A stretch of DNA of 64,000 nt from Setoptus koraiensis (taxonomy: Eukaryota > Animalia > Arthropoda): NCBI GenBank assembly GCA_048013815.1, contig CM106586.1:1054001-1118000 (forward strand). Direction: 5' to 3'. The notes beneath the pieces are model-generated. The model worked only from the letters and a program-made list of their open reading frames with translations. It had not been told where the DNA came from and searched no databases. Below, piece by piece: positions 1 to 64,000 of this stretch. Position 1 is the stretch's first letter. The number at the start of each line of letters is the position of its first letter. A program made the translations under genes and the position numbers.

Positions 1-478
1 GGAACTCCGCTCGTACTGACCCCTATTTCGATCTTTACCGACTCGGCCATCGGCCTCGCAAGCTTGCCTCGCTTCGGGTTCAGGGCTCCGCCCTCAACCC
101 TCGCTCGAACCGACAACCCTGGCCTTCGGCCGAGTAATTGTCACGCACCCGAACACCAGAAACAATGCGAATGCGTGCCAGGCTGAGTGCGGCTCGTGAG
201 ACGTCAGATGTGACTCGAACTGCGTGACCGGAAGTTGGTCCAACAGTGAATGGTGGATATCTCCTGAGTGGATGATTGTAAACGGTGGTATCTGGACCTA
301 TTCGAAAATACCTAAATTTCCAGTCTGAGGCACTCCTGGAAAATGCTTTTCCCCGTATCTCCGGAAGTAGATATTTCCGCACTTCCGGACCTTCAAAAAC
401 GTTCTTTTGGGCCGCTTCGCGGCCCTTGTGTGGAGTTTGAAGGAAATCGGGCTTGGTTGTTGTTCGCTACTACACCCC
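1..478. mobile_element. Right-hand part of a non-autonomous MITE-like element (GGG terminus, hairpin-rich core); left part lies outside the window
   Basis: Read on the minus strand from 478, the terminus (GGGGTGTAGTAGCGA...GCCCGAT...AAACT...CCCAAAA...GTCCGGAAGTGCGGAAA) has the same motif order as both termini of the 3169-4023 element. The core (45-135) is homologous to 3572-3706 and has hairpins at 82-94, 121-131 and 409-425. Confidence 0.65.
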
Positions 479-830
479 AATAAGCAAGTTAAGAGAACCG
501 AAAAACGTTGACGAGATAAGAAAAGTTTTGGGCCTTATAGGCTATTATAGGAAGTTTATTCATCGGTTCGCCGAACTAGCGGCGCCACTAACCGATCTCA
601 CAAGAGATGGAGAGAGATTCACGTGGGAACAAACCCTTGAAAATAGCTTTACCGCACTTAAAAAAGCTCTGCTAGAAAGTAGAGCAATCTCATTTTATAT
701 CAGGAACAAACCGTTGATGATCAAAACCGACGCGTCGCGATTGGGTGCGGCAGGCCTCTTAATGCAACTACAAGATGGTCAGTGGCGAATCATCAACGCC
801 ACTAGCCGACGATTATCTAGCTCCCCTGGT
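479..830 (+). pseudogene. Ty3/Gypsy LTR-retrotransposon pol fragment (RT thumb/connection and start of RNase H)
   Basis: ORF 453-881 contains VDEIRKVLGLIGYYRKFIHRFAELAAPLTDLT...FTW and the RNase H motif KTDASRLGAAGLLMQ. There is no upstream RT core, integrase or LTR, and similarity starts where the MITE terminus ends. Confidence 0.85.
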
Positions 831-1267
831 TGTTCTGTAAGATTTTTCTCCCATGGATGGAACACCCAAGAACTACACTAATTCACTTCTATGTTTCCCT
901 TTTTTGGTCTAAATTATATAAATTCTTTTATTTTTGATTTCATTGTTGAATAAAATATCGATTTTATTCATTGTCTTTTCTTTTGCTAAGGCTAAACGTT
1001 CTGGCTGTTAACCTCTTGGAATTTATATATCAACTATATTTATTTCATACATTGCTTACATATATATATATAACTACAGTATGTGTGTATACAACACTGC
1101 GCGTGACAAGTGAGTGCTTTTGTATATTCCAATACACACCAATTAGTCAATGGCGCACACTTTATTGTAGTGCATAGATTTCGAATTCCGAAGATCGAGC
1201 TATGACTATCGAACTTCTACCATCGGACCCAAGAACACTGTTCAACCAACTTTGAGCGAGCAGCTGG

Positions 1268-1870
1268 AACTCTTATCAGGAATTCGAATTTTCAATTTAC
1301 GAAGTTCGGATTGTTACCTTCGAACTCCGAACATCGAACTCTGACCATCGAACATCGAACGAGCATTTCCACCAATGGACATTATGTGCTCCTGGCAGTT
1401 AATTCGTAATTTACCACCATCAAAGCGAAATTGTACCTTGGGTCGAGCGAAATTCGATCTGGACCACTTCTGACAATCAAATGGTCGATACAATTTTGAC
1501 CCGTCAAGCGTTTCTCTGGTTAAGCATCCTCTACCAATAACTATGTTGTTGATAATTTCGTCTCCGGCGACAGGTCTTACGCATTTAGAGGATGAGTTAT
1601 AGAGAGTTCGAATTTTCAATTTCGAAGTTCGAATTGTGACCATCGAACTCTGACCATCGAACACTGACCATCGAACGTCGAACGAGCTGCCGTAACTCTT
1701 ATCAGAAACTCGAATTTTCAATTTCGAAGTTCGAATTGTGACCATCGAACTCTGACCATCGAACTCTGACCATCGAACACTGACCATCGAACGTCGAACG
1801 AGCTGCCGTAACTCTTATCAGCAATTCGAATTTTCAATCTTGAAGTTCGATTTGTCACCACCGAACTCCG
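1268..1870. repeat. Degenerate higher-order satellite: ~100-116-bp units containing 14-bp sub-repeats (GACCATCGAACTCT)
   Basis: CTCTTATCAG..TCGAATTTTCAATT..GAAGTTCGA recurs at ~1270, ~1600 (degenerate start), 1696 and 1812 (116-bp period between the last two). The 14-mer occurs 2-4 times in the better-preserved units. Confidence 0.85.
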
Positions 1871-3006
1871 TACAAATGTGACCTAGTCAAATCTCCATAG
1901 AATTGCATACGAAATATTTTCGAGTGAATAGACCAAGTCGAATCTAGATAGGAATACATGTGTAATGTCTAGCAGGATTCTCACAAATTTGACTAAGTCA
2001 AACCTCCATAGGATTACATAGTCACGTGAATAAACGTATCCAACATCACTACCCCAGTAGCTACTTAATTAAAACTAAGCGCTAAAAAATCAGTTCAATT
2101 TTTAGTCAAGTGCAAGTAACATCAAGAAAGTCCTCAAGATTTAGAAATATTTTACGTTGATAGAATTAATTTTGTGAACAAGTGTGACGATTTTTTCTTT
2201 CAACGTAAAATATTCCAGAAGACCCTCAAGAAAGAAGAAATAATTTGGACTAAAAAGGAAAACCACAGGGATACAGGATTGGACCGGGACGGAGGAAAAA
2301 GGAGGAAGGAAAGGATCCGAAGGTGAATAAGGGATTCCAACAGCAATTTCCATATGAGGAGTGAAACATATTATCAACGAGAACCAACGGAGACCAACAC
2401 ATGATCCGATGGCTCGTGAGCGATCGATGCTAACGATTCAATACTTCCAGGATAGAAACAACACAGGATACTATAACAGGATAACAACAGAATAACAACA
2501 GGATATAATTCAATGCTAACAATACAATACTTTCAGAAAAAATACAAGTAATACTGATCAAATCAGTATTTCGAGCGCTTAATTTTTTGAGTGGACGAGT
2601 ATCGATTGAAAATTTGGGGGCGTATATGATAACCAGTTAAAGTTCACAATCGATAAATTGATACATGTGTGGTGAATGAATATTACAGAAATCGTTGTTA
2701 TCACACTACGTAACCCCGTCAAATACCGCAGACAAGGTTGATTGAACGCGTAGGTGCAGTGATCTGAAATTTTCTCAGCTATTACGTAAAATGACCAAAT
2801 AATGCGTCTTTGGCCACAATAATTAATTTAGATACATACACCGAGAAGCAATGGCTCGATGTGTGTCATGTGATGCATTGTGTTCGTTCTGTGCAATCAA
2901 AATTCAAAACTGCTAAATAAAATATCGATTATGAAATAAATGCAACGTGTCGCTCGGCATTTTCTCTGTCTTCATCTATTTTCTTCTCTGTAATTCACAT
3001 TATCGC

Positions 3007-3085
3007 ACGCACTTCGGGGCTGCGCCCCGAAGGAGGTGCCTAGGTGTGCGGATGGGCCTTCAGCCCACTCGCATAGGCCGTCTCA
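3007..3085. repeat. Hairpin-rich repeat fragment related to the MITE core, interrupted by the pogo insertion
   Basis: CTTCGGGGC-TGC-GCCCCGAAG (9-bp stem) and TGGGC-CTTCA-GCCCA; similar to the GGGCGCAGCCC core at 3586-3596. Confidence 0.5.
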
Positions 3086-3168
3086 TACAGTAAAGTGTAT
3101 CTAAACGTCGCTTTTTGGGACCAGAATCTATGCGCCAAATTCAAGTGATCGAAATGAAAACAAAGAAA

Positions 3169-4023
3169 GGGTATTCTTGCGATTGGGTCCCAGCGCCGAT
3201 CATCACGAAACTTGACACACGGATCCAGCAGAGGCCCCTTATCATGGATTAGGTGGTCCGGAAGTGCGGAAACTTCTGGTTCCGATTTTACATAAAGTTG
3301 AAGCTAGAGCTCTGAAATTTGAGAATCAGGTAGATGATCCTAAGCGGAGCACGATGTAATCAAAATCAATACGGTATCACTTCCGGTTTGCTAGATATCA
3401 AGATTCAACTGAAATTTGAGGTGCGGCCGGGCCTCTGCGGTTGCGGTAAGCTGGCCCACACTGTGCACAGACTGCGCAACACCATGTGTCAGCTTGTAAT
3501 TCAGTTGTTCTTACTTGTCTCATCCTTATTTTTCATTCCCCCCTTCATTTGTGGATGGATTGCAGTCATGTGAGCGGAGGGTGGAGGGCGCAGCCCGATA
3601 CCCGAAGCGCTCATCAACCCCACCCGAAGGGTTCCCGTCGCACGTAGTCGTCGCGGGGCGACGACGGAGATGTGACAGCCTCCAGAGCACGAGGCCGAAG
3701 GCCGAGTTCTAAGAACAATTGCAGGCTCATCCCTGAGTGTAGCGAAGCATGAATTTGGCAATTTCCGGTCATTCACTTCGTGAGATATCGCCATAACCAG
3801 AGAACTGGAAGTGGTGAAGAGCTGAAATTTATGTCATCGTGTTAATCGTCATCTGAAACGTTAGTCTGGAGAGTTTCAACTCTCTAGAAGCAACTTAAGG
3901 TAAAACCGGAACCGGAAGTTTCCGCACTTCCGGACTACTTTTCCTAATGGTTTTGGGTCAAGATGAACCAGTACCGGAAGTTTCATTACAATCGGCGCTG
4001 GGACCTAATCGCTAGAACAACCC
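3169..4023. mobile_element. Nested MITE-like element (855 bp) with long imperfect terminal inverted repeats and a hairpin-array core
   Basis: 3169-~3295 is an imperfect inverted copy of ~3899-4023 (GGGT..TTCT.GCGATT.GGTCCCAGCGCCGAT...GTCCGGAAGTGCGGAAACTTC.GGTTCCG.TTTTAC), with weaker similarity extending to ~230 bp. It sits between the pogo stop codon and the pogo 3' TIR. No coding capacity and no clean TSD. Confidence 0.75.
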
Positions 4024-4062
4024 AAAGGAATATTCTTGAGTGAACTATATTTAATATTTAAA

Positions 4063-5320
4063 TTACTCAATCATCAGTCTATTGATATAATCCTCATATC
4101 CAAGTGAGTTGGCAAACACAGGGGTGAGTCTATTGAAGTTCTCAACCAAGTCTTGTTCATAGTCATTATCAAGAAACACAGTTGGCATGTCAGCTAGCTC
4201 TCGGTTGAAACCGCACTTCTTCCAACAATGAATTATATGCTTCGATTTAACATCGTCCCAAGCTGCCACTAACCAACCCAACGCATCTGGAAGACTAACA
4301 GACTTAACAATTTCTCAAATGTTCTTCTTCTCCTCATACAACTGCAGGACGCGAGACAGGAAACGAGAGATATACCTTGCTTTGAACTCTCTGATGACAC
4401 CCTGATTGAGAGGTTGAGTTATACATGTAGTGTTTTCAGGTAAGTAACTCATAGTTATGGCCGGGAGTTTGTTCATATCAATGTCTTCATGTGCTCTTGC
4501 ATTGTCAACAATGAGCAGAACTTTCTCTTCATTAGCGACCATCCAATCATTCCATTTTGTCAGCAGTAGTTCTAATATTTCACGAGCGATGAAGGATGAC
4601 TCAGTCCAATAATAATCTACCGGAAGTGAATTGTTGTGAGTTCTCTTTTATTGTTTCAACCATCTCGGCTTTTCATGTTTGCCAATCACAACCGGTCTCA
4701 GTTTCTTGCTAGATTATGAAGAATGCAATCGTCACTGCATCTTTGCACTTCTTCAGACCATGCCGTTTGGATCCTTTCTTAGCATAGCTGCGATTTGGCA
4801 AGAGCTTCCAAAAGAGTCTCGTTTCATCAAAATTATATATCTCATCGTTAAGGTAAGTATTCATTATTGTAGGAACAATCTCAGATTTGTATTTTTCAGC
4901 ACCGATGCTATCCGCGGAATGCAGTTCACTACATAATTGTCCAGGAGTTGTCATATGCCTTCGCCGAAAGCATCTCCACCAATCCTTAGATAACATGTTA
5001 GTTGCGCCTCGGAGCATACCCGCCTTCTCTCTTATTATCACTGTATTTATCGGCATACCTTGTTCTAATTTATCTTCGATGAACTCAAGCACTTTGGCAT
5101 TATGATCCACATCTATTTTATCCTCACGCATCCTTGTCAATTTTTTGTTGTATCTCATAGACACATTCATATAATAGTTCTTCTTCTGCAAAATCCTCTG
5201 TATCTGACGGACACTGACCTTAAACATTGATGCTAATATTCTTGATGTGTGATTTTCAGACATATTAATAATTTTCTCCTTCTCGCCCAAACTTAGATTT
5301 CGCCTCCTGGACGAACGCAT
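4063..5320 (-). pseudogene. pogo-family transposase pseudogene (HTH DNA-binding + DDE_1)
   Basis: Three ORF pieces (4709-5320, 4315-4542, 4063-4281) carry LSLGEKEKII (HTH), IREKA...SKDWWRCFRRRH (CENP-B HTH), YNFDETRLFW, LLIVDNARAH, LPENTTCITQPLNQGVI and AWDDVKSKHIIHCWKKCGF. There are frameshifts near 4710 and 4315, an in-frame stop near 4650, and the third catalytic Asp (QPLD) reads Asn. Confidence 0.9.
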
Positions 5321-5874
5321 CGTGGAACAACAATGAGATCTGAGGAAAATATCTTGGAATATTATCGAAATTTTGTCAAGTCATCGCCAGAACACGCATC
5401 TTGAGAGAACAAAACTATTGTTGGAACACGTGGAATCGAATTTGGCGGACATAAAAGTGCAAATCAACGGTGAAAATAAGCGAGAAACCATATGTAGCGA
5501 CATCTAGAGATTCGCGACGTTTAGATACACTTTACTGTACTTTGCTATGCGATCGCACCTCAATCGATTCCTGGTTGGCACATGCAATCGTCCACATCTC
5601 AGCTTAAATTAGGCACACTTACGTACAATCAAGTACTGTGGAATCAAAAAGCAGCATAGGTCAGATAGCGATGTAATCTATATGATGGTGATCAATGCGG
5701 ATAGCCATCAGTTATTTGTAGAAAATACCATTTCGTGTTATACAATATCTTTACAATACAATGAGTTTCATAAGAACATTAATTATAATTACAATTTGAT
5801 GTCAAGTATTGAAAAGCGCTGTGGAAACACTTCCGGTTCGAGATTGATGCATTGATGTGTAGGCTGGCCATTCA

Positions 5875-8800
5875 CTAGCTGATTCGTTGTGGTCCTCGCT
5901 GCTGATAGACATGGTCATCTACGTGGTCGTCAAAATTCACTCGATCATTTGTATCTACAGTTAAATCAGTTTTAATTAGACTCTGTGGCGATGTTGAGGA
6001 GTAATTGAACAATTTGTTTGAATTGACATCTTTAACTAATTGACCAATTGACTGATTATTACCCGATAGCTGTGACTGGCGACTGTTCTGCTGTTCTCGT
6101 AACTTATGCTCATTTTCATCTGTCGATGTCTTCATTGAATCACTTGTTGCTTTTTCCATTTGTGCTACGTTGTGCATCTTAAGAGGACTATTTGCCGTTG
6201 TTGCTAGTGGCTTGCTGGTGCGGGATTGTTGCTTGGCAACTAGTTTGTTATCGTCAGCTGTAGCCTCTAATGTGTTGTTTTTATTGGAGAGAGAAACGGC
6301 GCCGTATTTTCTACCATCATTTCCGGTGCCATCGGAAATCGAAGTTACTGTGTGAAGATGTTGCTGTGTTTCTTTCTGAGATCGTGAATCTTGAGTTCCG
6401 TTGGGTTTTTTCACCTTTGAGGGGTGAGGCTTGCGAGACCACTTGCGTCGATGATGCAGTTTCGTTTCCAGGTCACTCGGACTTATTTCAGCCTTGTGAG
6501 CCGATGAGGCGAGCTGAGAGACCCACTGCCTGTTCGCGTCTGGATGGGTTCTACACCAGTGATCATAAGGCTTCCGACGGCGATCCTTCCTCTTACAGGG
6601 TTTATGATTCTTGGTGCGATCGCGATCCTTGATTAATGCAACAGAATCGTGCCGATGGGTGCCCTCGTCAGACAATGTGTCCGACTCATCAGTTGACATA
6701 ACGGGATCAGTTTTACCTGACTTTTTTATCTGTCTAGTCTTTTGGTATATCAACTTTTTCTTATTGTGCCCGGCGTCATCATCATCACCGTCCCCGCCGC
6801 CTATGCCATCAAATGAACCAATAGGTGTGTCCATAGTTTCACTGTCAACAGGGTCTATCTCGACAGGTCTACTTCGAGCGTGTGTCATTTGTCTTCTACG
6901 TTGACTCGATCCTTTTGCGTCCGGTTCAAATCCAAAGAATTTAAATTGGTTACTATTTGGTGACTCCTCTGTCTCAATGAGACGCTCGCTAGTTTTTGCG
7001 CTCAATTTTTTGTTTATAGGTTTTGGTCTGGCACGCTTCACTTCATGTCCACCATCGCTCTTATCCTCGGGCTCATCCTCAGATTCTCCTTCTACGTCTT
7101 CCGGTTCGCCTGATGACTGCTCACCAGTCCCGTCCGACGATCTGTCATCCTCATACCTATCACGTCGGGACGAATCTTGGCCCCTACGGGCTCTGCTTCT
7201 GTTGCTGCGCTTGTTTTTTCTGCCTGGCCGCCTCCTGTTCTTTCGCATGCTATCCGTTGGTGCTTTTGGTGCCTTTTCATTTTCGCCATAGTTGCCGTCA
7301 TTGTTCATATCGTCATTTTGGATGGTCAATTTGAGACCGTCTTGTTTCATATGTGACGGCGTTGTGCTAATGAGTCCTTTATTGGCCGACGAAGAAGCCG
7401 ATCTCTTGCTAGAGGAAGAGGTAGCGTCTTGCCAGTTTGCGTCATTGTCATGAGTGGTAGCGGTTGCTACTGGCTTGCTGTCGACGGCCAGCTCTCTTCT
7501 AGCCTCGTCGCCCTTCTCCATGGGTTCATCTAGGAAGCCGTCATTGAAATACTGATCAAGATCCTGGCTGAGCTTATTCAATCTAGCTCCCACTTTGTCA
7601 CTAATGGGATATTCGCCTGCCAATGGTGTATCTGAGCTGCCACTAACAGTTGTTCTGCTGTCTGCCGTATCTTTATTTGTATTGTCGCCATCTAGAGACT
7701 GCCCCTTTTCGCTAGCTTTTTCACCGGAATTAGATTGTTCTTTTGTATTGTCCGATCGACCATTTTGACCATCCTTACTCAAAGCGTTCTCAATGAGCGA
7801 TTTCACTTTTATTGGTAGCCTCTTTCTTGTGTCAGCCGTTTCCGAGCGCGATTTATCCAATTTCTGCCTCATTAGGCTCTTGTCTCTTTGTCTAGCGATC
7901 TTACTATACTGATCATCACTATTATCACTGTTATCACTATTGTTAGTGCCTGTCGTCTGCTGCGAATCCGTTCCTGCCGAGTCGCTATTATCGGCCTGCT
8001 TCTCCATATTAATCATTTGTTTAATTTTGTTCTCATTATTGGACACTCTATTCCTGGTGTTTCTATTGTTGTTATTATTACCATTATTGTCACGCTTATC
8101 TACTGCTTTCTTATTATTTATCAATGTCGAGGCCATAGCATGACGAGCGTGATTTTTGTTTCTCTTTCTCTTGGATAATTTATCCTTTTCTTTTCGACGC
8201 TGTTGTTTGTCATATTCGTCCACGTCTGTCAGATCATCGTCATCAGTATCAGCCAGATCCTCTTCACCTTCGTCAATTGCTTCGCTTGATTTGTTTCCGT
8301 TGTTACCTGCTGCCGTCACCTGTTTTTCGGCCACTTTTGCCGCTGTCTTAGCTGCTATAAGATCAATAAGATCGCCCGCTACGTCATTTGACACAGTTTG
8401 CGACTTCTGATTTTTATCTCTTGTCATGGGTGAGTTATTGTTGTTGTTGTTGTTATTTTGAGGCTGCTTACTGTTGCCATGGTCGAGTTTTTGTTTTAAT
8501 TTATTTAACAGTTCCTCCAGATTCGCTTCATTCACTTTGTTTGATGTGTCGCTAGCTTGTTTGTTTGATGAGTCAGCGTTTTCTTTTCCTCTATCAGATT
8601 TATCATCCCATTTTCTATTATTTCTAATTGACTTTGTCTGTCTGTCGTCATTCATTTTCTCATCGCCGTCGCCCTGCTGCTCTGGATAGATATCATTGTC
8701 ATTGTTTGACAGTGACGACGAGCCTCTGAAGTTATTTTTGTTATTGTGATAATCTTGTTGTTGTGGGTCAAATTTATTATCACCTTGTTGCTTGTCTGAC

Positions 8801-9996
8801 AAATCCGAAGATGAAGTTGCCTGGGGATACTGTTTCCTATTGCTATTATACATCTGCTGCTGGTGTTGCTGTCGTTGTTGTTGTTGTTGGCGATTCTGGC
8901 GTTGCTGGTTCTGATGTTGGTGCAGGTCAACAATGTCGTCATTGATGAGATTGTTATCATCTACGGTCTCTATGGTCAATGGGGGATTTGTTAGACTGCC
9001 TCGATTCACATATGAAGCCATAGGTGGCGACTCAGAGCCATTAAACGGTTCCATTGCAGCCGATTGAAAGGGGTGCTGATGATGTAATGATTCAGGATCG
9101 TTATTGTTGTTGGCTGTTGTTTGTATACTATAGTGATTATATTGACCACGACCATCGCGAGTTGCCCCTTGATGATTATTGTTGCCGTGATTGCTTGCTA
9201 AGGGTCTCCGTTGAATTGACCTATATACAGGAACATGTGGGTGATCAAATAAATGAGATTGATGTTGCTGATGATGATGCTGATGGTGAAGTGGCTTACG
9301 CATCGGATAATGGCTAGACGGTGAAATCAATGCCGGCAGACCTAACGGATGCGTTATGACAGCTGGTGCAATTGGATCTGACGATAACGAGGGATATATG
9401 TGTATTGGATCAAACCAATGCGGTCTGTATATTTGATTGGCAGTAAGTAATTTGTTGTTCGACGATGATGATTGTTTCTCATCTCTTGTTCCTCCATCAG
9501 ATCTCTTATCTCTTGATGTGGTGGTTTCAGTTTTTCCAGAGTTGCTGTCAGTTTTAGTCGTGCCATTATTATTATTATTGGTCGTGTCACCTTTAGTTGT
9601 TGCCGAGCTAGTAGTAGGTATGGATTTGATAGTAAGTGAATTATTATCACTGGCTTGATTGCTTGTTGCCACTAACTGCTCACTATTGGCTGTCTTGGTC
9701 TTCAAATGATAATTGGATCTATCTGTGTTCTGTTGTTGTTGTTGCTCGTTATCTATAGGATCGCGCTGGTTTGATGTGTGGGGTTGATGCTGTTGTTTCA
9801 TACAATGGATTCCGACCGTGTTTGTTTGACCATGAAATGAATATAACAGTGTGAATATAGCCAATGACAAAATGATCGTGCGAGATATTTGATTGTGACA
9901 TCGCAACTGTAACTGCGCTTTTGATGATAGTTTTACTCTTGAAACCAACGAGGAATATCTGGAATATTTGCCGACGTGGCGATGGTGACGAGACAT
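5875..9996 (-). CDS. Hypothetical 1373-aa low-complexity, probably secreted or membrane-anchored protein
   Basis: Uninterrupted 4.1-kb ORF starting at ATG. One hydrophobic segment (TIILSLAIFTLLYSF, ~aa 40-54); the rest is N/Q/D/S/K/R-rich with many dibasic sites. No recognised domain. Confidence 0.75.
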   Translation of the reverse strand: MSRHHRHVGKYSRYSSLVSRVKLSSKAQLQLRCHNQISRTIILSLAIFTLLYSFHGQTNTVGIHCMKQQHQPHTSNQRDPIDNEQQQQQNTDRSNYHLKTKTANSEQLVATSNQASDNNSLTIKSIPTTSSATTKGDTTNNNNNGTTKTDSNSGKTETTTSRDKRSDGGTRDEKQSSSSNNKLLTANQIYRPHWFDPIHIYPSLSSDPIAPAVITHPLGLPALISPSSHYPMRKPLHHQHHHQQHQSHLFDHPHVPVYRSIQRRPLASNHGNNNHQGATRDGRGQYNHYSIQTTANNNNDPESLHHQHPFQSAAMEPFNGSESPPMASYVNRGSLTNPPLTIETVDDNNLINDDIVDLHQHQNQQRQNRQQQQQRQQHQQQMYNSNRKQYPQATSSSDLSDKQQGDNKFDPQQQDYHNNKNNFRGSSSLSNNDNDIYPEQQGDGDEKMNDDRQTKSIRNNRKWDDKSDRGKENADSSNKQASDTSNKVNEANLEELLNKLKQKLDHGNSKQPQNNNNNNNNSPMTRDKNQKSQTVSNDVAGDLIDLIAAKTAAKVAEKQVTAAGNNGNKSSEAIDEGEEDLADTDDDDLTDVDEYDKQQRRKEKDKLSKRKRNKNHARHAMASTLINNKKAVDKRDNNGNNNNNRNTRNRVSNNENKIKQMINMEKQADNSDSAGTDSQQTTGTNNSDNSDNSDDQYSKIARQRDKSLMRQKLDKSRSETADTRKRLPIKVKSLIENALSKDGQNGRSDNTKEQSNSGEKASEKGQSLDGDNTNKDTADSRTTVSGSSDTPLAGEYPISDKVGARLNKLSQDLDQYFNDGFLDEPMEKGDEARRELAVDSKPVATATTHDNDANWQDATSSSSKRSASSSANKGLISTTPSHMKQDGLKLTIQNDDMNNDGNYGENEKAPKAPTDSMRKNRRRPGRKNKRSNRSRARRGQDSSRRDRYEDDRSSDGTGEQSSGEPEDVEGESEDEPEDKSDGGHEVKRARPKPINKKLSAKTSERLIETEESPNSNQFKFFGFEPDAKGSSQRRRQMTHARSRPVEIDPVDSETMDTPIGSFDGIGGGDGDDDDAGHNKKKLIYQKTRQIKKSGKTDPVMSTDESDTLSDEGTHRHDSVALIKDRDRTKNHKPCKRKDRRRKPYDHWCRTHPDANRQWVSQLASSAHKAEISPSDLETKLHHRRKWSRKPHPSKVKKPNGTQDSRSQKETQQHLHTVTSISDGTGNDGRKYGAVSLSNKNNTLEATADDNKLVAKQQSRTSKPLATTANSPLKMHNVAQMEKATSDSMKTSTDENEHKLREQQNSRQSQLSGNNQSIGQLVKDVNSNKLFNYSSTSPQSLIKTDLTVDTNDRVNFDDHVDDHVYQQRGPQRIS

Positions 9997-10610
9997 TTTT
10001 TATTTATCATCTCCATTCACTGACCCTAGATATAAACTGACTTGCTGATGTGAAGCAATCTCATATCGGCAGTTGTCGACTATTACAAATACAAATTACT
10101 ATTACAATGACAAATAATAATTTTTATTATTATTATTGTTGCATGACCGACCTAATACGTGCTAATCTAATCATGAAATTGTTTCATAAATGTATCTAAT
10201 TATTGGTTGATTAGTTGTGATGGTGGCACTGATCAGCAATTGATTGATGATAATGCCAAGGCTGTTCTATGACAAGTGATAGCCGGCAGTATGTGTAAAG
10301 TGTTAGGTACTCTCTACTGTTCGAAACATAAACCAGGTCGATACCATTTTCAAGTTTGACAACAGCAAGCTACTAGATTGTCTTGACTGGACAGCGACAA
10401 CTGTCTGGCTAACTTTAGTGTGAACGATAGACAGACAGATCGACACAAACTAATTGTGTTACACAACAAGCAATACATAGCAAACAACTTGGCAGCTATC
10501 TCAACAACAGCCCATTTAACAATCAAGTCCAACATTGAATAGATTGTGCAATGTATCAGCAACATGTTGTGATGCTCCAGATAATGAAGATAGTTCTAGG
10601 TCTTATCGAC

Positions 10611-10614
<4 letters not shown>

Positions 10615-10690
<76 letters not shown>
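10615..10690. repeat. (AG)38 microsatellite
   Basis: Directly visible pure dinucleotide run. Confidence 0.97.
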
Positions 10691-10694
<4 letters not shown>

Positions 10695-11559
10695 ACAGGG
10701 ATAAAAGAACGAGAAACGAGACCATTTGAACTTGCTACAACAATATTGAACATATCCAAAACTAACCAAACAGCATTCGAACACAATCAGTCTGTAGTTA
10801 TTCGTCATCTGCAAGTAGATTATGCCTTTGTAGAAGTGCTTTTCAAAATTGACAGAGATTGCATTCATCGAGGTAGTTACAATTTCGAACAGAGATTCAC
10901 AGAGAGATTTGACTGTGACCAATGAATTGACATTATCCATCCCATAAAGAGACGAGGGATTCTTCCTTGTTTTTATCTTGCTCTTATATAACTTTCTACT
11001 GATTATTAGGCCTTAATGGAAGGTTCACACCCTTTTAGTGACACAGACAAACACACAGGTGAAGTTTAATCTAGATACACCAGTGACAACCAGTACGACG
11101 TTAGTCTTTACGAAGTTTTCATTGACAGAAAGAGGAGAATTAGATCGTTAACACATTGCCTGATTATGTGGTGAAAGGGCTTATGGAACACTAATAAATA
11201 AAAACAGACACAGCTTGCATACAATCTCTTTGTTTTTTTATTTGTAATCAATTTTACCAATATTGTTGTTGTTGATGATGTTTTTGATGCATTGGTTGTT
11301 TCAGTGATTTAAAATTATAATTATTATCATCGTGAATAGTCCCGTCCTCTCGCCCCTTAACTTTTCGTGATTTGACATTGTTGCACTGTTGTTGGTGTGG
11401 TATTTGTTGGAAATAGTTGATAATGCGACTAATACAATGCGATAATTTCATATGTAATATGTATGACCCATCCATGGTTGAATTATTGACATGATGATGA
11501 TGATAATTTCTTGATAAATAGTATCCTTTGTTTGTTCCGCTTTCCTCAAATTATCTCAA

Positions 11560-11690
<131 letters not shown>

Positions 11691-12242
11691 CCCCTCTGAC
11701 AAACTTTTTAAGTAGCCTCACATACTACTATTACTACCATTAATTCTAACAAAGGAATCTCTAGTCATTAAAACGTAGCTTTTCACGACAAATCCGTTGC
11801 TGTTTGCAACATAAAAATCTTATAAATAATGATGAGCTATAAGACTAAAAATCATTTTAAAACATAAATGTTATCAGTTTTTGATGAGATCGCCCAACAT
11901 TTCAAGATTAAACATTACATTATGATGAACAATCAACAGAGAATAGAGCTTGGTTGTGTGAATATGTGTCCAGCTAGTTGCTGCAATTGTTAATCCTTGT
12001 TTTGCGATGAATACTCACATAATAACGATTCTTTGTAGGTATGCATTTCAATCGGCCAGTAATCGCACGTCGTTTACTCTGATTCATGATTCTTCCATCA
12101 GCTGCTAGTTTTCTCTGCTCATTAGCCTCATTATGCTCAGACGAACAACATCGTGAGTAGCTCAAGGTTAGAATTAATGATGGTGATGATAGTATTGTGT
12201 CGGGATCATTAGTTACGCTTGCTGGTGGTGCGAGAAACTCAA

Positions 12243-12974
12243 TTAATGGCACAAAATGAGGCCAGCAAAGCCTGAGTAGTTGCAATTGTTTAAGTTGTTA
12301 TTGCTGCTGCTATCTCGAGTTTCGGTGTCCATGAATCCAGCCTCATCGACGCGGTTGTTGTCAACCGGAAAAACATTTTGGGAACTCGCTGGCGCTGATG
12401 ATCTTTTGTTACTGTCACCAATTTGTTGTCTCATGGTCCTGTAGGCATTCTCTAGACGTTCCAAGTCAGCTAGAGCGATTTCCATCGGCGCCATGGGTTC
12501 CAGAACGGCACTGCCACGAAATTGACGATTCACACTCATCAAATTCACCGGTTTGCCAGTGACACCTAAACATCAGTGGTCATTAGAGTTAACACAAACT
12601 ATCAGAGACTGTAAGAGAGTATCGAATTATGATTGGTTTGAATTTTGAATTAAACTCACTCGTTTTGGAAGCCTCATCATGATAGGGCTCCAAGGGGAAG
12701 TCATTGCTTGATCTTCTGCCGTAGCGTCCATTCGGAATGAACTTTTGAACTACAGATAGGAATCCGATATCAGACAAAACAAATCAATTGCAAAATAATT
12801 AGCGCAACATTCATTTAGTTGTCACAGCATGGATGGTAAGTCAAAAAGTGCCCAGTTTACTCTCGCTCGTCCTTTACCAACTGATTATTATAAGGTTTTT
12901 TTAAGAAAAATTTTCATTGGCTATACCTAAAGCAACATAAGATACAAAAGTGGTGCTTCGAGCCTCGAAGTTTG

Positions 12975-13021
<47 letters not shown>

Positions 13022-14227
13022 CGTAATTATGTGCAGTTCGTGTTATGGTTATCAACAATAACTATGATGCTCATTAGAGCCCCCCCCCCCCCAAATGATA
13101 TCAAGTGATTGTGAATATTTTAGTGATTCTGTCCATCCTGTGATGCTCTCGTGTGTGATCGCATAGTATAAGTCTCATAATCTCTGCTCTATGCTATCAT
13201 CTCTGGGTGCTACATATATTATGCGATAATTAATAGTTCATTAGTTGCCGCCATTAGGCGTTGGCGGTGTTTGTGTTTGATCAGTGTGACCATTTATGGT
13301 TTGGTGACATAAATGGTCTGGTGTTAGTGCGATATAACTAATTAATAGAAACGACATGTATATGTGTGATGCTAAACAAAGGATATTTTTAAAATATATT
13401 CATGTGTGCTTGTGTGCATATGCATGTGCTTGAATATGGGCCAAAAAATCAATTATACCTGATGTTGAATCCTTGTCCTCGTTGCCGGGCAATAGCAGAA
13501 CCATTGAGTCTGAATCCAGATAGATCTCTCTCAGAAGATGCGACGCATCTAAGCCCTTGCCATTCTTATCTACACCATTACGCTTTGTATTGGTGATGGT
13601 GGCAGCAGTAGCAGTTGTCCTCATAGGTTCTCTTTCACTGTTTGTTCGCTTATTTTGATTATTACTGTTATAGTTTATCATTGTTGCCTCCAGGCAAATA
13701 ATTCCATTGTTGAGTTGACACTCTAACAATTTATGGTGCTCTGCTGGTCGTCGTTGTTGCTCTAGTTTAATTTGATTTGTCAATTCATCGAGAGCCAACG
13801 TCATTAATGGCGCTTGCCAAAGATGCCGCTGCTGCTTGTTGAACACTATTGTTGATGATGAAATAATCTTGTCAAAGATGAAATTAGCAACTTAGCAACT
13901 TTTATTATATAACACTAATACAACTACATAAACAACAGACTCAAAGATCAACATTCAAATGATTATCACACACCGACATCCAGGCAAACACAAAGCCACA
14001 CACACACACATACACACACTGACAATATTCTTTGGTTGACATTGTGAGTTCATCCATACAAATGAATGTTGCTTCAGTTAGCTGGCTAATTAACTAATTA
14101 GTTTAGTAAACTACTTACCGCTAGAGCCAGGATCACATTCAATGTAGGCGACCATTACGCTAGCCAATAGAATCAATAGAAATACTGCACAATCGTTTGA
14201 TAAATCTCTCTTAGTTGTTTTAAACAT
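12243..14227 (-). CDS. RYa: RYamide/luqin-type neuropeptide precursor, 3 exons (14227-14119, 12749-12660, 12565-12243), 173 aa
   Basis: GT-AG junctions close in frame (109+90+323=522 nt). The product is a signal peptide (MFKTTKRDLSNDCAVFLLILLASVMVAYIEC), then DPGSSVQKFIPNGRY-GRR (amidation Gly plus dibasic site), then a C-terminal CNYSGFAGLILC. The last matches the two-Cys CxYTGxxxLxxC motif of RYamide/luqin precursors. Confidence 0.85.
12977..13014. repeat. (GT)19 microsatellite in RYamide intron 1
   Basis: Directly visible. Confidence 0.95.
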
Positions 14228-14907
14228 TCTTATCTGCTGATTTCGCGGTATTGTCTTGGTCTGATTCGCTTTTGACTGGTAACTACTCCTCGTCGGTGCT
14301 GCACATTTACGCGATTTGCAAATCAAACCACCTCGTGTTGAGTTTGCAATGTTAATTGTTGTTGGTGTTCTTCCACTTATAGGCGACATTTTGCTGTTGA
14401 TACTCTCTGATCTATCTGATAGAATGAAATCATGCATAGGTAAGTCTACTATTATACGCATGCAAATAACAAGTGAACGCTATAGACTGCTGAATGAACA
14501 GACACTTGAGAACCTCCGGCTAGACTTTATTGAACTTGTCAAAAACATCAAAAAACCTATGCACTAGCGCACCTGCGCATAACGAACATACATGGAAGAC
14601 TAAAACTATTGGGTTGTTAAACTTCAACTAGATAGGTGAGTAACCGTGGCGGTTACATGAATACCTATACCTTCTTCTTCTTGCTACTTCTACCCTTCTC
14701 AAATTAAAGTTAGTAGTGATCTAATTGGATTGAGTTTGGACATATGGAACACAACAACCCACCTACAATTTATTGTAACTTGCACTTCTAGCAATAATAA
14801 TATTCAATTGATGCTGGTACCGTTATGCCTCTGATCATATGTTACCTAATCTAATTAATTTTCTGATATAACATGCGGGTAATCAGATTCGAATAAAATG
14901 AGAGTGG

Positions 14908-15178
14908 CTACGCTCGTCTCTGAGTGAATTCGGGTGAAGAAAAAGTGACATTGTTTGTCGGAAATGCGGATTGAGATGCCACCGAGCCGAAACTGAGTGT
15001 TTGAAAGGATGCTCCACCAAACGTCTGCTTAGGGATAGCTACTCCTGGTCCAGTTGGCAAGATAGAGTGAAAAGTGGATGATCCAAAACTGGGCTGAAAG
15101 GCCAGTGGAGGCGAATGAAGTTGCTGTTGGAGTCTCTGTTGTTGTTGTTGTTGTTGTTGCTGTTGCTGTTGCTGTTGC

Positions 15179-15275
<97 letters not shown>

Positions 15276-18183
15276 GCAGCCTCTGTTGTTGTTGTTGTTG
15301 ATGATGCTGTTGTTGATTTTGCTGCGGTTGCAAAGGCTGTTGCAGCTGTTGTAACTGGTGCTGCTGTTGCAGTTGGGGTTGCTGTTGGGGTTGCAGTTGG
15401 GGTTGCAGTTGGGGTTGCAGTTGGGGCTGCTGTTGGATTTGCTGTTGGGTTTGCTGTTGGGTTTGCTGTTGAGGCTGCTGTTGGGGCTGCTGTTGGGGTT
15501 GCTGCTGGGGCTGCTGTTGATGCTGCAGTTGTTGTTGTAATTGATGTTGTTGTTGCTGCTGTTGTTGCTGCTGCTGTTGCTGTTGTTGCAGCTGTTGTTG
15601 TTGTTGTTGCTGTTGTTGCAGCCTCTGTTGTTGTTCCTGTTGTTCTTGCTGCTGTTTCTGCTGTTGTTGCAGCCTCTGTTGTTCTTGCTGTTGTTTCTGC
15701 TGTTGTTGTAGTTGTTGCTGTAGCCTCTGTTGTTGTTCCTGTTGTTGTTGTAGCCTCTGTTGTTGCTCCTTTTGTTGTTTCTGCTGTTGCTGTAGTTGTT
15801 GCTGTTGTTGTTGTTGCAGCCTCTGTTGTTGCTGTTGCTGCTGTTGTTGTAGTTGTTGCTGTAGCCTCTGTTGTTGCTCCAGTTGTTGCTGTTGCTGTAG
15901 CCGCTGTTGTTGTTCCTGTTCTAGCTGTTGAAGCCTCTGTTGTTGTTGCTGAAGTTGCTGTTGCATGTTATGATGTTGTTGCTTGAAGCTCTTTTGAGAG
16001 ACCTGATGCTTGCGAGTAGGTGGAAAAGACCCACGATTTTCTAGATATTCGCGCAGAGCTGCTGTTGTCTTATGATCATAGTTGCATGAACTGACGGCAA
16101 CCATGCTCTGGTATTCGTTGGGGGTCTGCTCTGATTTTACATTTGCATTGGATAAGATTTGTTTTAAAACAGTAATGACTTTCCCATTCTTTCCCAACAT
16201 CCTGTAAATGAGTTGCAAGGTATTCAGCTCCCTAGTTTGAGGTTTAACTCTAATTCTTCGGTTGAAGACCTCCCATTCTTGATCAACTTTTAACTCTATG
16301 TTCTTAAGACTTTCTTGCAGTTGATCACAGTTTACTCGGATTTTTTCCGCTTTTCTCATAGTTATGGGATCAAGCGGTCTCTTTTTGATTATATAATTAT
16401 GACGTGGATCCTCCTCTTGCTTCAGTCGTTGACGGATAGTCTCTATGTAATAGAAATTTTCAATCAAGCCTTCGTTCAAAGTTTTGATATCTGTCTCAGT
16501 AGCCTCCAACACCTGACAGTGGGTTTTGTAAATCTCCAGAACCTCTTCGGACTTCGAGCGCACGGCATTTATGACGGCATCAAAATCGTAGTCAATTTTA
16601 TTCTTTACACACAGTGTTTTCAAATCTTGAATATCTTTATCCAGCGATCTCACTAAATCGTTTATATAACTTGCTGACGCCATCTGAGGAGAATTTGGTG
16701 TATGGGACTGGAGGGTAGCTGGTGGGGACTGGAGGGTTGCTGATGGGGACTGGAGGGTTGCTGATGGGGACTGGAGGGTTGCTGATGGGGACTGGAGGGT
16801 TGCTGATGGGAACTGGAGGGTAGCTGATGGGGACTGAAAGTTAGCTGGCGAAGATTGTAGAGTGGCCGGAGAGCATGGTAGTGCAACTGGTGAATAAGGT
16901 AATGTGTTGATAAGAGGAGGTATGTTAACAGGACAGCTTTGTTTGGGGAGCAATTCCGGTAGTGTGAGGATATTATCTGCGTGAACGGCGTAGTATGGAC
17001 ACAAAACTCCGTCACTTGTGAGTGTAAATACTATGGGAGAGTTGGGTCCTCCGATAGTCTGAATATCAGATACTTGAAATGTCTGTTGAACTCCATAGGC
17101 TAGAGAAATTCCTCGCATATATGTCTCACTACTATCGGAATCTCTAAAAGGTAACTCAATTCGTCCGCTCTCATCGACTGTCAACGCTCGCCAATCAGAT
17201 GGATCGGCGGCACTAGGGTTATTATCGTCACGACCCACGAATGCTGCCTCTGATCCGCTAGTTGAACCACATACAACGAGACTGCTTAGATTGAGTAGAT
17301 AAACATTATAACCAGAGTCGATAGATGCCTCCGGAAAGAGACTTTTCCACGAGCAATAAGACTTAGTGGGCTTCGGGGTAAATATGGAATATGTGGTGTC
17401 TCTATCGTTGGGATTATTAGGTTTAGAATGGACAGACATTAATATGGTTTTGGATATCCATCTGAGTTTAATAACGCTATACTGCTTAAAGTCCGTGAAC
17501 AAGGTGCTTTTATCCACTTGTTTGAATTTAAATTCCTCCTTAGTCATTGTCGGCTCCAATCTAAGTACTTTTCCATCTTGCGTGCCCAAGGCTAGTTGTT
17601 TTCCCTTGGGCGACCAACAACATGTTGTAACACCATATTGTGCACATTCGTGAACGAAACTGGCCTGAGTTAGGTTATCACTAATAGCCACAATTAACAG
17701 TTTACCATCACTAGTACATAGAGCAACTATGGAATCGAAACAAGTCGGATGCCATGCAACGTCAACAATTGTGGCGTTGTTGGACGCTGGTAGATTCAGT
17801 GAGGCAATGGGTGTTTGATTGTCAATTCTAGTAATATCAAATAGTTGGATAACTGGAGCGTTGTTTTGTCCTTGTTGGCCCGAACATAGTAACAAATCAC
17901 CGTAGCCATAATTGCTAACACTTATATAGGATGGCTTGTAGGCCAGCTGTAAGGACAGTCTACAGTTTGTTAATAAGACAGTTTCGTTAATAACGTTTTT
18001 TGACCAGACATAATTAAACAATGCATCCAAATCAAAACATTTGATTGTGTCTTTACATCCAACAAATATTAGTCTGTATTTGCTAGATATCGCTAATAAT
18101 TCGCCGGTCGACCCATCTACAAAATCGTGAATTTTGTATTTTTTGAGCTCCCAAAATTTCAGTTTAACAGATTCGGCGTCCAT
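14908..18183 (-). CDS. Nup214: Nucleoporin Nup214/CAN (beta-propeller + coiled coil + Q-rich tail), intronless, 1091 aa
   Basis: N-terminal FWELKKYKIHD..LLAISSKYRLIFVG, CCWSPKGKQLALG and LTSDGVLCPYY fit the Nup214 propeller; EDPRH..IKKRPLDP fits the coiled-coil segment. Three FG motifs at the extreme C-terminus. Confidence 0.85.
15136..15985 (-). repeat. Coding CAA/CAG-rich repeat domain (poly-Q) in Nup214
   Basis: 47 consecutive Gln codons at 15136-15276, preceded in the protein by QQPQ/QLQP units and multiple QQRLQQ units. Confidence 0.95.
16704..16870 (-). repeat. 21-bp coding tandem repeat (~8 copies) encoding (SATLQSP)n in Nup214
   Basis: GGGACTGGAGGGTTGCTGATG repeated head-to-tail on the plus strand. 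Confidence 0.9.
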
Positions 18184-18908
18184 GGCTGATAGGAATAATT
18201 ATAACATAAATGTATTCTAGTACTAATAATGATAACAGAGGTGTATAAATATGTAAATTAGCTGAATGGCATTGAATGATAGTTTAGTCATCGGTATGAT
18301 GTTCTCTCGATGACCACGCGTTGAGCTATAGAGAAAAAATCCGCGCGATGTTCGCATGTGAGGGCGGGTGCGTGAAAACGTGAGTTCAAAAGGAATGAAT
18401 GCAGTTCGCAAACTCTACTGAAGAGGTCGCATTCTCGTACTCACACAGCATAACAAGTGTGCTCATTTCTTACCATTCAAGTCCCTCGCGAGAAAATGAG
18501 CGTGACACGCAGCAGACTATGCGGCGCAAAGTGACCATGTTAGTTGTAATTTTCATCCGTTGCTCAAACTAGTGCGCTAAAAGCATATGGTTAGGCATGC
18601 GCGGGTACGCGCTATTTATTAGTTCTTGTTAGACTGCTTTGAAATCTGCTAATAAAAACTTCAGCTAGAGGCGCTCGCTACGCCCAATGATGCACAACAG
18701 AGTATTGAATGTTTATATTCTGGTTTCCCTTTCACAATTTCGTTCAATCGCGGGCACTACATCACACAAGGTGTGTGGTTTTTGGCGTTAGATTGTTGTT
18801 AATTCTGAAGACCAATAAGCCGGTGACAATAACTACTGGGTGATTCAAGACCTCTTTTATTTTTGCTACTTTTTTTTTGTTCGGATAAATCTAAGACACT
18901 TCGAGACC

Positions 18909-19226
18909 ATGTCAAGCGTATCAGGGTCAATCATAGACAATGCCAAAGGAGATCAGGACTACCTTCTTATTAGATTGCCTCAAGATATGGTGAAAAATAG
19001 AACTCAAGATAAGATAGGTTCGTTATTTATCTACGATAATGGAGAAATGAAGATTGTGGAAGCGAATACAGGCAAGGAATACATTTCGCAAGTATCTTCA
19101 TGCGAACAATCTGATTTATTGAAAATGTCACTTGCTGAACAAAAAGCCATTCACCTGGGAAAGATTAATACTGCAACTTTGGTAGCAGTACCCAAGGTCG
19201 ACGACGTAAATGTCTCGCATCACTGA
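18909..19226 (+). CDS. Small 105-aa protein resembling the RNA polymerase III RPC4/C53 C-terminal dimerisation domain
   Basis: YLLIRLP...[15 protein letters not shown]...[17 protein letters not shown] follows the motif order of the RPC4 C-terminal domain (xQLP, GKLxxxKSGKVxL, LGxVxxxLVxxP). Recognition by eye only. Confidence 0.5.
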
Positions 19227-21209
19227 CACTAATACGACGTGATTGTTTTAAGGCTCTTGTAGCGAAGAAATAAATACATTGGTTTGGTACATCACACCTG
19301 TAGGGCCTATGTGAGGCTAAATGGGCGGTAAGACGCTCTTGGCGATTAAAAACTTTATTACATTCTCGGCAAGGATGCAATAAAGTTTGACCATCGATGC
19401 TAGGCGCTAAGTCACTTTGCCTTGATGCATTTACCATCGAGAGTGTATCGACAGAGACGTTTCCAGATGAGGAACTGGTATCTATAACATCGGCAGGTGC
19501 TGGCTTGTTAACCAATATTGCAGGTTTATTATCGTTTACGACCTCTTTGATATCAATAAATTTTAGACCACCATACTTTTTCCAATATATCCAACAATCA
19601 TTACAAATGCGACACTGTGTGTGGGCGGATCCCCAAGAATGCCATTGTGACGATTTAGTCTGACTGCAACTTTCACAGGGCCGACCATAAGATGAAAGGG
19701 CATGTCCATCTTGACCATTGATAGTGTTGTGTTTCATAGAGTTGGGGATATAAACCTGTTTAACTTTGTTCTCTGCTTCGAAGGCTTTCATTTTCTTTTG
19801 CTGAACTGACCTATCAGTAGTCTTCCACATATAATAATATTCTATAATATTTTTTATGCTTTTCCAAGGCAACTGTAACATTATGAAAGATAGGAAAGAT
19901 AGAATGGTTAGTGGGCAATTCAATTAAGTGCTCTTTGGTAGGCAAAATTTGTTATATTATAAGTAAGAATGTAAAACTCGCAATGTCTCACACGATAATG
20001 ATGTTGATCGGCGAGCATGGAAGGAGTTTTAAATTAATTTACCTCATGCTTGTCAGAAAAGAATCAATTGATATGATAAGTTTCAAAAGAAATGAGAAAC
20101 ATAAATTAAATAGTTTGAATACTTACGAAATCTTGACGGATATCTCCAAATTCGCGACCATATTTTTCTATTGCCTCTTCAAACAAGCTTGCCTCTGCGG
20201 CGGACCATTCTTCAATTTCGTCCCTACAAAGAATTGGACCTGTGGATGGTACTAAGGCACAAACAGCCTTAGCTAGATCATAGTTGTTTTCGTGCAATAA
20301 TGACATAGCATAAAGTAATGTGACATCCCTTGAGGCGGATGCAGCAGTTAAATGCAGGCTCGGTTGCTTGATAGAGCTATTACAATCCAAAGCTCTAGCG
20401 AAAGTTCCAACAGACTTGGCAATGGTCAAGAATTTGTTTATCTGTTCGTCACTTAAATCATTATAGGGAGTATAGATCATAGTCTCTAAGGCTTCTGAAT
20501 CTCTGGTATCTTGAGGGTCACCTCCTGGTCCGGGTGTGTAGATAGATTTAGATTGGACCTCTGCTTGATATCTTGATCCAATTCTTATTTCGCCCCTATC
20601 AGCCAATAAAGTCTTTTGTTGAGGATCATACACTAATGTATAGAAAAAATGGTCCTCTTTACTAATATAAGTGGACAAGGATTCGCTTTCATTCAATAAA
20701 TGTATGGAACATTTTCCTCTGATGGACGAGGCAGGTAAGGTGCCAATTTGTCTAGAATAAAACAGTTGTCTTTGTTTAAGCATGTGCTTGGCCTTTTCAG
20801 ACATTTGCTCTTTTTCACCATATTGCTCTTTGTCCGCTAATGTTAATAAAGAAGGAGCTATATCGCGCCGTCTAAAGAAGCAGACTGTTTTAACCTCGAT
20901 GGCGTCGCCACCATTTTCGGCTTTAGATAATTCTTCTATTCTACCAATCTGATATGATTCAGTAGAGGTGGTTTCAAAATAGACACAATCCCCAATCCTA
21001 TATACATGATGCTTGGCTTGAGCGTTGCCGCTATTGGTGCTGGTGTTGTTGTTATTGTTGTTGTTGGTGCCGCTGTGATTATTATTGGTACTGATGTTGC
21101 TGTTATTAATATTAATATTATTGTTGATATTATTAATATTGTTATTGATGTTGTTAAGATTGTTACTACTAGAGTTGGTGGTTATGGAGGTAATATTATT
21201 AGAATTCAT
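19165..21209 (-). CDS. MTA1: Metastasis-associated protein (NuRD subunit): BAH, ELM2, SANT, GATA-like and C2H2 zinc fingers; 2 exons (21209-20127, 19872-19165), 596 aa
   Basis: [10 protein letters not shown] (BAH), [11 protein letters not shown] (ELM2), [25 protein letters not shown]|[21 protein letters not shown] (SANT joined across a GT-AG intron), [27 protein letters not shown] (GATA), [14 protein letters not shown] (C2H2). Confidence 0.93.
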
Positions 21210-22961
21210 GTTACAATATATTTGTGAGAATGTGTCGGCTATCTATATTTATATACACATACATATATGTGTATGCGTGTGTGGGAAAGAGTTTATGTTT
21301 GTGCCTGTTTATGTGTCTGTGTATAATGTACAATTTTTAAGGTCTAATTGTTCTTGTAAGCCGATCTAACGATTAATTAGCAGATGAGCAGTCGAGGAGG
21401 GGGAGCCAATACTGATATAATAATTATAATTAATTAATTACAATGCGGAGGTGTTTGTTGCAATCAACGATGATCAGTTTCAATCCGTTCCAATCAATTT
21501 GCAGTCGAATAATGGTGGCAATAGCAATGATGGTGATGTTGGTAATAATAATAATGATAATAATAATTAGTAAAGTGTTAAAACGACACCGAGCTAAATT
21601 ACTAAATGGTTGTGTGCCCGTGACTGTCTGTCCGTCTGTTTGTCTCTATGTCCAATTCTGTCCCGTTTTGCATCGTTCAGGTGTAATCTTCATTAGCACA
21701 CACACACACACACTCACAAACACAACACAACCAGTACCATTTAGGCCAGTTGATGATGATGCTGATGACGGTGGTGGTAATGGTGGCGGCAGCGGCAGCG
21801 TCGGCGGCGGTGCTGGTGGTGGCGGTAGTAGCGGCTAGAGAGGCTACGGCTGTGACTGTGGCGGCGACGGTGGCGGCAACGGCAACGAAATGTAGTCTAG
21901 TATAGGCGGTCGCAGCGGCAGTGCAGTACTACTGGCAGTCTGTAGGCAGCGGCGTTAGAGAATATATCGTATCGTGTTGTCGTCGTAGGCTTATATATTC
22001 GTCGTCGACATTTTTTCCATTCGTCTGTCCGTTTGCCTCACTGACTGTCTGGCCTGCGAGCGTGTGTGTGTGTGCGTGTGTGTGTGTGTGTGCGCCTGCG
22101 AGAGTGACTGCCTTCTCCCACTTCGATTTCAGTTCTGTGTGCGACTGTGTGCAGTTCGCCAGCAGTCAGCCTCGGCGGCACGCTAAAACCAACGCTCTTG
22201 TTGTTTGCTTGACTATGCACTGTGTGTGTGTGTGTTGTTGCCAATGCCTCTTCGATCACTTTCTTTATGTTCGCCAGAGGGCGCGCCAGGATGCATACAC
22301 ACCCACAGAGTGTCTCCACAAATGTTTCAACTGTTCGACACTAGGCGGCCTTTTCACTGGCTGCGCTATCGGCAGTTTATCAAAGGGAGTTAACTCGCCG
22401 CGCTCACTCACACAGGGTAAGTCAAACTGCATGCAAAGAATCCAAGTGCGCCGCCCTGGCGGCTGAAAAAGAAGCGACCGATGAGCCAAATGCCAAAGCG
22501 CACTCAGAGCAGCCCATGTAGAGGCTTTGTCTATGTCGCCAGTCGCGAGTGAGTGCCTGTGTGTGTGCGCTACACAAGTTGTGTGACTCACACACACAGC
22601 GCTACACTGTGTGCACTGTAGAATTATACAGATAGAATTGTGTGTGTGCGTGTGTGTCTCGCGAGAAACAGGGGGTAGTAACAGTTTCGAATGGAGAGTC
22701 TCCGTCGGGTAGTGTGAGCAACAGCCAACTGATTTGCTGCCTTCTGCTTGCAGTCAAACCCTGCAGCTCCACTTGACCAAGTCAAACATTTTCTGTTCAT
22801 TTCTGTGCGCCAGTGGCTCGGCGTGCGCGCCTCTGCTTGGCCCGCTGCTGCTAGTGTATGCTACTAGTGCTGTTGCAAGTGCTGCTGCTGTGCCATGCAT
22901 CAGAATGAACATCATTCATACTGATGCTGATTATATTGATCAGGATAATCATCATCACTGC

Positions 22962-22962
<1 letters not shown>

Positions 22963-23018
<56 letters not shown>
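22963..23018. repeat. (AC)28 microsatellite in the MTA1-Striatin divergent intergenic region
   Basis: Directly visible. Confidence 0.95.
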
Positions 23019-23020
<2 letters not shown>

Positions 23021-23627
23021 TTCTATACTATGGGCTAGTAGTGCCTGTCCCCACTAGTCCAGTGCTGCTCCCTGCTCAGCGCCAGGGAAAAGCACACATC
23101 TCTTCCCTCTATGCACGCACAGAGATAGCGCGCTGTTTGAAAAAGTCTTGTGCGTCGAGTACACGGTGTACCGCGCTGCTAGCAGGATACTACTAGTTCA
23201 ATGTCGCTCTCCTTAGCCCTTGCTCTTGTTCATTATCTTAAGCAGCATTACACTAGATATGCGCCAGTAGTGATGTACGGGGTGTACGATATCATTCGCG
23301 TGTGCCTATTGCACAGTGCACAGAAGTGCGCTTTTTTGATGTAATTTTTGGTTTGGTTTAACTTGGCTCATTGTAGTAATAGTGCTATACTAATACTAAG
23401 AATTTGCTGCGGCTGCCATTAAATTCTAGATTTATATTTTATCCTGACGACACACGTATAAAGATGTCGAAAACACAGTGACTTTTACATGTCTCTTTAT
23501 CTGTATTATTTACTGTATTATATTATTATTATCATTTTTCATCTGGCCCATTATTTAGCCTTCGGAACTTCGGCTGTTTTAATCAATTTATACACAGGCA
23601 GTTTGTTGATTAGGAATACCACATATC

Positions 23628-23741
23628 ATGGCCAGTAACCAAGCTAATCAGCAGCAACAACTACAACAACAGCAACAGCAGACCGAACAATTATTACAAC
23701 AACAGCAACAACAGACAGAACAACAACAACAGCAGCAACAG

Positions 23742-23773
<32 letters not shown>

Positions 23774-26505
23774 GACCGAACAACAACAACAACAACAGCA
23801 GCAACAACAGCAGCAGACACAACAACCGTCTTACTCGATACCAGGGATACTACATTATTTGCAATATGAGTGGCACAAATTTGAGGCCGAAAGGCAACAG
23901 TGGGAAGTTGAAAAGGCAGAACTATCGGCCAGGATAGCGCTATTACAGGGAGATAGAAAAGCGCACGAGAACCTTAAATTTGATCTAGTTAGGCGCATCA
24001 AAATGCTTGAGTACTGCCTCAGGATGGAGAGGGCCAAATACCACAAGCTCAAATACGGTGTAGATCCGCCTGTGTTGGGTGCCGATGATGTTAGCAGCAC
24101 CAAACCAAAAGAAATTTCCACCGTAGACAAGCCTGAACCTAGTGCTAACAATGACCCCAGTACACAACAATTGGAGCCTAAGATTATTAGTGAATTAAGC
24201 AATTACAATTCTAATAATGATTCCGCGCAATACAAGCAAGGCCGTGAACTGCTGAGACAATATCTACAAGAAATAGGATACACAGATACAATCATAGATT
24301 TGCGATCTAATCGTGTGAGATCTTTACTAGGTATTGGAACGCCACAAGCTAATCTGCTTGGTTGTTCTCCCAATAATAACGTACTAGACAACGTGTTTCA
24401 CCAAAATCATGATGAACATTACGAAAAGCAGCCTGTTACCGCTATACTAACACATCACAATAAACAACAGTTAAAACAACAAAATAATTTAGATTCTACT
24501 GGACAAAATGCTAGCACCAACAGTGATCCATTAGGCTGGGATGAACTTCAAACTCAGATGAATCAACAACTCTCGAAAAAACCTCAATCTGCACCACGAA
24601 CTAACAGTACAAATGATACTACCACGGCGAATAATCAATTTGATTTAGAATCCAGCGCCATCAATCAATTGGAGCAACAATCAAATGGTAGAAAATGGAA
24701 TAATTCATTAACATCGGAAAATGAAGCCTCAGTATTAGCCAATTTTGAATTTCTATATGATCAAAATCGAACATCGAAAGATACAGAAGAGGACGAAGAA
24801 GAAGAAGTTTCTGAAGATATTGTAGATTCGGTTGATCGAGCATCTTCTGTAGCTGCCTCTGGTTATTCATATCACTTTGAGAAGGAAAATGATGCTTCTG
24901 TTATTTATGGTAATAAATTAGGTGGCTTCATGAATGCTAACAATACCACGATGGTAGATTCTTCTAAGAATAGTACCGATAATAAAACCAATGGTAAACC
25001 TACGAATGCAACCGATCAATTGGCCAACATGACACAGTTGAACTCAGTACCAAGAAAAAAGCAACCCGCAAAAAATGCTTTTGTTCCCCTCAAGAATGAC
25101 CCTGTAGATATAGGCGAACTTGCTGCTCTCATGACTTTACCAAATGATTCCGATTCTATGGATTCGGCCATAGGATCTAAATCAGCTGAGCATAGAAAGG
25201 CCTGGATCGCTAAATACCAACTCAAATCCCATTTTGATTGTGTGCGAGCTCTCAGATTCCACGATACAGAATCTTTATTGGTAACAGCATCGGAAGATGA
25301 AACTATTAAACTATGGAATCTAGCCAAAACACAACCAGTCACCAACAAGAATAAACAGACAGGTGTACCTGCGTCAATCAACACCCCGAACCCCTCAAAC
25401 TCTACCCTAGATCTTGAGCCAATCTACACATTTAGAGGTCACTCATCTCGAATATTATGCCTAGCTCTACACAAGAATATTATTTTTTCTGGTGCACAAA
25501 ATGGTGAAATCATAGTATGGCAAATACCTTCGACGGACATCTCTTCAATAGACCCATATGATAGATATGATTCCCGCCAGACTCTTGGTCAGCTAGAAGG
25601 CCATGGAGATGCTGTCTGGTCTCTAGAGATCATCAATGTTCCCACCAAGGCATCCCCTCTACTATGTTCGGCCAGCTCCGACAAAACCATCAAGATTTGG
25701 GATACATCGGTGACAAAAGAAGATGAAGAGCCACTCAATCAGACAATATCGACTAAGACACCCCTTGCAGTAATCGATGTGGGAGAATCTTCTCCAACAT
25801 GTCTAGCAACCATACCAGAGCTAAACAATTTTTTTTCAAGCAGTGATCTTGCAGTATCCTTCAGTGACGGAAAGATCAAATTTTATGATATTGCAGCTTG
25901 TCTAACAAAAACTGAACCCAATACTCAACCCTTTTTAACACTAGAACATGGAAGCCCCTCTAGGATAAATTCACTTGTAATTCATCCCAACTTGCCTTGC
26001 ATGGTTAGTGCTCACAATGATCGAGATATAAAATTCTGGGATTTAACTACTCGTAAGTATTTGGGCAGATATTCAGAAAACTTGTAATTACTCTCTGGAG
26101 ATGTCACAGTATTTAATGGAGTATCCATTTCTTTTTCATAACAGGAAAATGTAATCATACCATGGTTGCTCATCTTGATGAAGTTACAAGTTTAGCATGT
26201 GATCCAAATGGAGTTTATTTATTAAGTGCTGGTAAGTTACCCCTGCATTTATAGTAGCCTTCTTTAATTTCTCGTTGAACTCCTGGTTATAACATAGAAT
26301 TTTGTTATTTTATATTGCCAACTACAACTTAGGCCATGATTGTAGCGTTAGATTGTGGAATTTCAATGATAGAACTTGCGTTCAAGAGTTAACATCTCAT
26401 AGGAAAAAATTTGATGAAGCTATCTTTGCAGTCACATTTCATTCTACCTTACCACATTTCGCCACTGCTGGTGCAGATGGCTTAGCAAAAGTTTTTGTAT
26501 CATAG
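23628..26505 (+). CDS. Strn: Striatin (STRIPAK scaffold, PP2A B''' subunit); 3 exons (23628-26052, 26145-26231, 26333-26505), 894 aa
   Basis: YSIPGILHYLQYEW (caveolin-binding), coiled coil ARIALLQGDRKAHENLKFDLVRRIKMLEYCL, QGRELLRQYLQEIGYTDTI (CaM-binding) and a C-terminal WD40 ending AGADGLAKVFV. Exon sum 2685 nt is in frame. Confidence 0.95.
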
Positions 26506-26823
26506 GCAATTAGATAACTAGTTTAGAAATAACTATTGTTACAACAATAAAATCACCTTACCCAGTACATGAAATTGCATCGATCCGATCCCTCTTCCCA
26601 GTGCACCTCCAACAACCGTTCAGCCAGCTCACACCTTTCCAAGTAATTCACAGATGGAAGTTATATCAATTGGTTCTAACTGCAAGGAGACCCTTGGAGA
26701 TCTTTGAATGATCAAATCAATTTACTATTATACAGCTTTATTTAAAAAAAATGCGTTTGTTTATTGTGATAAAACTATGTGAGAAATCATCTTTGATGAT
26801 AGGTCATGATTTGCCATAGCACT

Positions 26824-28334
26824 TCAATCCTCTTTCTCATGCTCTTCATCCCTCAAGGGAACTTCATCGTCGTCAGTTGAATTAGAGTTACAGCAGATTG
26901 TAAAAATTACAGCACAAAATCCCAAAACAGGTATGAAGAGAATTGAACTTATCACCAGAGGTTCACCTTTAAATGTTTTTAAAAAAATTGAAAAAATTGT
27001 GTATAAGTTGAATATATTTCGTTTAGTACTGTGTAAGAGACTATCACCTCCAACCATTTTATCGGGTATATGTCCCTTTTCTATCTCCTCTAGATAGTGC
27101 TTGATGTATCTGCTTAGTTTGTCCAACTCTTGTGGTACTCTGGCTTTGTTAGAGACATAGGGAATGTCTTCAGGCATGTAGTAACTTAAGTTTTGTGCGA
27201 GCACCATCAAATTTGGCACTGGGTCAATGGTTCTTATGGCAAGTGAATTCAAAGTTGAAAGATCTGATGACCACGCAAATAGAAATGCTTCATTTTCTGC
27301 ATAATCTTTGGCTATCCCAGCAATAACCTCTTTGAACATTGCATTCGACAAAGTCATTCTTTTTGTAGGTTCATGTTCGTCTAGAACAGCTATAACTAAT
27401 AGCCTTCTAGTCTCAAGAGCTCTTTTCAGATTAGACGATCCTAGTTTAGAGAAGATGGCAAATGTATTATTTTTGATAAAATTAAGAAGATTCCCATTAT
27501 CGTAGTCATTGATAGAATTCCAGTATGAGATTGGCTGAGGCTTCTTAGATTTTAGTATAAATATATCGCCCTTATGTACGTCTTTGGTTTTGAATATGCC
27601 CGGACACTGGTTGATGCTTGTTTGGTAGAACCAAAAGTTAGTTGAGTGATTTCCTGCAGCATAGCTGTACCTCAAGTACAACTCTTCTGACTGATTCTTC
27701 AAGTTAGAAAGTATTATGACTTGATGGCTATCTATTTGGTGCTGAAGATCTTGGCAAGTATCTATAGTTTTTATAGGGGGTCCATGTAGACGATCTGCAA
27801 AAGAAACTATATCTTCTACATTCCTTTCTCCATAATAAGTAAATCGTTTACTACCATCAATGAATTTGATTGTGGGAAAAGATTCTATTGAAAATTGCTC
27901 AGCGAGTTGTGGATACTTTGTACAGTCCACTCGACCAACTATGAGATTGTCATGCATATGATAGAGCGCCTCTGCTACATTAGCGTATGTAGGTTCTGTA
28001 ATCGAAGAGAATAACGAAATGAGATCAAAATCAAAATTAGGTACAAGGAGCGAACACAGTGCGTTAGTGAGTACAGAATTTGATTCTTAACAATAGATTT
28101 ACCCAAATCTCTGCAATGATGACACCAAGGGGCGTAGAATTTGACCAGCCATCCTCTATTAGGATCTTGTTTCAGATACTCTGTAAACTTTCCATCGAGC
28201 TCAATTACTTTGGCTTGCACGTTCGAACCGAGTCCTGTGACCAATGATAAGTTAAGTAGCACCCAGAGTAGTGTTCTCAGAGTGTTTCCGCGGACAATTG
28301 CTTTTGTTTCTGAGGTAAAGCTACGAGCGGTCAT
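26824..28334 (-). CDS. TMX3: Thioredoxin-related transmembrane protein (TMX3-like PDI family); 2 exons (28334-28103, 27995-26824), 467 aa
   Basis: Signal peptide, WLVKFYAPWCHHCRDL|EPTY, VGRVDCTKY..FPTIKF, two redox-inactive Trx-like folds, a C-terminal TM segment and an acidic tail. Exon sum 1404 nt is in frame. Confidence 0.85.
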
Positions 28335-28597
28335 GATTGTTCAGTTTGTTCTGGTATCGGCTACAATTGTTTGATAGTACAGTTCGCCGGATTGTTCTCG
28401 TTAGTCGGTTCCCCTAGACATATTGTAGGGTCCAATGAAATGGCGATAATACAATTACATCAATAATGTGACAAATAAAAGGACATTAGCATGTTGTAGT
28501 TTCTGGCATGGTTAGCATTATAGTGGTCGATCAATGATGGGGTAACCAGACGCGCTCAAGACGTAAATATAAACATTATGCGCGTGCCAGCTAGAAG

Positions 28598-28627
28598 ATA
28601 TTCACATGAATAATTCACGTGAATATT
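28598..28627. promoter_or_regulatory. Near-palindromic tandem E-box pair in the TMX3/Arp3 head-to-head promoter
   Basis: ATATTCACATGAATAATTCACGTGAATATT contains TCACATGA and TCACGTGA; function inferred only. Confidence 0.3.
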
Positions 28628-29133
28628 CTCACAGTTTACCATCTATCGCGATCCGTTCATCGGTGCAGGCATACAAGCATCTTTAGTGAATACCGACATG
28701 GATCGATATTCGAGTTTGAATTACTCATGAATCGACCATAGCCATGATATTTATGGTATTCATTTGAGACAATGGTAAAACACAGATAAAAAAGCAAACA
28801 AAAAGTTCTTTCGAACTTGGCGCCATTGAATCATCATCTGTATTAAGAGGCAAGCCAATGAACTGATACAAACTGATTCGAACCACTCGTCAGTCAGTTC
28901 GCTGCTCTTTAAACTAAAATCATGGATATCCTACTAGACCAATGACCATCTTCAAGCTCTAGTTAATAACGACATAGGCATGTTAGTTTTGATATTCTTC
29001 TACGATATATAAGCTAGATATATACTGTTGGCGACAAGACCAATTCAAATAAAGGAGCCGGTTATAATTTAATCATACTAATAACAACAACTATACCTAA
29101 CCAAGAGCAGTAGTATTAGCCAATATAGTAGTG

Positions 29134-30393
29134 ATGGCCTTTCAGTTGCCGGCCATCGTTATCGACAATGGAACTGGCTACACTAAACTGGGTTATGCTG
29201 GTAACCGTGAACCTCAATTTATAATACCATCCACCATATCGATCAAGGAGACATCCAAAGTTGGCGATCAGGCCTCCAGACGATTAACTCGCGGCATAGA
29301 CGATCTAGATTTCTACATTGGCGACGAGGCGTTAGACGCTCCAGGCTATTCAATTAAATATCCAATAAGACATGGCATCATTGAGGATTGGGATCTAATG
29401 GAACGTTATTGGGAGCAATGCATCTTTAAATACTTGAGAGCCGAACCAGAGGACCACTATTTTCTACTAACCGAACCACCTTTGAACACGCCAGAGAATA
29501 GAGAATACACTGCCGAGATTATGTTCGAATCTTTCAATGTGCCAGGTTTATATATAGCGGTCCAAGCAGTATTAGCCTTAGCGGCATCGTGGACGTCCAG
29601 GCCAGTGGGCGAACGGACCCTTACTGGAATGGTTATTGATTCAGGCGATGGTGTTACACATTGCATACCAGTTGCTGAGGGCTATGTTATTGGTAGTTGC
29701 ATAAAGCACATTCCAATAGCTGGTAGAAATATAACCTATTTTATACAAAGTCTATTACGTGAACGAGAGCAATCTATACCTCCAGAGCAATCATTGGAGA
29801 CAGCTAAGGCGATTAAGGAAAGATTTTGTTATATTTGTCCTGATTTGGCTAAAGAATTTGAGAAATATGATAAAAATCCTAACAAATGGATCAAAAAATA
29901 CATGGGACACAACAATATAACAAAGAATCCCTTTGAGATCGACGTAGGCTTTGAACGCTTCTTGGGGCCCGAGATATTTTTCAATCCAGAAATTGCCAAC
30001 TCAGACTTTATAGCCCCATTGTCGGAAATTGTGGATGATTGTATTCAGAATTCACCCATTGATGTTAGAAGGCCATTATACAAGAATATTGTACTGTCAG
30101 GAGGATCTACTATGTTCAGAGATTTTGATCGTAGATTACAAAGAGACATACAAAGAATAGTTAATGCCAGACTCAAAACTAGCTATAGCTTGAGTCAAGG
30201 TAGAGTCAACCCAAAACCAATAGATGTTCAAGTATTGTCGCATCACATGCAACGTTACGCTGTTTGGTTTGGTGGATCAATGTTAGCTTCTACACCCGAA
30301 TTCTACACAGACTATTGTCACACTAAAGCTCAATATGACGAATATGGTCCATCTATCTGCAGGCACAATCCTGTAGTCAATCCAGAACTGTAA
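29134..30393 (+). CDS. Arp3: Actin-related protein 3 (Arp2/3 complex), intronless, 419 aa
   Basis: [79 protein letters not shown]. Confidence 0.97.
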
Positions 30394-31192
30394 TATAAAT
30401 AATGCTATTAAATTTATCCGTCATTGGAAGCTCACGAGAAGTCAGTCAATAGATGTTTTAGTTGAACAACTTGACAAGTTTATTTGACTATTATTATTAA
30501 AATTTTTTCTCTATTCTACTGCTTAAGTGAATAAGTGTCACCTATGCTCAGGTGTTTTGTTTTAGTCGCATATTATTATTTACCTAGTCATTATTTGCTC
30601 ACGCTCTGGTTGTGAAGAGAAGATGAATTTATTGTGGGTCAACAGTTGATGATCAGATGATGTCTTTGTTTGCTATTAACATTTTTGACGTCCGCCATAG
30701 ATTTATTGAACTTTTCAACAAACTGTTGTCAATGTTTATTTTGAGCATTCGTGCAGTCTGGCTGTAGCTATGACACATTCGACAACAAAGAAATTTCAAC
30801 AAATCATGTTGACCATAGTTAACGATTGACATATTGTCATTAGTGCTATCATTGCGAGTATGACTTGACAACAATAATGACCCAGTTATCGAAAAATAAG
30901 ACCAGATCAATCGGTGTGATTGAAAATTTATAGCAAACAATCACAATGACTGGAGCAATATGAGAGCAAACAATATCAGAGAGGACTTTGTTGCCCTAAC
31001 AGGATGGCCTCCTCGGTCGATTGATTTTCTAAGTATATTGTCGGACTAGTCATGAAAGCTTGCCAGTCGCAGGTACATCGCAGTTAGAGAATGATCGATT
31101 GCAATAAATGGAACCTTGCGTTCAGGATTTCATTTGATTACAGTGTATATAGTGCATCAATTCGATAAAAATAGAAGAATCGGAAAGAATAT

Positions 31193-34100
31193 ATGGACAA
31201 ACCAATCAAGATGTTTTCAATATCACTAGTATTAATGTTAGCCTTCGCAGCTACAAATGAAATACGGTCGTCCGATGTGAGCCCAAGAATCGGTTTGGCT
31301 CCCCATGAAAGGCCCACTTGTCAATCGGTTAATCAAACCCCCGGGTCAGAAAATCAAGTGGGAATAGAGGCTGTTTCTCTACAAATTCACACAAAAGGAA
31401 AGGACGAGTCATCGAAGATTTCAACAAAATCTAAGTTTGACAGCTCAGATAGACTGAGAAAATTGCGACAGTTAATGAAGGCCAGTAACTATGACGCCTA
31501 TCTTGTGACATTAGAAGATGAGCACGGTTCGGAGTTTCCCTCTGAACAAGACAATCGATTGCAATTCATTTCTGGCTTCACCGGATCAAGAGGCTACGCG
31601 CTGATTCTGATGGATCGAGCGGTGTTCGTAACCGATGGCAGGTATGAGATCCAAGCAGAACAAGAATTGGATTGTAATTGGTGGACAATATCCAACAGTG
31701 GAAACATTGCCGATTTGATTCAATGGCTAAAAGAGAACACAGCCAAAGGATTGAAGGTGGCAATAAACGCGCGCCTCATCTCTTTGCAAGAGGTAAGTGC
31801 TTGATAATGGAGAGTATATTTCTTACCAATAGAATTAATCAGAGGTATGTGTAAATGAAACTTTTTATTATGTCTTCTTTATCTTCACCACATGGTTACA
31901 AAGTATGAGCTATTAGAGAGCAAGATTCAAGCGATGGAATCGCAAACACTACTGCTATCACAAGATCTGATCGACACAGTTTGGAATAGCATGTCTGGCG
32001 ACGCGCGTAAACCTTCATCCGATGCTCCTATATTGATACACCCAATTCAGTATGCGGGCTCTAGTTGGCAGCAAAAATTGGTGAAATTGTCGGATAAAAT
32101 GAACGAGTTGCAACTCGGTAGTTATGTAATCACTGCTCTTGACGAGATAGCCTGGTTGTTTAATTTGCGCGGTGGCGATCTACCCTACAATCCCTTATTC
32201 AAGGCCTATGTATTGATAAGCAAATATCAGGCGCCACAAGCGATACAACAGCAGGTGATGCCGATTAATCCATTTGTGCCCATTGCAGCGGCAGCACCGC
32301 AAGCGGCCGTACGAACCGTCGATATTATGCAAGTCATTAGCGTGACTCTTTATATAGACCTGAGAAAAATTACGCCAGCTCTAAGGGACTATTTAGGCGT
32401 CGACAATGCCACAATAACTCTGAGAACAACCACAAATGAAACAAACGGAACACAGAAAAAATCTGGCTCGAAAATAGTGATCAATTTAGTGGACTATGAT
32501 CTTTTTATCAAAGATCTGAGTGAGCGATTTTCTTTGCCAGGCAAAATTTCCGGACGGCTGGCTATTCCAATTAGATCAAACGTTGCAGTACATACAATGG
32601 CGAAGAATTACCAAGATCGCGTTATATTGACCGAATCGTTGATTGTGTACATGAAAGGTGTGAAATCGGACGTTGAAGTGCACAATATGAGAGAGGCTCA
32701 TATACGCGATTCATTGGCCATTAGTATGTTGTTGGCGCAATTGGATTCTGACATATCGGCCGACGTATCAGCAAACATGAAGTTAGACACCAGTACAAAT
32801 ATGTTTGCCCTCTCTGAACAAAATTCTGGCCAGACGAAATGGAATGAAATATCCGCCGCGAATCAATTAGAATTGTATCGCAAAGTGATGCAAAACAACA
32901 GAGGCCTATCGTTTGAGACAATATCTGCATTCGGTTCAAACGGGGCCATAATACATTATGGACCTAGCCAGTCGACTAGTAAAACAATCGACAATTCGTC
33001 CATGTATCTGCTCGATAGCGGTGGCCAATATTTAGACGGCACAACCGATATAACACGAACCACTCATTTTGGTCAACCCAATGATTGGCAGCGAGAAACA
33101 TACACTCGAGTGCTAATGGGGTCTATTGATACGATGATGCTCAGATTTCCGGCGACGGCCACATATAAAGTGAGTGACATTTTGGCCAGAAGACATTTGT
33201 ACGAAATTGGACTCGATTATGCCCATGGTACTGGACACGGCATTGGTGCTTATGGTTTGGTGCACGAGTCGCCATCTATAATTGCAAAACATGGCGGCAG
33301 TTCTGGTTTGCCTCCGAAGGCCACTACTCAATCTGGTGTGCCTATAATAAGCAGTCACATTGCGCCCATTGAAGCAAACATGATGAGCTCCGTGGAGCCT
33401 GGATACTACAAACAAGACGATTTCGGTATTAGAATAGAAGACATAGTAGTAGTGAAGAATATTGTGTCATCAGAACAGTTTGACAACAACCAGACACAGA
33501 AGACAAGCGGTGTCGATTTGACCACAGCAACATCGACAGGTGAACTGCAGCAAAAAAAGCAACGAGACAACAACAAAAATGCGGGCGCGAAATTCCTCGG
33601 CTTCGAGCCCATGTCGCTGGTGCCTTATGAGCCAAAATTAATCAAGTTCCACATGTTGAGCGAACAACAAAAATCCTGGCTCAATCAATACAATAGACTG
33701 ATCAGAAATAAATTGATTGCGCTCATTAAGCAATTTATGAATGTGTTAGATGGAAGAAAAAAAAAGAGACTGGCCGCCAGTCAGCAAATAAGACAAGCCA
33801 ACAACAACAACTCAACCTATAACAACTTGAGCAATTTATACAATGGACTTATAGATGATGAGACATTGCGTTTGGCGCTCCAACGCGCTCATCTGTGGAT
33901 ACTGCTAAAGACTGAGTCTATTCCGATGGCCACCACAAGTGGCCACTATATAACCAGATATTTCGATCAACTAAATGACGACACCGCTCATATCAACAAC
34001 AACAACCCCATGTTGTCCTATAGTTTAGGAGCACAACAGTCTTTTAATAACATTCACAATCAACAAGAGGACGACATTAATAATTATAGATGCGACGAAA

Positions 34101-34279
34101 CGGTCAATCCGAAATCGTGTGGCCTCTTTATGATGGCGGCAAATCAATTTCATCGATCGGCCAACGCCCGAAACGATGCCTCTCAACGTTTGCCGGCAAC
34201 ACATGAGCCGATTGTTTATTTCATTTCTCTCATTGTTATGCAAACTATTGTAATGACTTTTGGAGGCTTTCATCTGTAA
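31193..34279 (+). CDS. Xaa-Pro aminopeptidase (aminopeptidase P, M24B), secretory/GPI type; 2 exons (31193-31792, 31904-34279), 991 aa
   Basis: Signal peptide, RLQFISGFTGS, TDGRYEIQA, DEIAWLFNLRG, and metal-ligand motifs LDSGGQYLDGTTDITRT, HGTGHGIG, EPGYY, GIRIED. Hydrophobic C-terminus; exon sum 2976 nt is in frame. Confidence 0.92.
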
Positions 34280-36082
34280 TATCTCTCTGTTTAACATGAT
34301 GATTACGAGTATTTATTATTGAAGAAACGAAATTTAGCACGATGTAAACAATGCAACTAATATCGAATCACATTCACAGAATAAAACGAATATAATAAAA
34401 TGAATCAATAGATAGTCTGTCATTGATTCGAGTGACGTTTAACGATAGCTTATTTCGGTCGACATGTTGTTTTGAGTGCCTGATTCTGTGGGCGACGCAT
34501 TCTCTTAATTAGATTATTCTAATGGCTCAGCCATGATAGAAATAGAAACTACATAGCTAAAACTACAATCGAAACCGCAACCACAACCGAAACAACGAAT
34601 CTCATGGTAACTCCTAACTACACTGTATTATAGGTATTGACGATGCTGCCATCCATTTCACACTACAATTACATGCTGCTGGTTGGCCATTAAGTAGCAA
34701 GTGTGTCGAAAGGGATCAGTTGATGCTGCTGTTGTTGTTGTTGTTGTTGTTATTGTTGTTGTTGGTGGTGGTGGTGGTGCGGCTAGGCGGTTTTTGTTTC
34801 ATCAAAGTAACCACAAAGGTTGTTGGGCGTATTTGGCCAACCCGTTGCAACTTTTCCATTTTTACTTTTTCTCTCAAACGTAAACTTAAACTCAAACTTA
34901 AAGTTCAACTCAATGTTGAAACTCTGTCGCTCAAACTGACTTTTCGTTGGTTGGTCACGTTGATTTAGCGGCTCAAACAACAACGCCATTGGCCGTGTCT
35001 ACCCCCTACATACTAGTAGCTGAACATAATAACAATTAGAGAGGCCCAACAAGGAACATCATGCGCAAATAGACACGTAGTTGCTGTTGCTGTTGCTAGT
35101 GATGTTGTTGCTGGTGTCGTGGTTGTTGAGTAACTTGTTTCTTCCTCCTCGTAGCTTGTAACTTGATGTGATACACAACTTTCTCTTATTATTGCTCTCA
35201 TCTCATGATCATTTGCAGTTTACTTAGAAACAATAATGCCGGCCGTCTAATGGTGCACTAGCAGCAGCTTATTCGGCTGATTTGTGCAATAGTAATTGTT
35301 ATTGCTATCATTATTATTGTTGGCGGCTATATGTTTGCTATAGTACAAACAAAATCGCCAGTGTCGCTCATGCATCTGCATTAGAATTTTCTCTCTCTTT
35401 CTATTTATATATATCTCACTCTATCACTATTCATCTGTCTGCGTGTAATCTGCAAACTCTATTCCACTGGAAGCCCCCAAACGGCAACATCTACGAGTAT
35501 TATCCATCAGTGGTGACCGAAAGCACAGCACTCAACGGGAAAAACAAACGAGCACCAAACAAATATAGTAGATGTAGTTGTTAGCACAACCACTCAACAA
35601 CATGATGGGCATAATGGGCAGTGTAATATACTTTTTTACAACACCAATCAACTGTCAAATGCCGGCGCTTTGTTGTCGCTTCTACTGACTGCTATTCTCA
35701 TCCCCAGAATTCGGGAGATTTCTTTCGGAGTTCCAGTTCTGGAGCATTCAAATTAGCAACCAGCAACAAGTGGCGATAGCAACTCGACTGCTTGCGTCAG
35801 ATTTACATGCGAACAATATTACACGCATCACGTATTGGCCGCATCATTTGATGTTGTCACAGTTTCACGTAACCTATAATGTTGTCATTATAAACCCTCG
35901 TTTAATTTGACATTTGATCAACAATGTCAAATGATCTTATACAACTGCAAGTCTCGCTTGTTCATAGGCTTTTGACACTGTAACAACAACAGCAGCAAGG
36001 CAACCATAGGAGTATAAATAACGTGAATAATATGTTGGAGTGATGTCATTGAGTGAAAAAGTAATCAAGTGACAAATGGTGG

Positions 36083-36116
<34 letters not shown>

Positions 36117-37666
36117 AGATCATATCTCACCATCAATTGACAAAAAGTTCTTCCGAGAATCCAATCGATGATCGTATGTGCCCAATTCAAGTTAATTATA
36201 GCCACACTGCGAGGCAATAATTAACTTTAACCAAAGCTATTGATGAAGTTGGCAATAGATATTTTTCACAGAGTGTGCGCATTTTAAGTTCTACCCCTCA
36301 TCATTTATCTCCTATTTATTGCGATCTTCCATTCGCGCTGCACAATCTCGCCGTTTGTAACTTATAGTTGATCCCATGTAGGCAAACTCAACTGTAGCGA
36401 CTCAAATTCATCCGAATAGTTTGAGTAGCCTAGTAATAAACTAATGTTTTTTTAGTCACATCCAACTTACCAATTAACCACTATACCGTTCGCTACAACA
36501 CAATCGTCAATTCCAACAATAGAGCAGAATCAGCCAGAGAGAGAGGAAGAGACAATGTTTTATACATCATGGCATGATCTTTAATAAAAAAATCGGATAC
36601 AAAAAAACGACAGCCTATAAACCGCCATTCTCGCCTACAATCGCGAGTCTAGTATAACACTAGAAATAATAGTTTTGCTAAGTGTAATGATAGCTCCGAA
36701 TGAATTCCAAGCAAATTAGAATAGTTTATGCTCAAGCTGTGACTATTCATCATCATGTTAGTCAGTCACTCATTTAGTCAGTCATCCAGTCACTCATTTA
36801 GTTGTCTAGTCTCACTATAAAAGGTTCACTGACAAATGAATCAACAATCACAAAGAGTCACTGTTCAATCCATCAACAAGTCGACACTAAATAAATAATC
36901 ACAACAATACTATTAGATAATATTAAACATTGTTGATTGAGATAGCCAACTAATATCAAAAAAAAACAATTCAAATTTTGTATCTCTATGAATGTAATCT
37001 AAGCAAATCTATAATATTCTAGCATATATCAATCAGTAGTTGAGATGCACTTGTTCTAGCCAACAACGAACAAAGGAGTTATAAATACCACCAAAGTATG
37101 ACGATTTCAATTCTACAAGACATTGTTGAACCATGGCGAAGAGATGATTAAGATTGTAATTGATTATGATTAGCTTCAATCAGTCTTTTTCATCTCTTTT
37201 ATCATTGTTCTTGAATGCAACGTGCAAGAAGTGCCTTCATCCAGCTATGAATTCTTAGGCAATTCGCATTGCTGGCAAAACAACTATGACATCTCGAGAC
37301 GATCAAAGAGAATATAAGGTGCAAACAGGCTCAATAAGATTCATTTGATTAGATTCACTCCAATAATGAATGTTTTTGATTTAACCCATCCTACAAATTT
37401 CAGATGTGTGATTTTTCGATCTCGCATCCTACCAGCTCAACAATTGCTTGCCAGAAATACAAAAGTATTGTCCTGGGAACAAGTCAGTTTAGAAACAATC
37501 GACAACATATTCTTCTTTTTATATATTATTAATCAGTTTTTTCTGTTAAATAAACTTTTTTAATCCTTGTAAGATATATATATCATGTACCACAAATGAA
37601 TATTCATAATACATCGTCATCATTCGAATTCATTAAAAAAAATACATTTGTGAGATTGTTCATTTT

Positions 37667-40623
<2,957 letters not shown>

Positions 40624-43600
40624 TTAGATTTAAATAAATATTTGAATTTCTCTAGTGTGGCTCAATCAAGCTTTTGAAGATGGTAAGTTCATTGGTATAT
40701 TATCAACAATAGAATAGGTGTAATTAGTTGTAATGTGTTGCGTTCACTGTTTTATTTTACTATTGTTAGTGTTCAAATAAAGGCCGCCAGTAAGCTAATA
40801 CACAACGAATATTATTGTTGATAATATGTATTGTCCAGGTCATGTTATTAATTATAAATCTATTGTTGTTGGTGTTGGCTAAAAGAAAATATGCTAATGT
40901 AGAAATGGTGATGGTTCTGGCATTACATGAATTAAATTATCCACATGAAATAGACAAATATAAACAACGATGCTATTCTGATGCTCGATCCAGGGTTTTT
41001 GTTCGCGGCATTACTCAGGGATTTTACCCCAACATGCCTTGTGCACTCGCATGAATTTCGGGATCTCGTTAAAAAAATTATTCGCGCGTCAAGGAGGTGT
41101 TGCAAAAAGAGGGTTATTCTGAGGTGATTCTCATTACATTGAATTTGCTTTCGTCGAGACGAATCATCATCATGAACATTCGATTATTTTTTGTTTGTTT
41201 GTCTCAACGAGGTGTCCATCGTGTTATAATCGACGGATAATTGACAAACTGTAGATTCAGAAGCAAATAGAGATCAAGAGAAGGGCAATGTAACTTGATA
41301 AAAACACAAACTGAAGGCTTCAACTCCTGGAGCTCGACTCAATTTCAGAAATTATGAAATGTTCGCACCCTTCTCTATATGATGAATGGTCTAGTAGTCA
41401 CATTAGTTAGACAAGCGTTGAAAAGGCTAAATAGATCAATACTCGAGTTCATTTCATGTTGGATAATTCATTCGGAGACTATATGCTCTATCTTATCTGA
41501 GTCAACTGGACGCTCCCGATGCCCTTTGGACAGTTGCAATTGTTCACTGTTTTCGAGGTGGCGAAGGACAAAAAATCATTTGCGATGATTCCTATTGTTA
41601 ACAATTTTTGAAGTTGCGAAGAAGCATGCTATTCGCAACAGCACCACCTATCTAATTGATCAAATAGGATCTCCTCAGTTCGGGGCATTGTTTATCTAAC
41701 AGAGTTCGCTTTGGATCTTTGCGTCATTCTATCGAAAATGTCGATAATACTTGGAAGAAGTAAAGTCTTTGTTTGTTTGGCACGCTGGTGCCCCAACCTT
41801 TTAAAAGACAAATTCAAGAGTAAATGTTTATATGATGCGCGAGGTGGGCATTTTTCGTATTGGTAAGCTGATTAGTTGGTATGGAATTTGCTTCAATATT
41901 TGCTGTCTCCCTGCCGGCACAATTATTTGCCGTCTGGCCGGGCATTTTGGGCAGCAAGACATTAATTAAACATTAGCTAGCTTGATTTGAACCATATGGC
42001 CCTCTTTATATTCTCTTGACTGTGTGGCAGTGGAGAGGAAATGGATCAATGTGATGGCCAGCTCAACGATGTGATATCACATGGTTAGGTCATCAAATAA
42101 ACAAGAGCATACACAACATAGGAGCGCAAACAACAACAGTGTGAACGAAGAGAATATATTCATTTCAGTCCATTGCACCAGTCAACTATTGACATTTGAG
42201 TTTGGCCCAGGACGCCAAGTGAAACATGCCGATTTAGAGCCAATGCTATCTATTTAGAGATGCTACACAAGGCTAGCTTCATTGATATTACAATAACAAG
42301 ACAACGCCAACAATAATTTCTTGATTGACACACATACATCCACCATTAATACTAATATTATTATTATTGTTATTCACATCTTTGCGTCTAGTGTATCTGT
42401 GCAATATCTGCGAGCTTAATTTGTACAGATATCCTACATATAGTGAACTGTGTAAGCATACAATACAATGTGTGAACATATAGAGCACAATTGTTAGTCA
42501 GCTTTCAATTGACTTGCTTGACTGGCTTCGTTTCTTTGCCGTTATTGTTAGTTATTGTTAGTTATGTTGTTGGCATCTGTGCATACATACAAATTTTCAT
42601 TTGTTGTCGAGTCGTTATTGTTGCGTCTAGTGACGTATCACACTCACTCTCTCACTCTCTCTCTCTCTCTCTCTCTATTATAATGCTAATGAGCCTAACA
42701 CAATGTACATAACATGCCGAGATTGATCCCGAATCTGGCACAAGAATCACTCACCATTGTTTGATGGTGTCTAGATGTCGTCTATTCACAACAGTGAGCC
42801 TATAAAAAAGATGTCGACCTTGCTCATCGCCAGTCATGGCACGAGCACCTGTCGAAGGGATCCTCTTTTTGGCACGGCAATCAATAGCGTTCAGTGGGTA
42901 TGATGACGATGGGTGTACATTTGTACACAGTTATACACGCACACACATTGCGAGGACATTGAATTTGGACATTTTACAAATCAGGCTGTCAAAGAAGAGG
43001 CGCCATGTTTGTGTGTTGTATTAGTTGTTACATTTATTGCGTAAGTGGCCCGTCAAAAGATTGACAGCTACAATTGGATGATGGTTCTAGTTTTGGTCAA
43101 CTGAAGCGCGTCACGTTCATACGTGCTGGACATGTTGTTATGTAACTGTTGTTGCTAGTGGTTGTAGTTTTATAACAAAACAAAAAAAGGTGGCCCGACA
43201 AAGTGCGACAGCTGCGACACCTTTTGATATAAGCTATTTACCTTCGTGGCTATTTGAGAAGTGAAAATACCCCATGTTATTGCGTGTGTTCAATGAGACA
43301 GATCAGCCATCAAGCGAGCAGCAAAGTCCTCTAATACGTTAGGCTGTTGGTAACCGGGCGCTGGCAATTTAATCCATTGGGCCATCAATAAGTCGGCTTT
43401 GGTGGCCCATATCTAGTTTAGTTTATAGGCCATAGGTTGTGCCATTGTTGTTGTTCGCCATTCGCTGTTAGCTGCTCGGGACACAGTTGTTGTTGACAGT
43501 TTCATGGTGGACCACCCTTTATTTACCCCAACTTTATTACATTTACGCACAGTAGTAGTAGTGACAATATTCAAATGATTCAGATGGCCACGCTCGTCAT

Positions 43601-45734
43601 TCAAGCCCAACAACTGATATTCATCTCATGATGCCACAATCGGCTTATTATCCGATAAAGATAAAACTGTCTGGACTCAACACAAACAATTTCCACCATT
43701 AGCGGTGAACACACCAGAACACAATTAATGCTTGTTTCTTAAACTACCAATCTAATGTTGTCATGTTGTTTGTCCATTGGACAGCCACCATTTGTTATCG
43801 TGTCGATTAATATATCTACCACGCACCATGCACCATCCAATATCCATACGTTTACACAGTTGAGGCACATATTAGAGGGCATATATTAGAGGCACATAGA
43901 ATATAGTATAGCAAGAGTTGGCAGTGAAAAAGGAAACGTCAACATTGTGTTGCCGTGACGTTTGATGCGACAAACATTTGATACAACAATGAGCATTGAG
44001 AAAAGATAGAGAAACAGAAACAGAAAAAGAGACAGTTGTCAGATGATGGCCATGATTTATCGACAACACTCCTGCCAACAAACAACAAAACAACACTGGA
44101 CTGCTGTTGCCTAACACACGACAAACCAATGTTACGTAACGGCAACTTGCATGTCGAATGGATCATCCAATTCTTTAGTCACACGACCATGTCACTAATG
44201 CCCGGGTAAACATTTGATACACACACACACACACACTTGATATGTATGAGTTACACGAGTTATATAACATTGAGCAATATTGAGCATTGTCCCCAGCAAC
44301 TACACCTAACCACAACACCATCGAGAGTGACCATTTGCATTAGCCAGATAAAGTGAGATAAGACTGTCCATTTATTTTTGTTATTCTTTTACACTCGCTT
44401 GCTGTTCTTCTTGACCCCCCTAACCTGAGCGGCCCACATTGGCAAGTCTTGGCAAAGAGCATTCCTTACGAACCTGTGAGAGCCTTTTCATGCTACTACC
44501 AGAAGTAATTCACTGAGCCAACAAAATTAATTCTCCCACTCTCTCGCCCATTTGCCCATCTGCCCATTTGCCCATTTGCCCATTTGCATATCACTACACA
44601 GATCAAACTCAGGTGCATTTCAATGGGTCGCATCACCCGTTACGCAACGTTCGGTGTTGCAACGTAACTGTTTCTGTCCACCCACGACCAGCACAACACG
44701 ATGTCGACGTGATCGTTTGCGTGCCACCATCGCAGCTCAACAACCACGCAACTTATCACTACCATGGATCGGCACACTTTTGAATTGGAGCCCCGAATGG
44801 CGGACTGGCGAGCACTGGCGCCAACAACGGGGCTCCCTATCGTATCGGTTGCATCTCGACAATCATCAATTACCTTTTCACCATTATGTGTTTACCATTT
44901 GAATTAGCCTAATGCTTCCGCCTTAAACGCTCGCCACTCGCTCTCTCTCTCTCCCGGGCCCGCTGGCCAATGACCGCCGACGGGCCTACTCAGACTGGCC
45001 GAAGGTGACGAAGGCAATAGTTCACATTATGCAAGCGACTGCTACTACTACTACTGCTAAACTGCCATGGATAGTGCATTAGTCCAGTGAAAGCTTGTCC
45101 ATGTTAAGTGTGTATATATTTTTGATATTATATAGATGGATAGCACACAAAGAGACAGTGACAAAGTGAGAGACATAGGCCGAAATCGAGACTAGCGCAA
45201 GTTATATTGTTTACAAACAATTATTTGTCCCTTCGAAACTTCTAAAAGTGAAAGTTGCTCTTCGTACAGGTAGTGGCCTCCGTTCGTTTGCGTTCGGTTG
45301 TCGTTCGTGTTCCGCTCGGATCGTTGCTCCCGATTGGCTGGCCTCGTTCCTCTTTTGAGATTTTGTGCCCAATTTGTGCCCTTCTGTGCCGAACCGTGTC
45401 CGTCGATTGAATTGCATCGCTCCAAGCCCAGGGCTATTTGTCCCCCGTTCTCTCTCTCTCTCTCTCTCTCCTTCTCTCTCTATCAACTTCATACCAACTT
45501 TATGCCCAACTGAAAGCCATCCGCTGCTGCTGCCGCTGCGAGGAAACGTCAATAGATTGAGCGGTCAGTTTTGTCGGTGGCTCAGTCGCGACAGCGATGA
45601 ATATAATCAATAAATGTATACGTCAAACAGGAACTGTACATTTGTTGTTTAAAACGCCATGTTTGTTTGTGTGTGCGAGTGTGTTTGCGTCTAGATAAAT
45701 ACGCCGGCTGCCGGTTGACGGCGGCGATGATTGT

Positions 45735-47366
45735 TTATTTATTCATGCTTATTCTGCCCTGTAAGTAGGTTAATTCTTGGCGCAATTGTTGATTGGCACG
45801 CTCCAATTCTTTGACATTGCGCTCGTAGATTTTTAAATCATTGTGCAGTTTTCTATTGTTTAATTCCAAGTCATTTCTCAATGCCAAACGTTTTGTGCGA
45901 CAATTTTGTGCGTAGCCACGATTCTTGAGCGTTCGTCGTTTCTGTTTTAATTTGAGTACCTCTTCGCGCGAACAACCCGATAGGCGTTTGTTTAGCTCGC
46001 GCACAGACAAACTAATTAACAAATCGTCACTGATTGATGACTTTGACAACTTTTGGTTGCAAGATGCCGACGATTGAGCCGATGATGTCTGATGGTGTGA
46101 GACACAAGCAGCGACCGATGCCGACACTTTGGTTGCAATGGCCGACGACAACGACGATGCTGCTGATGATGCCGAATTCAAGGAAGACGCTGCCGATGAC
46201 GATGAGGCGGTGGAGGAGGATGACGACGATGATGAAGACGAAGATGACGACGATGATGATGACGACCTCATACTGTGATGATGATGATTTAACGCATGAT
46301 GATGATGAAGATGATGAGCATTGTTGTGATTCAATTGATTTGACACAACAGCTTGTAAAGAATTCAAAAGGTGATGTGGTGCTGGTGGCGGCGGCGGCGG
46401 CGGCTGTTGCATACCGATCGGCGTTGTTGTTGGTGTTGTGGTTGGTGTTGGCGCAATTGCTGGCGCTGGTGCTGTTGTTGTTGTGGTTGTTGTCGCTGTT
46501 GCTGTTGGATGATGATGATGAAAAGTGTGATGAGGATGATGACCATACTGATGATGATGATTGATTGGCAAATAATTTGGAGAACTGCTGCTAGTAATAT
46601 TGTGAGGTGATGCGCTGGTTGACAAATGTAAATGATTACCGTTAGTTATCAAGTGAGTGTTTCCATTTGGTTGTTGTTGTTGTTGTTGTTGTTGCTGCTG
46701 CTCTGTTGACACAGCAGACGAATTGTTGTTGGTGTTGTAATCAGCGCTTAACAACAATTGATGACTGAGGTTCTGGTTGAGATGGTGCTGGTGTTGCTGG
46801 TCTAAATTGTGATTCAGGTTAAGTTGGTCAAAGTATGACGCTGATTGTTGCTGCAAATTGTTGTTGTGTTCGTCCAGCTGATGATCACAACAATCATTGT
46901 CGTCATTTAACAGATGCTGATTGTGTTGTTGTTGTTGTTGTTGTTGTTGCATAATAAGACCACGATAACCGCACAATTGCTGATGATGAGGGTGCTGGTG
47001 CTGAAGGTGATGATGATGCTGGAGATACTGGTGTTGCTGGTGTTGTTGATGATAATATTGGCTCATGGTGTTGCTAGTGTTGTTGTCATCAATGTTATGA
47101 TGGTGCTGCTGTGACTGATTGTCCAGTTGATGATGCATGCCACTCTGACATTGTTGTTGTTGTTGTTGCTGTTGTTGGTGGTGGTGAATATGATGAAATG
47201 TGGATGCTTGTTGATGATTGTTGTTGTTCATCGACAATGACTCATTGTTGTCGCTATCCAATTGCTGCTGATCATTGTAGCTGTTGTTGTTACTGTTGCT
47301 GTTGTTGTTGTTGCTGTTGTTGTTTTGGCCATACGAAGCCAACGCCAATGTCACCTTTGTCGACAT
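45735..47366 (-). CDS. Large Maf bZIP transcription factor (traffic jam-like), intronless, ~543 aa
   Basis: [44 protein letters not shown] is the Maf extended homology region plus basic region, followed by a leucine zipper. Long Q/N/H/S-rich N-terminus; first in-frame ATG at 47366. Confidence 0.92.
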
Positions 47367-47914
47367 TGTCCTATGTTCGCCTGGATCAGCTAGCCGGCTG
47401 ATCACAGTCACTGGTTTGTTGGCTGGTGATGAGCAGCTTATATAGGTTGTCTTGTCCAACAATCGCTATCTGTTTGCTCGCTAACTGATTAGCCAATCAA
47501 CTGAGCAACCGTTCAACTGTTCCACTGTTCGAATGTTCGAATGTTCGAATGTTTGACTGTGTTCGACGTTCCGAGTCAAGTTTATTAGATGCTGTTATTG
47601 AATGGTGATGTCAATATAGAAAACAACGACTTGAGAGCCAGATTGATGTTATTAAATATAAATAAGACGTTGAGACGCGTTGTTATGTGATCTGTGATGG
47701 TGATCACATGAACACACTCAACTTGCTTTAGTTTAGTTCGCCGCAATCATTGTTTGGTGGCGCCGCAGCAACAGACGACTACCAAACAACAATTTGGCGA
47801 GTCGTCTCAGTAGCTGCCACACGGTTGTTGCCGTTCACTAGTCGCTTGTATCGGATGCCATTGGTTGTATAACTCATATTGCACACTCATTGCGGACATG
47901 TTCTAATTCTGCGC

Positions 47915-47946
<32 letters not shown>

Positions 47947-50637
47947 CCTTCCGTTTGTGTGCCTGTTCGTCCGCCTGTTCGTCTGGCTGTTTGTCAGTGT
48001 TGAAATATTTGTCTTGTAGTGTGTGCAGTATAGGCCAAACTAGCTGCGTCAGCAAATAGTTACATAACTACAACAACAACAACGACAACAACAACAACAA
48101 AATAGTTATACAGTGAGCAGTGACATGCGACAGAGTGTAGCCAACATTAAGCGAACCTACACTTTTTCATGTCGCTGGCAAGCTACTCGCAGAAGCTCGT
48201 GCTGGCCACCAGACAGCCAGCCAGCCAATGGTTGTTTGACTAAATCTAATCTCGCTCGCCGCATGTCGCTATATATCCAACTATTATCCCTTATTTAGTG
48301 GTTGTTGTTAGTGCACAGGGAAAAAGAGTTGTTCCGTTGGCTGTTGCTGCTGCCATTGCCATTCGTTTCAGTGTGTTGTGTGTCGAGTTGTTTGAGTAAT
48401 TGGCACACACTCTCTCTCCCTTTCTCTCCCGTATAAACAAACGCAGCCAGACGATATAGGCCAATCTGGGCGCGTTATAGGCGTCGTCATCTCGACATAT
48501 GCCCCAGCACAATGCTAGCTACTGGAATTGCCAGCCTGCCGTTGGATTGCCCCCAACAACGGTAGTCGATTGTGATCTTAGACACACAATTATCTGGCCG
48601 CTCGTTATTGCCCGTGCTGCGTGGTTATCCTTGCGTAATTTGTGTGTGCCTCTTACGTAAGTGATAAATGATCAACGGATAACACACTGGCAATATGTGT
48701 CACACTGGTGGTCAGTTTAAACGCACCAAACACCCAATTGTCCTATACTATCAAATATAAACTGGCTAATGTAAAACGATATGTACACACGACCGTTTGC
48801 CACTCTGTTCCAACATTCAAGCTCACGTTGAGCCAGTTAGCCACACTGCCAGTCGCTTAGATAGGCCAGCAAGCAGGCCGATGCAAGAGCTAATCCACTA
48901 ATGCACTAATGAGCCACAATGATTTCTCGATTAGATAATGTTGCTTTGTTTGTTGTTGCCAATGGCAACGAATGTATTACATCACGCTCATCTTAATCTC
49001 AAACTATTTCTCTCATTGGTTAATCACTGCCAGCCAGCCAGCAGTTACAAACAAGCGCCACATTGTCATCGTATCGCTGTCTGATGGTATATTCACTGGC
49101 GCTGGTGTAATAAACAACTATACACTCACACAGTGACATTGGCGATTGCAAATTGCAAATTGTGAATTGTCGATTGTCGAAACAAGATTGTCGCCAGTGC
49201 ACTCTGATAACCAAACATAATAACAAATATGCTATTTGTAGCAACAAGCGTAACAAACACTTCTTTTGCATACTATACTCGCTACAATTTGTTGTCGGTT
49301 GTCAATCGATGGACAAAACTTGAACAAATTCAATTTTTGAGCTTTCAATCCAGATCAAGTAGCCGAACATAAACAAGAAGCGCGCGCACACCCACACACA
49401 GATTTGGCATTCACATTTACATATATAATTTGTTATATTACATAATTTATAAGAGGTGACAGCTCTGCTGTTGGTGTTGTCGTTGTCTACTTATTGTCGC
49501 CTCTTTCTCATGTCTTGTGTGTCTGATTGCTTCGTGACATACATATGTACATATTTCTATATATCACGAGAGTAGTTAGACCAGACAAACACGTAACACA
49601 ATTTCACTTGTTATATATTTGTTTCAAATGTTTAATGGTGCATGCCACTTGCCACAAGCAGTACCTCATATAATATTGGAATACATTTGTAATTGTGTGC
49701 ATACAAAGTAGAAGAAGGGTTGCTGGATAGAGGAGGCAACCCGCATAAACAAACATTCACACACATAACAGCAATATGTTAATATTCAGATTAACATTGT
49801 CACAAACTCGTGTTATGGAACAGTGACAACAAAAAATAATTTCAACATTGTCAAAAAATATATATTGTCACACCGCAAATTGGCCTCTGTCTGGTTGCCC
49901 TGTCGCTATTTCTGTTTGTCTGTTTCACTGATGGTGAGTTTCACATGTTTCATTGTCCAAACGAACGACTCATTCTCTCTAATGAGCTATTGGTCGACCA
50001 ATGTTTAGTCATGTCCCCCTTGTCACATTATACAACAACAACAATAACAATTTTAATTAGCAAATATGTATGTAGTTGTGTCCAAATAGCAATGCCTGTC
50101 TCAGACTCAATTGTTTGTCGGTTGATAGTTAGTCTAGAGTCTGTTAGTGGTAAAGTTAGATTGTTGAAAAAGCGAGCGGTTGAGTCAAGAAGCCAAGTAA
50201 TTGGCTCATATATGTTTATAAATCTGTGGTTGTTGTCATCGGCCAACATAAAACTGAGGTTAATAACTAAAACTCTCATTTTCTTCTCATGTACACTGTT
50301 CCTTCGATTCATCGCCACAACAGCATGTACTCTTCACTTATGTTCCACATTGTGCGATAAAAATGTCGTTTAAGAGTTTAACTATCCATAAAAAGATGAT
50401 TTACATTTGTATTAGTGATTTGTTCACGTTGGCTTTCTCCGGCAGGCATTTGCTGCTGTGTCCATGACGATAACCACATTGCCTCTGACTGTATATATAC
50501 TGTTGTTACATAATGATTAATATTATATCAATGCGCGTTAATTGTCCAATAGGAATTGAATCTGATTAAACAACAACAACAACAACAACAACACACACAC
50601 ACACTGAATTCACAAGAAACATGGGCTAGAGTTTAAC

Positions 50638-53600
50638 TTATTCGGCCGTTGGCGGCGGCGGTGGGCACGTGCAAAAGAGATTAGTATCACCATAAGTGTC
50701 GTCCACTCTGCCAACTGTAGGCCAGATCTTAGTTGTTGCAGTTGCAATAGTGGTATGATTATGCGCTGGAAAAGCAGCTTGTTCTCTGGTGTATTTACGA
50801 TGCCAATTACTCGAGCAAACAACCTTTTGTGTATGAGGCGCCCTCTTTATGGGATTGTCCTCCTTGTCTAATTTACCCGATTCTATATCTCTTATTTCTT
50901 GTCTAATCACTAGCAACGCGTCAACATATCTATCTAATTGTTGTTTGTCTTCAGATTCTGTTGGCTCCAGCATAAGTGTATTAGTTATAGGAAATGATAC
51001 TGTTGGTGCATGTAAGCCAAAGTCTTGCAATCGCTTTGCAATGTCCACCGCTTCTATATTGGCGCTTTTCTTAAACGGCCTAATGTCCAATATGAACTCG
51101 TGCGCCACATTTCCTCTCATTCCTCTGAACAATATCTCATAGTCATTCTCCAGACGCTTCTTCATATAGTTAGCGTTCAATATGGCCATTTCGCTAGATT
51201 CTCGCAACTTGTGCGACATCAATCTAATATAGGCCCAGCTAATTGGCAAAATGGCCGGCGAGCCAAACATACTAGCCGACACCGTGCCAAAGCTCTGGTC
51301 CATTTTGTTGTTTGGGTCATAGTGATCGCCCGACACAAGCGGATGATTTGGCAAGAAGGGAATCAGGTGCTTCTTGACGCCAATGGGTCCGGCGCCGGGT
51401 CCTCCGCCTCCGTGCGGAATACAAAAGGTCTTGTGCAAATTCAAATGGGACACATCACTACCAAAGTCCCCTGGTCGACTCAGACCAACTTGAGCGTTCA
51501 TATTTGCCCCGTCCATATACACTTGTCCGCCTGCCTCGTGCACCAATTTGCACATGCTGACGATGCCTTCTTCGAACACTCCAAACGTCGACGGATAGGT
51601 GATCATGAGACAGGCTATCCTGTTTCCGTGCTTCTCTATGCAGGCCTTGAGATGGTCCATATCTATGTTGCCGTCTGGCATCACCTTGATGGTCTCGATG
51701 TCGAAGCCGGCCATTTGCGCCGATGCCGGATTGGTTCCATGGGCCGACACAGGGATGAGGCATACCTACGGACCGGGCATTTGGAGCAAGATTGTGTCGG
51801 AATACCATGGCATTTGCGTAATAATAAAGATAAAAGACATTTTAATAAAATATGATAATAATGTGTTTGCAATATTGTTGACAACTATTTTGTTTTTTCG
51901 CCGGCTGGCTGGTGTTGCGAGCCCGCGCGATTACGCCTCAGCGACAGCGGCACAGTCAAATGCGTGCCGCTGCGCGATCTAATTGGCGCATGTGCAGCAA
52001 TAATGATAAACACACGCAATAGGTTACAACTTACATTTCTTTGTTGCTGCCCAATTGACTCTAGATAGGCCTTGATCACTCTGAGGCCCGCATATTCACC
52101 CTGGGCCCCCGAATTGGGCTGAAACGATATCCTGTCGTAGCCTGTGATCTCGCAGAGATACTGGTCGAGATCTTGGAACAATTTGGCGTAACCGGAACAC
52201 TGTTGAACTGGCTGAAATGGGTGACATTTTGCAAAGTGATCCCAAGAGGAGGGTATCATTTGGCTGGTAGAGTTCAGTTTCATGGTGCACGATCCCTGAT
52301 AATGGGCACCGGAATGATATATGCGTGTTTGTTGATTGTCATCACGGCAGCATTGTTTATAGCAGCAACGTGGAATAAATTTCAGCAACAATCAGGCAAA
52401 GAGTTGACGCAAATGAGAATAATTTAGAAGAAGGTCTGATAAGATCTGCGATTGGAGCACCACGAGACATGTAGACGCAACGACAACTACTTACAAGTGG
52501 TATCATCGAGTGAACTAGTGATATGTCCTTGTTCTCCAAATGCTTCATGTATCTGACAAGCTGAGCTTCGCTGCGATAACTATTGAACGTAACATGATCC
52601 AGATAACTTGTTTGCCGAACCAGTGATCGCAAGCTGGAGTTAACGGCCAATTTTGTTGTCTTGTCGTCGTTTAGCCAATTATACATACATTTGTCACTAT
52701 TGTCAGCATTATTACTATCGTTATCATGCGCTTGCTTGCAAGCGAACAATCCAGCCAATGTTGGCAGGTCTGACAATTTGGTAGTCTCGTCTAATGATAT
52801 ACCAATATGAATTTGATCAGTGTAGTAACGCAAATTTATCTTTGCGTCGCGAGCTCTTGATTCAATCAACTCTCTAGCCTGTTCATCGCGACACTTGATT
52901 GTGATTGTATCAAAGTAGCTTGTCTCATTCACCACACTAGCCAGGGGATCATTTTGCTGTTGCATTTGTAGTTCGTTGATCATGGCAATCAAGGCACCAG
53001 TTTTTCTGTGAATATCCATGGCGATCTCTTTCAAGCCTTTAGGTCCATGATAAACGGCATACATGGCCGACATGTTGGCCAATAATGCCTGGGCTGTGCA
53101 AATGTTTGATGTGGCCTTGTCCCGTCTGATGTGTTGTTCGCGAGTCTGTAGCGCAAACCTATAGGCAGGATCGCCGTTTGAATCGCGAGTCATACCTACC
53201 AATCGGCCCGGCATTAGTCGTGTCAATTTTTGTTGACAAGCTAGAAAGCTCGCGTGAGGTCCGCCATAGTTGAGCGGAACACCAAATCTTTGACTATTGC
53301 CAATAACTATGTCGGCAGGTTGCTGAAAATCGCCAGGAGCCTTAAACAATGTGCAAGCCAATAGATCGGTTGCCGTAACAACCAAACACTGAACCTGTGA
53401 GCATTGTTGCGTCAGTCTATCTATGTCATACAGATAACCGTTTGTGTTTGGATATTGTATAATGATGCCGCTGAATTGACTAAGATCGTAATCATTCAAG
53501 GACCTTATTTCGCCATCGCCATTGTCACATGACGATGCTATTGCTGTTGACGACGATGACGAGGTTTGTTTCAATTCGTCAAACATCTCTATGTCGACTT

Positions 53601-54859
53601 GCAATGCGTCTGCTCTAGTTTTTATAACCGCTATTGTCTGTGGATGACATCTGACAGACACTAGAAATTTGTTTCTTTTTGATTTATGGAACCTGTACGA
53701 CAAATATCGTTGAAAACGTGTGTTAGCCTTGTCAACTGATGATACACATGATAATAATTGGTGCCCTTGTTTGTTGGATTTTAGAGCATTATAGCACTAA
53801 TGAATTAGTAGTCACGAACCTGAGACACATTTGCATGGCCTCGGCGGCCGCCGTAGCCTCATCTAGTAAACTAGCGTTGGCTATGTCCATTCCGGTGAGA
53901 TCTTTTATCATGGTCTGATAATTCATCAGACTCTCTAGGCGACCTTGGGCAATTTCGGCCTGGTATGCTGTGTAGGCCGTCGTCCAACCTGACATCCACA
54001 AATTTTCCACGAATCAAGATAGGTTATGTCGTTGTTTTCGAAACACTCTAGCGTTTAGAGTTCAAACGAACACAATTCAATTTTATATGATGTATAGCTT
54101 ACCGGGATTCTCAAACATGTTGCGTAATATCACAGCTGGAGTGACACAATCATGATAGCCCATTCCTAAATAGGATTTCCAATTGACACAATCATTTAAT
54201 TGGGCTATTTTTTGCAATTCTATTAATAGTTCTTGTTCATTTACTTGTTTTGGCAAATTTAGGTTTCTAGTGAAACGAATCTCATTTGGCACAGTGTCCG
54301 TTATCAATTCATCCATGGTGCTATAGTTCAATGTTGCCAACATACTAACTTTGTCCTCTTCTCTAGGTCCGATGTGTCGTCTAGCAAAATCATGACTTCT
54401 ATTCAATTGTTCATGACTTTCACTGTCTAAATATCGTTGTTTGTCTGCTGCAATACTTGCATTAAATAAGCTCTCCTCTTCGTGTTGACAAACTTTTTCT
54501 TTTGTTTGATTTATCGCAAATGCCATGTTTCTTTTCTGGCCTCTAGTCGCTGCATTTTTATTATTAGTTGCTGTTGTGGTAGTAATAATCTTTTGGCTAT
54601 AGTTGTTTATTGTATTTTTGCCACTATCACGGCCATTATTACTGTCTGACTTGGAGCGAGTGGTAGACCTCAAGGTTGAGGCTCGTTTCTCAAACAAATT
54701 GCCAAGCTCCGTACTATTATTATAACTATTATTTTTGCTATTGTGCACTATGCTGGACAGTTTTCTCGGCGCCAAATCACCATAGGTAACACGACAACCT
54801 GTATACAATGTCGCTTGATTGCGCAATAGTACGCACGGCAGACATTTCAAGTTTTGCAT
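50638..54859 (-). CDS. GLDC: Glycine dehydrogenase (decarboxylating), glycine cleavage system P protein; 5 exons (54859-54103, 53988-53820, 53692-52495, 52295-52035, 51765-50638), 1170 aa
   Basis: RRHIGP, YLGMGYH, ENP|[48 protein letters not shown]|[40 protein letters not shown] (PLP Lys), [17 protein letters not shown]. Exon sum 3513 nt is in frame. Confidence 0.96.
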
Positions 54860-56678
54860 CTTGTAGAAACTTAGAAAATATTTTATACTTTAAATTTTAA
54901 CCAGCACTCTACTTATTTAGTCTCTAATTTTGTTTCTCAATGTTACTCAATCAATCTAATGTGAGCTCTAATCGCGCTAATTAACATCAATCGTAACGTG
55001 TTCAGATTTTTACTATGGATCTACATGGTTGCATTCGCAGAGTATTTATATTTATGTAACGAGCGAGTTGACTTATTATCTATTTATTATTGGCAGAACG
55101 ATACAGATCTGGTCTTATCTGATCTGATCAGTAGTGGTTGTAATCGTTTCAATTACAATTGTGAGAAGGCTTGATGATTGTGTGTGCTTATTCCTAAAAT
55201 CGCATTGCTATCATATTAGGTTGATGATGAAAATTGGTGGCAACAGCCATCATCATTGTTACCATCAGATAATAAGTGAAACTGTTGTTGTTTTTGTTTA
55301 TTATTTTATTTATTAAAAGTGAGTCTGATAACAACAAAACGTCTAGGATAACGTCATTCAAATGTGTCGCGTTGTTGTAAATATACCTCCACAGTTGTAC
55401 AAGTGGGAACTACCGACATCACACATACATAGCTAACAACAAAAACAAACCAAGATTGTTAACTGAGCCAGTGATTATGATTTTGATGATGGTTAGTGTC
55501 ATCCGATGTGCGTGACAATACATTGGCAATTTTCAATCAACAAACAAGACAGCTGCAACAACTATAAGTTAAAGATCCCAACATCTGATTCCAAATGTTA
55601 CTATGTACACTCTGCCATAAGTCAAACCACTAATCAGCAATAGGCTGAACCGAATCTAGATCAGCCAACAACAACATGTACCGCTGTTGCTGTTGTAACT
55701 TTTACTAATGACACCTCTACCCTCAATTGATTGTTACAGAGCTGTATCAACAGTCATTCCAAATGGTCTGGCCGAAATTAGTCATAGATAGTTACCATTA
55801 CGATTTGTTTGCCTCATTCGTTCACGATCAGTGATATTTTTCGTTAGTGATTGTAATTGTCTAGGTAAACGCACATTCTTGCTATTATCTTGCCATCATA
55901 CATGTGACTAGTAACTATGGTAGCGGCCATTGTCCGGATTGATAGTTTAGTTAGTAATGTTAATCACTTTGTTTGCTGTTGGCATGGATGCTGTCATTGA
56001 ATGGAGAGAGCAGAAATTTTCCTATCCACAGAAAATTTGACAGATCAGGTATCAGTGATCGGTAATCATCCGACCTTCAAGTTCAATGACGCAGCATTAC
56101 TCTTCATAAAGCTAAATATATCCTGTTGACCGTTATACATGTGACATTTGAAAGCTATAGCGACGCTTGTGCCACGGTTCATGCCGTGCCAAGACCTCAC
56201 TAATACATGTATGTTCTTTTTCTTTTACCTTACTGACAACTGACGGAAGACAAAGCCTTCCAGTTGGAGTAGAGTAATTTTCTCAATGATTCTAACGAAG
56301 TTTCAAAAGAAACAGACAAAAATGAATTTCCAATAGACTCCATCAAGTAGGTAAAAGTCGAAAAAAAAAATGATTAACTGTTAGTGGTTCAGTTAGACAT
56401 CGTGTTTGTTTTTGGTCATTAGTACTTGTTTATTGGTCAATTCAATTGATCACTATCTATTGGATAGCATTAATAAATACGTTTCACTTTCAGTCTTCAC
56501 TATACCGAAGAGAACATGACCATTTCGCGAAATTAATTAAACGTAAAATATAGTTATATGGTCGAATGGTGAGATTTGTTTGTTTTGTTGTTGCCTCCTG
56601 TGAGGCCTATATTCTTTCAATTGAAGATGTTGCTGGATCCAACAAGGTAATAACGTGCTGTTGGTGTTACTGTTACCG

Positions 56679-57697
56679 TTAGTGCTGCTGATGGTAGATA
56701 TTAGTTTGTTCTTGACATTTTGAATTCAGCGAAGATACAACGGCAGTCTTGATACGCTTCCTATCTATGTAAGCTGTTGAGCTAACGTTGCTTATATCCA
56801 AAGATTCGACAATAAAACTGGCACAGGTCTCACTGGTACCACCGCTGCCGCCACTGGCGCTGTTCATAACACCATTTTGAGAGCATCTTCTACCTGTTGG
56901 TACTGTCACCTGACTCTGTTTCTGATGTTGCTGTAGGGCCTGTTGATGTTTGTTGTTGCTGTCATTTAAAGGGTTGGCACCAAAATGATTACTCTGGCAG
57001 GTGGCGTACACCAAACCATTGTCCTCAACGCTAGATATAGAGGATAGCGATTGTGACTTGGATGTCTTGCTAGAAGAAGGACCTGGCTTAGAATTATCAG
57101 CGCTAGAGCCAGCTTGTTGCCTAGATTGCCGATAATGAACATATTGCCTATATCTCCTGTAGTAGGCCTGGATAATTGTGGCCGCTTGCATCTCCTTCTC
57201 GCGATAGGACGCATGAGGTGCATGATGAAGATGCCCAAGATTAAGGAGTCGGTGATGCAAATGTCTATGATGAGGCTGAGTTTCTTTGTGATTGCTCACT
57301 GATATATCAGATGCTTGCCTCTTTCTACCCTTGTAAATGCGGTAAGCTTTTTGGATCACTTTGGCAGCCTCATAAAGTTCTTGTTGCTCATAATCGGACA
57401 GTGTCAAACAAGAGAAACTCTCCTCAGCCTTGGCGGATGCCTGGAAATATTCGCAAAAGTCTGCAGATGTCGGTGTACCTGACGATTGGTGACCGCATGA
57501 GCAAGGCGAATCAATTGGAGCAACGCTCATTGGCGAATGCAAGCTCGAAGATGGGCTAGATGACAATATTGAACCTAAGCCACTACTACTGGTTTCAGTT
57601 TGCGAATCATGACTTATATTCTGAGCTCCACCATGTGTGTGAGATAATAGCATTATTTGAGACTTGGCATTGGAACAGCTTGGCATCATGTTTTGCG

Positions 57698-57752
<55 letters not shown>

Positions 57753-60700
57753 TGGCTGGTGATTATATTGATGATTGCGATAAATTTGTGAATCGGTTAT
57801 AATACTTAACGGGTGTTGAATCGATACATTCTTTGAGGAATGCGCATTAGATCCTTTGAAATCATTATTATTGTCTGAGATCGTGATTGGTATTGTAGAA
57901 ACAAGTGTAGAATTAAATGCATTCTCAAAAGTTTGTTGCTGCTGATTCTGGCCAAAAAAGTTACTACTTATGTTTGCATTATTAATAACATTAGCCTGAG
58001 CGGTGTTGGGATAATCTCGATTGGTCAAGGAGAGTGAAGTGCCCAATCTACTGAGAGAGTAGTGATAATTACTTCCACCCGATTCATTTCCAGCATAACT
58101 AGGCGAGAAGCTATCAAAACTTGATGTCAATCTAGGCGAAATTAAAGTGTTAGGTCGCATCGGAAGTCTACAAATATTATCGGTGTATAGATTAGTGGTG
58201 GTAGTTGTAGTTGCAACAAAGCATTCATTTGATTTAGCTGAAATAGTCGATTGATTGACATCCGATTGATGGTTTTTTGGGTTTAGATTCTTTTTATGCA
58301 TTGCAGAGATAATATTTTCGGCCAAAGTCAAAACCTTAGTTTCCGCTGGTGTGACAGAAGATGGAGAGGTGGCGCAACTCAACGAACCAGACTTGATCGA
58401 GTTTGGCGATAGTTGTTGTCTATATTGCTGATAAGATGAGACAATCGATTGATTGCCGTTGATCTGGTTACGGTTTCCCATGCTGTTGGAAGGACGAGAA
58501 GCGCAAAGAGGCTTGTATTCAAATATAACTTGGTCTGAAATAATGCAACCGTTTAATAGAACTCTCATACCAACGAAACCAACTTCGTGCAATGGGGCGT
58601 AGCATCTTAGAACATTTTCCTGGATTTGAGTTGCAGGCACACTGATATCGTCGAACATAACAGTAAAAGTATTGGCTGGTTTGCTAGTAAAGGAATCCCT
58701 AGCTACATTCTCAATATTATTAGTTCCGTTTGAGGAGACTTCAATATTGTGAACCGCATTAATGGATTTTGACAACTCCTGGTGATAGTAATTTTGTCTG
58801 TAATACTGCCCAACGCTCCTAGATGACTTCTGGCGTTCTAATTTTATAGACTCCCATTTTCCTATAATCAGTACTTTAGATCCACCATTAGTATTGGCCC
58901 AGTTTGGTACATAGTCCAATATTGGTAAAACATCGTTGGTACCACTAGGTGCACTACAACTTCGTGAGAAACTATTGCGAACGCCCAGAGCTTGATTGAA
59001 ACTAGATAATTTCAGATCATTGTCAGCAAAACTAGCGTTTTGGTTCATGTCCTCAGTTAGGGAAACATTTTTCTTGCATTGCATTGAAGACAAGGCATTA
59101 TCATAAGTAACAACCTCATTTAACGCAGGCGGTTTGTTTGTTTCCGGGGTGCAAGAATCTTCAATTTTCAGCACTATCTTATTACTGGACTTAACATCAT
59201 TATTGTCACTATTGGTTGATTGAAATAAATTTGAGTCCACCTCGATATTGTTCCAATCTGTGTCAGTAGATGAAGCCTTGGTTAGAGTAGATTGTTGATG
59301 CATCATTCCTGAATTTGGTGAATCCACTTCAAAGGAATGTGGTCTGGTTGGTTTATTGTTAGATTGGGCAGTTAAGATACCATTTGTTGTAGCGGCTTGA
59401 TTCAGTTGGTCCAAATGAAATTGATCAGATTGGTTGGCAGCAGATACAAAATCACAATCAGTAATAGTGCCACTATTCACTGAGGTAAGCTCTAGTATGA
59501 GATCCTTTAAATCATCGTTCGTTGTGCTGGGCTCATTACTAAGAGTGGAACCTGTCAAGGTAGGAAGCCCAAAATTGGCTAGTTGATCCAAGAATTCCTC
59601 ATCGTGAGCAACTAACAAATCGCAAGCCGATAATTCTATGTGGTTCCTGTTATGATTGATCGCAATTTGATTTCGTTGACGCTGCTGGGCATCGTGATCT
59701 TCCCGAGAGGAGCTGATGAGGTCTTTTTGCTGTCCCTGGTGGAGCTCATCTAATGGTAGAGCAGTAAGAGTATCCATGCCGCCCCGCATCTTGCTAAAGA
59801 TGCATGCTACAGGCGAACAATTACTAGCAATTCTGGATGATATTTCATCTGGCACAAATTGCTCTAAATTATCAAATTTACTTTTGGGTTGCTCACATTG
59901 TGTCTCAGTATTAGAGAGTTCTACTAAATCTTTGGTTTCTGCAAGACCACCTCCAATATCGTTCTGTACTATGTTATTTTCATCATTAATGTCTGCACAC
60001 TCGTTGTCTTGGTTATTTTGATTGGAATTGATATGTTTGTTGTTGGAAGTTTGATTGAAGTCTATGTTAAGGAGCTTGCTCAAGGAAATTATTTGCTGAT
60101 CTTGAACACAATTACTATTCGTAAAATTAGAACTTTCAGCAGAATCAAAATGGTTTCCATTATCGTTGCCGGATTCATACTTGAAACTGGATGACAGGCT
60201 TTGAGCAGGTTTGCAAAGTAGGTCTGCAATATTGTTGTTGCTTTGTTGACTAGATTGTTCATCAAATAACACTTCTGTGTTCACATCCATATTCTGATTG
60301 GCACTTGTTGGCTTATTGTCATTGCTATAGTGTTTGTTTGTATAACATTTGTCCGAATCTATTTCGTCTTGATCAATGAGACCAGGGACCTGACTTTCGA
60401 AGTTAGTAATAAGCTGTTCGGAAATGTTGGCATTTGTTGCTTGATTTGAAGAGGATGTATCAGTAAGCATCTTATATGCTTCTTCAACTCCGCCAAACAT
60501 TGAACCAATTTCTGCCATAATTTCTTGATCCGACCATTGACGTTTTGTGTCTGCCACTATTAGTCCGGGATTGAATGTTTGCATTTTGATCTGGTCATTA
60601 GAAGGATTGTTGAGATAATGAACCAAAACAATGTCAGGATTTTGTAATAACCAATAACAGCGTCGATGAAAAGTTGGAAGGATGGCGGAATGTACATAGC

Positions 60701-61196
60701 AACCGTAGATACATTCGATGCCTTGCACTTTAAGTTTCATGTGATCCTCTCTTGTAGTCTTGCCATTCTTTCTTTTTTTCCAACAGTATCCATCCTGTCT
60801 ATAGCGAACTTGCTTTCTACTATACAAAATTATGGCGCCACTTTTTGGTCTGGGAAGTTTACATTTATGTATATGTGAGTATAGAGAAATGGAAAGTTGG
60901 TTATTGATAGTTTAAAGCTAAAGTAAAATATGATGATTTCGGTCACATGGTGATGGTGAAAATCTCAACGAGTTCAAAGCCACGAAATCTCATCGAGTAG
61001 AATCCTACCTTATTTGCACTTCATTTGTTAACCAATCACAGTGTGAATCTATTTTCATCAATATGGAGGCTATTTCCTCATTTGTGTGCCATCTATTTCG
61101 TGAGTTAGCGAAATTGGTGACATCCGGTAATCCCTTTAAGCTAATAGTACCTTCGTGAGTTTCGATTGACTCTATGATGTCATTATCACAATTCAT
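56679..61196 (-). CDS. Camta: Calmodulin-binding transcription activator (CG-1, TIG, IQ motifs); exons 61196-61009 and 60849-56679; further upstream exons possible
   Basis: RNRWHTNEEIASIL..QIR|PKSGAIILYSRKQVRYRQDGYCWKKRKNGKTTREDHMKLKVQG..HRRCYWLLQNPDIVLVHYLN (CG-1), DYVPNW..GGSKVLI..VLRCYAP..VIFEYK (TIG), AAKVIQKAYRIYKGR and AATIIQAYYRRYRQY (IQ). The 5' end is uncertain. Confidence 0.93.
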
Positions 61197-62904
61197 CCTT
61201 ATGCCTTCCTCAAACTCTTCTTGCAATATAACAACAATGTATGAGAGTCAGTCTTTGCATCTGGCAATTATAGACTTCCTTTGCTGGTTTTGGTCTATTG
61301 TTTGCCCAACTGTCCTATATTTGCCAAGCTTGTGTGTATGTGTATCGAGTTGTCTAGTTGACTGATTGAATGATCCTAATCTACATGGTCTATTTCGACC
61401 TAGCACGTGTGGTGGTCAGACACATGGATCACAACCATTTGAATGGCTTTTGTAAATCCATAGAATTATCTAATAATATGTTTAACAGGCGTGAAGTTGA
61501 CATTGTTGTTAACAAATGGAACATATTTAAAGATAGAACATAACGAGCTTTGTTTATTCTAAACATCCTGTTAACTGATATATTGTATAGGCATTTATGT
61601 TGCGCGTATATTTATTTCCCATCTATGTTTTCACTGATAATAAAATGTGAGCTTAAGATTTCCACAGATTGGAGAGCAATCATTAGAGTAGGGTCATAGA
61701 TCATTCGAGTGTTGCTGTTCATAATGTTACCGCATGATACGTATTGCCAATTTAGTACTGACTAATATTGTTCTGATAATATTGGTAGTATTACTCTATA
61801 GCAACAATAGTAATTGGTTGATTGATTTAAACAATATGAACATAATGGGTGCACGAGCACTGCTCATTCAATTGATGAGATCTTGAGACTTCAATCTTTG
61901 GATATTGATGGAATAACCAGCCAATATTCATTAATGTTGTTGTTATTATTGTGATTAGTATTATTAGTAATAATGGTTATAAATAGACGACAACTAAGAC
62001 ATTGGTGCTGTTGCTGCCAAATCAAGTCAAATAAAATTATATCATCGTATTATAGCCAATATTATATTATTTTCTAGACAAGATATGCGAGTTGTTTCTT
62101 CTTTGTGCTACTTCTATATAGATGAGAGTATGTTTTTTCTCCAATCTACCATCATATTCTATATACTGTGTCTATTTGTGTAGGCACAACACAATGAGCT
62201 ATTGAGCAGTATTAGTATTTTAGCAGCAATATAAACATATATATGCATAAAGAAGTGTAGACAAGATGGCTTGTGTGATTCCTAGGGTTATTATTAATGA
62301 TAATAGTTGTATAGTAGACGTGTGTGTCTATGTGTGTATGCTTGTCTGTTTGTGTCCATTTGTTGTGTATTTAGCCTTGTGTGATGGAAATTATATGATT
62401 ATATATATATAATTGTTAATGCATCACAGTGCAACTAGAATAGTTAGATGGTTAAATGGAGATATATGCAGCATGTGTAAAGCATCATCATCATATCATA
62501 TGTATAATGATACATAAACAACAATATTCAAGATGAAATACAGTATAGTATGGGAATGAGCCTATATGTTTGTGTCTGTGTGATACAAATAGTCGATTGT
62601 ACAAGAAGGATAAATGCTATATGGAGGCATCAGACAGATTTGGTTGCTCTCAATGTAGCCTAGGTCTTTGCTGCTGCTGTCGACGTTGTTGTTGTTGTCG
62701 TTGCTGCGTATATAAAGCATGTAAAACTGTTATTGTCTTTGTTTTGGTCTATAGCATTCTTTTATCCTCCTATGAACGTGATATATGCTAGTATATAATA
62801 TATAATGTCTATGTAGCATGTAGCTAGTTGTGTCAGTAGAACGTCTAGCTTGAACGCGCTCTCTTTACGGTCGATAGTGTGTCAAGAACTATAGCTGTGA
62901 GTGT

Positions 62905-62948
62905 GTGTGAGCTGGTGTGTGTGTTTGTGTGTGTGTGTGTGTGTGTGT
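62905..62948. repeat. Imperfect (TG)n microsatellite upstream of CAMTA
   Basis: Directly visible. Confidence 0.85.
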
Positions 62949-64000
62949 AATTTGAGGGCCGGCGCTTGTGATAAATCTTCAGTTATATTATTATTATATA
63001 TATTCTTCGTTTTGAGCCTGTTTGTTGTTGTATGATAATACACCTCACATGTGTATAGATAGATATATTTATGTATATTTTCACCAGCTTACAAGCTCAT
63101 TGGTTGTAGTATGGCTAGGTGGTCAGAGGGGTTTGTTATTTGTCCAAGCGAGTGAAATGGCTAGGCACAACACTAGCACTAGTGGAATAAGAGCAAGGAG
63201 AGAGTGATTGTAGAGAAAAAGAAAAAAAGTATAGATGGCACACGCATGTTCACCATTGCCCGTGCTGCCCGCCCACTCACGCTCGGTACGGTGCCCGTGC
63301 GCATCGAAGCGAACTGGAACCCCCAGCTCCAATTAAAACAGCACCATTGAGACTTGGTCAGATTGTCCGGCTCGATAAAAACTCAAGTTGTAGCGCCTTA
63401 TCAGCGTCAAAAATGATTTGTGGGCCAGATTGAGAGAGCCGGGCTCAACGGGCGTACCCAACTCATCAAGACAGGCCGGTGGCTACGGTAGTGGTGTGTT
63501 GGGCAGCGCTTCGGAATAACGGGATGCCCTGTGTTGGCTATCGGACTATGTAAACCCGCATAAAACCTCACGAATGTGAAGCGATGATGTTCTGGATAAT
63601 CCAGATATATTTTTTTGTTTCTCCCCGAAAAAAACCTTCAACTGTCCTGCAGATTCTTGTAACATTATTACATTTGTACATGTTCTACAACGTATTATGT
63701 TTCGAGACCGCTTGCGGAATGGGCGTGACACAGTGCGGTTAATGGGTGGGTGTGCAGATTTAGGCAACACAGGTGTTGCTGAATGTGTGCGAGCGGGCTT
63801 CAATCGTAGAACAGATTACGAAGCGAAAAAAATAATAATAAATAGTTACAGCAATTCCAATGGTGCAATTTCGATTGTAACTGTGTCAGTGGTAGACGTC
63901 TCTGTGCACTCTAAGGACCCTGTGCCTACTCTGTGCTTATCTGTGCAGAGCATAAAAGCCGTATAGCAGCAAGGCTTCAGTACTCACTTCATCAATTTCA

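Follow-up and report, generated by a model that had tools for sequence, protein, structure and literature searches.

A predicted mite Nup214 with a short FG tail behind a long glutamine domain

Introduction

FG domains are working parts of the nuclear pore. In the nucleoporin Nup214 the propeller docks the mRNA-export helicase DDX19/Dbp5, the coiled coil anchors the protein to Nup88/Nup62 in the pore, and the FG domain tethers CRM1 there. Deletion experiments in yeast and fly cells have suggested that the asymmetric FG domains, that of Nup214 among them, can be dispensed with. When the FG region is removed from fly Nup214, the protein still rescues Nup88 and locates to the pore, and CRM1 tethering is all that is lost (Sabri et al. 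2007, PMC2064463). Our search of the literature found no description of natural loss of the Nup214 FG domain in animals, which is apparently undescribed; nucleoporins go unmentioned in the paper on the Aculops genome. Here we describe a gene from a 64-kb stretch of DNA (the window, meaning the whole stretch that was analysed) in which a long glutamine domain is followed by a tail with three FG motifs.

Results

Identity and domain layout

The gene lies on the minus strand. The parts that precede the glutamine domain are as follows.

14908..18183 (-): whole Nup214 gene in one exon, 1091 codons plus the stop TAG at 14908-14910 (from the ORF list)
16954..18183 (-): N-terminal NUP159/214 beta-propeller, about aa 1-410 (PF16755 and PDB alignment)
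16678..16953 (-): low-complexity linker, aa 411-502, no FG (Tandem Repeats Finder)
16039..16677 (-): helical coiled-coil region, aa 503-715 (AF2 helices and alignment to mite Nup214)
16009..16056 (-): conserved post-coiled-coil motif, aa 710-725, LREYLENRGSFPPTRK (alignments and motif table)

A PDB sequence search with ORF 14908-18183 returned Nup214 chains as the best matches (E 1.6e-32 to 8.6e-29), the next family being Sec13 with an E of only 1e-6. The Pfam family PF16755 aligns to aa 28-363 (E 3e-16; score 60.1 bits, cut-off 29.6), the alignment of Xenopus Nup214 to the window protein spans residues 12-450, and a block D-E-x-x-R-I-E-L-P (aa 337-345) is invariant in the alignment of the window protein with four relatives. 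In a profile search the nearest named relatives were the Nup214 proteins of Tetranychus urticae and Oppia nitens. A reading made earlier from the sequence alone (the sequence-only reading) had called the protein Nup214, and the Pfam family, the PDB chains and the position of the protein in the mite Nup214 clade uphold that identification. Judged by these matches, the ORF is the authentic Nup214 of an acariform mite, a cytoplasmic-filament nucleoporin.

The linker carries, at 16704-16836, an array of 6.3 copies of a 21-nt unit (SPSATLQ; 95% matches; Tandem Repeats Finder, period 21), and relatives have other repeats or FG repeats at this position instead. The coiled-coil region contains helices predicted by AF2 with low confidence at aa 503-527, 534-569, 573-588, 606-643, 655-679 and 704-715; the whole-protein model, built from a five-row alignment, is poor (mean pLDDT 46) and was taken for helix positions only. 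Window aa 8-673 align to residues 14-723 of the relative P0023, the coiled coil matches that of Oppia and other mite Nup214, and group B matches in the profile search reach profile positions 660-710. By alignment, then, aa 503-715 are homologous to the Nup88/Nup62-binding part of Nup214. The motif LREYLENRGSFPPTRK corresponds to F-L-x-x-R-x-x-V-P-V-R-R of relatives, and the short forms of the protein described below all stop just past it. The functions of both propeller and coiled coil are probably retained in the window protein.

The glutamine domain

Shortly after the motif the protein runs into glutamine-rich sequence.

15121..15984 (-): glutamine domain, aa 734-1021 (composition, codon counts, tandem repeats)
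15544-15984 (-): Q block 1, aa 734-880, QQRLQQ / QQEQQ / QQKQQ units (Q/L/R/E/K)
15301-15543 (-): Q block 2, aa 881-961, QQQP / QLQP units
15121-15300 (-): Q block 3, aa 962-1021, near-pure Q, including a run of 47 Gln

Glutamine accounts for 215 of the 288 residues (146 CAA and 69 CAG codons), and Tandem Repeats Finder detects a degenerate array here, with a period of 6/12/18. The 47 Gln at 15136-15276 (141 bp) are uninterrupted, and the first 32 of their codons are all CAA. The earlier description of a domain of about 290 residues with QQRLQQ units, QQPQ/QLQP units and 47 Gln is borne out by the ORF, the composition and the codon counts. Within the domain Arg is encoded by AGG in 8 of 10 cases and Pro by CCC in 8 of 11, and this uniformity is what duplication of whole units would give; the longest pure run, of 32 CAA codons, is what recent slippage would give. 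Blocks 1 and 2, on the other hand, are old and may be functional (e.g. as an extension of the coiled coil), because CAA and CAG are mixed in them and L, R, E, K and P recur regularly. The AF2 model, poor as it is (pLDDT 46), shows long helices at aa 733-876 and 960-1020.

The alignments and the motif table show the glutamine domain in none of the relatives compared. Other acariform mites carry a conserved helix, SSxxxSAxxKxKEK, directly past the post-coiled-coil motif, whereas in the window the glutamine domain begins at that very point of the alignment; a derivation of block 1 from the post-motif helix of other mites is no more than suggested by this alignment. That the domain is an intron was ruled out: there is no GTRAG donor between aa 700 and the stop, and the whole domain holds a single GT.

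Elsewhere in the 64-kb window runs of 8-18 Q are found in Striatin, in a bZIP Maf gene and in the large ORF 56679-60827. Like the Nup214 tract these are CAA/CAG runs inside disordered parts of conserved proteins, but the Nup214 tract (288 aa, with its 47-residue run) is far longer.

The remnant tail and the end of the protein

The glutamine domain is followed by the last 70 residues of the protein.

14911..15120 (-): remnant FG tail, aa 1022-1091 (FG positions, end motif)
15082-15087, 15016-15021 and 14986-14991 (-): three FG motifs, all within the last 70 aa
14911-14928 (-): terminal FTQRRA, the protein ending ...SPEFTQRRA (alignment to mite Nup214 ends)

A scan of the whole protein gave an FG count of 3, at aa 1033 (SFGS), 1055 (TFGG) and 1065 (SFGS), and so confirmed the earlier count of just three FG in the last ~70 aa. 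The tail has nine Phe in total and contains the motif LSFGSVASQ. The long C-terminal FG-repeat domain of Nup214 is not found in the window protein, which has 3 FG against up to about 48 in animal matches.

The end of the protein resembles the F[ST]QRR[QKG] ends of Tetranychus, Leptotrombidium, Oppia and Sarcoptes Nup214, and on this resemblance we regard it as the acariform-mite form, F-[ST]-Q-R-R-x, of a wider Nup214 end motif. That motif, F-x(1,3)-[WYR]-R-x(0,1), is present in 79 of 110 long Nup214 matches as compared with 2e-4 in shuffled C-termini; 56 of 109 long matches have a second motif, xFGx[LVI]A, within their last 120 aa. Since the ORF ends in a conserved Nup214 end motif, its end is taken to be the true C-terminus, with no FG exon missing, and since this conserved tail stands behind the glutamine domain, the domain itself would be translated and held in frame. 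The tail alone (71 aa as searched) gave no match in Pfam or PDB sequence searches (phmmer against PDB sequences up to E 10). By its motifs it corresponds to the final ~57 residues of human Nup214, a low-complexity and therefore positionally weak match, and the human piece crystallised with CRM1 (5DIS, about 1916-2030) lies N-terminal of these residues.

The search for missing FG sequence

14769-14774 (-): AATAAA, likely polyadenylation signal, ~135 nt past the stop (read in the sequence)

Beyond this lies a RYamide gene, whose signal-peptide exon has its Met at ~14227 in an ORF starting at 14461. The distance from the Nup214 stop is 447-681 bp, in agreement with the ~450-700 bp given earlier for the RYamide ORF. 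No FG-rich stop-free frame exists in the 64-kb window, the maximum being 5 FG in the ORF of the glycine-cleavage P-protein (GcvP), and the window contains no second copy of Nup214. A downstream FG exon is thus ruled out: neither the interval up to the RYamide gene nor the rest of the window holds an FG-rich frame, no GTRAG donor exists from aa 700 to the stop, and the ORF closes with the end motif. The scan of frames and the conserved C-terminus accord with the sequence-only reading, which had left no room for a large FG exon.

Relatives and their phylogeny

The profile search covered 1.84 billion representative proteins. In the 14 closest lineages (cluster representatives P0001-P0004 and P0010-P0019, from public read assemblies) Nup214 is 625-970 aa long, and after the post-coiled-coil motif all 14 of these short forms have at most 27 aa, with 0 FG, no polyQ and no terminal Nup214 end motif. 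In other mites, of the Tetranychus, Oppia, Sarcoptes and Leptotrombidium type, the motif is followed by 443-858 aa with 10-22 FG, a stretch of S/T-rich and FG sequence whose position is exactly that occupied by the glutamine domain in the window. Comparison with these mites upholds the earlier claim that the FG domain is nearly gone and that a glutamine domain stands in its place.

In a tree the window protein is, within the mite sequences, sister to all 14 short forms with support of 100/100, and the short forms by themselves also group with 100/100. The short forms end at real stop codons, and six relative loci (L001-L006) contain no frame with 3 or more FG; a downstream FG exon is therefore ruled out in the relatives as well. 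Long-form Nup214 from read assemblies group with the Tetranychus-type and Oppia-type mites, and none with the window clade. No relative more than 40% identical across the whole protein was found in databases, and none closer among JGI metagenome contigs. Single-exon genes are the rule in eriophyoid mites (PMC7738191; bioRxiv 10.64898/2026.08.24.746826), and we infer that the window group is eriophyoid.

Discussion

The data are in our judgement best explained, and quite probably so, by reduction: in an authentic Nup214 the FG domain has been cut to a remnant, and lost wholly in the sister clade, and the glutamine tract is a tolerated spacer. According to this explanation the C-terminal FG domain would have shrunk to a 70-aa remnant with three FG, xFGxxAS and a terminal F-T-Q-R-R-x. 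The glutamine domain would have expanded as short CAA/CAG-based units were duplicated, its latest growth coming from slippage of the pure CAA run, and the sister clade of 14 sampled lineages would have discarded everything past the coiled coil. That the sister clade dropped the whole tail suggests that the Nup214 FG domain became dispensable in this group of mites. With the 14 closest lineages tail-less the glutamine run looks like filler rather than a replacement for FG, and because polyQ is common in this genome the tract is probably a repeat expansion in a dispensable spacer. We infer a neutral origin; most likely the tract is a disordered or helical spacer, tolerated by the protein and without an FG-like barrier role.

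The sequence-only reading had gone further and proposed that polyQ replaces the FG filament: the glutamine domain would be a functional stand-in, a cohesive, phase-separating cytoplasmic filament, and the three-FG tail a minimal CRM1 dock. The domain does occupy precisely the place where FG and S/T-rich sequence was lost, and it reads in frame into a conserved tail; its first two blocks, in which codons are mixed and non-Q residues recur regularly, are old; and long helices are predicted across much of it. The tail, for its part, retains FG motifs along with two motifs that are conserved in Nup214 across animals. However, the comparative data give this proposal no backing, for in 14 of 14 sister lineages both an FG domain and polyQ are absent past the coiled coil, and there is accordingly nothing to replace. 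Many unrelated genes of the window contain polyQ, the 32 pure CAA codons of the longest run are a sign of recent slippage, and glutamine lacks the phenylalanine side chain that transport receptors bind in FG repeats. As to the proposed dock, the tail corresponds, by a weak positional match, to a part of human Nup214 beyond the fragment crystallised with CRM1. We therefore consider a functional replacement improbable. We are similarly doubtful of the version in which the glutamine domain is under selection as a cohesive or coiled-coil filament, has taken over the spacer or barrier role of the lost FG region and holds the conserved terminal FG/FTQRR module off the pore; if true, the mite would be a natural case in which a nuclear-pore protein has swapped FG for Q.

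An assembly artefact (expansion, collapse or misjoin in the CAA/CAG repeat) could account for the tract or for its length, given that an 860-bp degenerate trinucleotide array with a nearly pure run of 141 bp is hard to assemble. Yet a single frame spans the conserved coiled coil, the tract and the tail, with its lineage-typical end motif right before the stop, a misjoin or an error in length would preserve the frame in only one third of cases, and blocks 1 and 2 are too irregular for a simple slippage artefact, which makes this explanation an unlikely one. That the gene is an extra, reduced paralog of a canonical FG-rich Nup214 elsewhere in the genome we also think has little chance of being right, since no long form among the 1.84 billion representative proteins joins the window clade (100/100, and otherwise of short forms only), propeller, coiled coil and terminal motif are all retained as expected of a working copy, and the single exon is what eriophyoid genes have as a rule.

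If reduction is the correct explanation, an entire group of mites, whose genomes are streamlined, has discarded the FG domain of Nup214, and the lineage of the window represents a half-way state in which only the last 70 residues are kept. The data then point to the extreme C-terminus (xFGxLAS and the F-x-x-[WYR]-R end, found from mites to vertebrates) as apparently the last part of the FG domain to be surrendered. In these mites the purpose of the Nup214 FG domain, of CRM1 tethering and of the end motif can be studied in natural material, and the glutamine tract, probably a by-product, offers a ready test of whether polyQ sits harmlessly on a pore filament.

Comparison with known systems

The closest relatives of the window protein are the short forms, with 29-42% identity in local BLAST alignments. 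They share with it a single exon, the propeller, the coiled coil and the post-coiled-coil motif, but, unlike it, have no glutamine domain, FG tail or terminal motif. Some of them hold FG in the linker between propeller and coiled coil (14 FG in the case of P0019), and several have the gene order NRF-domain gene, RPL38, Nup214, GPCR, which is absent from the window.

Acariform mites of the long type (Tetranychus urticae XP_015786627.1, 1589 aa; Oppia nitens XP_054169165.1, 1387 aa) have propeller, linker and coiled coil as in the window, and Sarcoptes scabiei KAF7487709.1 and Leptotrombidium deliense RWS24807.1 show the same layout. Identity to the window protein over propeller and coiled coil is 25-31%, and all four have in common with it F-L-E-x-R-x-x-V-P-x-R-R, xFGxLAS and the terminal F-[ST]-Q-R-R-x. 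The difference lies past the motif: where these mites have their hundreds of residues with 10 FG or more, the window has 288 aa of glutamine domain and 70 aa with three.

In vertebrate Nup214/CAN (PDB 2OIT, 3FMO, 7R5J, 7TDZ) the propeller is recognisable by sequence, the order of domains is the same and the human-type end ...GFGGWRS belongs to the same class of motif as the end of the window protein. The vertebrate protein has ~2090 aa and dozens of FG as against 1091 aa and three, and its CRM1-complex fragment (5DIS) has no recognisable counterpart in the window protein. The experimental parallel to the natural loss in mites is Drosophila Nup214 deltaFG, in which the N-terminal part by itself suffices for binding to Nup88 and the pore. 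That protein was engineered and studied in S2 cells, where CRM1 tethering at the rim was lost, and it carries no glutamine tract, whereas the mite case is natural.

Identity and architecture of the protein

Residues 28-363 of the protein encoded at 14908-18183 match the Pfam NUP159/214 beta-propeller (E 3e-16; 60 bits, cut-off 29.6). When residues 1-461 were compared to all PDB sequences, Nup214 chains were the only ones found at E 1.6e-32 to 8.6e-29 (Xenopus 7TDZ; human 3FMO, 2OIT and 7R5J); the second-best family, Sec13, followed at 1e-6. On these matches the protein is Nup214, as the sequence-only reading had named it.

Features of the Nup214 gene and protein
14908-18183 (-): Nup214 ORF, 1091 aa, one exon
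aa 710-725: post-coiled-coil motif, LREYLENRGSFPPTRK
15121-15984 (-): glutamine domain, aa 734-1021, 288 residues
aa 734-880 (-): block 1, QQRLQQ, QQEQQ and QQKQQ units
aa 881-961 (-): block 2, QQQP and QLQP units
aa 962-1021 (-): block 3, Q almost throughout, containing a 47-Gln run
aa 1022-1091 (-): tail, 70 aa, C-terminal to the glutamine domain

Glutamine accounts for 215 of the 288 residues of the glutamine domain (146 CAA and 69 CAG codons), and the first 32 codons of the 47 uninterrupted Gln (15136-15276) are all CAA. Tandem Repeats Finder resolves the domain as a degenerate array of period 6/12/18. The remaining codons are themselves repetitive – AGG for 8 of 10 Arg, CCC for 8 of 11 Pro – which fits enlargement via duplication of multi-codon units. 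FG motifs number three in the whole protein (aa 1033, 1055 and 1065), every one in the tail, where there are six more Phe. What had been read from the sequence at 14908-15985 (glutamine units, 47 Gln and a three-FG tail) is correct in all details.

The linker between propeller and coiled coil holds a young 21-nt tandem repeat (16704-16836 (-); 6.3 copies, 95% matches) encoding six copies of SPSATLQ; in relatives the same linker holds other repeats (for example MKLPDLQPT in protein P0004) or FG repeats (14 FG in P0019).

Relatives and phylogeny

A word-based search returned four relatives (31-39% identity; 625-777 aa), all in unannotated read assemblies. A profile built from these four and the window protein was then compared to 1.84 billion representative proteins. 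The top group comprises 14 cluster representatives (the short forms; 625-970 aa, 585-1030 bits); after a wide score gap comes a second group at no more than 276 bits (1045-1608 aa), in which the Nup214 proteins of Tetranychus urticae (1589 aa) and Oppia nitens (1387 aa) are named. Leptotrombidium deliense and Sarcoptes scabiei are named among lower-ranked matches: all four species are acariform mites. The remaining tabulated matches are mostly 1600-2300 aa long, the few named ones being from fish, frog, mosquito, nematode and fungus. A metagenome scan found no closer relatives.

In a careful maximum-likelihood tree computed from the propeller and coiled-coil regions (36 proteins, 813 columns), the window protein and the 14 short forms make up one clade (100/100), within which the short forms group together, apart from the window protein (100/100). 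The window lineage is therefore sister to a clade that has lost the entire C-terminal region. A second, FG-rich Nup214 may lie elsewhere in the genome; against this, no long-form Nup214 joins the clade in the tree, whose members were selected from the 150 best listed matches.

The contigs of the relatives are very gene-dense and their genes single-exon, in keeping with the published picture of eriophyoid mites (PMC7738191; bioRxiv 10.64898/2026.08.24.746826). Four contigs of short-form relatives (L002, L003, L008 and L009) have a common gene order of NRF-domain gene, RPL38, Nup214 and 7TM receptor; the window differs, with a BAH/ELM2 gene upstream and an RYamide gene downstream. Most genes of the window are single-exon too, although the glycine-cleavage P-protein (50638-53703 (-)) is divided between at least two ORFs (GDC-P, 52357-53703; GcvP2_C, 50638-51750) and its gene must contain at least one intron.

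The region beyond the coiled coil

All compared Nup214 proteins share the post-coiled-coil motif F-L-x-x-R-x-x-V-P-V-R-R. Beyond it lie 443-858 aa and 10-22 FG in other mites, approximately 365 aa and three FG in the window protein, and 1-27 aa without FG in the short forms. Genuine stop codons terminate the short forms, and on the six scanned contigs of relatives (L001-L006) every frame had fewer than three FG. The glutamine domain begins where other mites have the conserved helix SSxxxSAxxKxKEK.

The glutamine domain is present in none of the relatives. At least three further genes of the window contain glutamine runs 8-18 residues long, and this genome's coding sequences seem prone to CAA/CAG-encoded polyglutamine.

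Other polyglutamine sites in the window
23721-23816 (+): Striatin
46671-47322 (-): bZIP Maf gene
57699-57752 (-): large ORF 56679-60827

The pure (CAA)32 run has the look of recent slippage; the mixed codons and regular L, R, E, K and P residues of blocks 1 and 2 mark these as older. AF2 places helices at aa 733-876 and 960-1020; its model has low quality as a whole (pLDDT 46), and glutamine-rich sequence commonly yields helices of this kind. We read the domain as an expanded, tolerated low-complexity spacer. It may have a role, as spacer or as extension of the coiled coil; since the relatives lack it and the sister clade has nothing comparable after the coiled coil, comparison speaks against a function that is needed. 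For the same reasons comparison gives no support to the earlier suggestion that polyglutamine functionally replaces FG, which we consider improbable.

The tail as C-terminus

Among all long matches listed, animal Nup214 proteins close with a motif resembling S-F-[ST]-x-[WY]-R: ...SSFSSWR is one instance (...SFSSWR occurs in many matches), ...GFGGWRS of mammals another. The four named mites end in F-[ST]-Q-R-R-[QKG], and the window protein in SPEFTQRRA. The pattern F-x(1,3)-[WYR]-R-x(0,1) is terminal in 79 of 110 matches longer than 1200 aa (P0021, P0023, P0040, P0117 and about 75 others), in none of the 14 short forms, and in 0.02% of shuffled C-termini. Within the tail, LSFGSVASQ aligns with xSFGALAS of mites; the C-terminal 120 aa contain a similar motif in 56 of the 109 long matches, including mammalian SFGTLASQ. 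Together these two motifs show that no FG exon is missing, as the sequence-only reading had held. In agreement with this, there is no GTRAG donor between aa 700 and the stop and just one GT in the glutamine domain, an AATAAA sits 135 nt past the stop, and the signal-peptide exon of RYamide follows 447-681 bp downstream.

Because a selected tail sits behind it, the glutamine domain must be translated and in frame. These motifs identify the tail as what is left of the ancestral FG domain, and "FG domain replaced by glutamine" thus fairly describes the architecture.

The downstream RYamide-type neuropeptide gene (12243-14227 (-)) has a signal-peptide exon (Met at approximately 14227, donor following ...GSSG) and a further exon that codes for ...FIPNGRYGRR. 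Downstream of it, on the same strand, is a 1373-aa ORF (5875-9996 (-)) rich in N, Q, S, K and D, which Pfam does not match at E 1e-5. Spurious SLSLSL and RERERE ORFs in several frames arise from long (GA)n/(CT)n microsatellites at 10600-10700 and 11560-11690.

Functional implications

The gene encodes a genuine Nup214 whose architecture is unusual and specific to its lineage. Of greater interest is the pattern across the clade: a group of streamlined mites abandoned the FG domain of Nup214, and in this genome there is an intermediate form in which the conserved terminal module alone is retained, behind a glutamine tract.

Judged by its family, the propeller would dock the DEAD-box helicase DDX19/Dbp5 for the closing step in mRNA export, and the coiled coil would anchor the protein with Nup88/Nup62. 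One study describes activation of DDX19 by Nup214 together with Gle1 and Nup42 (PMC5998080). The three-FG tail is a putative "minimal CRM1 dock", the role suggested by the sequence-only reading. By motifs it corresponds to the final ~57 residues of human Nup214, which lie past the portion co-crystallised with CRM1 (5DIS, matching ~1916-2030 of the human protein); the tail alone has no match in PDB.

A Nup214 stripped of its FG region can, in Drosophila cells, still stabilise Nup88 and take its place at the pore; it fails to hold CRM1 at the rim (PMC2064463). The mite proteins resemble natural versions of this construct, and by that likeness CRM1 tethering by Nup214 is probably reduced in the window lineage and absent in the sister clade.
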